Source: Euryarchaeota archaeon UBA557 (GTDB taxonomy: Archaea; Thermoplasmatota; Poseidoniia; Poseidoniales; Thalassarchaeaceae). Taken from it: a stretch of DNA of 64,000 bases. Below, piece by piece: positions 1 to 64,000 of this stretch. How positions within the stretch are numbered: position 1 is the stretch's first letter; the number at the start of each line of letters is the position of its first letter. The notes below the pieces were generated by a model that was given only the letters and a program-made list of their open reading frames with translations, was not told where the DNA came from and did not search any database. Both the position numbers and the translations under genes were made by a program. The stretch lies in the NCBI GenBank assembly GCA_002503285.1, contig DARI01000010.1:21081-85080 (forward strand). Reading direction: 5' to 3'.

Positions 1-564
1 AAAACTACTTTGCTCAGAACTATAGCAGGAATTGTCTCACCATTAGAGGGTAATGTGGAAGTATGCGGTGATTTATTACCTCAAAAACCTAAAAGAGGAA
101 GATTAGGTTACGTCCCTCAGAGACTTGGATTAGTGAGGCATGCTAGTATAATGCATAATGTCATGTTGGGAGCCAATGCTGGAAGTTCAACAATTTTTCA
201 TTCTTCAGAAGTAAAGAAGAAAGCACACCTGGCCATTGAAAGAATGGGATTAACCGATAAAATATTAGAGCCAGTTAGAAAATTATCAGGAGGGCAACAA
301 AGAAGAGTAGCAACTGCAAGGACTTTGGCACAGGAGCCAAAATTAATACTAGCAGATGAGTTTTTGAGTGAACTAGATGAAGAAACCATGGAGATGGTCC
401 TAAAAGAAGTATTAGAGTATGTTCGTAAAAGCGGTGCTGCTTTGATTGTAGTTGAACATGACATAGCAAGAGCTAGATCAATGGCAGATAGATTATTAGT
501 TATTGATGACGGAAGAATTAATCCATTTATCAGAGAAGTCACTGCAATGGAGATCAAAGTATGA
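1..564 (+). CDS. phnC: ABC transporter ATP-binding protein, phosphonate (PhnC)-type; 5' end cut by window edge
   Basis: Frame is open to nt 1 (KTTLLRTIAG = tail of Walker A). It has the ABC signature LSGGQQRRV, Walker B LILADE and H-loop VVEHD. Its stop overlaps the downstream PhnE-like start (ATGA). Confidence 0.8.
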   Translation, partial: KTTLLRTIAGIVSPLEGNVEVCGDLLPQKPKRGRLGYVPQRLGLVRHASIMHNVMLGANAGSSTIFHSSEVKKKAHLAIERMGLTDKILEPVRKLSGGQQRRVATARTLAQEPKLILADEFLSELDEETMEMVLKEVLEYVRKSGAALIVVEHDIARARSMADRLLVIDDGRINPFIREVTAMEIKV

Positions 565-1439
565 TTACCATTAAGAATAAGATATTATTCTTGTTCTTTG
601 GCACCATATTTTTCACATTCTGGTTATTGGACGGAATGGTAAATCATTGGGGAAGGTTGTCAGGTAGCTTAGGGAACTTAATTACATTCTTCAATGAATC
701 ATTATGGCCTCCAGACTGGAGTGTCATTAAACCTCAAGCATATCCGGTTTGTACTGCATATCCATTATTTGATTTTACGTGTTCAACAGCATGGATTGGC
801 ATGATTGAAACGATAAAAATTGCATTTGTCGCCACAATATTGGGATCAATAATATCATTGCCATTATCTATGGTTGCAGCACGTAACCTTAATTCAAAGG
901 GCGCCTCATATTTTATTAGATTCATATTGGCAGGTGCTAGAAGTTTACCAAGCATAATATGGGCAATATTTTTTGTTATTTTAGTCGGATTTGGACCTTT
1001 TGCAGGAGTATTGGCTATGACAATATACACTGTTGGATACTTGGGTAAATTACAATATGAAGCAATAGAGGGGATGAATAACATTCCTTTGGAGACTGCA
1101 AGGTCAATGGGACTATCAAAATTTGAAATTGCAATAGGAGTTGTAATTCCTGAAATGGCCAATAGTTTGATATCGCAAACAATTTTTATGTTTGAATATA
1201 ATGTCAGGCATGGCACAGTAATAGGAATAGTTGGAGCAGGAGGTATTGGATATTACATCAATCTATATTTAAAATTTCTACAATACGATAAAGTAATTTC
1301 TTATCTAATAATTATTTTCATTGTAGTGCTAGTAATAGACTTTATTTCAATATCAGCAAGATCATTATTTAATGAGGAGGGAGATTTATCAAAACCGTCA
1401 TGGTGGGGAGTTTTTGGATCACCAAATAGTAAGAAATAA
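561..1439 (+). CDS. phnE: Phosphonate ABC transporter permease (PhnE-like)
   Basis: Polytopic membrane protein with the PhnE-type C-terminal motif EYNVRHGTVIGIVGAGGIGYY and an EAA-like loop (EAIEGMNNIPLETARSMG). Translationally coupled to the ATPase. Confidence 0.8.
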   Translation: MITIKNKILFLFFGTIFFTFWLLDGMVNHWGRLSGSLGNLITFFNESLWPPDWSVIKPQAYPVCTAYPLFDFTCSTAWIGMIETIKIAFVATILGSIISLPLSMVAARNLNSKGASYFIRFILAGARSLPSIIWAIFFVILVGFGPFAGVLAMTIYTVGYLGKLQYEAIEGMNNIPLETARSMGLSKFEIAIGVVIPEMANSLISQTIFMFEYNVRHGTVIGIVGAGGIGYYINLYLKFLQYDKVISYLIIIFIVVLVIDFISISARSLFNEEGDLSKPSWWGVFGSPNSKK

Positions 1440-1450
1440 ATAAAAAATAT

Positions 1451-1675
1451 TCAAATATCATCAGCTATAATTCTTATTGAGCCGCCCTTATATGAAATTT
1501 GGATATTATCTTTAACCTTGTAAGTTAATGCTGCCAATGCCTCATAAACTTCTTTTTCATCCACTTTGAATGCTTCTGCTGCGCGTTTAGTTGACCATGG
1601 TACTTCAGTAAAATCTGAAGATGCAATCCATTTCAACATCCTAGCTTCAAAATCAGTTAAATCCATAGAAGACAT
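1451..1675 (-). CDS. Hypothetical small protein (74 aa)
   Basis: ORF lies 4 nt downstream of gpsA on the same strand. No recognisable motif. Confidence 0.4.
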   Translation of the reverse strand: MSSMDLTDFEARMLKWIASSDFTEVPWSTKRAAEAFKVDEKEVYEALAALTYKVKDNIQISYKGGSIRIIADDI

Positions 1676-1679
1676 AATT

Positions 1680-2765
1680 TTAGCTCCTGTATGATTCTAC
1701 CATTTTTCTTACGGCATCTTCCACTTCTATTTCTCCTTCAAGTAATGCCCATAATGAAGATAAAAAGGGAGTATGGAGTTGTAATTTTAATGCTTGATCT
1801 AAAAACGATTTAGTAGCCCTTACGCCTTCTGCAACCATGAACATATCATTTAAGGCCTCATCAAGGCTCATCCCAGAACCAAGTTTTTCACCTAATGTTC
1901 TGTTACGGCTTCTTGGACTTGTGGCTGTAACATATAAGTCACCAATTCCAGCAGGACCAAAAGCAGTATTTTCCTTTGCACCCATCCTTCCAAGTAGTAA
2001 TATTCCTTCGCTGTATCCAGCAAGAACTAACGCGGCTTTGAGATTATCTCCGCCTATTGAGTCTCTTAAACCATCAACTAGTCCGCAGGCTAATGCGACA
2101 GTATTCTTGTACGCCCCCCATAATTCAGCCCCTATTGGATCTACAGCGGGCGTCAATATCAACGAGCTAGTTGAGAGTCTTTCTGCCACTCTTTCTGCAA
2201 CAGATCTATCATGACAGGCCACTAATGCATTTGTCAAAACTCCTCTTGCTACTTCCGGAGCAATAGTAGGGCCTGTCATAACTACTACAGGATTATTTTT
2301 TCCAGCCGCATTTAATTTTTCCTCCAATACTTCAGATATTAGTCCATGTTTTTCTTTTTCAGGAGCAAGTCCCTTTGCCAAGTCGACTATTACATGAGAT
2401 GGGCGTAGATATTGAATCATATCGTCAAAGACAGATATAATTACTGAACTAGGTAAAGCCATTATGATTAATTCGCAAGTTTCTAAAATATCCGAAAGTT
2501 CCATTGTTACTTGTAAGCCTGATAAATCATGACCTGGTAGGTACTTAGTGTTCAGACTATCTTCCATTAAAGACTGGTATACTTCATGTTCAACCGTCCA
2601 TCCAGATACATTATGCCCATCATCTATCCATATCTTAGCAAGAGCAGTGCCCCAATTACCTAAACCTACTATACCAATTCGAGCCATATCAGTAAAACCA
2701 CGACATTCCGTTCCTGTTATCATACTATTGGGATTAGTAACATCATACGTTGCATTCTTGACCAT
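1680..2765 (-). CDS. gpsA: NAD(P)H-dependent glycerol-3-phosphate dehydrogenase (bacterial GpsA-type)
   Basis: Rossmann motif IGIVGLGNWGTALA with GpsA-like similarity along the full length (…GPTIAPEVARG…, …NRTLGEKLG…). An alternative start at MARIGIV (nt 2687) is likely. Confidence 0.85.
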   Translation of the reverse strand: MVKNATYDVTNPNSMITGTECRGFTDMARIGIVGLGNWGTALAKIWIDDGHNVSGWTVEHEVYQSLMEDSLNTKYLPGHDLSGLQVTMELSDILETCELIIMALPSSVIISVFDDMIQYLRPSHVIVDLAKGLAPEKEKHGLISEVLEEKLNAAGKNNPVVVMTGPTIAPEVARGVLTNALVACHDRSVAERVAERLSTSSLILTPAVDPIGAELWGAYKNTVALACGLVDGLRDSIGGDNLKAALVLAGYSEGILLLGRMGAKENTAFGPAGIGDLYVTATSPRSRNRTLGEKLGSGMSLDEALNDMFMVAEGVRATKSFLDQALKLQLHTPFLSSLWALLEGEIEVEDAVRKMVESYRS

Positions 2766-2786
2766 AAAGCGCTCGCATCATAATAA

Positions 2787-2871
2787 GCAGGGGTACCCGA
2801 GTGGTCAAAGGGGCTGGGTTTAGGTCCCAGTGCGTAGTGCTTCGCAGGTTCAAATCCTGTCCCCTGCACCA
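2787..2871 (+). tRNA. tRNA-Leu (anticodon UAG), class II with long variable arm, genomically encoded CCA
   Basis: Cloverleaf folded by hand: acceptor GCAGGGG/CCCCTGC, anticodon stem CTGGG/CCCAG with loop TTTAGGT, T-arm GCAGG-TTCAAAT-CCTGT, discriminator A followed by CCA. Confidence 0.85.
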
Positions 2872-2877
2872 CTAAAG

Positions 2878-5800
2878 TCATTCCAAATGTATTCTCTTTG
2901 ATCGGAATTTAGCAATTTTAGTTTTTTGCCAATTGACCAATCTAAATAACATGAATACTAAGAAAATCGATGTTAATGTAATTAATAAATATACATCCTG
3001 ATCAAATGGTCTAGTTGGATCATATGGATGAGAATCTTGAGCATCTGGAATATTGTCCCCATCATCATCGATATCCAATAGGTTAATTTCTCCATCATTA
3101 TCTAAATCCAAGAAGTCAATTGATAAAAATTCAGGAATTTCTGGCTCTTCTTCCTCCACGATATTCAGATTGGGATCAGGTATACATCCAATTATATTTC
3201 CAATTGCAAGTAAATGGATAATGTCGACATACGAAGAGTTTAATCCTGGTTCAAAAATACATCCATCGGAATTATCTCCTACAGAATCTCCATCAGAATC
3301 CATCCATTCCAATGGATCATTGTCGAAAAGGTCAAAGTTGTCGCCTTTATTATCTCCATCTAAATCGCTCCATTCATTTGGATCTAATTCAAAAGAATCA
3401 TTAGAATCCTCATAGCCATCATTGTCATCATCTTTATCTAAATTATTACCTAGCGTATCTCCATCTGTATCTATGTATTCGGAAGGATCAAGTGGGAACT
3501 CATCCCCTAACAAATTACAGTATTCTAAAGTAATTATATAAACTGGATGCCTATTAGATAAATTGACAAAGTCTGATGGATAAATTAGTGGATATGAGGG
3601 TGGGAGATAGTTTAAAACAGAAGGATGTATTAAAGGAACTTCTTCACCTAATGATGTTAAAATGCTAAGACTTCCAATGTTGTGATTACCGCCATAATTA
3701 TTATTTGATGAATCGACAAAAGATGTCCCAGTATTAGTATCACATACGCCATCACCATCATCATCTGCATCGAAATTATCGCCTAATTGATCACCGTCAT
3801 AATCAGACCATTCAAATTTATTAGAAGAAAATGTATCAAAATTATCTGTTCGCCCATCATTATCATCATCAAGATCAGTATTATCTCCAATACCATCTGA
3901 ATCGGTGTCACTCCACTCAGTTCTATCTAAGGGAAAAGCATCCATAATTATTACTTGATAGACTATATTGCCATTTGAATCTAAAGTTTGTAAAGTATAA
4001 GTATCATTTACTCCGTCATTATCATCATCTGGATCTATATTATCTGGAATTTGGTCGCTATCGGTGTCTGCAGAAATATTCGGATCTAATGGATCAAAAT
4101 CAATTGCATCTGGTACTCCATCATTATCATCATCTAAATCATTGATATCTACAATCGAATCTCCATCTGTATCCAATATACAGTCATTAAGAGAATTCGA
4201 AGCTGTTCGAATCGTAGATTTTAATTCTGGACATGCAATTTGATCAATTGCCATCACAGTTTCAACATAATAACCAAGTGAAGCCTCTACACAATTTGCT
4301 AAACCTCGGATATTAGAATAATGTCCTATCTTACAAGGTGATTGATCTAATGAAGAAGAATTTGGAGCATCATGACCCTTGGCTGCGAGCGAACAAGATG
4401 TTTGACCAGAAGAGGGCTGATAAGTTCCTGGAACACAAGCAGTTTGGAAACCTGAACCATGATTGAGATCTATATTTTCAGGGGCATTTTTATCCATAAT
4501 ATTCCCATTACCTAATTGCCCATTAGAGTTATATCCCCAGCAATACAAAGTTGCATCATCCAATATTGCACAAGAATGTCGTTGCCCTACTGAAATTGAT
4601 AATGCTGAACGACCAATGGGAATATCAACTTCATCCGCAATTATCCTATCATTATTAGTTCCATCTCCAAGTTGACCTTTTGCATTATCTCCCCAGCAAA
4701 TTACCTTACCATTATCTAAAACTGAACAAGTATGATGAAATCCTGACTCTATAATAGATGGTATTTGATTTTCAGAGAGAGGGACTGGATTTGGAAGATT
4801 GAAATTATCATAATTTCCATTACCTAGTTGGCCTCCTGAATTAAAGCCCCAGCAATATAATGAATTATTAATCATAATTGAACAAGTGTGAAATGCTCCA
4901 CTACTTATTGATCTAGATTGATATTGATTTCCTAATGACTTAGGAGTTAATTGCCTATCATTACTGCCATCTCCAAGTTGACCATGCCAATTATCCCCCC
5001 AGCATTCAATAGAAGAATTGATTAATATTGCACATGTATGATATGATCCAGCAGATAATGAAATAACATCAGAACCATCGAATAAAATTTTAGTTGGAAT
5101 ATTTCTATCTGAAGTAGAGCCATCTCCTACCTGCCCATTGGCATTTCCTCCCCAACATTTTACAGAATTATCATCAAGAATTGAACATGTGTGCGTTTGC
5201 CCTAAAGTGATGCTTGATGCAGATCTACCATTGCCAAGGTTTACCAATGTAGGAACCGTTCTTTCAACTGTCGTACCATCTCCCAATTGGCCCTGAGAAT
5301 TGTCTCCCCAGCACCTAAGAGATCCATCATCAAAAATTGCACATGAGTGTGCTAAGCCTGTAGATACAGATATTGCAATACGACCTAATGGAGTATTTAC
5401 TACCGTTGGAGCCAATTTATCATCTCTTGAACCATCCCCTAATTGCCCATTACCATTACTCCCCCAGCAACGTATCGCCCCATCGTCCAAAATTGCACAT
5501 GAATGTGACGTACCTGCATTTACATCTGTCAAGATAGGAACATTGAAACCTGGGTCCGAACCGATGCAATCAGTTGGTGAATTTGAGCCAGATAATGGAT
5601 TATATGTCCCTCCTGGACATGCAATTTGTGCACTTGAACCTATGGAACTAACATAATAACCAGCATTGGCATCATCACATTTATCCATCCCAGATAATTT
5701 TTGAAATGTACCTATTGAGCAAGGAGATTGAGAAGTTGCACCATTTGTATCAACATAATTTCCTGGACTTGCAGGTATCTTAATCAGACTGCCAATAGTA

Positions 5801-8800
5801 TTGACATAGAAGCCAACAGTAGCTTCTTGACAATAATAGCGACCATATTCCCCTATTCCACAAGTGGCTGCAATCGCAGGATTGTTGTCATCGGAATCTG
5901 AGCCTGAAGGATAGCCATCTCCATCTGCATCAGATGACACATGTGTGTCAAAAATATTTAGAATCGAATCATCATCTAAATCTCTTTCGGCAGCATTTAT
6001 GTATGACCACCTAGGCAAAATGACATCTGTTGGGGATAATCCGATATCAAGAGATTGAATATCTCCTAACCCCCAACATCGTAACATATCATTACTTGTG
6101 GAAGAACAGGTGTAATGGCCTCCTGAAGAAACGCTTATTGGAAATTTACCACCAGTGAATGAGATAGCCAAAGGAGTATTTTGACTACTATCAGTACCAT
6201 CTCCTAATTGTGAAAATGTGTTATCTCCCCAGCATTTCAAAATATTTGTTGTATCCAAAACACAAGAATGGGAATTACCAAGAGAAACTGAAGAAACTCC
6301 TGAAACTATATTTGAAATTGGAGAGTTTGAGTTTACATTCGTACCATCTCCCAATTGACCCTGAGAATTATCTCCCCAGCAACTCAGAGTAGTGTCACTA
6401 AGAATCGTGCAAGTATGCATATCGCCAGTTGAAACGGCTACTGGAGTAGTAGATAATGCAACCATAGTTGGAGTATACCTATCAGAAGTTGAAGAGTCTC
6501 CTAACTGGCCATGAGAGTTATCACCCCAACACTTTAGATCAGGAGTATTTGTAATAGCACAAGTATGACTTCCCCCCGTTGAAATGGCCAATACTAAATC
6601 AGAACCTAAATCCACATACGATGGAGTATAGATAGAATTTACGGTACCATCGCCTAACTGCCCATCAGAATTATCTCCCCAACATTTTAAATTAGCAGTT
6701 GCAAGTACAACACAAGTGTGATATGAACCTGCAGAGATAGTGATAGGAACATCAGAACCTAAATCAATATCCAAAGGAATTGATGAGTCCACTACTGAAC
6801 CATCACCCAACTGGCCTTGGGAATTACTTCCCCAACATTTTAGACTAGCATCATCCAGTATTGCACAAGTATGGGAATTTCCAGAGGAAATTGAAACAGC
6901 AGTACGGCCGATACCGAAATTCACAGGAGTCATAGTTTGTCTATCTGCAGTAGTTCCATCTCCCAATTGGCCTTCAGAATTATCCCCCCAACAATTTACG
7001 GATGAGTCGTCTAATATTGCACAAAAGTGACCATTTCCAATTGAAAGTGTTGTTTCGGTAAATATGGAACCTTCTTGGAAACCAGGATTATTAAGGCTAC
7101 CTGAAACTGGTTGACTCATGTCGGTTAACATATAATTATCACTTACCACTATTGCAAATTTTTGAGGACCTTCTGGAACATTTGTCCCGGTTACTATTAT
7201 TTCCCAATCTCCAGCATCCGGACTATCTACTGATAGTCCTAGTAAATTATTGATATTTCCAGTTTTTTGCCCATATATATTTCCAGAAGGATCTTTGAGT
7301 GTAATATCAAGATCATTGACTAGGCATTGTGTAGAACAGGAAGATACCATGATATTATGTGAGTCAGTCCATGAAAGAATAACATCAAAAGAAGGAGTTC
7401 CGATTGGAATTGAGAGCCTGATTGACTTACTTTCGGAAGTTGTAATTTCCAATTGATCTAAAAAGGAGCTAGATATTGCATCTTGAACATTTATTCTTCC
7501 CCACCCTTCATGATTGTTTGGAGTTGTTTGAGCAGCGCCATTGGAGCCTCCATACTGGCCTTCCATATCTATACTAGTGGCACTAAAAATACCTTTGATA
7601 AGGGCTGAGCTAGGAGTTAAATAACCAGCATTATTCAAGTTTTCAATTAGCAGGGCAGCAGCACCCGCAGCCAAGGGAGTAGCCATTGAAGTACCCGATT
7701 TATATGTGTAATCAGAATATTCTTCAGGGATGCCGTCTCCATTCATATCAATAAATACTGAACTACCCTCAGAATCTTCACTAGATAAAACAGAAACTAC
7801 ACGAGTTCCTGGGGCCACTAAATCAGGCTTTATTCGACCATCTTGAGTTGGGCCTCTGTTGGAATTACACCAAACTCCATCAATATTATTGGATTCGGAA
7901 TCTGAAGCAATAGGTTCAGCAGGAAATTTGTTTCCGGGATATAGATCGCAAGTAATACTCAATGAAGGGCGATTATTTTCTGTTGCACCAATAGAAAAAC
8001 CATTTTTTGTTACTGCTTGAGGTTGTATCCAAGAAGTATCTATTTCTCCATCTGCATTAGAATCTTTACCTTCATTCCCTAAAGCAAATAATATTACAAG
8101 ATCTTCGTAAGTATATGCTGCTTGATCAATTTGTTTAGAATACGAATTATAATAGTTAGGGCTTGAACTTTGAGGGTCTGTACCCCAAGAATTTGTTTGC
8201 ACCCTAACGCCTGCTTCATAGGCCGGGGTCGCTATTCCTGATACAAAATTTGATGGGACATAGAGGCCGCTATTTGCACAATCTAATTCATCCATTGCAT
8301 AAAACCATAATTGAGATTCATATGCCATACCTTTGAAAAATCCTCCAGAATTTGAGCCATCGCCTACTGCAGAGCCAGTAACATGAGTACCGTGACCATC
8401 GGCGTCTGCAGGATCGTTGTCGTCGCAACTTGCAGGCCCGTTAGAGCCAGTTATGATAGTCTTTATTCTGCCCTGGAAATCAGAGTTGATTGAGGGATTA
8501 TTTCCCATACATGATGAAATTGAAGTACATACGTTAGCATTATCAAGGCCTGAATCAGCAACTCCTATAATTACTCCATCTCCTGTAAGTACATTTCCGG
8601 ACCCACCCATATAAGAAGCATCCCAAACATGATCTATTCCAAGAATTTCAGCAGCCTTATCATCAAATAATCGTGCTGGATATTTTGGTTCCATCCACTC
8701 AACATACTCTTGATTAGATAGCCAAAGTATTTCCTTCTCATCCACAACGACTTCAGCGTAAATACCTTCAAGCATTATCAAATTGATTCCATTGTCTAGT

Positions 8801-9414
8801 AAATTTTGACCTTCTTCCGGTCCGGAAAGAATAATATTAATGACGAAATTTTTTCCTTCTTTCATACTCCCATAATCTTCACCATTCATTATTGGGACCA
8901 AATCAGGAGCTAGTTTGTCGATCACATCAAGTTGAAAAGAACCGATGACCCCTAAATCTGCAAGCTCATAAGGAGATTTCTGACTGACATGACAATGAAA
9001 TCCTTGAGGAGGTAAGTAAGAGTAGCATGCAATTCCTGAGTCTGCCAAACTTTCTTTCCAGTTCGATGGGACTGGATAATCATGAGCAAGTACATACCAA
9101 CCATCCATAATATTTTGATTTGTAATTTTAGACCAGTCATTTATTGGTACATAATTAGCAGTTCTGTAGAATAAATAAGCCTCACCAATTTTATTTTTAT
9201 CTTCCCACCCATGAGAACTGTCGGATAAATCAGGAGATATTAAGAAATTACCTTTATCATCATACTTTACAGAAATATCGAAAAGCGATTGTTGGTGATT
9301 TGAAGAGTCCTTCATTGGATATTCAGATGCAGCCACGGTAAGTACCGAAGGTAAAAGAATTAACAATACAAGGGTCAAACATATCACAGTACTTCCCCTG
9401 CTCCCTCTACCCAT
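2878..9414 (-). CDS. Giant secreted, membrane-anchored subtilase (S8) with two RCC1 beta-propellers, ephrin-receptor-like Cys-rich modules and Asp-rich Ca-binding repeats
   Basis: Start chosen at MGRGSRGS-TVICLTLVLLILLPSVLTVAAS, a textbook signal peptide; in-frame ATGs extend to 9492. S8 residues, numbered from 9492: D313 (VADSGLD), H367 (DGHGTHV), N473 (LGNEG), S602 (SGTSMATP). There are 14 CWG(D/S)N..GQLGDG blades. The protein ends in a TM segment (LLITLTSIFLVFMLF) and a basic tail. Confidence 0.9.
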   Translation of the reverse strand: MGRGSRGSTVICLTLVLLILLPSVLTVAASEYPMKDSSNHQQSLFDISVKYDDKGNFLISPDLSDSSHGWEDKNKIGEAYLFYRTANYVPINDWSKITNQNIMDGWYVLAHDYPVPSNWKESLADSGIACYSYLPPQGFHCHVSQKSPYELADLGVIGSFQLDVIDKLAPDLVPIMNGEDYGSMKEGKNFVINIILSGPEEGQNLLDNGINLIMLEGIYAEVVVDEKEILWLSNQEYVEWMEPKYPARLFDDKAAEILGIDHVWDASYMGGSGNVLTGDGVIIGVADSGLDNANVCTSISSCMGNNPSINSDFQGRIKTIITGSNGPASCDDNDPADADGHGTHVTGSAVGDGSNSGGFFKGMAYESQLWFYAMDELDCANSGLYVPSNFVSGIATPAYEAGVRVQTNSWGTDPQSSSPNYYNSYSKQIDQAAYTYEDLVILFALGNEGKDSNADGEIDTSWIQPQAVTKNGFSIGATENNRPSLSITCDLYPGNKFPAEPIASDSESNNIDGVWCNSNRGPTQDGRIKPDLVAPGTRVVSVLSSEDSEGSSVFIDMNGDGIPEEYSDYTYKSGTSMATPLAAGAAALLIENLNNAGYLTPSSALIKGIFSATSIDMEGQYGGSNGAAQTTPNNHEGWGRINVQDAISSSFLDQLEITTSESKSIRLSIPIGTPSFDVILSWTDSHNIMVSSCSTQCLVNDLDITLKDPSGNIYGQKTGNINNLLGLSVDSPDAGDWEIIVTGTNVPEGPQKFAIVVSDNYMLTDMSQPVSGSLNNPGFQEGSIFTETTLSIGNGHFCAILDDSSVNCWGDNSEGQLGDGTTADRQTMTPVNFGIGRTAVSISSGNSHTCAILDDASLKCWGSNSQGQLGDGSVVDSSIPLDIDLGSDVPITISAGSYHTCVVLATANLKCWGDNSDGQLGDGTVNSIYTPSYVDLGSDLVLAISTGGSHTCAITNTPDLKCWGDNSHGQLGDSSTSDRYTPTMVALSTTPVAVSTGDMHTCTILSDTTLSCWGDNSQGQLGDGTNVNSNSPISNIVSGVSSVSLGNSHSCVLDTTNILKCWGDNTFSQLGDGTDSSQNTPLAISFTGGKFPISVSSGGHYTCSSTSNDMLRCWGLGDIQSLDIGLSPTDVILPRWSYINAAERDLDDDSILNIFDTHVSSDADGDGYPSGSDSDDNNPAIAATCGIGEYGRYYCQEATVGFYVNTIGSLIKIPASPGNYVDTNGATSQSPCSIGTFQKLSGMDKCDDANAGYYVSSIGSSAQIACPGGTYNPLSGSNSPTDCIGSDPGFNVPILTDVNAGTSHSCAILDDGAIRCWGSNGNGQLGDGSRDDKLAPTVVNTPLGRIAISVSTGLAHSCAIFDDGSLRCWGDNSQGQLGDGTTVERTVPTLVNLGNGRSASSITLGQTHTCSILDDNSVKCWGGNANGQVGDGSTSDRNIPTKILFDGSDVISLSAGSYHTCAILINSSIECWGDNWHGQLGDGSNDRQLTPKSLGNQYQSRSISSGAFHTCSIMINNSLYCWGFNSGGQLGNGNYDNFNLPNPVPLSENQIPSIIESGFHHTCSVLDNGKVICWGDNAKGQLGDGTNNDRIIADEVDIPIGRSALSISVGQRHSCAILDDATLYCWGYNSNGQLGNGNIMDKNAPENIDLNHGSGFQTACVPGTYQPSSGQTSCSLAAKGHDAPNSSSLDQSPCKIGHYSNIRGLANCVEASLGYYVETVMAIDQIACPELKSTIRTASNSLNDCILDTDGDSIVDINDLDDDNDGVPDAIDFDPLDPNISADTDSDQIPDNIDPDDDNDGVNDTYTLQTLDSNGNIVYQVIIMDAFPLDRTEWSDTDSDGIGDNTDLDDDNDGRTDNFDTFSSNKFEWSDYDGDQLGDNFDADDDGDGVCDTNTGTSFVDSSNNNYGGNHNIGSLSILTSLGEEVPLIHPSVLNYLPPSYPLIYPSDFVNLSNRHPVYIITLEYCNLLGDEFPLDPSEYIDTDGDTLGNNLDKDDDNDGYEDSNDSFELDPNEWSDLDGDNKGDNFDLFDNDPLEWMDSDGDSVGDNSDGCIFEPGLNSSYVDIIHLLAIGNIIGCIPDPNLNIVEEEEPEIPEFLSIDFLDLDNDGEINLLDIDDDGDNIPDAQDSHPYDPTRPFDQDVYLLITLTSIFLVFMLFRLVNWQKTKIAKFRSKRIHLE
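3013..4179 (-). repeat. Asp-rich DxDxDG / thrombospondin type-3-like calcium-binding repeats inside the giant CDS
   Basis: Reiterated motifs DTDGDSIVD, DDDNDGVPD, DTDSDGIGDN, DDDNDGRTD, DYDGDQLGDN, DTDGDTLGNN, DLDGDNKGDN, DSDGDSVGDN. Confidence 0.75.
4453..5535 (-). repeat. RCC1 repeat array 2 (7 blades) inside the giant CDS
   Basis: Seven CWG motifs at residues 1342, 1394, 1446, 1497, 1547, 1599 and 1651. Confidence 0.85.
6058..7050 (-). repeat. RCC1 repeat array 1 (7 blades, period about 51 codons) inside the giant CDS
   Basis: Seven CWG motifs at residues 834, 886, 937, 988, 1038, 1087 and 1139, each followed by N..GQLGDG and ..G..HTC. Confidence 0.85.
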
Positions 9415-9550
9415 GTTTATTCTACGTAGTAGGGAGGACATTAAAACTACTGATTGATTTATGCTTTTATAAGTATAATTATTCATCTCCAACTATAAAA
9501 TATTAATATGCAGGGAACAGGAATATAGGCCATGACTTCTGGGGTTGAAT

Positions 9551-11677
9551 ATGAAAGGAGAGAAGATTCCGGTGATGGAAAATAATCTCAAAAATTTAGA
9601 AGAAGATTCTTTAGATAAAGAATTGGATAAAATAAGAAAGAGGAGATTAAATGCCGACAAAACATTTCTTGTTAATACGATAATTCCTAGAAAAAGTGAT
9701 GACTATACATTGATTTTTGGAGTAGTATGTGGTGCAATATTCTTTGGAGGGATATTCATAACCTCTTCAGGCTTAATAACTCCAGATTCAATCATGGTCG
9801 ATAATAGAATATCAGGGACTTTCTTGGACTCAGAGGACTGTACTGATAGAAGATATGAAGTATACTTTGACATATTTGCAATTGATGAAAATATAAGAAT
9901 TAAAAGTCACCATGTAAATGAAGAATTAACCTCAATTATGATAGTAAATTTTTCAAGTAAGGACGATATAAATAATACATTACAATATGTTTTCGGGGGC
10001 ATAGGCGACCTAGAGAATACATTTGATTCTGAAGATATAAATGATGGTCATTATGAGATAATTGTCAATATTTATATCTATGATGAAGAAGTAAATCTAT
10101 CACATTTATCGAAAGATATTTTATTAAAATACATTGAAAATGGTACTTATATTGATAATATTAGTAAAGATGTCGAACTACATATGGAAAGTAGAGTCAC
10201 TAATGAAATTCCCATTCTTAAAATCATAAGTTTTGGAAATTGGGGGAATTCTGAACTTCAAAAAATTCCAGAAATAAGTGATGAGGAGCCTCGGGCATGT
10301 ATGTCAATACAAGAATTGGGCATTTGGGGCTGGGCATTAATGGGATTAGAATGGGCTGGAGGAAGGGAGACGGCGATGTTGACTGGCGGTAGTGCAGGAG
10401 TCCCCCCTTGGTGGCTAGCTTCGGTATCACTTGGGATGTCAATATTCTTTTTATGCGTTCAATATCCGTTAATGCATAGGTTATACCATAGAGAAGTTGA
10501 TGATTTATTATCAACAAAGCAAATGAAAAGGATGTTACAAAAGGTTTTACAAAAATCTTCTAATGAATTAAGAATTGACTTTGATTTAAATAATTTTAAA
10601 ATACAAGATAGGTCACTTTCAGTAGATGCATTAGTGCATTACAAAACTACAAGCATGACAATAGCAAGTCCAATGGAAGTAAAGACTAGGATGATTACAG
10701 ATATTTTAGAAGAGTTTGCAATATTTGGAGAAATGAGGCCGATTCAATTGAAATCACTGTGTACGGACACAAAAGATTCAAAAGTTTCCAATATAATAAT
10801 TAATTCTCAACTAATATATGATGATTTTGGCCAAATACCTTTATCTGAAGATTACTCAGAATTCTTTGGATCGATAAGTAAATTCGGCAAGCTAGAGGAA
10901 GAATTTAGGGGCGTGATGAAAAAATGGTTTAGACAAAATCATCTTGTAGATTATGGATCGGCAATAATGTCTGATGAAGATTCCGTATTTGTCAGAGTAA
11001 TCTATCAACCTGCGCAAAGATTTGCTTACTTTTCATTCAAATCCAACTATAATGAATTACAAAATAATCTTGAAAGTAACTTAAAAAATAAATTGAAAGA
11101 TCACATGGGCAATAGGACATTAATAGTGAGTGCAAGAAATGAGAAATCAACACTAGCTGACTATGCGAATCCTGGAAGAGTTGAGCAAGGAACAGATGAA
11201 TTAACGGGAGAAGCGATGGTTGCCAAGAGAGGAGGTATCCCTGGAGCATTGTTGCAAAATCCATTCATGGGAGACATTCTTTCTTCTGTTGAATATGTAG
11301 CACTAAAGAACCGTAAGAGAATTGATAAATATGGGTTTTGGGGGCTTATAGTATTCGTTTGGATACCATTCATGGCCAGTGGAGTTTTAGTTGGTGCAAT
11401 GTTAGGATTGGTAGCAAGAATGAGATTTGAGCGAGTTTTGGCTGCTTGCCTTCTCGGAGGATCGGCGGCATCAATAACTTGGGCATATAGTGCAAAGGGG
11501 ATAATAGAATTCATGGAAAAATATCATGCTGAAGCATTTATACCATTCCTGATATTCCTAGTTTTTGCATTTACAATAATTCACCTTAGAAATAATAAAA
11601 GACGAAGAAGAGAGGAATTATTTAGAGATTCAATGGCATTTTTCTCTGGTTCATATTCAACCATAGGCAAGCAATAA
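9551..11677 (+). CDS. Hypothetical multi-domain membrane protein (about 708 aa)
   Basis: Long ORF (ATG 9551; TTG 9545 is also possible). It has one N-terminal TM, an extracytoplasmic domain, a TM pair, a soluble domain of about 270 aa and a C-terminal 3-TM region (FVWIPFMASGVLVGAMLGLV). The C-terminal region weakly recalls COG2426 'small multidrug export'-like membrane domains. Confidence 0.6.
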   Translation: MKGEKIPVMENNLKNLEEDSLDKELDKIRKRRLNADKTFLVNTIIPRKSDDYTLIFGVVCGAIFFGGIFITSSGLITPDSIMVDNRISGTFLDSEDCTDRRYEVYFDIFAIDENIRIKSHHVNEELTSIMIVNFSSKDDINNTLQYVFGGIGDLENTFDSEDINDGHYEIIVNIYIYDEEVNLSHLSKDILLKYIENGTYIDNISKDVELHMESRVTNEIPILKIISFGNWGNSELQKIPEISDEEPRACMSIQELGIWGWALMGLEWAGGRETAMLTGGSAGVPPWWLASVSLGMSIFFLCVQYPLMHRLYHREVDDLLSTKQMKRMLQKVLQKSSNELRIDFDLNNFKIQDRSLSVDALVHYKTTSMTIASPMEVKTRMITDILEEFAIFGEMRPIQLKSLCTDTKDSKVSNIIINSQLIYDDFGQIPLSEDYSEFFGSISKFGKLEEEFRGVMKKWFRQNHLVDYGSAIMSDEDSVFVRVIYQPAQRFAYFSFKSNYNELQNNLESNLKNKLKDHMGNRTLIVSARNEKSTLADYANPGRVEQGTDELTGEAMVAKRGGIPGALLQNPFMGDILSSVEYVALKNRKRIDKYGFWGLIVFVWIPFMASGVLVGAMLGLVARMRFERVLAACLLGGSAASITWAYSAKGIIEFMEKYHAEAFIPFLIFLVFAFTIIHLRNNKRRRREELFRDSMAFFSGSYSTIGKQ

Positions 11678-11755
11678 TAATTATAAAAAATAGACTATAT
11701 TAATAAAATAAATATTTTTGAGAATATTAGAAATCCCTAACAATGAGGAAAAAAA

Positions 11756-12535
11756 ATGAGAATTGTGACATGGAATTTGAATGGCATAAGGGCTGCTCAT
11801 CGTAAAGGGCTTGATGGTTTCATAGAGAAGATTGATAGTGATATTTGGCTATTTCAAGAAGTTAGAGCATTGCCTGAACAAATGCCTGATAATTGGAATC
11901 CTCCAGAAAAACATGAAATAATTTGGCATCCTGCTCAAAAAAAGGGATATTCAGGAGTTTCAACTTGGTCAAGAATAGGAATTTCAGATGAGGGACGTGG
12001 AATAAAAACTAATGTAGATCCTGATGATTCAGAAGGAAGAGTGCTGCACACAAAACATGGTAACTTACATTGTATCAATATATATCTTCCCAATGGTGGC
12101 GCCAATATTGAAAGGCAAAAATTCAAGGATAAATGGTTAGAAGATTTACTTATTTGGGCTAAAAAATTTGTAAATATTAAAGATCCAGTACTTATATGTG
12201 GTGATCTCAATATCGCACATACGGAAAATGATATTTGGAATCCCTCTGGAAATAAAAATACATCAGGATTTCTAATGCATGAGAGAGAATGGTTTACTAG
12301 ATTTCTATCCTCTGGTTGGCATGATTTGTTAAGAATCAAATTTGATAAAATAAAAGGACCTTATTCTTGGTGGTCTAACCGTGGACAAGCAAGAGCATTA
12401 AACAGAGGTTGGCGAATTGATTACGTACTTGCTAATACGGCGGCCCTTGAAATTTTTGAAGATATAGAAATATTAAGAGAGGGTGGTTTGATAGTCTCTG
12501 ATCATGCTCCACTAATTGTGGATTTAAGATTATAA
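11756..12535 (+). CDS. xthA: Exodeoxyribonuclease III / AP endonuclease
   Basis: MRIVTWNLNGIRAA…, LFQEV, …GDLNIAHT…, C-terminal SDHAPL; a typical EEP-family Xth. Confidence 0.9.
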   Translation: MRIVTWNLNGIRAAHRKGLDGFIEKIDSDIWLFQEVRALPEQMPDNWNPPEKHEIIWHPAQKKGYSGVSTWSRIGISDEGRGIKTNVDPDDSEGRVLHTKHGNLHCINIYLPNGGANIERQKFKDKWLEDLLIWAKKFVNIKDPVLICGDLNIAHTENDIWNPSGNKNTSGFLMHEREWFTRFLSSGWHDLLRIKFDKIKGPYSWWSNRGQARALNRGWRIDYVLANTAALEIFEDIEILREGGLIVSDHAPLIVDLRL

Positions 12536-12602
12536 AAATATTGAATAATAAAAATTAAATCTAAAAACGATACTTTTCAAGAAGGAACCCTTTCCACCGG
12601 TT

Positions 12603-13397
12603 ATGATGAAGGGGCTCGAAGCACGTCTGGAACAAATTTTACCAGGTGGAAAGGGAGTTTGGATTCCAATGGACCACGGAATTTCCAATTATCCCGAAGT
12701 AGGACTAGAAAATATTAATTCTACAATAAAAAAATTAATTGATAGTGGTGTTGATGCAATAGTCCTTCACAAAGGCGTATTAAGTCATCAGAAAAAAATG
12801 ACCGAATGGGATGGTTTCATTTGTCATGTATCTGCATCAACCGTGCATGGAGGCAGTAGATCTGGAGAAAAGGTAAGTATTGCAACCGCAGAAGAATGTT
12901 TGGACAGAGGTGCAATTGCTGTTTCTGGACAAATAAATATCGGAGACCCTTCTGAGCCAGATATGATATTAGAGATGGGAGATTTGACAACTGATGCTTG
13001 GGCTCTTGGAATGCCGGTACTGGGAATGATGTATCCGAGAGGAATTAATATGAAAATTAGTACTGATGATTCAACAAATGGCGTCGCACATGCTGCAAGA
13101 TTAGCGTGGGAAATAGGTTGTAATGTTGTAAAAGTCCCTTGGACCGGTTCAATAGATTCATTTCGAAATGTGATAAACTCAGTACCAATACCAGTTTTAA
13201 TTGCCGGAGGAATAAACGAGTCATCCTTTGGAGAATTATTAAAAATAGTAGAAAAATCAATACAAGCCGGTGGAAGTGGAGTTTGCATAGGTAGACAAGT
13301 ATTTGGATCAGAAAACCCTGAATTATGCATTAAGGCACTTAAGGCGATAGTACATGAAGGAATTAGCGCTAAAGATGCAACTAAATTTTTAAAGTAG
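12603..13397 (+). CDS. aroA': 2-amino-3,7-dideoxy-D-threo-hept-6-ulosonate synthase (ADH synthase; DhnA-type class I aldolase)
   Basis: DhnA-family aldolase features (IPMDHG, VLHKG, VKVPWTG, IAGG). It sits directly upstream of DHQ synthase II and is coupled to it (stop/start share 1 nt). Confidence 0.75.
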   Translation: MMKGLEARLEQILPGGKGVWIPMDHGISNYPEVGLENINSTIKKLIDSGVDAIVLHKGVLSHQKKMTEWDGFICHVSASTVHGGSRSGEKVSIATAEECLDRGAIAVSGQINIGDPSEPDMILEMGDLTTDAWALGMPVLGMMYPRGINMKISTDDSTNGVAHAARLAWEIGCNVVKVPWTGSIDSFRNVINSVPIPVLIAGGINESSFGELLKIVEKSIQAGGSGVCIGRQVFGSENPELCIKALKAIVHEGISAKDATKFLK

Positions 13398-14350
13398 TGG
13401 AAAATATGGAGTTGTGGATTGATGATATAAACTCTAACTCTGGCGAGTTAGGCAATCATGCTGACCGTTTATGGAGAGGAGATGCCCCTGATGTTGCAGA
13501 AATTGATTTAAGTAATTATAAATCTCAAGAAGAAGCAATTTCAATGATAGGGATTGTACCGTGGATATTGATTAAATGTAAAAATTGGAAAATGATACCA
13601 TTGGAGAATTTAATTTCAAAATCTTTAGGCTCAGGCACTAAGATAGTAGTTTCCATTAGTGATGAAATAGATGTATTAGGAGTGTCCTTCGCACTTCAAC
13701 ATGGAGTTGATGCATTATTACTGCCCCCAATAAAAGAAATTTGGGATAGGGCTTTAAAAGTTAATGAAAGTAAAAAAAATATAAAATTTTTAGAGAAAGA
13801 AGTCATTTCAAAATTATCATGTGCCAAGGTAACTTCAATCGAGTCCGGAGGATTTGGAGAAAGAGTTTGTATTGACTTGATAGAAAGATTAGCTGTTGGA
13901 GAAGGAATGTTAATTGGTTCTGTATCTGAAATTCTCTGCTTAGTACATGGAGAGACCATTCCTTCTGAATATGTCCCGTCTAGGCCATTTAGAGTAAATG
14001 CAGGTCCTGTTCATTCATATATTTTAATGGCAGATGGTAAGACAAAATATCTGAATGAATTAGAAGCGGGTAATCAAGTTGCGATAATAAATTCAAAGGG
14101 AGATGAAAGATCTGCATCGATAGGTAGGATCAAAATTGAAAGGCGGCCATTCCTTAAAATTGTATATAAATATGATGAAATTCTCGGTAATTTAATAACT
14201 CAACAAGCAGAAACTGTTAGGATTGTGACCAATTTAAATCATATCAAATCTGTGACTGAACTAGTAATTGGAGATGAATTATTGGTACGTATAGACTCAA
14301 GAATGAGGCATATTGGTAATCCGTTGATAGGAGATATAAGAGAAATATGA
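13397..14350 (+). CDS. aroB': 3-dehydroquinate synthase II (archaeal type)
   Basis: RPFRVNAGPVHSYILMADGKTKYLNELEAGNQV and GRIKIERRPFLKI match the DHQS-II family. The start is GTG 13397 or ATG 13406. Confidence 0.85.
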   Translation: MENMELWIDDINSNSGELGNHADRLWRGDAPDVAEIDLSNYKSQEEAISMIGIVPWILIKCKNWKMIPLENLISKSLGSGTKIVVSISDEIDVLGVSFALQHGVDALLLPPIKEIWDRALKVNESKKNIKFLEKEVISKLSCAKVTSIESGGFGERVCIDLIERLAVGEGMLIGSVSEILCLVHGETIPSEYVPSRPFRVNAGPVHSYILMADGKTKYLNELEAGNQVAIINSKGDERSASIGRIKIERRPFLKIVYKYDEILGNLITQQAETVRIVTNLNHIKSVTELVIGDELLVRIDSRMRHIGNPLIGDIREI

Positions 14351-15183
14351 AGTCTTTGGGGGCCGGAGAATCTAATGGAGGAATATCCATATTACACGCA
14401 CTAGGTACTGGCAAGGGCTGTTCAATAGGAGTAGAACTTTGTACTAAAGTAGAAATAATGGATGAAAAAATAATCAATACTGAAGATAAACATGGGCTTC
14501 TTGAATCCATAATATCTTGTTGGAAAGATGCCGGATTGCCTGTTCCCGATAAATTTGGTTGGAAGATATCTACTAATATTCCAATTGGCCAAGGATTAAA
14601 ATCCAGTTCGGCACTAGCTTGCGCTGCATTAAAGGCTTTAAATTCCACATTTATGACAAATTTAGATGATTATCAAATAATAGATTTAGCAGTAGAAGCG
14701 CAGATTCGTTCTAATTGCACAATAAGTGGAAGTATTGACGATACATGGGCATCCATAAGTACTGGATGGAAATTAATAGACTCTTCAAAAAAAGCCTCAA
14801 ATTCTATATCCCTCCAGGGCGATATAGAAGATGGTTTTTCCATCATAATTTGTACAAGAGGTGCAAGAAATGTGACAATAAAATCATTTTTATTTCAAGA
14901 TTATCAATCATTATTTAAAAAATCATCATTGATGATTGAAAGAAGAGAAATATTCGAAGCTATGACGACCAATGGCGTGGCAGTTGCTGGAGTTACAAAT
15001 GATCATGATGCAATTAGAATATGTAATTTAGCAATAATTAATGGTGCAGTATCGGCTGGGATTTCTGGCTCTGGACCTGCAATTGCAATAATTTGTTATA
15101 ATGAAGATGTTGATAAAATTGAAAAAATATTAACGTCTGAAAAAAGAGAGATAATTAAAACAAAATTTTTAACAAAATTATAG
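14347..15183 (+). CDS. aroK: Archaeal GHMP-type shikimate kinase
   Basis: GHMP motif PIGQGLKSSSALACAA and C-terminal GISGSGPAIA. ATGA overlap with aroB'. Confidence 0.8.
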   Translation: MKSLGAGESNGGISILHALGTGKGCSIGVELCTKVEIMDEKIINTEDKHGLLESIISCWKDAGLPVPDKFGWKISTNIPIGQGLKSSSALACAALKALNSTFMTNLDDYQIIDLAVEAQIRSNCTISGSIDDTWASISTGWKLIDSSKKASNSISLQGDIEDGFSIIICTRGARNVTIKSFLFQDYQSLFKKSSLMIERREIFEAMTTNGVAVAGVTNDHDAIRICNLAIINGAVSAGISGSGPAIAIICYNEDVDKIEKILTSEKREIIKTKFLTKL

Positions 15184-15199
15184 AAATGGGTGGCATAAT

Positions 15200-16300
15200 A
15201 TGGGAATGACATTAGGTGAAAACTTACAAGTAACTCTATTTGGAGAAAGTCATGGTTTATGCGTTGGCGCATTAATAGAAGGAATGCCTGCAGGAATTCA
15301 AATTGACAAAGAATCTCTATTGAAAGATATCGCTAAGAGAAAACCTGGAAGAAGAGGATTATCAACAAGAAAAGAAATGGATAAGTGTGAAATTCTATCT
15401 GGAGTTCACAATGATTTAACTACGGGATGGCCCATATTATTATTAACAAAAAATTCAGATGTAAAATCATCGGATTATGCATTCTTACCTGATCAGCCCA
15501 GACCTGGTCATGCCGATATGGTTGAAAATGTTCGAACAAATGGTGCAAATGACCCTAGGGGAGGAGGATCACAATCTGCACGTCTAACTTTTGGATTAGT
15601 AGCTGCAGGTAGTCAAATTAGAAAAATAATTGATGAAAAAGGTTGGAAATGCACTGCCCATTTACATAAAGTAGGTAATATTACTTCTAAAGCACTTTTT
15701 GAACTAGATAGAGTTACGGCGTTAGATCCTAAAACTGATATGGGGAGACTGAATTGTAGAGATTCCGATGCTGCAACATTGATGTCAGACTATATCGAAG
15801 ATGTTAGAATGGATAGAGATTCAATAGGATCAGTTGTAGAGTTATTGATAGAGGGATTACCAATTGGCCTGGGAGAACCTTGGTTTGATGGACTTGAACC
15901 TGCATTGGCCAGAGGATTAATGGCAATACCAGGCGCAAGAGCAGTAGAGTTTTCTCAGGGAGTTATGGCTTCGACGATGCGTGGTTCTGAACACAATGAT
16001 TCATGGGTTTATGAAAATAATATGCCTAAATTAGAAGCAGCCATCAGAGGGGATGCTGATGGTGCACTTGGAGGACGTTCGACTGGAGCGGCCCTAAGTG
16101 TAAGAATACATTTCAAGCCACCCAGTAGCATTCCAAGAGAACAATTCACACTACATCTACCAAGTAAAGAAGTTCGATCCTTGACGGTCGGAGGTAGGCA
16201 TGATCCAATTCTTGGACCCAGGGCTGCACCTGTTGTAGAATCTGTAGCCATGATAGTGATTGCTGATTTGGGAATTATTGGAAAATACATACAAACATAA
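15200..16300 (+). CDS. aroC: Chorismate synthase
   Basis: LQVTLFGESHG, RPGHAD, GGRHDP signature motifs. Confidence 0.9.
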   Translation: MGMTLGENLQVTLFGESHGLCVGALIEGMPAGIQIDKESLLKDIAKRKPGRRGLSTRKEMDKCEILSGVHNDLTTGWPILLLTKNSDVKSSDYAFLPDQPRPGHADMVENVRTNGANDPRGGGSQSARLTFGLVAAGSQIRKIIDEKGWKCTAHLHKVGNITSKALFELDRVTALDPKTDMGRLNCRDSDAATLMSDYIEDVRMDRDSIGSVVELLIEGLPIGLGEPWFDGLEPALARGLMAIPGARAVEFSQGVMASTMRGSEHNDSWVYENNMPKLEAAIRGDADGALGGRSTGAALSVRIHFKPPSSIPREQFTLHLPSKEVRSLTVGGRHDPILGPRAAPVVESVAMIVIADLGIIGKYIQT

Positions 16301-17227
16301 TCATGATTGTTTATCTCTAAATTGTTGGATTCTGAGAGGTAAATTTACAGCAAATGCACCACCTATAATTGTAAATATCACTATAGTTCCTAATGCTACC
16401 CCATATACACTAGTTAATTCCACGCTTTCCCTTAGCCTATCTGCCGAAACTGGATTAATTATTGAGACCATTGCAGGTATTATTCTATTGATAAATAGTG
16501 TCAATAATGCAACAAATCCCGCTATAGATGGCGCTATTAACAAAGATCTATGATACCTTGAGGTAATCTTTTGAATACCCATAACATATACTTCTCCTGT
16601 TCGAATTGAAGTATCTAACATTGAGAATCTAATAATTCCGCTAGAGAGTTCCATGTACATGACTAAAAATATTGCATAAAGAATTAAGAGCAATTTTTGT
16701 GCTATTTCTCCTTCGGGGAGGAAACTCAAGCCAAACTCTACTTTACTACCTGCGAATCTTATAGTTACAATAATTAACATTATGTAAGAAACTAACAATG
16801 CTTTTTGATCTCTTTGGAAAACACCATACATCCCTCCAATAAGTCCAATTCCTATTATGATAAAATGAAATAGCCCCCCGATAAAGCCAATTCCAATCAT
16901 ATTAGATAAGGCAAACCATGCAGTTCCAGTTACTGGAGTTATCATAAATGTTAAGAAGCACAATAAAACCAATGTTATAGATGAAGATAGTTGAAGTGAA
17001 GTAACCATTCTATCAGGTGGTAAAAATTTCATCTTACTGATTACTGGGCCTCCAAAAATAGATTCGACCCATCCGGGGATATGTACTTCAGGAATGGCAT
17101 CGAGTGGAATTTCAGTATTCTGTTTAAGTTTACCAGCTGCTGCTTTCCTACTTGGTGCAGATGATCTCATAGTTTTGCTATCATATAGGTGCGCAGTAGC
17201 ATTTAGTTTGGCTTGATCATCAACCAT
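16301..17227 (-). CDS. Polytopic membrane protein, last gene of the MoxR operon
   Basis: 308-aa ORF with at least 6 hydrophobic segments, 9 nt downstream of the DUF58 gene. Its stop abuts the aroC stop with no spacer. Confidence 0.6.
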   Translation of the reverse strand: MVDDQAKLNATAHLYDSKTMRSSAPSRKAAAGKLKQNTEIPLDAIPEVHIPGWVESIFGGPVISKMKFLPPDRMVTSLQLSSSITLVLLCFLTFMITPVTGTAWFALSNMIGIGFIGGLFHFIIIGIGLIGGMYGVFQRDQKALLVSYIMLIIVTIRFAGSKVEFGLSFLPEGEIAQKLLLILYAIFLVMYMELSSGIIRFSMLDTSIRTGEVYVMGIQKITSRYHRSLLIAPSIAGFVALLTLFINRIIPAMVSIINPVSADRLRESVELTSVYGVALGTIVIFTIIGGAFAVNLPLRIQQFRDKQS

Positions 17228-17236
17228 AATCTCACC

Positions 17237-18565
17237 TCAAAATCCTCTTGCCCCAGATAGTGCCGTATTCAGCATCATATCGGGCTCCCAATCCATGACA
17301 AATGCCCCTAATCCTCTTAATTCTGCCATTAATATGTCTCTTTCAGTTTTTAATACTTCATAACCGGTTCTATCTAATCTCCTAGCATCAAACTCAAATT
17401 CTAGACTACTTGGAGATAATATAGTTACATCAAAGTTTCTTGATCTTAAATCCCTAACTGCATCTACTATTGTAGGATCATCTTCAAGAGGAGTAAGAAT
17501 TATTATTGGACTTCCACGATTAATATGCGGCATTATCCTGTTGGTTACTATCTTCATAGGAGTATTGCCTTTAGCCATTGCTCCGGCTAATTTTGTTAGT
17601 AAGACATATAATTGTTTTTTACCCGTATCGCGATCGACGGAAGTTATCTCATCACCATATATCACAAGCCCCACAGAATCCCTTCTTGATAAGAAATGTT
17701 GCGATAAACTAGCTGCCGCTCTTGTACTATAAACTAAAGAATTTCTACTTACCGGCCCAGTTTCACTTATTTTCCTACTATCAACTATTAAAATAATATC
17801 ACTTACCGCATCTCTTTCGAACTCATTTACCATCATTTTACCATCTTGTCTAGCTGTTGCTTTCCAATTAACTTTCTTCATTGGATCTCCGGGAATATAT
17901 TCTCTCAGATTATAGAAATTAGATCCTTCACCAGGATTTCTAATATTTACTGCCCCAGTAAAAATTTTAGGTACACGACTTTTAATCATAGCATCTTTGA
18001 TATCTTCCATTTTTGGGAAAACTAGAAAATCCTCATACAAATGTATTTCTTTTTCATTGTGAAAAAGGCCGAATGCATCTTGAACTCTTACGCATACTGG
18101 CCCTATAGTATAAAATCCGCGTAATGGAGTTTCAATAGTATAGGATATTTCTGTCTCCCTTTGAGGACCTAATTCCATTAAAACATAATTTGCACCTTTC
18201 TTGATTCTCATAACCTCTGGGACTCTATCTCTAACTTCAAGAACTTTAGACGTATTAGACCTATTTTGAAGCCTAAGAGTTACATCTACTTCGCCATCTT
18301 CAAAAATCCTAGATGAAGAAACCTTTCGCATTGCAAGAATATTCTGTAATTCAATACCTTCATCATTTTGTAAATCATCTAATCGCCTACCTGATGAAGA
18401 AACATCAGCATGACTTGTCCTAAATGCAGCCCATGTCAAAAAAGAGAGTAAAACTACTGCAACAGTAACAAGTTGCTGATTTCTTAGAACTAGTCCTAAT
18501 AGATATAGAGCGACAGCTAACGATGCAAACATCGCAGATTTTCGACTCCATGCCATATATCTCAA
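17237..18565 (-). CDS. DUF58 family protein (vWA-like), N-terminal TM pair
   Basis: DUF58 hallmark LREYIPGDPMKKVNWKATARQDGKMMVNEFE followed by ILIVDSRK. Confidence 0.8.
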   Translation of the reverse strand: MRYMAWSRKSAMFASLAVALYLLGLVLRNQQLVTVAVVLLSFLTWAAFRTSHADVSSSGRRLDDLQNDEGIELQNILAMRKVSSSRIFEDGEVDVTLRLQNRSNTSKVLEVRDRVPEVMRIKKGANYVLMELGPQRETEISYTIETPLRGFYTIGPVCVRVQDAFGLFHNEKEIHLYEDFLVFPKMEDIKDAMIKSRVPKIFTGAVNIRNPGEGSNFYNLREYIPGDPMKKVNWKATARQDGKMMVNEFERDAVSDIILIVDSRKISETGPVSRNSLVYSTRAAASLSQHFLSRRDSVGLVIYGDEITSVDRDTGKKQLYVLLTKLAGAMAKGNTPMKIVTNRIMPHINRGSPIIILTPLEDDPTIVDAVRDLRSRNFDVTILSPSSLEFEFDARRLDRTGYEVLKTERDILMAELRGLGAFVMDWEPDMMLNTALSGARGF

Positions 18566-18579
18566 ACTCCGTTTGAATA

Positions 18580-19635
18580 TTAAACAGTTGGAACAGGTAC
18601 TGTTCTCAAGATTTCTTTAATTATATCTTCAGTACTTGCACCTTTTATTTGATGTTCGGGTTTCAATATTAACCGATGAGCAAGAGCCAAATTAGCTATT
18701 GATTTTACGTCATCAGGAGTAACGAAGTCACGACCGCGCATTGCAGCTGCTGCACGACTAGTTTTCAATAGTGCTTGAGAACCACGTGGTGATGAGCCAA
18801 CTAAAACTTGATTATGTTCACGAGTTTGAGTAACAATTTCTACCATATACATCCTAACAGCAGCATCTACATATACGTCTTCAATTGCATTTTGCATTGC
18901 CACTACTCTTGCGGGATCAGTAATAATATCAACTTCAACTGCATCTTTCTTTCTTTCAATACGGCGGCGCAATATCTCATCTTCATCAGACCTACTTGGG
19001 TATCCAACGCTCATCTTAAACATAAATCGATCAAGTTGAGCTTCTGGAAGTGGATAGGTACCTTCTTGCTCAACAGGATTCTGTGTCGCCATTGTAAGGA
19101 ATGGTGAGGGTAATTTGTGAGTAACTGTACCAATTGTAACCTGCTTTTCTTGCATGGCTTCAAGTAGAGCAGCTTGAGTCTTAGGAGGGGCACGATTTAT
19201 TTCATCAGAAAGTAAGAGATTACAGAATATAGGCCCTGGTTTAAATGTAAATTCTCCTTTCTTTGCATCGTATATATTCGTACCAGTAATATCTGCAGGA
19301 AGTAAATCTGGAGTAAATTGTACTCTCTTAAAATCACAACCAAGTGCATCGGCAAAGGTATTGGTCATCAGAGTCTTAGCCAGTCCTGGATAATCTTCAA
19401 ACAGAAGATTTCCATTTGATAAAATATTTACTAGTACGTTATCTATAACATGAGGTTTTCCAATAATTACTTTTTGGACTTCTAGGCCTATTGCTTGTGC
19501 AATAGCACCAACTGCTGTTAATTTTTCATTCATTTTATTGCCGCCTCGGGCTAATTCTGCCTTCTTAGCATAAGCTGCATCGGCATTATTTGAGGGCGGT
19601 GCTGAGGGTGCATTTACAGGTGGGTTTGCATTCAT
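18580..19635 (-). CDS. moxR: MoxR-family AAA+ ATPase
   Basis: LLFEDYPGLAKT (Walker A variant), RVQFTPDLLPADITGT, LLSDEINRAPPKTQAALLEAMQE; a canonical MoxR. Confidence 0.9.
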   Translation of the reverse strand: MNANPPVNAPSAPPSNNADAAYAKKAELARGGNKMNEKLTAVGAIAQAIGLEVQKVIIGKPHVIDNVLVNILSNGNLLFEDYPGLAKTLMTNTFADALGCDFKRVQFTPDLLPADITGTNIYDAKKGEFTFKPGPIFCNLLLSDEINRAPPKTQAALLEAMQEKQVTIGTVTHKLPSPFLTMATQNPVEQEGTYPLPEAQLDRFMFKMSVGYPSRSDEDEILRRRIERKKDAVEVDIITDPARVVAMQNAIEDVYVDAAVRMYMVEIVTQTREHNQVLVGSSPRGSQALLKTSRAAAAMRGRDFVTPDDVKSIANLALAHRLILKPEHQIKGASTEDIIKEILRTVPVPTV

Positions 19636-19660
19636 ATTTATTTCTCCATTGTTTTTTTTA

Positions 19661-21322
19661 TTAATTATTTTTGCCCCATCGGCGGATTGCCTGCATCATC
19701 TGGCGCAACTCCTTAGGGGTGTATGTACGGCTTTGGCTATAAGCCAATTCCACAAGACGTGGGTCTCCAATCATTGATTGGACTTCTGCTGGAGGTTTTG
19801 TAGCCATTTCATCACGTGTGAGGTCATGATGGACCCTGATTTTTGTAAATAATGATTGTTGTACTCGAGTTCGATACGTTTTTGGATCTAGTTTACTCGG
19901 TCTTTCTGAAAAACGAGTTAAATCGAAGACGTGTCTCCAATTTTCTTTTTGAGGGACTATCATCATTGCAACTAGGAGCAGTAATCCCACATTAAGAACA
20001 ACTAACCATTTTAGGAAGGTATTAGAAGTTAATAGTACTATAGTCCCCATTGCCTCGACAAACGGGGCTGAAATAACTCCAGTAATATGCCTACTTTCAT
20101 CGAATACTATTTGGAAATTTGATTTGTCTCCCGCATAATCTCCATTTTTTATTTGTGCAGATAGATTAAGATTATCAAATTCCATCATATCATAAATAAG
20201 TGAATTGAAATAGATATCATTACCTAACCAGTCATTATTATTATTTATTTCTTGATTCCAACAATTTTCAACGATACAAGATTCCCTTAGGCCTGTCTTT
20301 CTTGCCTCATCTAAGGACCACAGGCGATTGGAAAAGGCCTCTTCATCGGAAACAAAAACAATGCTTCCAGTAACAGAAAGTTTACCAACACCTCCGGAAA
20401 ATGCGCTACCGCCACTATTGGAACTAACTTGGTCTAATACCTGTATATCAGGATAATCGAAACGCATAATTAATTTTAAATCTCCGGGAGCAGGGTTAAG
20501 AGGATCTCCTGCATCCCCATTTTCTTGAATATCAATAAATGCAGATGTTGAAGCTGCACCTAGAGTCATAACATTACGATGGCCAGGATCAGTTACATCT
20601 TTGGAAGAAGGTTCGAATTTCATTCCGGTAGCCCCCCTTAACATAACGGGTAATCTACAATCCACTGTATTGTATATATCAATATTAAATTGGGAACATC
20701 CTTGTCTTAATGCACCTGGATCCATATTTTGAACATCTTGGCCAATGGTAGCAACTGTCCAGACGTTGCGCCATGTAACTATTTCACCACCAAATGAATC
20801 CCTTTTAACTTCGCCATTTTGATCATATTCGACCCAGTGTTGATTCTCATCCAATAAGTAATTATTAAAGAAAGTTAAGCCAAATTTATCTGCCAATCTA
20901 TTTGCATTGGTGTTATCAGAAGCGACAATGACTTTTCCTCCTTTTTCAGTTACGAATTTATAAATTTCTTCTGCTTCTGTTTCATCAATAGGTTTTTCTG
21001 GAGCGATGATTAGTAGCATAGTCCTATGTGGATCTTTCCAATCGTTAACTAACATAGGAGTAGACATAGTATTAGCGATAAAATAATCTTCTTCACCAGA
21101 TAAATCATCTCTCATATCTGTTAATTGTGCTAATTGGAGTATTTCGCCTTCTCCGTTTTCGTATGCAGAATATGCAGTACTTTTACCTGCTACAAAAAAC
21201 ATAGGTAAAATCAATAGAAGTACTATAGTAATCGAAAGTGAACTCAACACAATTGTAGAAAAATTTTCTTCTTGTGTTTTCTCACCTGCCACTTTAATCA
21301 TCTCAAAAAATGTAGGCAGCAC
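19661..21322 (-). CDS. DUF4350-like membrane protein (first gene of the MoxR operon)
   Basis: N-terminal TM, then LLIIAPEKPIDETEAEEIYKFVTEKGGKVIVASDN (GldG/DUF4350-like), a late TM and a cytoplasmic tail. GTG start at 21322; ATG alternative at 21301. Confidence 0.6.
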   Translation of the reverse strand: MLPTFFEMIKVAGEKTQEENFSTIVLSSLSITIVLLLILPMFFVAGKSTAYSAYENGEGEILQLAQLTDMRDDLSGEEDYFIANTMSTPMLVNDWKDPHRTMLLIIAPEKPIDETEAEEIYKFVTEKGGKVIVASDNTNANRLADKFGLTFFNNYLLDENQHWVEYDQNGEVKRDSFGGEIVTWRNVWTVATIGQDVQNMDPGALRQGCSQFNIDIYNTVDCRLPVMLRGATGMKFEPSSKDVTDPGHRNVMTLGAASTSAFIDIQENGDAGDPLNPAPGDLKLIMRFDYPDIQVLDQVSSNSGGSAFSGGVGKLSVTGSIVFVSDEEAFSNRLWSLDEARKTGLRESCIVENCWNQEINNNNDWLGNDIYFNSLIYDMMEFDNLNLSAQIKNGDYAGDKSNFQIVFDESRHITGVISAPFVEAMGTIVLLTSNTFLKWLVVLNVGLLLLVAMMIVPQKENWRHVFDLTRFSERPSKLDPKTYRTRVQQSLFTKIRVHHDLTRDEMATKPPAEVQSMIGDPRLVELAYSQSRTYTPKELRQMMQAIRRWGKNN

Positions 21323-21352
21323 CTACAACATGTTTCGGACAATAGGAGTACA

Positions 21353-21362
21353 AATATATGTT
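21353..21362 (-). promoter_or_regulatory. TATA-like element upstream of the MoxR operon
   Basis: Minus strand reads ACATATATTT about 31-40 nt upstream of the GTG at 21322. Confidence 0.3.
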
Positions 21363-21376
21363 ATTGCGTAAAGTTC

Positions 21377-21386
21377 AAAAAAAAAA
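21377..21386 (-). terminator. Oligo-T (T10) archaeal-type terminator after the Mo-enzyme operon
   Basis: A run of 10 A on the plus strand (T10 on the transcribed minus strand), about 80 nt downstream of the stop at 21465. Confidence 0.5.
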
Positions 21387-21464
21387 GTTAATATATCGAT
21401 TCTTAGTTTATTTTTTACATCTATGGAGTACAGCGAATTAAAAGAATATTAAGAGGCAAATTAA

Positions 21465-22409
21465 TTAATTTTTTCTACTAAATACAAGGGCAGTGAAAAT
21501 ACAAAAAATAATGGAAATAGGATTTAAAAATGGTAAGCTTGAACCAATTACTTGAGTAGTTGTAGTAGTAGAGTCGTCATTAGAATCTGGATCATTTTTA
21601 GTTAAAGGGGGATCTACAACAACTTGTACATCATCACTTACTAATGATTGGGACCCTATATTCATCCCGCCATTAGATGCAACTGTTATTTCTACTTTAC
21701 AATTTCTTCTTGGATGACTTTCGGATGCGGATAATTCTAAATCAGATTGAATAGATTTACCAGGATTTAAATTTGCAGTCATTAATGAGTCGAGGCCATT
21801 GTTGGGACTTAATAAGGGGCAATTATCTGTTATTTCTATTTCCCCAACATTATCTACAATATTTCCCTTATTAGTTACTGTGACCCTTAAAGGCATGCTT
21901 GAACCAGCATTCATAGGTCCAACTGGATCTTCAATTTCTATATCCAATAAGTAAATTATTGGAATCATTAATTTTCCCTCTGCATCATTTGAAGAAGGAA
22001 ATAATTGAGGAGTGTCCTGAATGGAGTCTAAATTGGCCGTAATAGTAAATACTTCCTCCTTCCTGGCTTCAAAATTAAGAATATTTATATTCGAAATTTG
22101 AAGAGTGAAGGATTCATTACTTTGCCCTTCAATTGTTCCTTCTGATGGTCCAGAATATTCGCCTGGAAATGCTTTTTCATACTCAAAAGAAACATCTATA
22201 GAGAATGGCCCCTCATTAGTTACAATAAACACAATTCTTGCTTTTCCATCATTAGATAATTCAAAAGGATTACCGGAATCATCTTCCGGATATTCAATAT
22301 TCAATTCCCAAGGATAATCAACGTCTTGTGAATAGACTCCTGGCAATAAGGATATCAATATCAAACTAGTAATTATGAAAATATATGAATTTGTTGACTT
22401 ATGCTCCAT
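21465..22409 (-). CDS. Secreted Ig-like (CARDB-like) protein with Thr-rich linker and C-terminal hydrophobic anchor
   Basis: Signal peptide IFIITSLILISLLPGVYS. Two beta-sandwich-like halves (VTNEGPFSIDV; VTVTNKGNIVDNV). TTTTT linker followed by LPFLNPISIIFCIFTALVFSRKN. The start lies 1 nt after the FAD-subunit stop. Confidence 0.6.
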   Translation of the reverse strand: MEHKSTNSYIFIITSLILISLLPGVYSQDVDYPWELNIEYPEDDSGNPFELSNDGKARIVFIVTNEGPFSIDVSFEYEKAFPGEYSGPSEGTIEGQSNESFTLQISNINILNFEARKEEVFTITANLDSIQDTPQLFPSSNDAEGKLMIPIIYLLDIEIEDPVGPMNAGSSMPLRVTVTNKGNIVDNVGEIEITDNCPLLSPNNGLDSLMTANLNPGKSIQSDLELSASESHPRRNCKVEITVASNGGMNIGSQSLVSDDVQVVVDPPLTKNDPDSNDDSTTTTTQVIGSSLPFLNPISIIFCIFTALVFSRKN

Positions 22410-22410
22410 G

Positions 22411-23391
22411 CTAGACCTCCAATAGGCCCTCGCACGCCCTCTTTGTTAATACTCTCACCATTTTTCTTCTATAAGAAGTAGAATACCAAGTATTTTGAAC
22501 TGGCTTTACTGCTTTTCTTATTTGTTCTGATAGTAAAGATATGCTTGCTTTTCCATTCCAGCCATCAATTAAATTTGAAGCCAATTCATCGTGATAACCA
22601 GGAATAGATTCCAGGCCTGTTGTAGCAACTCTTAATTCCTTGAGTTTATTATTTTCTTTCTTCCATAGAACTGCAACTCCTGCTTCAGGAAAATCCCATG
22701 ATTCTCTTTGCCGTAATTTTTGATAATCACCTGACCAATTTGAAATATCTTTTGGGATAGTTATATGTGTCAATAATTCGCCAGGAATCAATTTGTTTCT
22801 AGTCATGCCATCTAATTCAAAAAAATCATTCAATGGCATTTCTCTCTTTCCTTCCGCTGAAATTAAGTGTACTTTTGCACCCATGCACATCAATACAGGA
22901 GCTAAATCCGCTTGGTAGGTAGCTACGCATAAAGTATTCTGATTTGGAATTACTCTACAATCTGCACCTGTTCCGCAATCGCATTTGTGGCACCAATCAA
23001 TAGTTTCTCTCCAATCTTCAGTTTGATTATACCAATAACATCGGGTATCGAGGCATATATTGCCTCCAACTGTACCAGAACGGCGTATCAAAACACTTGC
23101 GATTGAATTAGCAGATTTTACAAGAACTGGATGAGTGACACCGGACTCAGCTAAATCTTGAATTCTGACCATGGCCCCAATATGAGTTGGAGATAGTTTA
23201 GTGAGAACATCAATTTTCGCCAATGATATTACATTATCTTTTGGATTCAAATGCCATTTGTAATTCGGAAGAAGATCGGTTCCTCCTGCAATCCAATCAA
23301 AGTCTCCGCCTTCAGATTGGATTGATTTGGCAATTTCTAATGCGTCTTCAAGACTATTTGGCGTGTGAAGTTTAAATGGAGGCATGCGCAT
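22411..23391 (-). CDS. Molybdo-flavoenzyme FAD-binding (medium) subunit, HcrB-like with Cys-rich insert
   Basis: FAD_binding_5-type WIAGGTDLLP and GTVGGNIC. Start taken at MRMPPFKL, 1 nt after the large-subunit stop; the ORF-track extension to 23499 is rejected. Confidence 0.85.
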   Translation of the reverse strand: MRMPPFKLHTPNSLEDALEIAKSIQSEGGDFDWIAGGTDLLPNYKWHLNPKDNVISLAKIDVLTKLSPTHIGAMVRIQDLAESGVTHPVLVKSANSIASVLIRRSGTVGGNICLDTRCYWYNQTEDWRETIDWCHKCDCGTGADCRVIPNQNTLCVATYQADLAPVLMCMGAKVHLISAEGKREMPLNDFFELDGMTRNKLIPGELLTHITIPKDISNWSGDYQKLRQRESWDFPEAGVAVLWKKENNKLKELRVATTGLESIPGYHDELASNLIDGWNGKASISLLSEQIRKAVKPVQNTWYSTSYRRKMVRVLTKRACEGLLEV

Positions 23392-23392
23392 T

Positions 23393-26173
23393 TTAATCAC
23401 CCCTATGGCGCCTTTCGGCATGTAACCATGCTCTTCCTGCCAATCTGGGATTTTGGAGGTATTCTTCCGAAGGCAACACTGAAACTTTCCAACTATCATC
23501 TATTTCATCAGGAGGTATCGTTGGATCAAGTCCAAACAATGCACCATTATGATAAGGTTCTATTTTTGATTCATTCCTCCTTTTTATATCTCTAATTTTG
23601 TGCTCATTAGCTCTTTTCTCCAATTTAAGCTGTAATTCTGATAATTCTAGCCTCGGAGATGGCAGATCTAAAGGATCTGTGATTTTTAATTTTCTACATT
23701 TTTTCTCTATATTTTTATAAAGTCTATCGGGTGTAATTGGTAACTCATCACATCTGATTCCGATTGCATCATAAACTGCGTTACAAACTGCAGGAAGAAT
23801 TGGCAATAAAGGCCCTTCTCCAGCTTCTTTTGCACCAAATGGCCCCTCTGGATCATTAGATTCTACGATTATCGGCACTACTTCAGGCATTTCATGTACA
23901 CTTGGAATTTTATAATCTAAAAGATCAGTATTCATTAAATTTCCCGTTCTTCCATACCTCATTTCTTCAGATAATACTTGGCCCATACCCATGTGGCAAG
24001 AACCTATGATTTGGCCCTTTACAGCTAGTGGATTCAGTGCCTTACCGCAATCATGAGCCGCCCAGACTTTTTTCACTTTAGTTTGTCCTGTCTCAATATC
24101 TACTTTGACTTCCGCAACATATGCTGAGAAGGAGTAAGCAGGCGCTAACCCTGCACCTGCACCTTTGTGTGCCCTTCCCATAGGAGGAGTGCGATATGCT
24201 CCCGATGCGACTAATGCACCTATCTCTTCTTGAGATTTATGTAATGCTTCTAAGTATGAAACTCCAACCGCTGGATCATCTTTTCTAAATATTCTTCTGT
24301 CCCCAATTACTAATTTCTTCAATGGCGCTCCGGTAATCTTAGAAGTAGCATCTAGTAATTTATTTCTTATTTCCATTGCTGCAGAAATTGCTGCATTGGC
24401 ATTCATGAACGTAACTCTTGATGAGTAAGAACCTAAATCAACAGGTGATGTATCTGTTTCTCTAGATTTTATCCTTATCATATCGAGGGGTAATCCTAAA
24501 ACTTCAGCCACGGACTGGGCTACAACTGTATCTGATCCTTGGCCTATATCGGCTGCACCAGTGTGAACAGTAACTCCTCCATCCATATCTATTTTCAAAT
24601 GGACAGTAGCGTGCGGAAATTTATTTGGATCCCAATGGATGGGTAAACCACTTCCGGAGATAAAGAAGCCGCACCCTATTCCAATTCCGTGCCCTAAAGG
24701 TAATTTTCTAAACTTATCTTTCCAACCTGATTCTGCCATTACTCTTTCCAAACATTCCCTCATGCCAATACTGGTCACTCTAAAACCAGTGATAGTGGCT
24801 GAATTGGGTGGAAGAAGATTTGCCAATCTAAAAGAGATAGGGTCAACATTTAATTTTTCTGATATATCATCAATTCCCACTTCTACTGCACATCTAGAAT
24901 TTACTGCTCCATGACCGCGCATTGCTCCACTTGCTGGCTTATTTGTCCATACCCTTGCACCAGTATAATGGAATGCTCCGATCTCATAAGGTGCGGTATG
25001 TAATACTCCATTATAGTAAGTAGTAACATGACCAAAAGACGCAAAAGCACCACCATCGATTAATGCATCAGTTTGTATCCCGCACAATCTTCCTTCCTGA
25101 TCTGCATGCAAATTCATTTCGATGTGCGAGGGATGTCTGCCCCTATTAATCCAATAAACCTCTTCACGATCAAAGGTAATTCTAACCGGGCGGCCCGATT
25201 TACGGGCTAAAATAGATGCACACATCTCATGAGGGAAAGGATCGGATTTACCTCCAAATCCTCCTCCTACAAATGTCCTATGAACATTTATTTGATGCAT
25301 AGGAATTTCCAAAACATCGGCTAGAGCCCTATGGACATAATGAGGAACTTGCTGTGGAGTATACAATGTTAATCTGCCTGAAGGATCCCAGTCAGCAACT
25401 ACTGCATGAGGTTCCGTTGCTGCATGGTTGACTCCGTTAAAGAACCAATTTTTTTTATGAGATGCTATAGAATTAGTTTCCATGGATTCTATATTTCCAA
25501 ATTCTTGAAAAACACGTTTTTGTATATTTGCTTCACCTATATGATAAATTCCTCTATCGTGAATGGGTTCATTGGAATCATTTAGTCCATCTTTCATATC
25601 ATGTATTGAGTCTAAAATTTCATATTCGACATCTATTAGACGTACGGCCTCTAATGCTGTTGACTCATCTTCAGCAGCAACGCATGCAACTAAATCTCCA
25701 ATGTGCCTTACTCTATCGACTGCCATTGCATGCTCATCTTTTGTTACAGGCAGGACTCCGAATTTATTACTAGCATCTTGGCCAGTTGCAATTGAGATAA
25801 CTCCAGGTAATTCAATAGCTTTTGTTACATCTATTGATAATATACGCGCATAATGGTGTGGAGAGCGAATAATTTTACCTATTAGTTCATTTGATAGTCT
25901 AATGTCGTCTCCATATTTTGCTTTACCCGTAACTTTCCATTTACTATCAATAAGGGAGGTAGATTTACCGACAACTCTACCAGTAATCAATTCATCATGT
26001 CTATGTCCCCCCCATGGTTGTTTCTTTTCACCACCTTGACTTTCAGGAATTAATTCTTCATTCCTTGGTTCACTAAATGAATTCTTACCGCCAGAACCAG
26101 GCCTAGAAAATGATAATTTTCCTGATTGTTGCCTGTAGCCAACAATCTCCTTTTTTTTATCCTTAGGCATCAT
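23393..26173 (-). CDS. Xanthine dehydrogenase-family molybdopterin-binding large subunit (aldehyde oxidoreductase / 4-hydroxybenzoyl-CoA reductase-like)
   Basis: KVTGKAKYGDD, FVGGGFGGKS, GAMRGHG, GQGSDTV, AKEAGEGP motifs. It has neither the CoxL form I AYXCSFR motif nor the form II AYRGAGR motif. Confidence 0.9.
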   Translation of the reverse strand: MMPKDKKKEIVGYRQQSGKLSFSRPGSGGKNSFSEPRNEELIPESQGGEKKQPWGGHRHDELITGRVVGKSTSLIDSKWKVTGKAKYGDDIRLSNELIGKIIRSPHHYARILSIDVTKAIELPGVISIATGQDASNKFGVLPVTKDEHAMAVDRVRHIGDLVACVAAEDESTALEAVRLIDVEYEILDSIHDMKDGLNDSNEPIHDRGIYHIGEANIQKRVFQEFGNIESMETNSIASHKKNWFFNGVNHAATEPHAVVADWDPSGRLTLYTPQQVPHYVHRALADVLEIPMHQINVHRTFVGGGFGGKSDPFPHEMCASILARKSGRPVRITFDREEVYWINRGRHPSHIEMNLHADQEGRLCGIQTDALIDGGAFASFGHVTTYYNGVLHTAPYEIGAFHYTGARVWTNKPASGAMRGHGAVNSRCAVEVGIDDISEKLNVDPISFRLANLLPPNSATITGFRVTSIGMRECLERVMAESGWKDKFRKLPLGHGIGIGCGFFISGSGLPIHWDPNKFPHATVHLKIDMDGGVTVHTGAADIGQGSDTVVAQSVAEVLGLPLDMIRIKSRETDTSPVDLGSYSSRVTFMNANAAISAAMEIRNKLLDATSKITGAPLKKLVIGDRRIFRKDDPAVGVSYLEALHKSQEEIGALVASGAYRTPPMGRAHKGAGAGLAPAYSFSAYVAEVKVDIETGQTKVKKVWAAHDCGKALNPLAVKGQIIGSCHMGMGQVLSEEMRYGRTGNLMNTDLLDYKIPSVHEMPEVVPIIVESNDPEGPFGAKEAGEGPLLPILPAVCNAVYDAIGIRCDELPITPDRLYKNIEKKCRKLKITDPLDLPSPRLELSELQLKLEKRANEHKIRDIKRRNESKIEPYHNGALFGLDPTIPPDEIDDSWKVSVLPSEEYLQNPRLAGRAWLHAERRHRGD

Positions 26174-26179
26174 TATTCC

Positions 26180-26746
26180 TCACTTGACAAAACCGGGATT
26201 CGGATTACTTAATGGCTCAGTACCATTTAAATTTTCATTTCCTGAAGTAAGTATCTTACTTGCAGAACGAACAGAATCAACGATTTGCTGATAACCTGTA
26301 CATCTACATAAATTTCCTTCTATAGCATTTTTGATTTCATCATCATCAGGAGATGGATTGTTATTCAAAAGTGCAGAAATTACAACCAAAAATCCTGGAG
26401 TACAGAATCCACATTGGCTACCTCCGCATTCTGCAAAAGTTTCTTGAATAGGATGTAGGTGGTGGCCTTCTGAAAGTCCTTCAACTGTTGTTATGTCAGT
26501 TTCTTGAACCTCTTGTGCTAATGTCAGACAAGATAGTTTTGGGACGCCATCGATTAATACTGCGCAACAACCACAAGTACCCATGTCACAGCCCCTTTTT
26601 ACTCCCAGCGTACCAACTTGATCACGAAGTACATCAAGAAGAATAGAATTACTATCAATTGAATGTACAAAAGATTTTCCATTAACGGTAGACTTCCAAG
26701 GAGTTTTATCCAAATTAGAAATCATTGGAAGGCGGTACTGAGACAT
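26180..26746 (-). CDS. Molybdo-flavoenzyme [2Fe-2S] small subunit
   Basis: CDMGTCGCCAV (plant-type cluster) plus CGFCTPG and CRCTGY (second cluster). Confidence 0.9.
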   Translation of the reverse strand: MSQYRLPMISNLDKTPWKSTVNGKSFVHSIDSNSILLDVLRDQVGTLGVKRGCDMGTCGCCAVLIDGVPKLSCLTLAQEVQETDITTVEGLSEGHHLHPIQETFAECGGSQCGFCTPGFLVVISALLNNNPSPDDDEIKNAIEGNLCRCTGYQQIVDSVRSASKILTSGNENLNGTEPLSNPNPGFVK

Positions 26747-26751
26747 GATTA

Positions 26752-27453
26752 CTAAATCCCATCCTCTATAGTATTTTGAGCATTCGGTTTCAATTTGCTA
26801 TTTTGTATGTCCAAATCTTCTATTGCCTTGCGTATTATTGATAATTCGGCTCTTTGAATATGCTCGCCAAGTGTGCTTCTAGCCATCCCTAATTCTTCAG
26901 ATAATTCCTTCAGAGTAATTCTTGATTCTTTTTCGTAATAACCTCTATAAGCAGCGTAAGTGAGTGTTTCTTTTTGTCTATTTGTCAAAGAGTCTGTCCA
27001 ATCATTAATATGATTTCCCTTTAATGATTGGACGCTTATCTTATCTGGTGGCATTACCGACCTTAGCAATGAAACAAAATTTCGAACTGATTCAGAAATT
27101 CCGGATATTCTCAAAATCATTCCACTATCTTTAGATATTCCATATGGCGTTTGAACATGAATATTGGACATTTTTATTCCCGACAATACTAATGGATGTG
27201 TACAAAGTAGGCTAACTAATATGCCATCTTCATCTTCCTCATATTGTTTAATTATTTTGAAATTGGGTAGTGTTTTGAAATCTTCTAAGCCTTTATTTTT
27301 TTGAAATTTTATCTCTGCCAATTGAGTTATGCCATCTATAGAAATTGATAGGTGTCCGAGAACTTCAATTTTTTCAACTATTTTTAGAAAGTTTGACAAA
27401 TCATGTGATTTATGTAAAGAATCAAGATTCCAACGAATCGCAACCTTCCGCAT
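26752..27453 (-). CDS. HTH_10 (bacterio-opsin-activator-type) transcriptional regulator
   Basis: C-terminal LTNRQKETLTYAAYRGYYEKESRITLKELSEELGMARSTLGEHIQRAE is the halobacterial HTH_10 pattern. Confidence 0.75.
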   Translation of the reverse strand: MRKVAIRWNLDSLHKSHDLSNFLKIVEKIEVLGHLSISIDGITQLAEIKFQKNKGLEDFKTLPNFKIIKQYEEDEDGILVSLLCTHPLVLSGIKMSNIHVQTPYGISKDSGMILRISGISESVRNFVSLLRSVMPPDKISVQSLKGNHINDWTDSLTNRQKETLTYAAYRGYYEKESRITLKELSEELGMARSTLGEHIQRAELSIIRKAIEDLDIQNSKLKPNAQNTIEDGI

Positions 27454-27494
27454 AATAATCTCAAGTCGGGACGATTTATTGAAACCTACTGATG

Positions 27495-28709
27495 CTAGGT
27501 CCAGTAAGATTCCCGAATTTCTTGATTAGTTTCCATACAAAAAACTACATCCGAGGGTCTATTATTCATAGAATCGGTTCCATTAAGATGTCTTATTATT
27601 GGTAGGACATTGCTTTCATTGACTACGCCCCATCCAACTTGCGTACATGGTGCAACTGGAGAAATTGGTGTTGTGCCTGAAAGGGGGTCCCAAGTTGAGT
27701 AAGAAGGATACCATGCGGACATATTTAGTGCATCTCGGATATCATCATTTGTGATTTTAAAATTCGTCCCATTAATAATATATTTATCTCTGATCAAAGG
27801 ATCAGCCCCTGAAGATGAGTCATTAAATTCATTTCGTAAGTTCATTATAATTTTTGATAACAAACCTGCAGTTCTCGGAGTGGCGAAAGAAGTTCCTGAA
27901 GTTTCATGATATCCATCAATATCATCATGATTGGGTAAAATTTGAGTCCAATCTGACGCCATATCTGGATATGAACCACTCATTGTTTCTTTCTGATCAT
28001 CACCTTCTTCGGCATAGCCCGATATTCCAATACTCCATGGAGGCCCTGCAGTTGAATCTTGAACTGCCGGAGATGGAGAATTGTCTGCAGCACCAGTATG
28101 TATTTTTCCATTTTGAACGACAGCAACTTTAGTTGCGTCTTCGATACCAGGAACTGGGACGGATCCAATAGGCCCGAAACTAGTAGTTATTATGTCCACA
28201 AGAGGTTGATTTGCTGCTGCTAAGACAGCCTCATCACTAAATCCTTCTACAAAGAATATTACTGCATCCGGATTAGCATTCAATACTGCACCTGTCACAG
28301 CCGTCCCATGTCCATCAGCAGGATCATCCAAAATTGGAATATCTGTATCGTCATCAGGAGAAGTTCCGATAATTCTAGTCCCCTGAAACCACACAATATC
28401 TGTAGAAGTAATTAAGTCCCAACACGATTCTTTATCAGATTGATATCTTTCTTCCCATGTTCCATTAGATGCGATATCACAAATCATTGTCACCCCTAAT
28501 CCGTTCAAAAGCCATTCTGGATAATCTTCCTCCATAACAAAATGATCATGATATACATTTATTCCAGTGTCTACAGGGGCAACTACACTGTAAGAGTCGA
28601 AGGTATTTACAACGTTTATTGGTTGATATTCTCCTTCTTTATCCTCAAGACAACCTGACATTGGAGCCAAAATAAAAATAATTGAGAGTGATATAGCAGC
28701 ACTGCGCAT
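27495..28709 (-). CDS. Subtilisin-like S8 serine protease, probable lipoprotein
   Basis: Triad VDTGINVYH (D), DGHGTAVTG (H), SGTSFATPRTAG (S). Lipobox-like LAPMSGC. Start taken at MRSAAISL to avoid overlap with xdhC; the ORF extends to 28766. Confidence 0.8.
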   Translation of the reverse strand: MRSAAISLSIIFILAPMSGCLEDKEGEYQPINVVNTFDSYSVVAPVDTGINVYHDHFVMEEDYPEWLLNGLGVTMICDIASNGTWEERYQSDKESCWDLITSTDIVWFQGTRIIGTSPDDDTDIPILDDPADGHGTAVTGAVLNANPDAVIFFVEGFSDEAVLAAANQPLVDIITTSFGPIGSVPVPGIEDATKVAVVQNGKIHTGAADNSPSPAVQDSTAGPPWSIGISGYAEEGDDQKETMSGSYPDMASDWTQILPNHDDIDGYHETSGTSFATPRTAGLLSKIIMNLRNEFNDSSSGADPLIRDKYIINGTNFKITNDDIRDALNMSAWYPSYSTWDPLSGTTPISPVAPCTQVGWGVVNESNVLPIIRHLNGTDSMNNRPSDVVFCMETNQEIRESYWT

Positions 28710-28734
28710 TTCTTTCCGTCTGATACGGTACTTT

Positions 28735-29577
28735 TCATCCTTCGGAATCATTGTGAAGTTTTTCAAAAGATATTATTTCAGCACAAACTGCTATTGCTAT
28801 TTCTTCCGGAGAATGTGCTCCGATAGAAATGCCGATTGGACATCGAGTTGCATCAATAAGAGATTTTTGAATATTTGATTCCAATGCGGCTTTCTTGAAT
28901 GCCCTCCATTTAGATTTAGACCCTATCGCACCCAATCTAGCCCTAGAATCAATATTCAATAATGATAAAATGCCGATTAGCATATCTTGATCAAGGCTCC
29001 AATCATGGCCAAGTAATAGAATATCAGAAAATCTATTTAAAGAATTATTATCTTCATTTTTTAAGAATTCGTCTATTGAGCAATTATGGATTTCTTCTGC
29101 AAAGGGAAATCGGCCAGAGTTGGCATAATCTTCTCGGATATCAAAGACGCTGTGTGCCCAACCCAATGTATCTGAAGCCAATGCAATAGCTAAACCTACA
29201 TGGCCACCCCCCACAATCAAAATATGTGGCATAGAATCTATTACTTCAATGGCCACCCTTACTTGCCCTCCGCAAAGGCTGTCCAATGGTATTACTTCTT
29301 TGCCTTTGCCATCTTTGTATAATAAAAAAGTATTAATCACCCCTCCTTTTGAAGACATAGGTTTTGGTTCTTTTAGGAGTTTGGTTAGAGCTTTTTCTAT
29401 TTTTAACTCCAGACCAGCCCCCCCAACTGTACCATATTTTTCTCCATTTTTGATTAATGCTAATTTTGCACCAGGTTTACCAGGTACGCTTCCTTTTGAA
29501 TCAATTATGGTTGCAATTGCAACACTATATCCTTGATTTAATTTATCCATAGTCCACGCAAGAACTGCTCGCGTCAT
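28735..29577 (-). CDS. xdhC: XdhC/CoxI-family molybdenum-cofactor insertion chaperone
   Basis: N-terminal VAIATIIDSKGSVPGKPGAKL and a Rossmann-like IVGGGHVG, both typical of XdhC. Confidence 0.8.
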   Translation of the reverse strand: MTRAVLAWTMDKLNQGYSVAIATIIDSKGSVPGKPGAKLALIKNGEKYGTVGGAGLELKIEKALTKLLKEPKPMSSKGGVINTFLLYKDGKGKEVIPLDSLCGGQVRVAIEVIDSMPHILIVGGGHVGLAIALASDTLGWAHSVFDIREDYANSGRFPFAEEIHNCSIDEFLKNEDNNSLNRFSDILLLGHDWSLDQDMLIGILSLLNIDSRARLGAIGSKSKWRAFKKAALESNIQKSLIDATRCPIGISIGAHSPEEIAIAVCAEIISFEKLHNDSEG

Positions 29578-29589
29578 GGCCCTCTCAAG

Positions 29590-29611
29590 TTAATCACGTA
29601 TTTCTGATTAA
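29590..29611. promoter_or_regulatory. Perfect 7-bp inverted repeat TTAATCA-N8-TGATTAA between TATA-like element and xdhC start (candidate operator)
   Basis: Read directly from the sequence. It lies 13-34 nt upstream of the xdhC ATG (29577), immediately downstream of the TATA-like element at 29612-29621. Confidence 0.45.
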
Positions 29612-29621
29612 TCTATAATTT
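29612..29621 (-). promoter_or_regulatory. TATA-like element for the xdhC-led operon
   Basis: Minus strand reads AAATTATAGA about 40 nt upstream of the ATG. Confidence 0.35.
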
Positions 29622-29670
29622 TTGTAAATAATAATAAAAATCTAAATTTAAAAAAAATAAATAATTTAAA

Positions 29671-30255
29671 TTAATTAATATTTTTTAAGTACTTGAGTAA
29701 TATTTTTACATCACTTTCTGTGTCTACATTCAAATGTAAGTATTCGTCATCTACTACAAATTTTTTAGGAATGACTATTTCTCGTAATGGAGTTTCTGAT
29801 TTTGAATTTATTATCTTATTGATATCCTGCCTTGACAAAATTAAAGGATGCCCTCCTTTTCCATCTTTAGCAGGGCATGATGTATATTTTATATTGATTA
29901 ATTTTGATAATGTTGCATCAGAAAATCCAGGCCTATCAATTGGCACAACAATTACCCTAGAGTCAGTAAGTAATTTTTCTTCAAGATAATTTAATCCTAA
30001 TTTTAGTGATCCTGTCCGACCTAATTCAGGGTTTTTATTTATTATTACTTTTAATGATTGAAAAGATTTATTGATTTCATCCGATAATTCTGTATTAGTA
30101 ATTATTATAATTTCTAAATGAAATTTACTTATTTTGTTAACTATATATTTAATTAAATAATCTCCATTAATATCTATTAAAGACTTAGGTCTTCCAAGCC
30201 TTTTACTATGGCCTGCAGCCAATATTATACAAAATGGAAGTTTAGTATTCGACAT
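29671..30255 (-). CDS. mocA: MobA-like nucleotidyltransferase, probable molybdenum cofactor cytidylyltransferase
   Basis: IILAAGHSKRLGRPKSLIDING (NTP_transf_3 N-terminus). Context next to xdhC and a Mo-enzyme. Confidence 0.7.
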   Translation of the reverse strand: MSNTKLPFCIILAAGHSKRLGRPKSLIDINGDYLIKYIVNKISKFHLEIIIITNTELSDEINKSFQSLKVIINKNPELGRTGSLKLGLNYLEEKLLTDSRVIVVPIDRPGFSDATLSKLINIKYTSCPAKDGKGGHPLILSRQDINKIINSKSETPLREIVIPKKFVVDDEYLHLNVDTESDVKILLKYLKNIN

Positions 30256-30275
30256 ATGGGCTCCAAATACTTTGT

Positions 30276-31208
30276 TTAATAAACTACAAAGAATAAATAT
30301 ATGACATATCCAATAACCATTGTAAATCCTATTTCTTTACCAATTTCTTTGTTACTAAACAACATCGCACATACCAACCCTGAAGAAAATAATAGGATCC
30401 ATATATCTCTTTCTGCAAAACTAGAATCGATAATTATTCCTCCGCCATAGATTGCAGCAATACCCAATATTCCCAAAATATTCATCACGTTTGATCCCAA
30501 AACATTTCCCAATGCAACGCCCCCTTGGCCCCTCAGAGCAGAAATAACCGTAACGGCAAACTCTGGTAATGAGGTTCCTAGAGCGATGATAGTTAAACCA
30601 ATTACAGATTCATTTAAAGAATATTTTACCATGATGCCCTCTACTCCTTCCATTAATAAATTAGCACCAAACATAACCATTAATCCTCCAGAAAGTAGCG
30701 CAATTGATGCAGAATAGGAATTATTGGCCAACCATGAATCAGGATTCTCCTTAGGAATATCTAGATTTTTAGCATGATTATATGAATAAGCATAAAATGT
30801 AACCAATAATATAAGCATAAATAATCCAATAAACAATGATATTTCCCCATATAGTGTGGCCATTACCAAAATTAAAGTAGCCACTAAAACAGCCATTGCA
30901 TCTCTCCTTATTCCTCTTCCAGGAGATTCTGAAGCACCTAGAATTGCTGCAGTACCAAGAACCAACATCACATTGGAAATATTTGATCCAATTATTCCGC
31001 CGACAGCAATATCTGGGGTTCCTTCATCTAATGCTTTCAAAACTACAGCAAGTTCTGGCAGAGAAGTTCCAATAGCTACAATGGTAAAACCGACTAAAAG
31101 CGGAGGAATATTTAATTTAGTAGCTAAAGTAACTGCCCCCTGTACAAAAACTTCGGCACCGGAAATTAATAATATGAAACCCGCAATAATGAGTAACTCA
31201 TCCGCCAT
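30276..31208 (-). CDS. Ca2+/cation antiporter (CaCA family, YrbG-like)
   Basis: Two alpha-repeats, GTSLPELAV and GTSLPEFAV, in a 10-TM protein. Confidence 0.85.
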   Translation of the reverse strand: MADELLIIAGFILLISGAEVFVQGAVTLATKLNIPPLLVGFTIVAIGTSLPELAVVLKALDEGTPDIAVGGIIGSNISNVMLVLGTAAILGASESPGRGIRRDAMAVLVATLILVMATLYGEISLFIGLFMLILLVTFYAYSYNHAKNLDIPKENPDSWLANNSYSASIALLSGGLMVMFGANLLMEGVEGIMVKYSLNESVIGLTIIALGTSLPEFAVTVISALRGQGGVALGNVLGSNVMNILGILGIAAIYGGGIIIDSSFAERDIWILLFSSGLVCAMLFSNKEIGKEIGFTMVIGYVIYLFFVVY

Positions 31209-31252
31209 CTGTAAACTATCGGGAGCGCCCCCTACTCAAGACTATTTGCTAA

Positions 31253-34126
31253 TTACTGAGTGCATAAACTCCTAATATGCCTAATTACTAAGTCATATGT
31301 GGGAATTGTATAATCTTCCAATGGAGGAGAAAATGGTACTGGAGTGTCTAAAGCCCCTATTACTACTGGAGGAGATTCTAAATTCCAGAATGTTTCTTCT
31401 AAGATTCTACTTGAAATCGTGTGAGCAAAACCGCCAGTCCACTGAGACTCTTGTAAGACTATTAATCTAGAAGTACGACATACCGATTGAACGCAAGTTT
31501 TAGAATCGAAAGGTAATAATGTTCTCAAATCTATTACTTCTACTTCTATTTTTTCTTTTGCTACGTGTTTAGCAGCTTTCAATGCTACGTGCACCATTGC
31601 ACCCCACGTAACAATTGTAATATCATTTCCTCCTCGAATAACTCTAGCTTGACCAATAGAATTTTGTCCATTTGCGAGTCTTTTGTGAACAGATTCGGTA
31701 TTAACTAACTGATTAATATTATCACCCCATCCAGTAGTTCCCCCTCGTAATCCATAAAGCCCTAGATGCTCTAAGAATACAACAGGATCGGGTAATGCAT
31801 GCCCTTCAATTAGCATATCAAAGGCATCTTGAGGATTACTGGGGAATACAATAATCAGGCCTGGATCATTACTAAACCATGATTCAATCATATTTGCATG
31901 AAATGGACCACTTCTAGTTTTTCCACCTAGAGGTATTCTGACAGTCAAAGGAACGCTTGCACCCCACCTCCAACGTAATTGTGCAGCATTATTCACCAAT
32001 GCATTCATTGCAAGTGCTGCAAATCCTCCAAATTGAATTTCTGCGATGGGCCTCAAACCTCCTAATGCAGCACCTGTTGCAGAGTTGATTATTATGGATT
32101 CTGAAAGGGGCATATCGAGTAATTTGTCAGAATGTCCTTTTGCTTTTAATGATAAATTCATGCCAAATGCACCTGCAATTTCCATATCTTCCCCCATAAA
32201 AATTATATTTTCTGAATATTTATCTGCTAAAGCGACCATAGAATTCTGAATTGCGCGGCTAAATGTCCAAGAATTTGAAGCATCGGAAAATTTGATAAAA
32301 TATTCTCCTGGGCTTAACGGTGATTGAGTCTTTTGACTATTAGATTTTAATCTATCAATTTGTTGGGTATGAGTGGGAGCATCGGTAAAGGAGGTGATTC
32401 CCTTAGTAACGGTATACGCCTCTGGCCAAGGCATATGTTCCATTTCCTTCCGCGAATTTTTAACATATATTTCTTCCTTAGATTGTATATTTTCCAATTC
32501 TTTCTCGTTTACTCCTAAAGAAATCAATAAATTATGATGATTCGGTATTGGATCTTTTAATGACCAATAATTAAGAAGATCACGCCCAACATAGCCAGGA
32601 GGGTTACCTGAAATCGCCCCTAAATACAAATCATCATGATGATGTGCGTGGCCGCATCCTCTCATAGTTTCAACATGTATCAAAGTTGCACCCCCTCCAT
32701 CTAATGAAAATTCCCTTGCAACTGCAGTAGATGAGAAAAATTGTGCAGGATCAGATCCATCAATTGTCCATGACGGAATTCCCATTGCGATTCCTTTGTC
32801 TCCATAGGTTTCCGAACCTGATTGACTTGCAGAAAACGTATCTAAGGCTATTTGATTATTTTGTATCATATAACATATTGGGAGGCCCCTCGCTCCGGCA
32901 AAATTCATTGCTTCCCAAAATTCTCCACTACTACTACAACCTTCTCCAACTGGTGCTAAATGAAACCTCTCTCGGTGTAATCTATTGGATGCCAATGCAA
33001 CTCCAGTCAATGTAGCACTTGCAATAGGCAAGGGTGCAGTTGGAGGCAAAATTCCTTTTTCCCAGTTTCCGATATGTAAATCTCTACCTCCATAGCCGGA
33101 ATGCCCTCCATCCATATAGGATCCAGATTTACCCATTTGTGCAGAAAATATTTCTAATGGAGTTTGCCCCATTGCTAGAGCTAAGCCGGTATCTCTAATC
33201 ATAGGAGCTATGGCATCAGGAAAATCAATATTTTCTGAATTAGCATCATAATTATTCCTGAGTGCTGAAGCACAGGCTACAATACCTTCTTGCCAAGTTG
33301 AACGGAAACCTTTGCCTGTAAATTTGCCACCATCAGGTAGGGATATACCATTTGTAAAAAGGTCTTTCAAGTGATCATCTAGAATTCTAGTTCTTAGCAT
33401 CCATTTTTGCCAAGTTAATCTTTGATTCATTGTTATCGAATTTTTATGAGCCAATCTTCTAAGGCATAATGATATATCGATTAAAAATCTAGAAGCCCTT
33501 CTTTTTAGAAATAAATTACCATCTCTTCGAGGTATAATTTCGCTTTCTCCAAGATTTAGAAAAGATGGATTGAATAATCGTTCTTCCAACGCATTATCTA
33601 GATTTTTAATAAAATTAATAGAAAAAGTATGAAATTCTTGACCATTAAATTCATCAATAGGATTAGATTTACTCCATAATTCAGAAATTAAATTTAGATG
33701 GCCATCATGCCTTTCTGCAACAAATCTCAATAATTCATTTATTACCTCACTTTTACTTAATTTACTCGTAAATAATAAGGATTTTTTGGGAATCCACGAT
33801 TCACCCCAAATAGTTGGCATTACACTTTGCTTAGAATCCAGTGACTTGATGTCTAAATGGTCAATCTCCAAAAGTTTTTTATTTCTCTGAGTTATTTCAT
33901 GAGTTAATTGTTCATTTGTAACTGTTATGGGCCTTTCCCATATATTTACACTGCGATTTCTCCCTTGACCAGTATTTGATCTATCAATTGTTACTCTCGC
34001 CCTCGTATGGCATTTTTCACACTGTCTGTCCAATTTTATAGTACTTTGATTACGAGTTTTCCAAATTTGATAATTATCACAAAATGGGCATTGCCAAATG
34101 CCATGCCGGGCCACCACCATATGCAT
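31253..34126 (-). CDS. Fusion protein: N-terminal Zn-ribbon domain + 2-oxoacid dehydrogenase E1 alpha + E1 beta (BCKDH-like, TPP-dependent)
   Basis: CPFC-x19-CEKC at the N-terminus. E1alpha TPP motif GEGCSSSGEFWEAMNFAGARGLPICYMIQNNQIAL. E1beta motifs MGEDMEIAGAFG, DMPLSES, EIQFGGF and a C-terminal transketolase-C-like region. Confidence 0.85.
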   Translation of the reverse strand: MHMVVARHGIWQCPFCDNYQIWKTRNQSTIKLDRQCEKCHTRARVTIDRSNTGQGRNRSVNIWERPITVTNEQLTHEITQRNKKLLEIDHLDIKSLDSKQSVMPTIWGESWIPKKSLLFTSKLSKSEVINELLRFVAERHDGHLNLISELWSKSNPIDEFNGQEFHTFSINFIKNLDNALEERLFNPSFLNLGESEIIPRRDGNLFLKRRASRFLIDISLCLRRLAHKNSITMNQRLTWQKWMLRTRILDDHLKDLFTNGISLPDGGKFTGKGFRSTWQEGIVACASALRNNYDANSENIDFPDAIAPMIRDTGLALAMGQTPLEIFSAQMGKSGSYMDGGHSGYGGRDLHIGNWEKGILPPTAPLPIASATLTGVALASNRLHRERFHLAPVGEGCSSSGEFWEAMNFAGARGLPICYMIQNNQIALDTFSASQSGSETYGDKGIAMGIPSWTIDGSDPAQFFSSTAVAREFSLDGGGATLIHVETMRGCGHAHHHDDLYLGAISGNPPGYVGRDLLNYWSLKDPIPNHHNLLISLGVNEKELENIQSKEEIYVKNSRKEMEHMPWPEAYTVTKGITSFTDAPTHTQQIDRLKSNSQKTQSPLSPGEYFIKFSDASNSWTFSRAIQNSMVALADKYSENIIFMGEDMEIAGAFGMNLSLKAKGHSDKLLDMPLSESIIINSATGAALGGLRPIAEIQFGGFAALAMNALVNNAAQLRWRWGASVPLTVRIPLGGKTRSGPFHANMIESWFSNDPGLIIVFPSNPQDAFDMLIEGHALPDPVVFLEHLGLYGLRGGTTGWGDNINQLVNTESVHKRLANGQNSIGQARVIRGGNDITIVTWGAMVHVALKAAKHVAKEKIEVEVIDLRTLLPFDSKTCVQSVCRTSRLIVLQESQWTGGFAHTISSRILEETFWNLESPPVVIGALDTPVPFSPPLEDYTIPTYDLVIRHIRSLCTQ

Positions 34127-34275
34127 CGCAATCGATGTTTATACAACAAATGTTCGGTTAACTGGTAATTATTATACCGCAAATTTTTTTAATTTATACA
34201 TAATATTGGTAAATATTGCAATTTTAAAAAATTATACCACTATTAAAGAAAGTACTTGTAATTATAATACCACAA

Positions 34276-35400
34276 TTAATATTTTTTGACATTTGAGTCT
34301 ATAGTATCTGACCAACTTAAGATCCCACCTTTGAGATTAAACACCGCATTTTTCTCCCAACCAGAGTTAAAAAGAAGTCTTTGTACGGATGCGGACCTTA
34401 CTCCTGACCTACAATATATTACTAAATCTACATTTTTTGGTATTTCTGAAAATCTATCTGATATGTTTGAATGCTCGATTCTCAAATTAGTTCCAGAAAT
34501 ACTTGCTATTAGTTCCTCATCCGCCCTCCTAACATCCAAAAGGAACGGACGCCAGCCATTTTCTTTTTTATTTTTAAACTCAAGTGGCGTAATTTCTAAT
34601 GGATTATTTTCATTATTACTCATACAATATTCAGCCTCCAAAGACAACTCAGTAACCAATGGTCTAGAGGCATTGCCATTAAATTTTAGTATCCTTGAAG
34701 ACATATTTAAAGCGTTAAAAACTAATAATTTACCAGATAAAATATCTCCAATTTCAAGAATTATCTTGATAGCTTCCGTAGATTGTATAGAGCCAATGAT
34801 TCCGGGGAGAACACCAAGGACGCCAGCTTCTGCACAATTTGGGGCTAGATCAATAGGCGGCATTTCAGGAAATAAATCTCTATAATTTAATCCCTTTTCT
34901 AAATTAAAAACTGAAACTTGCCCTTCAAATTGATGTATGCTACCAAATATCCAAGGTTTACCTAATATTTCACAGGCATCATTAATTAGGTACCTAGTTG
35001 TAAAATTATCAGTACCATCAATTATTATATCAAATTGATTAATTAAATCTAATGCATTGGCCATATTAATTCTTGAATTATATGCCGTAATTGAAATCTC
35101 AGGATTTAGATCCAATAACTTTTCTTTTGCCGATAATACTTTAGAAATACCTAAACTGCTAGTTCCGTGAATTACTTGCCTTTGGAGATTTGTAATTTCA
35201 ACAATATCATCATCTATTATTCCTATTTTTCCAATTCCTGCTGCTGCCAAATACAATAAAGAAGGGGAGCCTAAGCCACCTGCTCCAACTACTAAAATTG
35301 ATGAGTTTTTTAATTTTTCTTGACCTTTTGCTCCGACTTGGGGAAGAGTTAGATGCCTAGCATACCTAACTTTTTCAGAATTGGACAATGGTTCACTCAT
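34276..35400 (-). CDS. moeB: MoeB/ThiF-type adenylyltransferase fused to a C-terminal rhodanese domain (MoeZ/MOCS3-like)
   Basis: YARHLTLPQVGAKGQEKL, VVGAGGLGSP, CAEAGVLG. C-terminal rhodanese active-site loop YCRSGVRS. Confidence 0.85.
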   Translation of the reverse strand: MSEPLSNSEKVRYARHLTLPQVGAKGQEKLKNSSILVVGAGGLGSPSLLYLAAAGIGKIGIIDDDIVEITNLQRQVIHGTSSLGISKVLSAKEKLLDLNPEISITAYNSRINMANALDLINQFDIIIDGTDNFTTRYLINDACEILGKPWIFGSIHQFEGQVSVFNLEKGLNYRDLFPEMPPIDLAPNCAEAGVLGVLPGIIGSIQSTEAIKIILEIGDILSGKLLVFNALNMSSRILKFNGNASRPLVTELSLEAEYCMSNNENNPLEITPLEFKNKKENGWRPFLLDVRRADEELIASISGTNLRIEHSNISDRFSEIPKNVDLVIYCRSGVRSASVQRLLFNSGWEKNAVFNLKGGILSWSDTIDSNVKKY

Positions 35401-35457
35401 GATTGGCGCAGATGGTGGCTAAATTTGTTCTCTTCGGTCAAAGGAATAAAAAAATAA

Positions 35458-35835
35458 TCATAATATAAATATCCTCAGAGAGGCTACAAACCAACCAGTA
35501 ATTCCCCATGTCTTAGCGATTTTACTTGCAAGTACTGGTTCTATATCTAATTTTAAAAATTGATTTAAAATTCTCTTTATGTAGTTTTGACCTAATGGAT
35601 TATCGGCACGTGGAATCTTTCTAAATTTTCTTTCCATATCTGTTAAAATACAATAGCCGTCTCTGATAAACCAACAAATTTCTGTTAAGCCATAGAGAAT
35701 AAATACTCCCCACCACATCCATTCATATGGCCCAATCCACATAAATGCACAAAAAATAGTAATAAATAGATGTAATAAATAGAATAAATCTGCTATTCTA
35801 TTATTTATCCAACTTATTTCAGTCTCACTTGACAA
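35458..35835 (-). CDS. Small membrane protein (possibly DUF2784-like)
   Basis: 125 aa with 3-4 hydrophobic segments. The family assignment is weak. Confidence 0.45.
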   Translation of the reverse strand: MSSETEISWINNRIADLFYLLHLFITIFCAFMWIGPYEWMWWGVFILYGLTEICWFIRDGYCILTDMERKFRKIPRADNPLGQNYIKRILNQFLKLDIEPVLASKIAKTWGITGWFVASLRIFIL

Positions 35836-35845
35836 TTGTGCACCC

Positions 35846-36775
35846 CTAATGCTGATCTTCTAACCATTTTTCAGCATCCATGGCTGCTTGGCAGCCCATT
35901 CCTGCAGCAGTAATAGCTTGCCTATATCTTGTATCGACTACATCGCCTGCTGCAAAAACGCCGTGAATATTTGTCATCGTGTGCTCTTTGGTGAGTATGT
36001 ATCCTGTTTCGTCAATCTCAATTTGCCCATCTAAGAATTTTGTTATTGGCTTATGTCCTATGGCAATAAATGCCCCAGAGCAATATATTTCTTCTATTTC
36101 TCCGTTCCTTGTATCTTCAAGAATTGCTCCTGATAGTCCTTTTTCATTAGAATTCCATGATTTTATAGATTTAAATGTCTTGATTTCAATTTTAGGATTA
36201 TTAAATGCTCTTTCATACATCACTTTGGAGGCCTTAAAATTATCACTACGATGAATTATAGTCACTTTACTTGCAAATCTAGTCAAGAATGTGGCCTCCT
36301 CCATAGCTGAGTCTCCACCACCTATTACAAGTACTTCCTCATCCCTAAAAAACGCACCATCACAGGTTGCACAAGTACTGATTCCCCTTCCTTTTTGCTC
36401 TTCCTCTCCTTCTGCCCCTAACCAGATTGATTCAGCACCAGTGCAAATTATTATCGATTTAGACTGGAAAATTTCTCCTTCAACCCAAACCTTGAATGGC
36501 CATTCAGAAAAATTAACTTTTTCTACATTTTTATCTTCGACCTCTAAACCAAATTTTTCAGCCTGTTCACGGAGTTGCAGCATCATTTCCGGACCACCAA
36601 TGCCTTCAGGATATCCAGGGAAATTTTCAATATCCGAAGTAAGCATGAGTTGCCCTCCGGACATATATCCGGCAAACATCAATGGATCAAGTAACGCCCT
36701 AGCGGTGTAAAGGCCTGCTGTATAACCTGCTGGGCCGGAACCTATTATAATCACATTACGTATATTGTCGGCCAT
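35846..36775 (-). CDS. trxB: Thioredoxin-disulfide reductase
   Basis: GSGPAGYTA, redox CATCDG, GGGDSAMEEA. The pyridine-nucleotide motif reads HRSDNFK rather than HRRxxFR. Confidence 0.9.
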   Translation of the reverse strand: MADNIRNVIIIGSGPAGYTAGLYTARALLDPLMFAGYMSGGQLMLTSDIENFPGYPEGIGGPEMMLQLREQAEKFGLEVEDKNVEKVNFSEWPFKVWVEGEIFQSKSIIICTGAESIWLGAEGEEEQKGRGISTCATCDGAFFRDEEVLVIGGGDSAMEEATFLTRFASKVTIIHRSDNFKASKVMYERAFNNPKIEIKTFKSIKSWNSNEKGLSGAILEDTRNGEIEEIYCSGAFIAIGHKPITKFLDGQIEIDETGYILTKEHTMTNIHGVFAAGDVVDTRYRQAITAAGMGCQAAMDAEKWLEDQH

Positions 36776-36819
36776 GTAATATCCAAAGGGGATTGTCTTT
36801 TGAACATTGACTAAAAAAA

Positions 36820-37218
36820 TTATTTTGACATCTCTACTATTGCATTTACTGCAGCCCTTGCATGAGGCTCTAATCTTGGAGAAATATGTTCCTTAAGGGC
36901 GCCTGGACCAATGATTCCTAGACCTATTGGTTTACCATATTTTAATTGGATATCAATTATAGATTTTATTACGGCTTGGCCCATCACTAAACCATGTTTA
37001 GTTTCTCCATTCTCTATTATTCCCAAAGTTATTGCAGCATTTAAATTACCAGAACTCAACATTCTATCTAGTGTAAGAGGAATTTCCATCGCCCCGGGAA
37101 CCCATTTTATCTCAGATATCTCAATATCTTGAATATTGGATTCATCTTTAGCATAAGCCAACATTCTTTCGATTTGTTTTCTATGAAAGGAAGTACAAAC
37201 GATACCTATTTTCATCAT
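36820..37218 (-). CDS. ribH: 6,7-dimethyl-8-ribityllumazine synthase
   Basis: MKIGIVCTSFH…VPGAMEIP…, about 132 aa, the archaeal size class. Start uncertain (37215, 37218 or 37233). Confidence 0.8.
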   Translation of the reverse strand: MMKIGIVCTSFHRKQIERMLAYAKDESNIQDIEISEIKWVPGAMEIPLTLDRMLSSGNLNAAITLGIIENGETKHGLVMGQAVIKSIIDIQLKYGKPIGLGIIGPGALKEHISPRLEPHARAAVNAIVEMSK

Positions 37219-37219
37219 A

Positions 37220-37840
37220 TCACCTTTTTTCAAAACGTGGCTGATTTTTTAGCATCTTAGATACCGTTGCCACCACTGCTTGAGTCATTGAATCAATTTC
37301 TATATTTACTTTACTACCTTTTATTTTTGATTTAATTGTAGTTCTTTCCAACGTTTCTGGAATTAGATGTATAGAAAAATAATCATCATGTACTTCGCCG
37401 ATAGTTAAACTAATTCCATCTATTGCAATATATCCTTTTTCCATAATAAAAGGTTTTAATTTATTATTTATTGATATTTCTAAGTCTACTCCTTCGCCAA
37501 TTTTTTCATAATTATTAATCCATGCAGTGCTCATTATATGACCTGATAATATATGCCCTCCTAATTCATCACCGATTTTCAATGCCCTTTCTAAATTTAC
37601 TTTATCTCCTGCTTGTAAATTTCCTAATGTAGATCGTTCTAAGGTTTCTTTTATAGCATCAAATGTCACAATAGTGCCTATTTTTTTAACTACAGTCATA
37701 CATACGCCATCGATTGATACGCTAGCTCCATTTTCTAAATTATTACTTCTTTTTCCCATATCTATAGAGATGCTGTTGATAGTTTCTTTTTTTTCAATTA
37801 TGGATACGGTCCCAATTCCTTGTATAATGCCAGTAAACAT
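37220..37840 (-). CDS. ribE: Riboflavin synthase, bacterial/eukaryotic two-barrel type
   Basis: MFTGIIQGIGTV start and an internal repeat (GASVSIDGVCMTV / YIAIDGISLTI). Start is 1 nt after the ribL stop. Confidence 0.85.
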   Translation of the reverse strand: MFTGIIQGIGTVSIIEKKETINSISIDMGKRSNNLENGASVSIDGVCMTVVKKIGTIVTFDAIKETLERSTLGNLQAGDKVNLERALKIGDELGGHILSGHIMSTAWINNYEKIGEGVDLEISINNKLKPFIMEKGYIAIDGISLTIGEVHDDYFSIHLIPETLERTTIKSKIKGSKVNIEIDSMTQAVVATVSKMLKNQPRFEKR

Positions 37841-37841
37841 A

Positions 37842-38309
37842 CTAATCTTCCTCGTATGGTCCACCTTCATTACTTGGCCAAATACCTAAAATTTTCGCAA
37901 TTATTTTTCTTGTTCCATCTAAGTCATCAGAAAGTCCTTCAACTCTTAAAACCTCAATTTTATCATATCCGTGTTTTATTAGGCCAGATTTTATAGAAGA
38001 AATTGAATGTTTCTGATCGTATCCCAATGCTATTTTATCTGGATTTATGGACTTCAATATCTCAAAAATTGGAATTTCTGGAGGATTCCCTATTATAGAT
38101 ATATCTACAGGTTTTAATCCTCCAACCATTCTTCGTCTTAAGTCATGATTAGTGATAGGTTCATGTTTACGTTTTCTAACTGTTTCATCATGTGCAACTA
38201 CAACTATTAATTCATCTCCAAGTGATTTTGCTTGTTCTAAATAGTGTAGGTGTCCAGCATGCAGTAAATCAAAAACTCCTACAGCCATAACAGTTACCAA
38301 TTGAATCAA
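37842..38309 (-). CDS. ribL: Archaeal FAD synthetase (CTP-dependent cytidylyltransferase-fold RibL)
   Basis: VMAVGVFDLLHAGHLHYLEQAKSLGDELIVVVAHD (HxGH nucleotidyltransferase motif), 155 aa. Confidence 0.85.
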   Translation of the reverse strand: MIQLVTVMAVGVFDLLHAGHLHYLEQAKSLGDELIVVVAHDETVRKRKHEPITNHDLRRRMVGGLKPVDISIIGNPPEIPIFEILKSINPDKIALGYDQKHSISSIKSGLIKHGYDKIEVLRVEGLSDDLDGTRKIIAKILGIWPSNEGGPYEED

Positions 38310-38320
38310 TCCTTTTAATC

Positions 38321-39031
38321 TTAATTTATCTTAAAGGCTTCTAAGATATCTTTTCCCATTAACATAGGTATATCATGATTTTTCGCATATTCCATTGCAT
38401 CAGATACAGATAATGCTCCATCTCCATCCGGTTGCAACATTTCTGCACCAATAGTACATGCAGAAAGGCCTGCTAAACGTGCTATTGAAACTGCTAGTTC
38501 AGTATGGCCTTGTCTAGAGCTTAATCCACCGGGAGATTCACGGCAAAGAGGTATGTGCCCGGGTGTACGAAATTCATCACCAAGTAATTTCATAGCATCC
38601 TCATTGCTTGAATTTGAAGATAATAGCTCACTTGCCAGTTCTCCAAATCTACGAGTTGTCAATGCACGATCTTTATCAGTTATTCCAGTGAAGGTTTTTC
38701 TGTGATTCAATGAGAGTGTGAATGCAGATTTTGAGTCATATCTTAAATCATCAGTTATAAGTTCGCCCAATACGGGATTGGTTTCAACTAACTTGGGATT
38801 TGAATGAATATCTTGTAACCACGGTAATCCAAATAAATCACCAATTTCATTTCCTATTGCAAGAAAAAGTAGACCACCACAATCCTGCCTTAATCTTCTT
38901 ATTATTTTTGGAGTTGCGCATGATGCAGGCCATAAAAGATCTGTTTCTTGCTCCCTAAATGAAGAGTCGAAAATCATTACGGGATTTCCCTTTGAGAATG
39001 CCTCAATCGCCGCGGCTATTACTGACTCCAT
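38321..39031 (-). CDS. ribB: 3,4-dihydroxy-2-butanone-4-phosphate synthase
   Basis: AIEAFSKGNPVMIFDSSFREQETDLLWPA and RQGHTELAVSIARLAGL. Start taken at MESVI; the ORF is open to 39124. Confidence 0.8.
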   Translation of the reverse strand: MESVIAAAIEAFSKGNPVMIFDSSFREQETDLLWPASCATPKIIRRLRQDCGGLLFLAIGNEIGDLFGLPWLQDIHSNPKLVETNPVLGELITDDLRYDSKSAFTLSLNHRKTFTGITDKDRALTTRRFGELASELLSSNSSNEDAMKLLGDEFRTPGHIPLCRESPGGLSSRQGHTELAVSIARLAGLSACTIGAEMLQPDGDGALSVSDAMEYAKNHDIPMLMGKDILEAFKIN

Positions 39032-39106
39032 GGCCCTCGGAGAGCGTCCACATACCAATTCTTTTCGGTCAGAAAGTATCAATTCAGAATGTCTCTTCGG
39101 CCCATC

Positions 39107-39982
39107 ATGGTGAAAATAATTCAAGTTAAAGTTCCTCTAAAAATAGACTTGGCTGGAAGTTGGACCGATATACAACCATATGCATCTGATTATGGTGGTG
39201 AAGTAGTTAATTTTGCAATTAATGTCAATATCAATTGCGAAATAGAAGTTGAAAATGGAAATTTAAAAAGAGTAAAATATTCTACTGAAATGCCTATTGA
39301 TTTAGAGCTAAAAACAACTGATGGAGTCGATTTTGAATTTTTAACAAAAATAACTGAAGGTATTAAATCTTTGGAGTATCTCAATAAATTTACTTACGAA
39401 TTAGAGAATTTAATAAAAAATACTAGAAATATTCATGAGCCACGGATAAATTCCATAGGTGGATTTAATCATACTTTATTTCTAGGTAAAGAGATTGAAC
39501 CTATGCCTTTTGAACCTATGAAATCGTCAAAAAATTGGTTAAAAAAACATTTTATTATCATTTATAGCGATATTGAAAATAATCCAAGTGAAATCCATAA
39601 AGATGTATGGAATAGATATGAAAATAATGATGAAGAAGTTCTCAAAGGCTTGCACTGCATAAGGGCAGCGGCTAGAGTAATGGCCAATGGCCTTCAAAAA
39701 GACCGTAGGGAATTGGTAGTCAATGCACTAAAGGAAATATCTGCAGGCATTGATTTGATAAGTCCTGAAATCCATAGACCATTTAGAGATGTGATGGATC
39801 CATTGGTCAATAATAAAAGTGTAATAGCATGGAAGGCGCTTGGTTTAGACGGAGGAAAAACATTAGGGATATTGTGTTCACCAAATGGAAAGGAAACTAC
39901 CTTAGAGAGAATTGAGGAAATGGGATGGCAGAATATAGAATGGGATTACAACGAACATGGAATAAAAGTAGTTAAAAAATAA
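39107..39982 (+). CDS. Divergent GHMP-kinase-fold protein (COG2605-like) lacking the canonical ATP-binding motif
   Basis: N-terminal VKVPLKIDLAGSWTDIQPYASDYGGEVVNFAINV, mid GGFNHTLF, C-terminal ALGLDGGKTLGILC. No PxGSGLGSSA motif is found. Confidence 0.6.
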   Translation: MVKIIQVKVPLKIDLAGSWTDIQPYASDYGGEVVNFAINVNINCEIEVENGNLKRVKYSTEMPIDLELKTTDGVDFEFLTKITEGIKSLEYLNKFTYELENLIKNTRNIHEPRINSIGGFNHTLFLGKEIEPMPFEPMKSSKNWLKKHFIIIYSDIENNPSEIHKDVWNRYENNDEEVLKGLHCIRAAARVMANGLQKDRRELVVNALKEISAGIDLISPEIHRPFRDVMDPLVNNKSVIAWKALGLDGGKTLGILCSPNGKETTLERIEEMGWQNIEWDYNEHGIKVVKK

Positions 39983-40035
39983 TTCATATATCAAAAATAT
40001 CTAACTTTGGAATACCAAGTATAAAACGTCTTAAT

Positions 40036-43000
40036 ATGTCCGTACTTATTATGATGCGCCGTAGAGGGTTTTTGGCTTCAGTGCTCATCATAGTTCTGAT
40101 AGTCCCTCTGGCTTCATCCTCAATATTACCAACTAAAAAAACAGATGGCGGACTAGATGCTGACGGAGAATGGCAGAGTAGTATGGAATCTGGCATCCAC
40201 AACGAGTGGTGGTTAGACTGGAGCAGAGATAAAAACAATAATATGTTAGATGATAGATTAGAATGGTTATTAGAACAAACCGCAGAAATTCAACAAAATT
40301 GGTGGAAAAGAGCACCTAATGGTAGTTCAAGAGTAATCGTAGATTATGATCATCACCCTAGTAATAAAGATATAGAGGCACTAGAGGATATTGGAGCAGA
40401 AGTAACATTTAGGCCAATTTATCTTGATAGTGTAATCATAACAATACCATTTGAACCTATTTTGGACATAAATGGAATTCGCTCATTACAAGGAGTTGTG
40501 ATGATTGAAGATTTAGGATTGGCAGAACCAAATATGCATGAAGCAGTTCCTAATATGGGAGTAAATGGAGTTTGGGAAGATTTTGGATTAGACGGTACTG
40601 GTTCGACGATAGCAATTCTAGATACTGGAATTAGAGGAGATCATGAAGGTCTAAATGATATGGATGATGATCCGCTAACATGCGTAACTGAGCCTCCTGA
40701 TCCTTTAAACCCAAATCCTCAACCAATATCGGATTGTGATCCGAAAATTATAGGATTTTTCGATGCAGTATTCACTGATGATGAACAAGATCCAGCATCA
40801 TCATATGATTCTGGGACACACGGCAGTCATGTTGCTGGAATTGCAGCCGGAAGTGGAGGAGGGCAAGTTGACCCAATTAGTGGAATAAGATATATTGGAG
40901 CTGCCCCTGGTGCATTTCTAATAAATATATTAGCATGCTGCGATGGAGACATTGAAGATATTATTCAAGGTGCGGAATGGGCCATAGAAAATAAAGAAAA
41001 ATACGGCATAGATATTTTGACATCTTCACTTGGTGAACAGCAAGTTGAGATTCATTTTGATAATGATGGCAGTTCAGCATGGAGTAGGCAGATGGATTAT
41101 GTTGTTGAATCTGGAATAATTACCACATTATCTGCTGGAAATGAATTTGGAGGAGCCACTTTTGCTGGCTGTAACACAATCGACAGTCCTGGAGATGCAG
41201 AATTACCGGTAACTGTTGGAAGTTTGGATAAAGATCTTGGTTTGGCAATTTATAGCAGTAGAGGATATACCTCAGATTTACGAGTTAAGCCTGATGTAGC
41301 AGTAATAGGGTCAAATATAATGGCTCCGGATGCTGCAACGAGTGATGGATATATTAGTAAATCTGGAACAAGTATGGCAACTCCCTTGATGGCAGGAATT
41401 GCAGCTTTGATGGTACAAGCAAATCCAGATTTGACCCCTGAAGAATTTAAAGACATCATTCGTGCAGATTCTATTGAAAGGGAATTGACCCTGCTTAATG
41501 ACCCAGGATTAAATGATTGTAGTATAATTGAGACTAGGCCAGATAATGAATTTGGATACGGGCAGGCAGATCCTGTAAAATTTGTAGAATCAGCGGGAAG
41601 TATCGATCGTTCGCTAAATATTTCAATGGATATAGAGACTTTGCAGGTAATAGGTAACCAGAGTTATGTTGGAGGATTTTCTTCTGGAGCAGCACCTGGA
41701 CAAGGAGAAGTCCAAGTAAGAGTTGGCGGAGGTATTTGGAAAGGCGCGGCCGATCTTACTGGAGATTGGAGTGAATGGAGAGTAAAACTTGAGCCGCATG
41801 AACAATCTGGGAACTCTACAATATATGCAAGGTTAGTGATGAGTGAAGATAGTATTTCTCCAGTGGATGCGAAAAGAGTTATACTTATTGATGGAGTTTC
41901 CAAAAGTGGAATTGTAAATGGAGAATTGATATCAATGGGATCATTTATATTCTTCTTTCCATTTATTATAGTCCTAGGAATATTAGCATATGTGATGATT
42001 AATGAACGATGGATAGATAAAATGAAGTCCAATAAGGCATCAAGTAATGTTGAATTAGTATCAAATTATTCAAAAATAGATATGAAATCATTTAACATAT
42101 TTATTTGGTTTGAAAAAATAAATAAAGAATGGAACAATGGGACTTCATTGATTGAGAATCAATTTAGAAGATACATTTCTTTGTGTGTTTTATATATTGC
42201 CCAAGGATTACCTGCAGGTTTTACATATGTAGCATTTGTAGCATATCTTACCGACAATGGGACCCCTCCTGCAGATATAGCGATATTATTTGCAACTGTT
42301 GCCCTTCCTTGGACATTCAAATTTATTTGGGGACCATTAATTGACTTGCTCGTGATTCCCGAGTATGGGATAAGGCGCCCTTGGATCTTATTTGCACAAT
42401 CTGGAATGGTAATATCATTATCAACATTATTATTTATTCCAAATATTGTTGATTCCATAGCATTAGTAACGATATTATTATTCATACATAATCTATTTTC
42501 ATCGCTACAAGATGTAAGCGTAGATGCTTTGGCTGTTGACGTATTAAGGCCGGACGAAGTTGCTAAAGCGAATGGATTTATGTTTGCATCTAAGAGAGGT
42601 GGAATGATTTTTGGAGGAGCAGTCCTAGGGTTATTAGTTGTACCTTACGGCATTAAATCTGCGATAATGCTACAAATACCAATATTAATGATTATGATGA
42701 GTTTGCCACTTTTCCTACGTGAGAAACCAGAGAATAAACTATTCCCATGGGAAAGTAGCAGAGAAGAAAATGAAATAACTTTACAAGAAGATGAAGTGAT
42801 TAAAACTTCAGAATTGACATGGGAGGGAGATGATAATCCACGTTTCAAAGGTGCTAGATGGGCAGCAAATAACATATATCATAATAAAATTAGTATTACT
42901 GCTGCATTTTTGTGGATTGGAATTATTACGTGGGTATTTGGAAGTGCAATAAACATAATTCATTTGATCGCGCACCCTTATCCTGATGGATCACTTCATG

Positions 43001-43887
43001 GCCCATTAGTTACATTATCATATGTCGGAACATTTGGATCATACTGTATCTTAATATCAATAATAATGATGATAATCGAGGCATTGGGAACTAAATTACC
43101 AATAGTCACTAGTCCGTTAGCATTTTCATCACCAGAATCTAAAAAGAATATTGCTACAACAATCTACCATATCGTTCAAGGTTTTTCAACGAGATCTTCA
43201 TTTCTTTTAATATTTTTATGCCTGCTTTCCGATCTTGCATTATTTGTTGATCCAATTGTAATTGATATTTTTATTAATGAGGCTGGATGGTCACAAGGAA
43301 AATACAATGCGATAGTTGGCGGAATTGTAGTATTATTCACAATGTTAGGCCAAGTAATAGGTGGAATCATAGGAGATCGGTATGGAGTAAGGGAAGTTGC
43401 CATGGTTGGATTTACCCTTCTTGCTTTGGCTAATGCTGGCCTGGCATTGTTGAATGGGTACTGGACAGATACGACCGTAATGACATTTTATCTATGTGTT
43501 AAAGCAGTAATATATGGAATAGCATGGATATGCGTAATATCTGTTTCAATGCGATTAACATTCAGTAAAGCTGGTGGCACTCAATTTACTGCATACATGT
43601 CAATGTTCAATCTTTCTGCAGTTTTTGCATACCTATTTTCCGGTAAAATGATTGCTGCATTTGATTATCTGACTATGTTATACATAGGTGCAGCATTAAC
43701 TATGATATCTGTAATAATGCTAGTATTCATAGACCCCGATGAAACTGATAGAGTTTTGGAAGGTAAGTTAGAGCAAGAAGATAATGGCGATAATGGAGGA
43801 GACTTTGGAGAAGGGCTTTGGCCAACTGACGGAGAATCAATTGATGCAGATATTCTTGGAGGTAATGACAATGTCACAATTGCATGA
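40036..43887 (+). CDS. Fusion: secreted subtilisin-like S8 protease + single TM + AmpG/PAT-family MFS permease
   Basis: Signal peptide and an I9-like propeptide. Triad D196 (AILDTG), H262 (THGSHVAG), N369 (SAGNE), S446 (SGTSMATP). TM at about residues 633-655. MFS part carries AmpG-type motifs QGLPAGF, FKFIWGPLIDL, GIRRPWILF, SSLQDVSVDALAVDVL. Confidence 0.85.
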   Translation: MSVLIMMRRRGFLASVLIIVLIVPLASSSILPTKKTDGGLDADGEWQSSMESGIHNEWWLDWSRDKNNNMLDDRLEWLLEQTAEIQQNWWKRAPNGSSRVIVDYDHHPSNKDIEALEDIGAEVTFRPIYLDSVIITIPFEPILDINGIRSLQGVVMIEDLGLAEPNMHEAVPNMGVNGVWEDFGLDGTGSTIAILDTGIRGDHEGLNDMDDDPLTCVTEPPDPLNPNPQPISDCDPKIIGFFDAVFTDDEQDPASSYDSGTHGSHVAGIAAGSGGGQVDPISGIRYIGAAPGAFLINILACCDGDIEDIIQGAEWAIENKEKYGIDILTSSLGEQQVEIHFDNDGSSAWSRQMDYVVESGIITTLSAGNEFGGATFAGCNTIDSPGDAELPVTVGSLDKDLGLAIYSSRGYTSDLRVKPDVAVIGSNIMAPDAATSDGYISKSGTSMATPLMAGIAALMVQANPDLTPEEFKDIIRADSIERELTLLNDPGLNDCSIIETRPDNEFGYGQADPVKFVESAGSIDRSLNISMDIETLQVIGNQSYVGGFSSGAAPGQGEVQVRVGGGIWKGAADLTGDWSEWRVKLEPHEQSGNSTIYARLVMSEDSISPVDAKRVILIDGVSKSGIVNGELISMGSFIFFFPFIIVLGILAYVMINERWIDKMKSNKASSNVELVSNYSKIDMKSFNIFIWFEKINKEWNNGTSLIENQFRRYISLCVLYIAQGLPAGFTYVAFVAYLTDNGTPPADIAILFATVALPWTFKFIWGPLIDLLVIPEYGIRRPWILFAQSGMVISLSTLLFIPNIVDSIALVTILLFIHNLFSSLQDVSVDALAVDVLRPDEVAKANGFMFASKRGGMIFGGAVLGLLVVPYGIKSAIMLQIPILMIMMSLPLFLREKPENKLFPWESSREENEITLQEDEVIKTSELTWEGDDNPRFKGARWAANNIYHNKISITAAFLWIGIITWVFGSAINIIHLIAHPYPDGSLHGPLVTLSYVGTFGSYCILISIIMMIIEALGTKLPIVTSPLAFSSPESKKNIATTIYHIVQGFSTRSSFLLIFLCLLSDLALFVDPIVIDIFINEAGWSQGKYNAIVGGIVVLFTMLGQVIGGIIGDRYGVREVAMVGFTLLALANAGLALLNGYWTDTTVMTFYLCVKAVIYGIAWICVISVSMRLTFSKAGGTQFTAYMSMFNLSAVFAYLFSGKMIAAFDYLTMLYIGAALTMISVIMLVFIDPDETDRVLEGKLEQEDNGDNGGDFGEGLWPTDGESIDADILGGNDNVTIA

Positions 43888-44161
43888 ATGGATTGAAAAA
43901 ACTGAGACTGAATTCATATTATTTTCCCAGACAATTTGCCCATATTGTAATTTGGCAAAGAGATTATTAAAATCAAAAAAATTATCATTTACCGAAGTAA
44001 ATCTTGATCATCACGAAGGATTGAGGAATTCAGTAGTAATGGAAACGGGACATAGGACCGTACCAGTAATATTTGATTTAAGGAATCCTAAGCCATTATT
44101 TATCGGAGGTTCGGACCATTTAATCAGGTATTTTAAGGATATAAAAAATAGTAAAAAATAG
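43865..44161 (+). CDS. grx: Glutaredoxin
   Basis: CPYC active site, TVP and GG motifs of the thioredoxin fold. Start taken at MTMSQL, overlapping the upstream stop by about 20 nt. Confidence 0.8.
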   Translation: MTMSQLHEWIEKTETEFILFSQTICPYCNLAKRLLKSKKLSFTEVNLDHHEGLRNSVVMETGHRTVPVIFDLRNPKPLFIGGSDHLIRYFKDIKNSKK

Positions 44162-44195
44162 ATATATCATCATAATTGGAACAAATATATGTTAA

Positions 44196-44777
44196 TTATT
44201 GACTGACAATAGATTGGATGCTTGTTTTGAGTTTATCTAATTGCGATATATCTACCATGTGTCCTTTTTGATGCCTTAATTTTATTACTTTCCATCCACC
44301 TTTTTCAAATACTTTGATATGTTTTTCAGCCACTGAAATTGGTATTATTTTATCTCTTTCACCATGCATCCAAACTACTGGCCTTTGCCAAATATTTGAC
44401 ATTGCAGCTTCTAATCCCAAAGTATTAATTGACATAGTTCCAATTAGAACTAATCCCAAAATACGATCCTGTATATTACGTTCCATCATCATGGAAGCCA
44501 TTGCACCTCCTTGTGAAAAACCACCTACGATCAAGGGGCCCTCAGGTAATTCTTCAATTAATTTAGTTAGTGAATCATATGCTTGAAGGACATAATTATC
44601 ATAATTTATGTCATCTTCTTCTTTGATCCACCATGCATATCCTCCTAAATTTGGATGAGAAATTGTTGCCTGAGGGCAATATACTTCCCAATCATTTGGA
44701 ACTAACTGATTTGCTAGTGGGATCATTTTTTCAGAAGTTCCTGACATGCCATGTAGCATAACAAGTGTCCCTGACAT
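44196..44777 (-). CDS. Alpha/beta hydrolase (phospholipase/carboxylesterase family)
   Basis: Nucleophile elbow GFSQGG, GERDKIIP (Asp) and KGHMV (His). Confidence 0.75.
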   Translation of the reverse strand: MSGTLVMLHGMSGTSEKMIPLANQLVPNDWEVYCPQATISHPNLGGYAWWIKEEDDINYDNYVLQAYDSLTKLIEELPEGPLIVGGFSQGGAMASMMMERNIQDRILGLVLIGTMSINTLGLEAAMSNIWQRPVVWMHGERDKIIPISVAEKHIKVFEKGGWKVIKLRHQKGHMVDISQLDKLKTSIQSIVSQ

Positions 44778-44787
44778 CTATTTTACC

Positions 44788-45762
44788 TCAAATAGACCAA
44801 GATTGAGTTATGCCACCCGCCACTATAAATCTAAAATAACTTTCACCGCTAAATGTCAGAGTTAGAGTATATTCCTCCGAAGGATACGGTATAGTCCCAA
44901 GTGTTCCCGATTCTGTTGAACCTGGTCCCCACACCCGTTCAAGTACCGATATCGATAGGTGGTCCCTAAGAGTCATCGATATCGATGAAGATCCACCTCC
45001 GCAATTTGCATCTAAGAAATATATCATCTCGTCCCATGCACCATCATTTGGATGATCACTGACCAAGAATGAGTCTTGTACTTCTGCGTCTGGACCATTA
45101 CTTTCCCAAATATCGCTAAAAAGATCACCTCCTCTGACAAAATAAACATCTCCTGAATACCCAGTTCCGGAATCTACTTGCATCATCTTTAGATTTTCGA
45201 CATTGTTCGAATCTGTCCAGATAAAGGTTGAGAAGAATTTAATATTAGAATCAAATGTATAAACTAATTTTGAACCATCATTGGATGATGCATGAATAAC
45301 TGCTAAATTGGAATCTAAAGAAACTACAATTGCACTCCATTCAATAGTAAACAAAGAAAAATCCCAAGATTTTTCAACTTCTAAAGGAAAATTAAGTACA
45401 GGCTGTGCAACACCGTTTTCAAATGCACTTAGATGATCATGTGTCATCCTTCCAAGAAAGGGATTATGATTCAGAACAGCATGGCGGCGAGCTTCAGTTA
45501 AGCTAGAGATTGTCAGCATATATGCAGTATTATCTTCTTCTGTATCTGAAGCAACAACAAGTCTTGCAGTATCATCATTATAATCAGGAGTGGAAAATGT
45601 GTACAACCAATAATCTCCAATATTCCAAGTTGGTACTTCAATTTCATCTTTAGAATTGGATATTGCATCATTATTTTGCGTACAACCAGACAATGGCATA
45701 GCGAGTATTAATATCGTCAATCCGATTATAACTTGCTGGTTCATAGTAGTTCGCGGAGTCAA
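44788..45762 (-). CDS. Hypothetical secreted lipoprotein
   Basis: Signal peptide with lipobox-like LAMPLSGC. No recognisable domain. Confidence 0.55.
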   Translation of the reverse strand: MTPRTTMNQQVIIGLTILILAMPLSGCTQNNDAISNSKDEIEVPTWNIGDYWLYTFSTPDYNDDTARLVVASDTEEDNTAYMLTISSLTEARRHAVLNHNPFLGRMTHDHLSAFENGVAQPVLNFPLEVEKSWDFSLFTIEWSAIVVSLDSNLAVIHASSNDGSKLVYTFDSNIKFFSTFIWTDSNNVENLKMMQVDSGTGYSGDVYFVRGGDLFSDIWESNGPDAEVQDSFLVSDHPNDGAWDEMIYFLDANCGGGSSSISMTLRDHLSISVLERVWGPGSTESGTLGTIPYPSEEYTLTLTFSGESYFRFIVAGGITQSWSI

Positions 45763-45789
45763 TTATTCAAGAGGTTGGCGGTAAGAAGA

Positions 45790-47886
45790 TTAGAAACCCA
45801 ATAAGCCACCAGCAGTTAACTCTCCGGTACCAGCCAAAACAACTGCCACTATAGACATTAATTTAATTAGAATATTTAATGAAGGCCCGGAAGTATCTTT
45901 GAAAGGATCTCCAATTGTATCTCCTATGATTGCAGCATCGTGGGCTGAATCTCCTTTTTCAGCACCTTCGATATGCCCTTGTTCGATTGCTTTCTTTGCA
46001 TTATCCCATGCTCCACCGGCATTTGCCATGAATAGAGCCATCAAAACACCCGTTACAAGAGAGCCAGCGAGAAGACCCCCCAGTGCGTCCCAACCTAGCA
46101 GTAATCCAACTAATACTGGAGCGATTACTGCAACTAATCCTGGGCCGACCATTTCCCTAAGTGCTGCTTGTGTTGAGATATCAATACATTTTTTAGAATC
46201 CGGTTTTACTCCCTCCTTACCTTCTAGAAGTCCTGGAATTTCTTTAAATTGCCTTCTGATTTCAATAACCATTTCTTGAGCGGCTTTCCCTACTGAAGTC
46301 ATTGTCATTGCAGCAACCACGAATGGCAATGCACCTCCAATTAAGAGACCAACTACTACCATTGGATTTGTTGAGATATCTAAATCTAAACCTACTCCGC
46401 CATCTACTATAGAAGTATTAACTGCACTAGAATAGGCTGCAAATAATGCTAGTGCAGTTAATGCTGCTGAGCCAATAGCAAATCCTTTACCTACTGCTGC
46501 AGTTGTATTTCCAATTGAATCTAATTCATCAGTAATTGCACGAACCTCTGGGCCTAATTTACTCATTTCAGCAATACCTCCAGCGTTATCAGCAACAGGA
46601 CCATAGGCATCTACAGTCATTGTTACTCCGACAGTAGCTAACATTCCCATAGCAGCCATTGCAATTCCATAAAGGCCCATTTCATCTCCGCCCATGAATT
46701 GATTTGCCCCCAATATACCAATGGAAATCAAGACTATAGGAAGAAATGTAGACATCATACCTATGGAGAGTCCTGCTATAGCATTAGTTGCAGGTCCTGT
46801 TTTTGACATTTCTCCAATATGAGTAATTGATCTAGTCTTGATGCGAAAAACTGGTTCAATACCTGTGTAGTATTCGGTAACTAATCCAATCATTATACCG
46901 ACGATACTTCCAAGCACGACCGAATGCATAACTCCAAATTCAACATCAATTAAACCTTGATTAATAGCCAAATATCCTCCTAACCAGAATAAAACAGCAG
47001 CAATAAATGTAGTATTTCGTAAAGCAGCTGCTGCATCAGACCCGTTCTTCAAGAAGGTCATTGAGAATACGCCTATTATAGACGCTATGTAACCAATTAA
47101 TCCAAGCATTATTGGCATCAACACATAGTCCACTGACATTTCATCTGAATTACTTGCAATAATCATTGCAGCAATTATTGAGCCAACAAAGGATTCGAAA
47201 ATATCTGCACCCATTCCTGCAACATCTCCAACGTTATCTCCAACGTTATCCGCAATTACACCTGGATTTCGTGGATCATCTTCTGGAATACCGGCTTCTA
47301 CTTTCCCGACTAAATCTGCCCCAACATCAGCAGCTTTCGTATATATCCCACCACCTACACGAGCAAAGAGTGCGATTGATGAAGCCCCCATTCCGAAACC
47401 TGCAGCTGCTGAAAGATTACTAGATGCATCATCAGCACCTAGCCAAAAAGCGATTAACGAAATTCCTAGTAATCCAAGTCCTCCAACTGAGAGGCCCATG
47501 ACTGCCCCTCCGTTATATGATACAGATAACGCTCCTGCTTGGCCGCCATTCTTAGCAGCCATCGCAGTTCTTCCATTAGCCGAGGTTGCAGCTCTCATAC
47601 CTGAAAAGCCTGCAACTACAGATGCAAACGCACCTGCAAAGAATGCAATTGAAGTCTCAAAATCATTTAAGAATAGTAAAAGGGCCCCTACAACTGCTAC
47701 AAATATACTTAGAACTCTATATTCTGCATATAAAAAAGCCATAGCCCCATCTTGAATTTCTTGGGTGATATCGGATACTACTTCATTGTCTATTTCAACG
47801 CTGTTTACTTTTCTGTATAATCCAAATGCTATCGCTAAACCAATAAGACCTGTGACTGCTGCTATTAGGGGTATATTATCCATCAT
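45790..47886 (-). CDS. hppA: Membrane-bound ion-translocating pyrophosphatase
   Basis: [61 protein letters not shown] has Ala where K+-independent enzymes have Lys, which indicates the K+-dependent subfamily. Confidence 0.95.
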
Positions 47887-47951
47887 ATTATCTACCTACG
47901 GTCATCCCGACCTAAGTCTTACTTATAATCGGAATCCTGATTATACGCCAG

Positions 47952-48866
47952 TTAGAGTTCATCTCTGCAATGATATTTTAAAACCAAGTTTGCAAATGAT
48001 GATAATATTTCAGCCCCATCGTGTTCTCCTTTGAATGATTTAAATTCATCTTCGCTTATGTGGCCCCACTCGTATGCTCTTTTTATCCTATTTTTTGCTG
48101 CTTCGGGATGAAATTGGAGCCCCCATGAAGGTAATGGATTTCCTTGGCCATCATTTACTCTAACTGCAGTAATTTTATTATGCGTAGTTGTTGCTAGAAT
48201 ATCAAGACGAAATGGTACTGAAATTACATGATCTTGATGAGTGTAAAGTCCTGAAATATTATCTCTAGGCATTAAATGAGATGTTAATAACTTATCTTCT
48301 TTACCGATTTTGGTAAGTTCTAATTCCCAAATACCACTTGATAGTGAATCATGCCTTTCGACCTTGCCTCCGTATGAATGACAAAGTAATTGATGGCCGA
48401 AACATATTCCAAGTGTTGGAATTCCGTAGTTTGAAGATGTGTGCATAAGTAATGCTGATGGGGCCATCCATTCTTCCCATATGCTCACATTTCTTCTAGA
48501 TCCAGAACAAATAACTACATCTATGTTCAAGCCTTCAAGCCAACATTTCATCTTAAGATAATCTGCTACCATTGGCATAATGATCCTGCGGAAAGGTACT
48601 TTTTTATTTTCTAATTCTACTTCCAATAGGCTCCAAAATGGAAATTCATCGTCCCAGTTCGGGACATCTTCTTTCGTTAATGTAATATCAGGATTTGAAT
48701 TTAATTTCTTATTATGAATTGGAGATTGCATTTGAGGAGTGATCAATAGAACTTCAACATCTGAGGATTTCAAAAATGGTCTAACTACTTCTTGATTTCC
48801 TCCATGTCCAAATTCAGCACGTTCGGCTAATAGGTCAAGAATTAGTATTCGCGTAAGTACTCCCAC
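47952..48866 (-). CDS. Class I glutamine amidotransferase-like protein (COG0518-like)
   Basis: GICFGHQLL (nucleophile Cys) and LQFHPE. A GTG start at 48866 (…GVLTRILILD) is preferred because the ATG at 48992 would overlap the divergent nfu gene. Confidence 0.6.
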   Translation of the reverse strand: MGVLTRILILDLLAERAEFGHGGNQEVVRPFLKSSDVEVLLITPQMQSPIHNKKLNSNPDITLTKEDVPNWDDEFPFWSLLEVELENKKVPFRRIIMPMVADYLKMKCWLEGLNIDVVICSGSRRNVSIWEEWMAPSALLMHTSSNYGIPTLGICFGHQLLCHSYGGKVERHDSLSSGIWELELTKIGKEDKLLTSHLMPRDNISGLYTHQDHVISVPFRLDILATTTHNKITAVRVNDGQGNPLPSWGLQFHPEAAKNRIKRAYEWGHISEDEFKSFKGEHDGAEILSSFANLVLKYHCRDEL

Positions 48867-48946
48867 AGATAACCGTAGAGGAAGTATTTGAAAGCCTCGC
48901 CCCTCTTGGATTGGTTCGGGGTAGTCATTAAATGGTAGACAAACAA

Positions 48947-49216
48947 ATGATTTTGGAGTCCGTTGGACCTGTTCAGGCCATATTAGATGCACATGACGGA
49001 GTAGTGAACATTGTTGATACTACTGGCGGGATTATCATGATATCATTAGAAGGAGGATGTACGGGATGCAGTGCAACTCCAATGACTGCAATGCAAATAT
49101 ATTATTCATTAATGAAACTTGATGAGGTACAAGATGTTATTTTTGTAAATGGTGAATTACCAGCCTATATGCGTTCTTTTATTGACGATAAATTAAATGG
49201 TGAGAATAAGGAATAA
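48947..49216 (+). CDS. nfu: NifU C-terminal-domain (Nfu-type) Fe-S scaffold protein
   Basis: LDAHDGVVNIVD…ISLEGGCTGCSATPMT (CxxC). Confidence 0.7.
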   Translation: MILESVGPVQAILDAHDGVVNIVDTTGGIIMISLEGGCTGCSATPMTAMQIYYSLMKLDEVQDVIFVNGELPAYMRSFIDDKLNGENKE

Positions 49217-49218
49217 TT

Positions 49219-49548
49219 TTATTTATCTCTGCGTTTTTTCATTATTTCATGAGGATTAATTTCACCTTGGACATCTTTTCCTTTGATATTTAGTGAAGCA
49301 GTGAGTGCAACTATTATTGCCAGAATTGCTAAAGGTCTCGCAGCATTTCTTGATTCCCATAATTCACCTCCAAGATAATGCAATATGAATAACATAATTG
49401 CTGAAGTCCAGCATAATGACATTATGACTCTTTGAGTAATTATTTCACCATTTTGTGAACGTGCTAATGTTCCTATTGAAATCCATAAGAAAAGAGCGGC
49501 TCCACAAAGAGTTAGAGAAATATTCTCTAGCAGATCCAACATTTCCAT
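49219..49548 (-). CDS. Hypothetical membrane protein (109 aa)
   Basis: Three or four hydrophobic segments and a basic tail. Confidence 0.45.
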   Translation of the reverse strand: MEMLDLLENISLTLCGAALFLWISIGTLARSQNGEIITQRVIMSLCWTSAIMLFILHYLGGELWESRNAARPLAILAIIVALTASLNIKGKDVQGEINPHEIMKKRRDK

Positions 49549-49642
49549 AGCCAGTCGTAATGGACTTCACTTGTTTAGATTAGGGAGATTAGTACACAAT
49601 TAAGGGACAGAATCAAGTTGAATGACTATTTGATATCAAAAC

Positions 49643-51577
49643 ATGGTGAACGTTTCCGCATGGTCACTTCCAAAAACAAAAAGAAGAGTTTCACCATACA
49701 TTACTAAATCTCAATTAGCGACGGTACTTGAACAAGCCGCCATTTTATTGGAATTAGATGGAGCTAATAGATTTAGAGTGATAGCCTATCAAAATGCAAG
49801 TCGAGCACTTTCATCTTTAGAAGAAGATCTTCTAAAAGTAGTAATTGATAATAGAATAACAGACATTAAAGGAATTGGCAAAGGAATTGGGGGGTTGATT
49901 GAAGAAGCAGTTCTAGAGGGAACATGGGGGAGTTTGTATGACCTCTACGGAAGAGTCCCTCGTGGCTTAGTAGAAATGGTTGGAATTCCAGGATTAGGCC
50001 CTAAAAGGGCACGACAATTATATGAGAAATTAGGGATTGATTCTGTAGAATCATTAAAATTTGCATGTTCAAATGACAATATTTCTTCTTTATCAGGTTT
50101 TGGAAAAAAAAGTCAAGAAAAATATCTTGAAGGAATTGATTTACTTAGGCGATACCAAGGAAGGAGTAGAATGGATGTTGGATTGGCATATGGACACGCA
50201 TTGGAAAGAAGAATATCAAATATCCCAAACGTAGTAAAGGTAGAATTAGCAGGAAGTGCAAGAAGAAAGAGAGAGACCATAGGCGATTTAGACATAGTAC
50301 TTGGAGCAAAACCGGGTGACCAAGCAGAAATAATTAAAGAAATAATGAATTTTCCAGGAATAGCGGAAATTAAGGGACAGGGTAGTTCCAAAATTAGTCT
50401 TATTTTAGAAGCAGATATGCTTGTAGGAAAAATTAATGTTTCAGGAATAGATAGTGGATTAGCGGAAACTCTTGTTGAAAGAAGCTTGGACGCCACAATA
50501 GATGCTCAAATTAGAATTGTTGATCCGGAATCATTTCCATTCACACTAGCCTATTTTACTGGTTCAAAAGAGCACAATATAAGGATGAGACAAATTGCCA
50601 TTAATAGAGGCTTGCGATTAAATGAATTTGGATTATTTTCAGAAGAGGAAGCTGGCAGTAAGATAGGTAAAGAAGCTGCGGAAAATACACTTATATGTTC
50701 TACAGAAGAGGATATTTATCATCATTTAGGGCTAAGATGGGTACCTCCAGAATTACGTGAAGACATGGGAGAAATTGAAGCATCTGCAAATAATGTTCTT
50801 CCAAATCTGATAAAGGTTGAGGACTTAAGAGGATCTTTTCACAATCATACAATTGCTTCAGATGGAAATGCTACTTTAGAAGAAATGAGTAATTATGCAA
50901 TCAATATGGGATGGGAATATCTAGGAATTGCTGATCATTCAGAGTCATTAAATATAGGTGGAAAATCTATAGGAATTGCAGGTGAAGATATTTTAAATCA
51001 AAAATTAGAAATTCAAAATTTAAATAAAAAATGGAAAGAGCAAGATGTGGAATTTAGGATTTTTCATGGTTCGGAATGCGACATAATGCCTGATGGAAGA
51101 TTGGATTATTCTGATGATATTAGATCTTCATTATCGCATATCGTCGGATCAGTTCATGCATTGGGGAGTTGGCGTAATAGGGACGAACATACAAATACTG
51201 AGGCATTGATAAATGCAATTGAAGATCCGACATTTACAATATTGGGGCACCCAACTGGAAGGATACTACAAGGAAGAGAGGGTTTTCCTGTCGATATGCA
51301 TGCTATTTTGCGTAGAATGGGCGAAATAAATGCAGAAGGAATACTTAAAGCGGTTGAAATTAATGCTTCCCCCTATCGCCTCGATATGGATTGGAGATTA
51401 TGTAAATACGCCAAAGAACTTGGAGTTCCGGTCTGCATTAATCCTGATGCCCATAATCCTGAAGGTTTGAATGACATATGGTTCGGTACTCAAATTGCTA
51501 GAAAAGGATGGTTGGAAAAAGAGGATATTCTGAATACTAAATCTGCCAGTGAAATTGAAAGGCTACTTGGTCAATAA
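49643..51577 (+). CDS. polX: Family X DNA polymerase with C-terminal PHP domain
   Basis: HhH motifs (GIGKG, GLGPKRA), GSARRKRETIGDLDIV, YFTGSKEHN, PHP domain HNHTIASDG…ADH…GHP. Confidence 0.9.
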   Translation: MVNVSAWSLPKTKRRVSPYITKSQLATVLEQAAILLELDGANRFRVIAYQNASRALSSLEEDLLKVVIDNRITDIKGIGKGIGGLIEEAVLEGTWGSLYDLYGRVPRGLVEMVGIPGLGPKRARQLYEKLGIDSVESLKFACSNDNISSLSGFGKKSQEKYLEGIDLLRRYQGRSRMDVGLAYGHALERRISNIPNVVKVELAGSARRKRETIGDLDIVLGAKPGDQAEIIKEIMNFPGIAEIKGQGSSKISLILEADMLVGKINVSGIDSGLAETLVERSLDATIDAQIRIVDPESFPFTLAYFTGSKEHNIRMRQIAINRGLRLNEFGLFSEEEAGSKIGKEAAENTLICSTEEDIYHHLGLRWVPPELREDMGEIEASANNVLPNLIKVEDLRGSFHNHTIASDGNATLEEMSNYAINMGWEYLGIADHSESLNIGGKSIGIAGEDILNQKLEIQNLNKKWKEQDVEFRIFHGSECDIMPDGRLDYSDDIRSSLSHIVGSVHALGSWRNRDEHTNTEALINAIEDPTFTILGHPTGRILQGREGFPVDMHAILRRMGEINAEGILKAVEINASPYRLDMDWRLCKYAKELGVPVCINPDAHNPEGLNDIWFGTQIARKGWLEKEDILNTKSASEIERLLGQ

Positions 51578-51612
51578 CGAACATTCACATATTATCGGGT
51601 CCATCGAGAATT

Positions 51613-51819
51613 ATGGGAATTGCACGCGGAGTAGTTTTTGCTGGAGTTGCATTTCTCCCTAGTCTTGTTTTAGGCCTAATCCTATACATCTTATTAGGAG
51701 GTAATACAGGTAGTTCAGTCGGAGGAGCCGATTTCATGTATGGGCCATGTTATGGAGTGCCGTTTATTTGTATCCTTTCGGCATTTGTAATGGGAATATC
51801 TGCTGATGTGAGAGAATAG
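51613..51819 (+). CDS. Small hydrophobic protein (68 aa)
   Basis: Two predicted TM segments, tightly packed between polX and nth. Confidence 0.35.
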   Translation: MGIARGVVFAGVAFLPSLVLGLILYILLGGNTGSSVGGADFMYGPCYGVPFICILSAFVMGISADVRE

Positions 51820-51820
51820 A

Positions 51821-52465
51821 ATGCTTAGATCACAAAAGGCTAAAAAAATTGGCATCTTATTAGACCAAATGTATCCAGAGCAACCCATACCCTTAGATCA
51901 TAAAGACATCTATACCTTACTGGTAGCTGTAATGCTTTCTGCTCAAACAACAGACAAAAAGGTAAATCAAGTCACTCCAAATCTTTTCAAAATTGCAGAT
52001 AACCCAGAAAGTATGAGTAAGTTGGAAGTTGCCGAAATTAGGGAAATTATTCGTGAAGTTGGGCTAGCTCCAACTAAAGCGAAGAATTTGAAAAAAATGG
52101 CCTTACAAATATTAGAAAATAATGGAGAAATATATCCGGATTGGGATTTTCTAGAATCATTGGCAGGAGTTGGCCATAAAACAGCAGGAGTAGTAATGGC
52201 CCAAGGATTTGGCAAAACAGCTTTTCCAATTGATACGCACATACACAGATTGGCAACTAGATGGGGCCTAACAAATGGTAAAAATGTAAAAAAAACAGAG
52301 TATGATTTAAAGAAGGTTTTTCAAGAAGATACTTGGAATAGACGGCATTTGCAAATAATTTATTTTGGAAGAGAACATTGCCCCGCATTACGGCATGATT
52401 TGGCTCAATGTCCGATATGTTCATGGGCGGCTACAAAAAAAAGAATACACGAAGAGAGGAAATAA
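51821..52465 (+). CDS. nth: Endonuclease III (HhH-GPD DNA glycosylase)
   Basis: LLVAVMLSAQTTDKKVN, HhH LAGVGHKTAGVVM, IDTHIHR. The C-terminal Cys cluster has only C-x10-C-x2-C. Confidence 0.85.
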   Translation: MLRSQKAKKIGILLDQMYPEQPIPLDHKDIYTLLVAVMLSAQTTDKKVNQVTPNLFKIADNPESMSKLEVAEIREIIREVGLAPTKAKNLKKMALQILENNGEIYPDWDFLESLAGVGHKTAGVVMAQGFGKTAFPIDTHIHRLATRWGLTNGKNVKKTEYDLKKVFQEDTWNRRHLQIIYFGREHCPALRHDLAQCPICSWAATKKRIHEERK

Positions 52466-52466
52466 A

Positions 52467-53048
52467 ATGGATAGATTTGAAGGTAGGATTTCAGCTTCAT
52501 CATTTTCAACAGGAGAAAGAATTGTGATAGGAGACTGGAGTAAATCTCCTCTTGGAAAATTTGTAAATATCATGTGGGCCAGGCCTAATGGGAGGAGAAT
52601 TTTAATCTCTCCTTCAGAAAAATGTGCTGAATATGTATCAAAAATATATTCATTTGAAGAAGTTATAATTCAGCCCATAGATATAAAAAGAAATAATAAT
52701 AAAATTGAAATAAAGACTTTGGATTTAAAATTAATATTTGAATGGAAAAGTTTTTTTCCATTCCCAATAAATAGGCCAAGATGGTTCATATCTACAATAG
52801 AGAATTTTATAGGAAATCTTGTATTTGGTTCAAAAACCTATGGAAAAACAAGAGATGGGCGTAAAGAATGGTATATGATAAAAGGAATTTCCTTCGTTTC
52901 GAAGGCATATGGAGAGAATAAGGGAGAATCTTTTGGAACTATTGAATATCATAAAATTCCAACACTATTTGGATTCAGTGAACCTCCAAAAAGACCATCG
53001 TCGGTAAAGGTTGTTTCCTTAATAGAGAAAACTAGACTTGATGTGTAA
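52467..53048 (+). CDS. Hypothetical protein (193 aa)
   Basis: ATG lies 1 nt after the nth stop; the 5' extension in the ORF track is rejected. No motif recognised. Confidence 0.5.
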   Translation: MDRFEGRISASSFSTGERIVIGDWSKSPLGKFVNIMWARPNGRRILISPSEKCAEYVSKIYSFEEVIIQPIDIKRNNNKIEIKTLDLKLIFEWKSFFPFPINRPRWFISTIENFIGNLVFGSKTYGKTRDGRKEWYMIKGISFVSKAYGENKGESFGTIEYHKIPTLFGFSEPPKRPSSVKVVSLIEKTRLDV

Positions 53049-53066
53049 TGACTCATTCGGAGAACT

Positions 53067-53549
53067 ATGGTAGAAACAGTAGAATTGGAAGTTGGAGATA
53101 TTGCGCCCGAATTTGAATGCTTGATAACAGATGGAACATTAATCAATCTTAAAGATGTTTTAAACGATGGTAGAGGGGTGATTCTATATTTCTATCCCAG
53201 AGATAATACTCCTGGATGTACCATACAAGCATGTGATTTTAGAGATAGTTTTAGTAGATTTAATAATTCAGGATGGAAGGTAATTGGAGTTTCTACTGAT
53301 ACTCCAGAAAGCCATGAGAAGTTCATAAATAAGTATGATTTACCCTTTGATTTAATAGTTGATGATGATTCATCCTTACATAAAAAATATAGTACATGGA
53401 GGAAAAAAAACATGTATGGAAAGGAATATATGGGCTGTTTAAGATCGACATTCGTAATATCAAAAGATGGAAAAATCATGTTATCAATGTATGGAGTTAG
53501 TGCAAAGGGGCATGTAGATAATTTGATTTCACAATTAGGTGTTGAATAA
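53067..53549 (+). CDS. bcp: Thiol peroxidase / peroxiredoxin Bcp
   Basis: FYPRDNTPGCTIQAC active site. Confidence 0.9.
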   Translation: MVETVELEVGDIAPEFECLITDGTLINLKDVLNDGRGVILYFYPRDNTPGCTIQACDFRDSFSRFNNSGWKVIGVSTDTPESHEKFINKYDLPFDLIVDDDSSLHKKYSTWRKKNMYGKEYMGCLRSTFVISKDGKIMLSMYGVSAKGHVDNLISQLGVE

Positions 53550-53551
53550 TT

Positions 53552-53785
53552 ATGATGATAGATGAAAGAAGAGATATCGTTGAACGTTTTTTAGAAAGAT
53601 GCATCGCATATTCAAATGCATCAATAGAACGTAAAGAACACAGGAATGATAATTTAGAAGATATAAATAAATGGAAGGCATATAGAGATTTTATGCGAAT
53701 AACTGTAAAGGAGATACGAGCAAAGGAATTGGACACTTGGCTTGAAGATGGCCCGGTCTCTTATGAGCCTGGGACAGAAAAGTAA
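53552..53785 (+). CDS. Hypothetical protein (77 aa)
   Basis: ORF lies 2 nt after the bcp stop. Charged helical composition. Confidence 0.4.
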   Translation: MMIDERRDIVERFLERCIAYSNASIERKEHRNDNLEDINKWKAYRDFMRITVKEIRAKELDTWLEDGPVSYEPGTEK

Positions 53786-53793
53786 AGTTGCCT

Positions 53794-54249
53794 TCAAGTA
53801 ATATTTGATAGGCCAAGAATGTGTTTGTGCGTGTCGACTCTCATATTCAATCCGGGAACCATCAGAAGAGTATCAGATTCATTTAATGCAAAAACATTTA
53901 ATCCATTATTTTCCGCTAGTTGGCGTATTTCTCTACTACATTTTGCAGTTTGTGAAGGCATATGGATTAATTCTTTTAAATTAAATAAAAGTAAATTGCC
54001 ATTGATTAATTCTTTATCCATGCCAATTAAATTTAATCTACGTAAATTATCCGGTTTGAGATATATTACTTTATGAGTCGGTTTGAGTATCATTTTGTTG
54101 GTCCATTCAGAAATACGATTTTCCGATAAATGAATAATCATATCTCCGGCTTGTGGATTAGGGAAATTTGATTGAATCGTTTCATCAGTTTCTAAATGAT
54201 TTTTTAAGTTTGGATTGGGCAATCCTAACAGGCGGAAAAGGTTGACCAT
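53794..54249 (-). CDS. sepF: SepF-like cell-division protein (candidate FtsZ membrane anchor)
   Basis: N-terminal amphipathic MVNLFRLLGL. The C-terminal core ELINGNLLLFNL…REIRQLAENNGLNVFALNESDTLLMVPGLNM aligns by eye with archaeal SepF (…DGNLVIADI…LRQVAREVDGDIV…VITP). Confidence 0.5.
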   Translation of the reverse strand: MVNLFRLLGLPNPNLKNHLETDETIQSNFPNPQAGDMIIHLSENRISEWTNKMILKPTHKVIYLKPDNLRRLNLIGMDKELINGNLLLFNLKELIHMPSQTAKCSREIRQLAENNGLNVFALNESDTLLMVPGLNMRVDTHKHILGLSNIT

Positions 54250-54263
54250 GATGGCCGTAATAA

Positions 54264-57200
54264 CTACTCCTCAAAGAGTGCTTCGATGTCATCTTCGGAT
54301 AAAATGGCATTTGGAGTGAGTATTTGTTTTTCCAATGTACTAGATTCAATTGCATGATTATTTTTTAATTCTGAAGTATCAGATGCCATATCTGCATAAT
54401 TAATTGACTTATTGGAACCAATAGAATCGAATAATTGGTCTAAATTCGAATCCTTTAATTTATTATTTGTTGTTTTATCATCCTCCTTATTTCTATATCT
54501 AATTGATAAAAATACTCCTCCCGTAGAAATTAAAATTAAAAGCAAGATTGTAGAAGAATTTTCTTTTATTCTATTTTCGAAATTAAGCGGTGCTTTTGAC
54601 ACATCGACTACCATGGTTATTGAATTACTCTCAGATTCATCATAAACAGTCAATTTTACTACTTTTTTTCCTTCATCATCATAAAATACCTGTATCCACC
54701 TTCCAATCATGTCAATATCATTTGAAGGATTTCCATCGCCATCAGAATCTAATGAAGTATCTATATCCCAATGATAAATCATATTTTCTATATCAAATTC
54801 AGAATCAATAGTTCCGTTAGCAGATAAAGAAATAGCCTGTCCTTGTTGAGGGTTTAGGTTATTTGTTGATGCTACAGCCGTCGGCCTAGTGTTTCGAATA
54901 TCAATATCTATATTGACAAAATCCCTGCTACCGTCATCATCCGTCACATGAAAAATTATAAACTCTGGGGCCGATACAGAATCTTCCCAAATATAGGATA
55001 AATAAGTAGAGGTGAAATCACAATCATCATCCTCGTTTCCGAGCAAGTCAGAATTAACCGATGGATCAATATCAAAGCATGAAGTCAGAGAATCTACATC
55101 ATTAGGAGTATCAATAACTCCAATATCAAAAATCAATTCTTCTCCTTCTTGGACCGGTAGTCTTGGACTAATTGAAACAACATAAGGGGCGATATTTTCT
55201 ATTTCTATGGGTATAATCAATGTTTTTGTTTCTCCTTCAAAGACAGTAGATTCATTATCATTATCAAAAATTTGTAAAGTTGCTAGTTGGAGTCCTGCAA
55301 ATCCATAAGTATGATTTATCTCGCCCATAATGCCATAACTAGTTAGTTCCAACTCAGGATTATTTTCAGCATCTGGGGACCATATATATTGAAGAGAGTT
55401 CATGTCATTCTCTGAATCTGTAACCCACGCTTTTAAAGTTAGGATTTCTCCTTCTTTGGCTGCAAAAACTCCCCTATTATCAGGAGTTATCTTATTTGGT
55501 CCAGACCAAACTTCAATTTTCGGATCAAATGGTGCAATGTTAGTGGCCATGACTGAAGAAGAGGCGAATGTAATTGCCCCGTCATCATCAATTGCGGATA
55601 CATTAATGCTAAATTCCCCCTCATTAAGAGGGGTGAGAGTACACTTAGTACTTATTTGCCCTTCCTTACAATTAGGATTATCCCATAATATATCAACTGG
55701 AGAATTCGGAGATTGGGTATCTAAATCAATTCTTTCAATAATTTCAAATGTAACTTCAGAAAATACTGTAACTGATGTTTTGTCTGAAATTAATGTTATT
55801 TGAGGAGGCCTATTTACAATTGAAATAGAAGACATAAATGTGTCTTGGTCGTTTTCTTCATCGGTAATTGTCAACAGTATCTGAAATTGTCCATCATCAT
55901 CCCATTTAGCCTCATAAATACAATCTTCTTCAAAAAAGTTTTCGAAAATATTTATTGATATTTCAATATAAAAATCACAAAAGTATGATCCTCCATCCGA
56001 GTCATAAGAGGTTGTTCCATTCAAAGTTATTTCATCCAATGTTAATATTTCGGTCGGGTGTTCCAAAGCTGCAATTGGAATTGTACCTATAAAAAGAGTA
56101 AAAATTCCATAATTATTGGATTTATTTCCATCTTGGATGAGAGTTTCGTCAGGATCAACTAAAAATTCCAAATAAACTGAGCCATATGATTGTTGAAATG
56201 GGACTGTCCAATTTACTTCTATCCTAGATTCTTGGAGGCTTGACAAGGGAGGGACTATCGCAAATAGTGTATTTCCATCAGGAGAATCAATTTTAAGATT
56301 AGAGGAGGGAGAAGATATTAATCCCTTATTGGCTACGGGTACTGAAAATACCAGTATATCTCCATAAACGGCAGTAAAGCCAATGTTCGTATCCAGAGTC
56401 AGAGTGCTATTATTTCTAGTTCTTTGGACGGTTACTCCTTCTGCCCTTGTTACCAAATCAATTTCATGTATGTTTAAATTTGTACTAACTGATACCGCCC
56501 CCAATATTGGCGAAGATTGATTAGCCCAAACAATAATTCCATGACTTGCTAAATCATCCACTGAAGCGGTTGTATCAGTGCTATTTCCAGTATTAAATTC
56601 TAAGTAATAAGACCCATTTTGATCAGTAGTAAAACTTCTTACGTCATCTTCTATTTCATATCTAAATTCTAGTTCTAAATCCGATACAGGCGTACCTTGA
56701 TTAGTCACATTTATCCATGCATATATATCAGTATCAATGGGAGATAATGGGTATTCTAAATCAATATTAATTTCTTTAAATCTTGTTACTGGTTGGTAGG
56801 CAACTAATTCATGTACTGCTTTAAATCCTAGACTTTGAGTAAAAGAAGATATAATATCTCCATTTATTGCAGGACAGTACCACCTATATCCTGATTCTTC
56901 GCCATCTCCATTGTAAGTTGTAATATTATATGATTGGCCACATCCAGCATAACTTACGCCTGAAAATCCTTGAGAGACAGTTTGCCATGAAGAAGTATTG
57001 TCGTCTTCGGAATTATCAGGAATATCTACATAATTACTAGAGCCGCTATAGGTAGTTTCTTGATGATAATCAGAATCCCACGATTCCCCTACATTCAATG
57101 GAAAATCCAAACCTTCGAGAGCAGGATAATAACTATTATTTAATATTAAATCCGCTACATCTATATTTACGCACCACCAAAATAAATCTGCACAAAAGTC

Positions 57201-57659
57201 GATTTCTATAGATGCTTCTTGTGAAACAGTTGCCATATCTGAAGCACGTATTATTTCAATTGTATTAATGTTAACTGAGATATCGCCATTTTGACCATCT
57301 AATTCTACATCGTTGGCTGCGTATTCTCCAATTGACTCAACTTTGTATGTTAATGATGATTGATTATCTATGATTGATAAGAATATTGAGGTTACAGTTT
57401 TATCCAGTGTCCCATTGAGATAATTTACAGTAGTAGATATCCCAGAAGAAGTTATGAAGTCCCCAACATCCAAATATCCAGAATACATCCAATTATCATT
57501 AATTTGCCATGTTTGAACATCGATTATTCCGGATTGAGAATTAGTTTCTACGCCATATACAAAGTTTTCATCTAATTGTTTTTGATCGAAAATATTAGAT
57601 AAAAGAGGTGAAATCAGAATAAAACAAATAAGAAATGTAATTCGGCCAGACTTCTCCAT
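54264..57659 (-). CDS. Large secreted surface protein with PKD/Ig-like repeats, C-terminal TM and cytoplasmic tail
   Basis: Signal peptide ITFLICFILISPLLSNIF. Repeated PKD-like signatures (SYDSDGG…, AIDDDGA, VTDDDGS, VYDESES). TM ILLLILISTGGVFLSI followed by an acidic tail of about 90 aa. Confidence 0.75.
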   Translation of the reverse strand: MEKSGRITFLICFILISPLLSNIFDQKQLDENFVYGVETNSQSGIIDVQTWQINDNWMYSGYLDVGDFITSSGISTTVNYLNGTLDKTVTSIFLSIIDNQSSLTYKVESIGEYAANDVELDGQNGDISVNINTIEIIRASDMATVSQEASIEIDFCADLFWWCVNIDVADLILNNSYYPALEGLDFPLNVGESWDSDYHQETTYSGSSNYVDIPDNSEDDNTSSWQTVSQGFSGVSYAGCGQSYNITTYNGDGEESGYRWYCPAINGDIISSFTQSLGFKAVHELVAYQPVTRFKEINIDLEYPLSPIDTDIYAWINVTNQGTPVSDLELEFRYEIEDDVRSFTTDQNGSYYLEFNTGNSTDTTASVDDLASHGIIVWANQSSPILGAVSVSTNLNIHEIDLVTRAEGVTVQRTRNNSTLTLDTNIGFTAVYGDILVFSVPVANKGLISSPSSNLKIDSPDGNTLFAIVPPLSSLQESRIEVNWTVPFQQSYGSVYLEFLVDPDETLIQDGNKSNNYGIFTLFIGTIPIAALEHPTEILTLDEITLNGTTSYDSDGGSYFCDFYIEISINIFENFFEEDCIYEAKWDDDGQFQILLTITDEENDQDTFMSSISIVNRPPQITLISDKTSVTVFSEVTFEIIERIDLDTQSPNSPVDILWDNPNCKEGQISTKCTLTPLNEGEFSINVSAIDDDGAITFASSSVMATNIAPFDPKIEVWSGPNKITPDNRGVFAAKEGEILTLKAWVTDSENDMNSLQYIWSPDAENNPELELTSYGIMGEINHTYGFAGLQLATLQIFDNDNESTVFEGETKTLIIPIEIENIAPYVVSISPRLPVQEGEELIFDIGVIDTPNDVDSLTSCFDIDPSVNSDLLGNEDDDCDFTSTYLSYIWEDSVSAPEFIIFHVTDDDGSRDFVNIDIDIRNTRPTAVASTNNLNPQQGQAISLSANGTIDSEFDIENMIYHWDIDTSLDSDGDGNPSNDIDMIGRWIQVFYDDEGKKVVKLTVYDESESNSITMVVDVSKAPLNFENRIKENSSTILLLILISTGGVFLSIRYRNKEDDKTTNNKLKDSNLDQLFDSIGSNKSINYADMASDTSELKNNHAIESSTLEKQILTPNAILSEDDIEALFEE

Positions 57660-57698
57660 AGACCTACGTTAAGGGCCCTACTGAATAAAACTTGGTTT

Positions 57699-58418
57699 TT
57701 AAGAATAAAGTAAATCTGCTAATTCATCTTGAATGAATTGTACAGCCTCTAATATCTCATCTTTATGCCTTGCACCAGTTATAACCATCTTTCCACTTCC
57801 AAATATTAAACAAACTACTTTTGGATAGTCAAGACGGTAAATCAATCCAGGAAACTGTTCCGGCTCATATTCTACCTTATCGAAGGGAAGATGAAATGTT
57901 AAATTGTTTAGATTTAATTTTCTTGGCAATCCTGCTAAGGGTTCTCCAGCTTTAACGCCTCTTACCCTTGGATCTTCGTCTTTTACTTCTTTGTCTGTAG
58001 CGGCCCTTAGCCCGCCGTCTTCTTCTACTAATTTACAATTTTGATCATCTCTTTCTGCTATTTGATCATAATCTTCTGGATAATATAAAGAATATGTGGC
58101 TACCATATTTTGAACCTCAATTTCAACATCCTTTAGATCCCATGTATCTATTCCTGCAGCTCTTAAGTCCTCAGTCATTCTTTTAATTCCAGTATGAATA
58201 TTGTCTTCGTTCTTACCTCCTGTGCAAACTGCCCTGCCCGAACGGAACATGAGAATTGCTAACTTAGGATCCACTACTCTGTAAACTACTCCTGGGAATT
58301 GTTCTGGCTCATATTCACAATTCAATTGAATAGCAATATCTGGTAAGTCTAATTCTTCTGCGACTCTTGTTGATGCAACTACATTTACAACAGTCAAACG
58401 TTCTTCGTCACTAAGCAT
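57699..58418 (-). CDS. tbp: TATA-box binding protein with an insertion in repeat 2
   Basis: Two TBP repeats (VVNVVAS…EYEPEQFPGVVYRV…FRSGRAVCTG; VQNMVAT…EYEPEQFPGLIYRL…FGSGKMVITG). It is 239 aa, against roughly 180-190 aa for a typical archaeal TBP. Confidence 0.9.
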   Translation of the reverse strand: MLSDEERLTVVNVVASTRVAEELDLPDIAIQLNCEYEPEQFPGVVYRVVDPKLAILMFRSGRAVCTGGKNEDNIHTGIKRMTEDLRAAGIDTWDLKDVEIEVQNMVATYSLYYPEDYDQIAERDDQNCKLVEEDGGLRAATDKEVKDEDPRVRGVKAGEPLAGLPRKLNLNNLTFHLPFDKVEYEPEQFPGLIYRLDYPKVVCLIFGSGKMVITGARHKDEILEAVQFIQDELADLLYS

Positions 58419-58440
58419 AAAGGTCCCAGTGTAATGTCAC

Positions 58441-58448
58441 TTATAAAG
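58441..58448 (-). promoter_or_regulatory. TATA box of tbp (probably leaderless transcript)
   Basis: Minus strand reads CTTTATAA, centred about 27 nt upstream of the tbp ATG (58418). Confidence 0.45.
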
Positions 58449-58494
58449 GATATTTAAAAAAAATCATCACTAATTATCTAAATTAAAAAATAAT

Positions 58495-59469
58495 TTACTT
58501 TACAATGCATACGCCCTTAGAACCTAATTTTGAAATTAAAGGTGAACCACCAGCTATTTCTATTTCTTCTGCGACTCTTTGCGGATTTCTTGACAGTGCG
58601 ACCATACATCCTCCTCCTCCTGCACCCGTCATCTTTGCACCTAATGAATAAGGTCTAGCTGCATCCACTAATCTATCCAGAGAAGGAGTGCTGACTTCTA
58701 ACTCCTGAAGTTTGGCATGGCAAGCATCCATCGCAATACCAACCGCTTCAAAATTACCAATAGAAAGTGCAGTTAGGCCTGTTGTAGTTATACTTGCTAT
58801 TGCCTCCATCTCTTGAAATTTGTTAGGATTAGATATTAATAAATTTGAAACTCCTGATACCATTTTTCCAGTTGGAGAAGCATCACCCGTAAAGCCTAGA
58901 ATTAAGTAGATATCATTCGATTTATTCTGAATATTAACTTTATTTATACTCCATTTACGTTCACCCTCAGGAGTTTTTAAAATTGAGTGAAAAATATTTA
59001 TCGTACCATCTACTTCTTTGCCGGAAACAACAATACAACCCCCTAAAGCACTAGCGGCAGTATCAGTCGGGCTGGCCCTTCCTTCTTGCGAAATAGCTTC
59101 TGCAGAGTGACCCATTTTTGCCAATTTTATAACATCTAATTCTTCGTCATTTCTCAAGTATGTTTGTAATGCAGCACCAAATGCAACAGATAATGCGGCT
59201 GAAGATCCCAATCCAGCTGCAGAAAATAATTCACTTTTTATCTTAATACTTAGAGGATGGCTTTCATATTTGAATAAATCGTGTAATATATGTGAAATAT
59301 GAGGATGTTGATCTGGAATAAATGGCGAACCTTCAATCAACCACTCATCGGATTGTTCCAACGATACATGTACTCCTTGATCTAACGCAACTGCTACTGC
59401 AGGGTGCCCATAAACAACGGCATGTTCTCCGAATAGAATACATTTTCCAGGAGCAAAGGCAACCGCCAT
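58495..59469 (-). CDS. mvk: Mevalonate kinase
   Basis: APGKCILFGEHAVVYG, GLGSSAALSVA, MTGAGGGGC: GHMP motifs I-III. Confidence 0.9.
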   Translation of the reverse strand: MAVAFAPGKCILFGEHAVVYGHPAVAVALDQGVHVSLEQSDEWLIEGSPFIPDQHPHISHILHDLFKYESHPLSIKIKSELFSAAGLGSSAALSVAFGAALQTYLRNDEELDVIKLAKMGHSAEAISQEGRASPTDTAASALGGCIVVSGKEVDGTINIFHSILKTPEGERKWSINKVNIQNKSNDIYLILGFTGDASPTGKMVSGVSNLLISNPNKFQEMEAIASITTTGLTALSIGNFEAVGIAMDACHAKLQELEVSTPSLDRLVDAARPYSLGAKMTGAGGGGCMVALSRNPQRVAEEIEIAGGSPLISKLGSKGVCIVK

Positions 59470-59598
59470 ACCCTTCCGAAGTGTGCATAGGAGATTATCA
59501 TTAGGGAATTAATAGATAAATTAAATCATAGAGCGATTGTTTCAATAGGTTCGACTCTGCGCATGTATTACCACCAAACGAATATAGGAGATTAAATT

Positions 59599-61596
59599 GT
59601 GAAACATCCTCTTCTAATCTACTATGGACCAATTCCAGGTTGGTTAATCTTAACCATCATAGGGAGCGTTGCAGTAAGTTTTTTCCTATATCAGGTAATT
59701 AAAGCAACAAGGTTAGTATTATTGGGAGCTCCTGATGATAGGTTTGATTCCTGGGGCATAAGATTCAAAGAATTACTAGTTGGCTGGTTAGGGCAAAAAA
59801 AGGTATTGAGAGATAAAATTGCTGGTACAATGCATGTTCTGATGTTTTGGGGGTTCTTGATGCTAGCAACCGACATGTTTGATTTGGCATCTGCTAATTT
59901 TTTCTCTAATCACATAATTCCTCAATTACTTATTGGTCCTTGGAATGGAATAGTAGAATTGGGATATACATCAGCATTTATTGGTGCAGTGGCTGCATTA
60001 ATACGAAGAGTTGTTTTTACACCTGAAAAGTTAAAGGGTAAATCTCAATTAGAGGGAAATTTTATTTTGACATTAATACTTACCATAACTTCAACTTCTT
60101 TCATCATTGAATCTAAAGAAGATCCCATAGCATGGGAGCCGATTGGACTATGGCTTGAAGGAATGAATATATCAAATACAATGGCAATAGCATCTTATTG
60201 GGCCCATATGATAGCAATTCTCACATTTTTAATTCTAATTCCACTTTCCAAACATATGCATCTAGTAATGGCATTTCCAAATGTATTTTTTCACGATATT
60301 GAGCCAATGGGAAAAATGAGGCCTCTAGCGATTGGCGAAAATGGCAAAGCAATTCTTCTCGAAGATTTAGATATTGAATCATTTGGCGTTAGCTCTTATG
60401 AACAGTATTCATGGAGGCAATTGATAGATGGATGGTCTTGTACTTCTTGTGCTAGGTGTCAAGACGTATGTCCCGCATATGCATCTGGTAAAAGCTTGAA
60501 TCCAATGCAAGTAATACATGATGTAAGAGATTATGCAAATGAACATGCGCCTATTCTCCTCAAGGGCGAAAAACCTGAAGAAACTATGATGGAACGCATA
60601 GGAGAAGATGCAGTTTGGGCATGTACTACATGTAACGCATGTGTTGATGTGTGCCCATTATACATAGAGCACGTGCCTAAACTTACAGATTTACGTAGAA
60701 ATGCAGTTATGGAAACTATGGAATATCCAGAGGTGCTTAACGTTGCGATGGGGAACCTAGAGTCTGCATCAAATCCATATGGATTTGGAAGTCATGAAAG
60801 GGCTGATTGGGCTGCTGATTTAGATGTAAAAATAGGTGAGCCGGCTGAATATATTTATTTTGTTGGTTGTGCAGCTAGTTTTGATGAACGCAATCAGAAA
60901 GTTGCAAGAGCGACAATATCATTGATGAAGGAGGCTGGACTTGATGTAGGAATACTCGGTATGCAAGAAGGTTGTTCAGGAGATCCAGCTAGAAGGGCTG
61001 GAAATGAATATTTATTTCAAATGTTAGCTGAAACTAATTTAGCAACTTTTCAAGAGTTAGGAGTAAATAAAATAGTTGCATCATGCCCACATTGCTTCCA
61101 CACTTTAGGAAAAGAATATGGAGACTATGGAGGAGATGAATTAGAGGTATTCCACCACACCGAAATGATGGCAATGTTACAAGAAGAGAATAAACTGCCC
61201 CAATTAGATAAAATGGGTAAGAGCATAACCTATCATGATCCTTGTTATTTAGGAAGGATGGGGGACGTGATAGATGAGCCTAGAGCAGTACTCGGAGGTG
61301 TAGATGTTGAAGTTGAGAGGCATGGAAAGGATTCTTTCTGTTGTGGTGCAGGAGGTGCGCAAATGTGGATGGAAGAAGATGCTGATAAAAGAGTAAATAA
61401 AATTAGAGCCGAAGAAATTGCTGCTACAGGATGCGATACTGTGGCCATTGGGTGTCCATTTTGCTCAATAATGGTCAAGGATGGATTAGATTCTGTTGGT
61501 TCAAATATGGATGTAAAAGATGTTGCAGAATTACTTTGGGAACAAATAGTTGCAAAGGATGAAGAAATCCAATCATCAATTACTACTAATTCTTAA
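59599..61596 (+). CDS. Membrane-bound Fe-S oxidoreductase: N-terminal cytochrome-b-like TM domain + 2x[4Fe-4S] ferredoxin + two CCG domains (HdrD/GlpC/EtfD-like)
   Basis: Five or six TM segments with conserved His (TMHVLMFWG, YWAHMIA, SKHMHL). CTSCARCQDVCP and CTTCNACVDVCP. CCG motifs CPHC…, HDPCYLGR, CCGAGG, GCPFC. GTG start preceded by GGAG. Confidence 0.8.
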   Translation: MKHPLLIYYGPIPGWLILTIIGSVAVSFFLYQVIKATRLVLLGAPDDRFDSWGIRFKELLVGWLGQKKVLRDKIAGTMHVLMFWGFLMLATDMFDLASANFFSNHIIPQLLIGPWNGIVELGYTSAFIGAVAALIRRVVFTPEKLKGKSQLEGNFILTLILTITSTSFIIESKEDPIAWEPIGLWLEGMNISNTMAIASYWAHMIAILTFLILIPLSKHMHLVMAFPNVFFHDIEPMGKMRPLAIGENGKAILLEDLDIESFGVSSYEQYSWRQLIDGWSCTSCARCQDVCPAYASGKSLNPMQVIHDVRDYANEHAPILLKGEKPEETMMERIGEDAVWACTTCNACVDVCPLYIEHVPKLTDLRRNAVMETMEYPEVLNVAMGNLESASNPYGFGSHERADWAADLDVKIGEPAEYIYFVGCAASFDERNQKVARATISLMKEAGLDVGILGMQEGCSGDPARRAGNEYLFQMLAETNLATFQELGVNKIVASCPHCFHTLGKEYGDYGGDELEVFHHTEMMAMLQEENKLPQLDKMGKSITYHDPCYLGRMGDVIDEPRAVLGGVDVEVERHGKDSFCCGAGGAQMWMEEDADKRVNKIRAEEIAATGCDTVAIGCPFCSIMVKDGLDSVGSNMDVKDVAELLWEQIVAKDEEIQSSITTNS

Positions 61597-61633
61597 GCGA
61601 GACTATAATATACTTGTTACCACTAGGAACAAT

Positions 61634-62026
61634 ATGGATAAGGATTTCATATTTATAGGTTTGAAAGTACCAAGAATTGCTATGATTGGTGGTTTTTTAT
61701 TAATTTCTTGGGGAATAATGGCCTATTTGCTACAAGAATCTGAATCAAGATCGATAACTGCTATGATACCCTCATTTTTAGGTTTGCCATTATTTGTATT
61801 TGGAATATTATCTGAAGTTGATGAAACTCGAAAACATCACTATATGCATGCATCAATGGTATTTTCTTTACTTATGATACTTGGAGGAATGAGAATAATA
61901 TCTGCCGATAATCCTTCCACATTATTGGTCGCATCACATCTAATGCTAATTTTTGTTGGATCGGCATTCATATTTGTTGGAATAAAATCATTCAAGCATA
62001 ATAGACTATTTAGAGAACAGGAGTAG
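61634..62026 (+). CDS. Hypothetical membrane protein (130 aa)
   Basis: Four hydrophobic segments. ATG at 61634; the ORF-track 5' extension overlaps the upstream gene. Confidence 0.45.
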   Translation: MDKDFIFIGLKVPRIAMIGGFLLISWGIMAYLLQESESRSITAMIPSFLGLPLFVFGILSEVDETRKHHYMHASMVFSLLMILGGMRIISADNPSTLLVASHLMLIFVGSAFIFVGIKSFKHNRLFREQE

Positions 62027-62027
62027 G

Positions 62028-62720
62028 GTGCTATTGAATCCAATAATTGGAATTACGTCTTCGATAAATGTAATCAATTATGAAACTGAAAATCAGTCAG
62101 TAATAATGTCTCCGTTGAATTATTTAAGTGCAGTAAATAGTTCTGGAGGAGTGGGCATAATAATACCTGAAGGAGACAATATTGAAGAAATATTTGGTAT
62201 ATTAGATGGAATAATCATCGCAGGAGGAAGGGACATTAGTCCGGAATTATATGATCAAGGCATTCAAGATTATACATTAGATATCAAAAATAGTCAAGAT
62301 GAATGGGAATTGACCCTTATTAATGAAGCAATAAAGAGAGATTTGCCAATATTGTGCATATGCAGAGGGCATCAATTACTATGTATTGCAAGAGGAGGGA
62401 GTTTGCATCAACATCTACCAGAAACCGAGGGATTTGAAAAACATGGAGAATCGAATGGCAAATGGTCTGAACATAGGGTAATATTAGAACCAAATTCACT
62501 GATAGCATCAATATTGGGTAATGAAGTAATGGTTAATTCTGGACATCATCAAGGTATTTCTGACCCTGGAGATCTAACCGTTGTAGGAAAATCTGAAGAT
62601 GGATTGATAGAGGCATTTGAATTAGAAAGTCAGACATTTTTGATTTCAACTCAATGGCATCCTGAAATGATTTTACAAGATTCCATATTCCAATGTTTAA
62701 TTGATTCAGCGAGAAGTTAA
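62028..62720 (+). CDS. Peptidase C26 / gamma-glutamyl-GABA hydrolase-like class I amidotransferase (copy 1)
   Basis: PIIGIT, GGRDISP, CICRGHQLL (Cys), HHQ, QWHPE. GTG start. Confidence 0.85.
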   Translation: MLLNPIIGITSSINVINYETENQSVIMSPLNYLSAVNSSGGVGIIIPEGDNIEEIFGILDGIIIAGGRDISPELYDQGIQDYTLDIKNSQDEWELTLINEAIKRDLPILCICRGHQLLCIARGGSLHQHLPETEGFEKHGESNGKWSEHRVILEPNSLIASILGNEVMVNSGHHQGISDPGDLTVVGKSEDGLIEAFELESQTFLISTQWHPEMILQDSIFQCLIDSARS

Positions 62721-62746
62721 AAAACAACATATGAGAGGTCGTTAAA

Positions 62747-63463
62747 ATGGATGCAATTATTGAACGGCCGATAATTGGAATTACATGCGGCATAAGGGAG
62801 TCAAGTTTTGCAAATTGGAAAATGGATGCAGCAATATTGCCCTCAACATATGTTTCATCAATAGAAGCAGCAGGAGGAGTCCCATTACTTATCCCTCCCT
62901 CAAAATTTTCAAAATCAATTCTTAATTTGATTAGTGGACTAGTTATAGCAGGCGGGCCGGATATTAATTCTGAAGAATATGGGCAAACTCCAGATTCAAC
63001 GGCTAGTGAATACTATCCTATTCAAGATAAATCTGAGATTTCCCTCATTAATGGAGCATTATATCGTGATATGCCTTTATTGTGTATCTGTAGAGGAATG
63101 CAAATGTTATCAATAATCCATGGAGGACACCTATATCAACACCTTGACTCAACTCCCGGATATGAAAATCATGGTGCATATGATGGTAAATTTAGTAAAC
63201 ATAAAGTAATTTTTAAAACGGATTCTAAAATATCTTCAATAATGGGAGGAGAAATAATTGTTAATTCGACACACCATCAAGGTGTTGCAAATGCTGGAAC
63301 ATTGAGTGTAACTGGAAATGCTAAGCAAGATGGTTTAATAGAAGCAGTAGAGAGACCCGATAAGAAATTTTGTATTGGAGTTCAATGGCATCCTGAAAGA
63401 ATGAGTGGCGTGCATAAGACCCTATATTCAGAACTAGTTAAATCAGCAAAAAAATATATTTAA
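62747..63463 (+). CDS. Peptidase C26 / gamma-glutamyl-GABA hydrolase-like class I amidotransferase (copy 2)
   Basis: PIIGITCG, GGPDINS, CICRGMQML, HHQ, QWHPE. A paralogue of the upstream gene. Confidence 0.85.
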   Translation: MDAIIERPIIGITCGIRESSFANWKMDAAILPSTYVSSIEAAGGVPLLIPPSKFSKSILNLISGLVIAGGPDINSEEYGQTPDSTASEYYPIQDKSEISLINGALYRDMPLLCICRGMQMLSIIHGGHLYQHLDSTPGYENHGAYDGKFSKHKVIFKTDSKISSIMGGEIIVNSTHHQGVANAGTLSVTGNAKQDGLIEAVERPDKKFCIGVQWHPERMSGVHKTLYSELVKSAKKYI

Positions 63464-63484
63464 TTGCCTAGGAAGGAAAAATAT

Positions 63485-64000
63485 ATGACATTGAGAATAC
63501 ATGATACTCGGTCTAAAAAAAAGAGGTTTTTCACCCCCATTAAAGATGGAAAAATTGGCATATATGTGTGCGGAATAACTCCTTATTCACCTAGTCATTT
63601 GGGGCATGCAAGACAAGCTATTTCTTTCGATATCATCACAAGATGGTTAAGAAAATTAGGATATGATGTAAACTATATTACAAATTTTACTGATATTGAC
63701 GATAAAATAATTAAAGTTGCAAATAAAGAAGGTAAAGATTTTTTGGAAATTGCGAATAGAAATATAAAAGATTATTTTCAAGTAATGGATTCCCTTAATG
63801 TAATACGTGCAGATGAGTATTCAAGAGTTACGGAAACTATCCCAGAAATAATTGATATGATATCTATTTTAATTGATAAAGGAAATGCATATATTGGAAA
63901 TGATGGAGTTTATTTTGAAATAGATACTGCTCCAGAAAAATATGGCCAGTTAACTGGTCAAACATTGGAAATGGTTAGATCTGGTGCAGGAGGTAGAGTA
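63485..64000 (+). CDS. cysS: Cysteinyl-tRNA synthetase, 5' part (runs off the window)
   Basis: My own translation: MTLRIHDTRSKKKRFFTPIKDGKIGIYVCGITPYSPSHLGHARQAISFDIITRWL…NFTDIDDKIIK, with a HIGH-type HLGH motif. The frame is open to nt 64000. Confidence 0.9.
   Translation, partial: MTLRIHDTRSKKKRFFTPIKDGKIGIYVCGITPYSPSHLGHARQAISFDIITRWLRKLGYDVNYITNFTDIDDKIIKVANKEGKDFLEIANRNIKDYFQVMDSLNVIRADEYSRVTETIPEIIDMISILIDKGNAYIGNDGVYFEIDTAPEKYGQLTGQTLEMVRSGAGGRV

What the first reader, a model, noticed from the sequence alone, without database searches (positions are those of the whole stretch)
40036..43887. Extracellular subtilase fused in one ORF to an AmpG/PAT-family MFS permease (possible 'cleave-and-import' module)
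A 1,283-codon frame runs without interruption through AT-rich DNA, where random stops are frequent.

N-terminal half:
- signal peptide
- I9-like propeptide
- complete S8 residues (D196, H262, N369, S446)
- a beta-sandwich domain

A single TM follows at about residues 633-655. The C-terminal half (about residues 712-1232) is a polytopic MFS domain. Its motifs match the AmpG/peptide-acetyl-CoA-transporter family: QGLPAGF, FKFIWGPLIDL versus E. coli AmpG FKFLWSPLMD, GIRRPWILF versus GRRRGWLL, and SSLQDVSVDA versus SASQDIVFDA.

The topology is self-consistent: protease outside, one TM, MFS N-terminus inside. This suggests proteolysis physically coupled to uptake of its products. Bacterial AmpG imports anhydromuropeptides. 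An archaeon without murein must use the permease for something else, perhaps peptides or glycopeptides. I know of no characterised protease-MFS fusion. A glutaredoxin gene overlaps the 3' end.
Basis: partly seen in the sequence, partly recalled or inferred. Interest (0 to 1): 0.75.

Follow-up and report, generated by a model that had tools for sequence, protein, structure and literature searches.

The report
Archaeal surface protease fused to permease
Marine Group II/III planktonic archaea encode, as one conserved 1,283-residue protein, an outward-facing subtilisin-type protease joined by a single membrane helix to an AmpG-like transporter; this probably lets the cell cut up outside protein and take in the pieces before they diffuse away, though no one has tested that.

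Summary
ORF 40036..43887 (+) encodes, in order: signal peptide, I9-type propeptide, complete S8 subtilase (D196/H262/N369/S446 invariant), beta-sandwich, one TM helix, cytoplasmic linker, and a 6+2+6-helix MFS. AmpG is the MFS's nearest solved relative by sequence and by fold.

It is not a chimera. 72 of 72 complete loci from different GTDB species, including single-cell genomes, carry one uninterrupted ORF. The fusion extends to Marine Group III at 46% identity.

New context: this MFS clade in Poseidoniia is a modular "ectodomain – 1 TM – MFS" platform. Sister proteins carry an M28 aminopeptidase, a cupredoxin, or unassigned ectodomains instead of S8.

The MFS is not an AmpG orthologue. It scores 143 bits against a cut-off of 350. 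N-lobe residues K62, D125, D129 and R153 are kept; C-lobe D238, E326 and R365 are not.

"Cleave-and-import" is the best-supported mechanism (about 0.45) but is only inferred. The M28 fusions support it. The cupredoxin and unknown-domain fusions show that the MFS is not protease-specific.

I found no description of this fusion in the searchable literature. It is a new variant of known kinds. Interest is moderate to high.

The parts
40036..43887 (+). Whole gene: S8 subtilase - TM - PAT/AmpG-like MFS fusion, 1283 aa plus stop
   Evidence: ORF list. Full-length homologues in more than 120 clusters at 90% identity. One uninterrupted ORF in 72 of 72 complete species loci.
40036..40122 (+). Signal peptide (aa 1-29): RRR n-region, hydrophobic core 13-31, conserved P24...A-S-S28
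   Evidence: Hydropathy peak of 2.55. P24 and S28 are invariant in the family. The cleavage site was not predicted with a dedicated tool.
40129..40320 (+). Conserved N-terminal segment (aa 32-95) with WWxxWSRDxNxNxxDDxLEW motif; function unknown
   Evidence: Invariant W58 W59 W62 S63 R64 D65 D72 D73 E76 W77. The segment is shared with stand-alone S8 relatives. No Pfam hit.
40321..40524 (+). I9-type subtilisin propeptide (aa about 96-163), beta-alpha-beta-beta-alpha-beta
   Evidence: Profile A4 against PDB: Tk-subtilisin propeptide E 1.2e-6, BPN' prosegment 1.6e-3, subtilisin E propeptide 8.6e-3. Secondary-structure order in the model, pLDDT 63-84. Weak alignment to the Tk-SP propeptide.
40594..41562 (+). 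Peptidase S8 catalytic domain (aa 187-509). Catalytic codons: D196 = 40621-40623, H262 = 40819-40821, N369 = 41140-41142, S446 = 41371-41373
   Evidence: PF00082 at 145 bits, profile positions 1-288 of 288. The four residues are 99-100% conserved in 121 sequences. Best PDB hit is 3afg Tk-SP, E 7.7e-39.
41563..41886 (+). Beta-sandwich domain (aa 510-617)
   Evidence: Six strands at pLDDT 60-75 in the model. Ig-like and beta-sandwich fold hits, and a 3afg alignment over about 609 columns. No Pfam hit.
41887..41943 (+). Short extracellular tether (aa 618-636, about 19 residues)
   Evidence: Lies between the last strand and the TM in models m821484e38db3 and m85e117ef918f.
41944..42003 (+). Single connecting TM helix (aa 637-656)
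   Evidence: Hydropathy peak of 2.78. Helix 11-30 of the C-half model. F639, P642 and F643 are invariant.
42004..42159 (+). Cytoplasmic linker (aa 657-708): variable sequence, K+R 8, one short helix
   Evidence: Identity to the query is 0.30-0.39 per bin. Loop charge count. Model.
42160..42714 (+). MFS N-lobe, TM1-6 (aa 709-893). Motifs: QGLPAGF; FKFIWGPLID (K762); GIRRPW (motif A); SLQDVSVDA (D826, D830); KR (K853, R854)
   Evidence: MFS_1 and Acatn. Alignment to E. coli AmpG residues 16-183. Residue map. Model helices.
42715..43131 (+). Central cytoplasmic loop plus two extra TM helices (aa 894-1032; helices 954-979 and 988-1016); poorly conserved
   Evidence: Hydropathy. Model. Identity 0.21-0.48.
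43132..43725 (+). MFS C-lobe, TM7-12 (aa 1033-1230)
   Evidence: TIGR00901 coverage to residue 1231. Model. Top four Foldseek hits are AmpG structures.
43726..43884 (+). Cytoplasmic acidic tail (aa 1231-1283), beginning with the subfamily motif FIDPDETDRVLEG
   Evidence: Invariant D1233-P-D-E1236, D1238 and R1239. The motif IDPxxTRRxL is shared with fused and stand-alone relatives.
43865..44161 (+). Glutaredoxin (CPYC) gene, overlapping the 3' end by about 17-23 nt; a conserved partner
   Evidence: PF00462 at 51.9 bits. GGAGG at 43858-43862 precedes ATG 43865/43871. Immediately downstream on the same strand in 77 of 77 loci.
39089..39982 (+). Upstream GHMP-kinase-like gene, same strand; common but not universal neighbour
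   Evidence: Weak PF00288 on orthologues. Present immediately upstream in 67 of 79 loci. No Pfam hit for the window copy.

Best explanation
The gene encodes a membrane-integral 'ectoprotease-permease'.

**Shown from sequence and comparison**
- A Sec-type signal peptide leads the N-terminal half out of the cell.
- That half is a zymogen subtilase: I9 propeptide, intact S8 catalytic domain and a beta-sandwich, as in Thermococcus Tk-SP.
- About 19 residues after the beta-sandwich, a single TM helix returns the chain to the cytoplasm.
- A linker of about 50 residues leads into an MFS with both termini inside.
- This MFS belongs to the AmpG/PAT branch. It keeps motif A and the buried K762-D826/D830 charge set.

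**Inferred**
- The propeptide is autocleaved after folding.
- The mature protease stays covalently tethered within a few nanometres of the outward-facing mouth of its own permease.
- It cuts dissolved or particle-bound protein.
- The MFS takes up the resulting small peptides, probably driven by an ion gradient, before they diffuse away.

This would be a covalent 'selfish uptake' device for a free-living planktonic heterotroph. The fusion plausibly arose when a subtilase with a C-terminal TM anchor was joined to a downstream MFS gene.
For: **Architecture and topology**
- Domain calls and TM and helix positions.
- K+R in short loops is 21 inside against 1 outside under this topology.
- The ectodomain is strongly acidic, with 100 D+E against 36 K+R.

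**Active protease**
- The catalytic triad and oxyanion Asn are 99-100% conserved.
- The propeptide is confirmed by profile search.

**Working transporter rather than an inert anchor**
- The MFS lobes are 66-87% identical to the query per 40-residue bin across 120 homologues.
- They remain 47% (N-lobe) and 32% (C-lobe) identical in the Marine Group III orthologue.
- Buried charged residues equivalent to AmpG K62, D125, D129 and R153 are invariant in the S8-MFS family.

**Fusion under selection**
- One ORF in 72 of 72 complete loci from different species, including SAGs.
- The fusion is found in Thalassarchaeaceae and in Marine Group III.

**Independent support for peptidase-permease coupling**
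- An unrelated peptidase family, M28, is fused in the same position to the sister MFS clade in about 57 clusters.

**Origin**
- The nearest stand-alone subtilases, P0133 and P0135, end in a single C-terminal TM anchor.

**Ecological and mechanistic fit**
- MGII genomes are repeatedly described as degraders of extracellular protein, with S8 and M28 ectopeptidases (PMC6864105, PMC6336850).
- Characterised close relatives of this MFS branch, AmpG in particular, are proton-driven importers (PMC12214514).
- An AmpG that docks its product-generating enzyme has been reported (PMC13507758).
Against: - No experiment or expression data bears on substrate or direction of transport.
- The same MFS clade carries a cupredoxin (P0132) or unassigned ectodomains (P0124, P0125, P0130, P0131, P0275). 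One such protein, P0124, is nested among the S8 fusions with a 69% identical MFS. The MFS therefore does not need a protease.
- An S8 endopeptidase and an M28 aminopeptidase would yield different products.
- The AmpG C-lobe residues for substrate and proton relay (D238, E326, R365) are not conserved. Coupling and substrate cannot be transferred from AmpG.
- The N-half structure model is poor (pLDDT 43.6). The geometry between the active site and the permease mouth is therefore unknown.
- Dedicated peptide importers are already annotated in MGII: an oligopeptide transporter is present in most genomes (PMC6336850).
Confidence: 0.45

Rival explanations
1. Anchor or scaffold model. The MFS transports something unrelated to proteolysis, or nothing. 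The fusion only keeps the ectoenzyme on the cell surface of an organism without an outer membrane. The MFS clade serves as a general N-terminal docking platform for assorted exoproteins.
For: - The clade carries functionally unrelated ectodomains: S8, M28, a type-1 copper cupredoxin and at least three unassigned domains.
- Ectodomains have been swapped on closely related MFS modules. P0124 (unkA) and P0121 (S8) share a 69% identical MFS.
- Stand-alone members of the same subfamily exist in MGII and in Planctomycetes.
Against: - A single TM helix is enough to anchor the nearest stand-alone subtilases (P0133, P0135). A 570-residue polytopic domain is therefore an expensive anchor.
- The MFS keeps motif A and its buried charges and is conserved nearly as well as the protease.
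- Two or possibly three independent peptidase-MFS unions (S8-clade A, M28-clade B, M28-divergent) look non-random.
Confidence: 0.3
2. Export-and-process model, the mirror image of the main explanation. The MFS exports a precursor, either a peptide or another molecule. The tethered S8 protease matures it outside the cell, as LanP-type subtilases do for lanthipeptides or C39-ABC exporters do for bacteriocins.
For: - Extracellular S8 leader peptidases and protease-transporter fusions exist in bacteria (my own knowledge; not tested here).
- One PAT-family member, SLC33A1, moves its substrate out of the cytosol. It is among the nearest solved relatives.
Against: - The neighbourhood holds no precursor or modification genes. 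It contains riboflavin genes, a GHMP-like kinase, a glutaredoxin, a hydrolase and an H+-PPase.
- The gene is a syntenic core gene in at least 139 species, which is unlike secondary-metabolite loci.
- M28 aminopeptidase and cupredoxin paralogues do not fit leader removal.
Confidence: 0.07
3. Assembly chimera, read-through of a missed stop, or frameshift joining two separate genes.
For: None found.
Against: - More than 120 full-length clusters at 90% identity come from JGI, ENA, NCBI, Tara and Logan assemblies.
- All 72 complete loci from different GTDB species, including single-cell genomes AG-422-I22, AG-343-E09 and AG-422-I18, have one uninterrupted ORF of 1173-1353 codons.
- The connecting TM and flanking residues are conserved: F639, P642, F643, E657, R658, W659.
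Confidence: 0.01

Closest known systems
AmpG anhydromuropeptide permease (E. coli / Yokenella; PDB 9c3f, 8zgz, 9j9z, 8zbb)
   Same: - Nearest solved relative of the C-half by sequence (E 2.4e-10) and by fold (top four Foldseek hits, E 2e-12 to 6e-8).
- Shares the FKFxWxPxxD, GxRRxW and SxQDxxxDA motifs.
- AmpG K62, D125, D129 and R153 are conserved as K762, D826, D830 and R854.
- Both have extra helices beyond the 12-TM core.
   Different: - Only 20-22% identical.
- 143 bits against the TIGR00901 cut-off of 350, and 55-76 bits against equivalog cut-offs of 656-756.
- AmpG D238, E326 and R365 align to L1069, K1156 and A1195 (the C-lobe alignment is weak).
- The extra helices sit centrally (6+2+6) rather than at the C-terminus (6+6+2, PMC12214514).
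- The host has no murein (established knowledge).
- AmpG has no fused enzyme.
Tk-SP and Tk-subtilisin of Thermococcus kodakarensis (PDB 3afg, 2e1p, 3a3p)
   Same: - Best sequence and fold match of the N-half (E 7.7e-39; Foldseek E 6.7e-11 over about 609 columns).
- Same order of N-propeptide, S8 domain and C-terminal beta-jelly-roll or sandwich.
- The propeptide profile hits the Tk-subtilisin propeptide.
   Different: - Tk-SP is a soluble secreted enzyme with no TM or transporter.
- The archaeal fusion has a 60-residue conserved pre-propeptide segment and a Cys-containing insert between D196 and H262.
M28 aminopeptidase-MFS fusions of Poseidoniia (P0129 family, 844-960 aa)
   Same: - Same layout: signal peptide, peptidase ectodomain, one TM, acidic linker, PAT-like MFS with a C-terminal IDPxxTRRxL motif.
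- The MFS is about 40% identical.
   Different: - Unrelated peptidase family: a metallo-exopeptidase.
- 12-TM MFS without the two central helices.
- Equally uncharacterised.
Acinetobacter baumannii AmpG1-Slt coupling (PMC13507758)
   Same: A member of the same transporter branch is physically coupled to the extracytoplasmic enzyme that makes its substrate. This couples cleavage with import.
   Different: - The coupling is non-covalent, through a periplasmic domain of AmpG1.
- The enzyme is a lytic transglycosylase and the substrate is a muropeptide.
- The host is bacterial.
Peptidase-containing ABC transporters (PCAT; C39 peptidase fused to bacteriocin exporters) - from my own knowledge
   Same: A protease and a transporter in one polypeptide that act successively on the same substrate.
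   Different: - Cytoplasmic cysteine peptidase.
- Primary active ABC exporter.
- Opposite direction (cleave and export).
- No homology: no C39 or ABC domain in the Pfam scan.
SLC33A1 / AT-1 acetyl-CoA transporter (PDB 9m0s, 9mun)
   Same: Second-nearest solved relatives (E 2.5e-8). Pfam Acatn hit at 28.4 bits against a cut-off of 23.7.
   Different: - The match covers only the first 150 or so of 546 profile positions.
- Eukaryotic ER protein.
- No ectodomain.

Membership tests
Peptidase family S8 (subtilases) | Catalytic Asp-His-Ser in that order, plus an oxyanion-hole Asn, in the DTG / HGT(S)H / SGTSMA(T)P motifs | tested here: met
   D196 (ILDTG), H262 (THGSHVAG), N369 (SAGN) and S446 (SGTSMATP) are 99-100% conserved in 121 sequences.
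Peptidase family S8 (subtilases) | Score above the Pfam PF00082 gathering threshold over the full profile | tested here: met
   145 bits against a cut-off of 21.8, profile positions 1-288 of 288.
Peptidase family S8 (subtilases) | N-terminal I9-type propeptide (intramolecular chaperone and inhibitor) | tested here: met
   Pfam I9 gives no hit. Family profile A4 hits the Tk-subtilisin propeptide at E 1.2e-6, the BPN' prosegment at 1.6e-3 and the subtilisin E propeptide at 8.6e-3.
Peptidase family S8 (subtilases) | Proteolytic activity and autoprocessing | not testable with these tools
   Needs expression and an activity assay.
Major facilitator superfamily | Score above the Pfam MFS_1 threshold, and two six-helix lobes with cytoplasmic termini | tested here: met
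   MFS_1 at 116.7 bits against 33.4. The model has 6+2+6 helices and pTM 0.65. More than 300 MFS structures match at E <= 1e-3. The positive-inside count is 21:1.
Major facilitator superfamily | Motif A between TM2 and TM3 | tested here: met
   D770...G778-x-R780-R781-P-W is invariant in the family and aligns with AmpG D70...G78-R-R-R-G-W.
AmpG muropeptide permease (TIGR00901 / NF008238 / NF008867) | Score at or above the curated NCBIfam cut-off | tested here: not met
   TIGR00901 143 bits against 350. NF008867 76 against 656. NF008238 55 against 756.
AmpG muropeptide permease (TIGR00901 / NF008238 / NF008867) | N-lobe substrate and proton residues K62, D125, D129 and R153 (PMC12214514) | tested here: met
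   These map to K762, D826, D830 and R854, all invariant in the S8-MFS family. Y152 maps to K853.
AmpG muropeptide permease (TIGR00901 / NF008238 / NF008867) | C-lobe residues D238, E326 (proton acceptor) and R365 (substrate), essential in AmpG (PMC12214514) | tested here: not met
   They align to L1069, K1156 and A1195, and no fused relative keeps them, apart from a D at the D238 column in the divergent P0454. Caveat: the C-lobe alignment is weak (6 bits; MAFFT).
AmpG muropeptide permease (TIGR00901 / NF008238 / NF008867) | Substrate GlcNAc-anhMurNAc(-peptide) available in the organism | not tested
   Archaea lack murein (established knowledge). No lytic transglycosylase or murein genes were looked for.
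PAT / acetyl-CoA transporter family (Pfam PF13000 Acatn; TC 2.A.1.25) | Score above the PF13000 gathering threshold | tested here: met
   28.4 bits against 23.7, but only profile positions 5-149 of 546. JGI names relatives 'PAT family ... AmpG'.
Poseidoniia 'ectodomain-TM-MFS' family (defined here) | Signal peptide, ectodomain, single TM, linker, PAT-like MFS ending in IDPxxT(R/D)RxL | tested here: met
   This layout is seen in Q, P0123, P0124, P0125, P0129, P0130, P0131, P0132 and P0275. Their MFS domains cluster apart from the bacterial stand-alone members in an NJ tree.
Peptidase-containing ABC transporters (PCAT) | C39 peptidase domain plus ABC transmembrane and ATPase domains | tested here: not met
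   No such domains in the Pfam or NCBIfam scans. The resemblance is an analogy only.

The most novel reading that the evidence does not exclude
Poseidoniia (MG-II/III), among the most abundant planktonic archaea, have evolved a lineage-wide family of covalent ectoenzyme-permease fusions: S8-MFS, M28-MFS, cupredoxin-MFS and others. In these proteins an extracellular processing enzyme hands its product directly to its own secondary transporter. This would be the first case of protease-to-MFS product channelling. It would also be a molecular basis for 'selfish', loss-free use of dissolved protein in the open ocean.
Probability: 0.35. Interest if true: 0.8.

Novelty: new variant of a known kind. 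Interest (0 to 1): 0.62.

Why it matters
Extracellular hydrolysis is a public-goods problem for free-living plankton, because products diffuse away. MG-II archaea are major consumers of marine protein, yet how they capture hydrolysis products is unknown.

A conserved core gene that welds a subtilase, and in paralogues an M28 aminopeptidase, to a permease offers a concrete, testable mechanism. It is one polypeptide that can be expressed, mutated (S446A, K762A, D826A) and reconstituted.

It also matters in three other ways:
- It extends the AmpG/PAT branch of the MFS to archaea without murein, which implies new substrates for that branch.
- It parallels the recently reported AmpG1-Slt coupling.
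- It shows that current annotations split or hide a composite function. Records are named 'MFS transporter', 'hypothetical protein' or 'M28 family peptidase', and genome surveys count peptidases and transporters separately.

Tried and rejected
1. **Chimera or frameshift.** Rejected.
2. **Pfam Inhibitor_I9.** No hit even at E <= 10 on the isolated segment. The question was resolved with a family profile against PDB.
3. **AlphaFold2 model of residues 1-700.** Poor (pLDDT 43.6), because the 40-sequence alignment was shallow. Only secondary structure and the 3afg match were used.
4. **Tat export.** The window protein has RRRGFL, which resembles RRxFL. The family consensus is 'MxGRxxxLAS', so the twin-arginine motif is not conserved. 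Sec export is assumed.
5. **Census of ectodomain types with P0128 as query.** The list was saturated by proteins at least 88% identical. It did show that P0128 (474 aa) is a truncated call of proteins of about 700 aa.
6. **Identity of the unassigned ectodomains (unkA in P0124/P0125/P0130; unkB in P0131).** No Pfam or PDB match.
7. **P0454-type 'M28 family peptidase' C-half.** Only a weak PAT signal: Acatn 22.5 bits against a cut-off of 23.7, and hhalign probability 44%. It is treated as tentative.
8. **Literature.** Six searches found no description of a subtilase-MFS or M28-MFS fusion. Only open-access papers and bioRxiv are covered, so absence is not proof.
9. **LanP-like export-and-process reading.** Given low weight, because the neighbourhood has no precursor or modification genes and the gene is a syntenic core gene.

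Full report
**1. The observation**

The window holds an ATG-initiated ORF at 40036..43887 on the + strand, 1283 codons long. The surrounding DNA is 35-39% G+C. At that composition about 6.8% of random codons are stops, so by my own arithmetic an open run this long has a chance of about e^-90.

Pfam finds Peptidase_S8 at residues 187-509 (145 bits, full profile). It also finds MFS_1 (116.7 bits) and Acatn/PF13000 (28.4 bits) from residue 716 onward. The best NCBIfam hit is TIGR00901 'AmpG family muropeptide MFS transporter'. It covers residues 711-1231 and profile positions 4-415 of 417, at 143 bits against a cut-off of 350.

In a MAFFT alignment of the query with 120 homologues, H262, N369 and S446 are invariant and D196 is kept in 99%.

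**2. Anatomy and topology**

- **Hydrophobic segments.** Hydropathy gives an N-terminal segment at 13-31 after an RRR n-region. A very strong peak follows at 637-655, and then a series of MFS helices.
- **C-half model.** The AlphaFold2 model of residues 627-1283 has pLDDT 65 and pTM 0.65. It shows one isolated helix (637-656), a linker with a short helix, six helices, a long loop, two extra helices (954-979 and 988-1016), and six more helices.
- **Positive-inside rule.** With the ectodomain outside, K+R in short loops is 21 on the cytoplasmic side and 1 outside.
- **N-half model.** The model of residues 1-700 is poor (pLDDT 43.6). Its best fold match is still ProN-Tk-SP (3afg), aligned over about 609 columns. 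3afg is also the best sequence match (E 7.7e-39).
- **Propeptide.** Pfam I9 does not fire. A profile built from the pre-catalytic region of 14 family members (A4) does hit known propeptides. These are the isolated Tk-subtilisin propeptide chains (E 1.2e-6), the BPN' prosegment (1.6e-3) and the subtilisin E propeptide (8.6e-3). The I9-type propeptide is therefore real.
- **Beta-sandwich.** Residues 510-617 are modelled as strands at pLDDT 60-75 and match Ig-like folds.

**3. Is the fusion real and conserved?**

The word-indexed search of 5.8 billion proteins returned 609 hits at E <= 1e-10. The best 120 are all 1255-1317 aa apart from one 1072-aa entry (P0089), are 63-97% identical, and carry both Pfam domains. 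They come from JGI, ENA, NCBI, Tara and Logan.

A scan of one genome per GTDB species found 139 species encoding a relative. The best 80 loci are nearly all labelled Poseidoniales, Thalassarchaeaceae, Marine Group II or unclassified archaeon. They include single-cell genomes AG-422-I22, AG-343-E09 and AG-422-I18. One hit, L069, sits in a bin labelled Neomarinimicrobiota. The nearest genome is Thalassarchaeaceae MAG_46 at 96% (L008).

In my own scan, all 72 loci not cut by a contig end carry a single uninterrupted ORF of 1173-1353 codons containing the S8 serine motif. The 16 loci first listed as 'other' simply have variant MFS motif spellings.

At 50%-identity clustering of 1.84 billion representatives, the family collapses to very few full-length clusters: P0121 at 61% and P0123 at 46%. 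The P0123 cluster is annotated 'Marine Group III euryarchaeote'. The fusion therefore spans the class Poseidoniia.

Against that MG-III orthologue, the S8 domain is 59% identical, the MFS N-lobe 47% and the C-lobe 32%. Both halves are under constraint. Only the cytoplasmic linker and the central MFS loop drift.

**4. A wider family**

The nearest MFS relatives outside the S8 fusions are also N-terminally extended:

| Protein | Length | N-terminal ectodomain |
|---|---|---|
| P0129 | 869 aa | Peptidase_M28 |
| P0132 | 660 aa | Type-1 copper cupredoxin |
| P0124, P0125, P0130 | 882, 770, 727 aa | Cys-rich domain of about 230 aa with no Pfam or PDB match |
| P0131, P0275 | 715, 699 aa | Other unassigned domains |

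All share the order signal peptide, ectodomain, one TM, linker, MFS.

The M28-MFS architecture is itself conserved in about 57 clusters at 55-100% identity. A further M28 group of about 860-908 aa (the P0454 type) has a polytopic C-half with only a weak PAT signal.

An NJ tree of the MFS domains groups the MG-II fused proteins into two clades:
- **Clade A:** S8 fusions with unkA fusions nested among them. The P0124 MFS is 69% identical to that of P0121.
- **Clade B:** M28, cupredoxin, unkA-like, unkB and unkC.

The MG-III S8 fusion (P0123) branches outside both clades, and the divergent P0454 type lies outside the group altogether. Bacterial stand-alone relatives (Pirellulales, Phycisphaerales) and one MG-II stand-alone form are 30-42% identical. 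E. coli AmpG is 20-22% identical.

A C-terminal motif IDPxxT(R/D)RxL marks the whole subfamily, fused or not.

The nearest stand-alone subtilases, P0133 and P0135, end in a single C-terminal TM anchor. This suggests how the fusion arose.

**5. Relation to AmpG**

AmpG structures are the nearest solved relatives by sequence and are the top four Foldseek hits.

The AmpG literature defines K62, D125, R153 and R365 as substrate residues. It defines D125, D238 and E326 as protonation residues (PMC12214514).

In a MAFFT alignment, K62, D125, D129 and R153 map to K762, D826, D830 and R854, all invariant in the S8-MFS family. D238, E326 and R365 map to L1069, K1156 and A1195. The C-lobe alignment is weak.

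With the sub-threshold family scores, this files the domain in the AmpG/PAT branch but not as an AmpG. Its substrate and coupling cannot be copied from AmpG.

**6. Context**

The order GHMP-like kinase, fusion, glutaredoxin is conserved.
- A CPYC glutaredoxin lies immediately downstream on the same strand in 77 of 77 loci with enough flank.
- The GHMP-like gene lies upstream in 67 of 79 loci.
- Downstream of the glutaredoxin the gene content varies.
- In the window, the likely Grx start (ATG 43865 or 43871, after GGAGG at 43858-43862) overlaps the fusion gene by 17-23 nt rather than 104.

**7. Mechanism**

Shown: an outward-facing, catalytically intact zymogen subtilase is covalently tethered by about 19 residues and one TM to a conserved, transport-competent-looking MFS.

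Inferred: after propeptide removal, the protease cuts extracellular protein next to the permease, which imports the products.

In favour:
- Independent peptidase-MFS unions: S8 with clade A, M28 with clade B, and possibly a third.
- The cost of a 570-residue 'anchor' when one helix suffices for relatives.
- Conservation of the buried charges.
- The importer habit of the branch, and the AmpG1-Slt precedent (PMC13507758).
- The known proteolytic lifestyle of MG-II (PMC6864105, PMC6336850).

Against:
- Cupredoxin and unknown ectodomains occur on the same MFS clade, and ectodomain swapping is evident.
- S8 and M28 would yield different products.
- There is no experimental or expression evidence.
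- The geometry is unknown.

I put cleave-and-import at about 0.45, a generic anchor or unrelated-transport model at about 0.3, and export-and-process at about 0.07. An artefact is essentially excluded.

**8. Novelty**

Both domain families are well known, and JGI's pipeline already labels some copies 'subtilisin family serine protease/MFS family permease'.

I found no paper that describes or discusses the fusion. MG-II genome surveys count S8 and M28 peptidases and transporters separately.

This is a new variant of known kinds, embedded in a previously undescribed lineage-specific family of ectodomain-MFS proteins.

Noticed in passing
window 2878..9492 (-): A giant 2204-aa ORF combines a Peptidase_S8 domain (aa 303-664) with several RCC1-like beta-propeller domains (PF25390 at 508 bits; 11-12 RCC1 repeats) and an ephrin-receptor-like module. 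It is a second, very different surface subtilase in the same 64 kb.
   Followed up: partly
window 27495..28766 (-): A 423-aa ORF with a weak Peptidase_S8 match (28.5 bits). It is the third S8-like gene in the window. I did not check its catalytic residues.
   Followed up: no
window 43865..44161 (+), and L001-L087 downstream of the fusion gene: A CPYC glutaredoxin overlaps or abuts the 3' end of the fusion gene in 77 of 77 loci across 54-97% identity, while genes further downstream vary. This suggests an operon partner. A role such as reduction of imported disulfide-containing peptides is pure speculation.
   Followed up: partly
P0132 (660 aa) and its cluster members P0527-P0531, on contigs up to 1.2 Mb: A type-1 copper cupredoxin ectodomain (YVCEPHEAMGM) is fused through one TM to the same MFS clade. 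An electron-transfer domain tethered to a secondary transporter is odd. The RhtX/FptX siderophore-transporter model is the second-best NCBIfam hit for this MFS branch.
   Followed up: no
P0124, P0125, P0130 (N-terminal roughly 230 aa): A Cys-rich ectodomain (FWGEE..ECWNxFD..GYGEIEFPEG..FRMYYSD) has no Pfam or PDB match. It occurs on both MFS clades. One copy sits on a 1.5-Mb contig (P0469).
   Followed up: partly
P0448-P0463 and P0454 (about 860-908 aa, 'M28 family peptidase' in Thalassarchaeaceae): An M28 ectodomain 54-65% identical to that of P0129 is joined to a different, highly divergent polytopic C-half. That C-half carries an AmpG-like FFLRPLWAQPVDR...GRRRSWML motif but has only borderline PAT scores.
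   Followed up: partly
window aa 32-95 of the fusion (nt 40129-40320), also in stand-alone relatives P0133, P0153, P0154, P0173: A conserved WWxxW(S/T)RDxNxNxIDDxLE motif lies ahead of the I9 propeptide. It resembles a Ca-binding DxNxN loop. It is not in any Pfam model.
   Followed up: no
L069 (NZWI01000049.1): A 66%-identical copy of the fusion, with the archaeal ribB and GHMP-like neighbours, sits in a MAG labelled 'Candidatus Neomarinimicrobiota bacterium'. This is most likely a mis-binned MG-II contig.
   Followed up: partly
window 54264..57659 (-) and 9545..11677 (+): A 1131-aa CARDB/PKD surface protein, and a 710-aa protein with a C-terminal 'small multidrug export' domain. I did not examine either further.
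   Followed up: no
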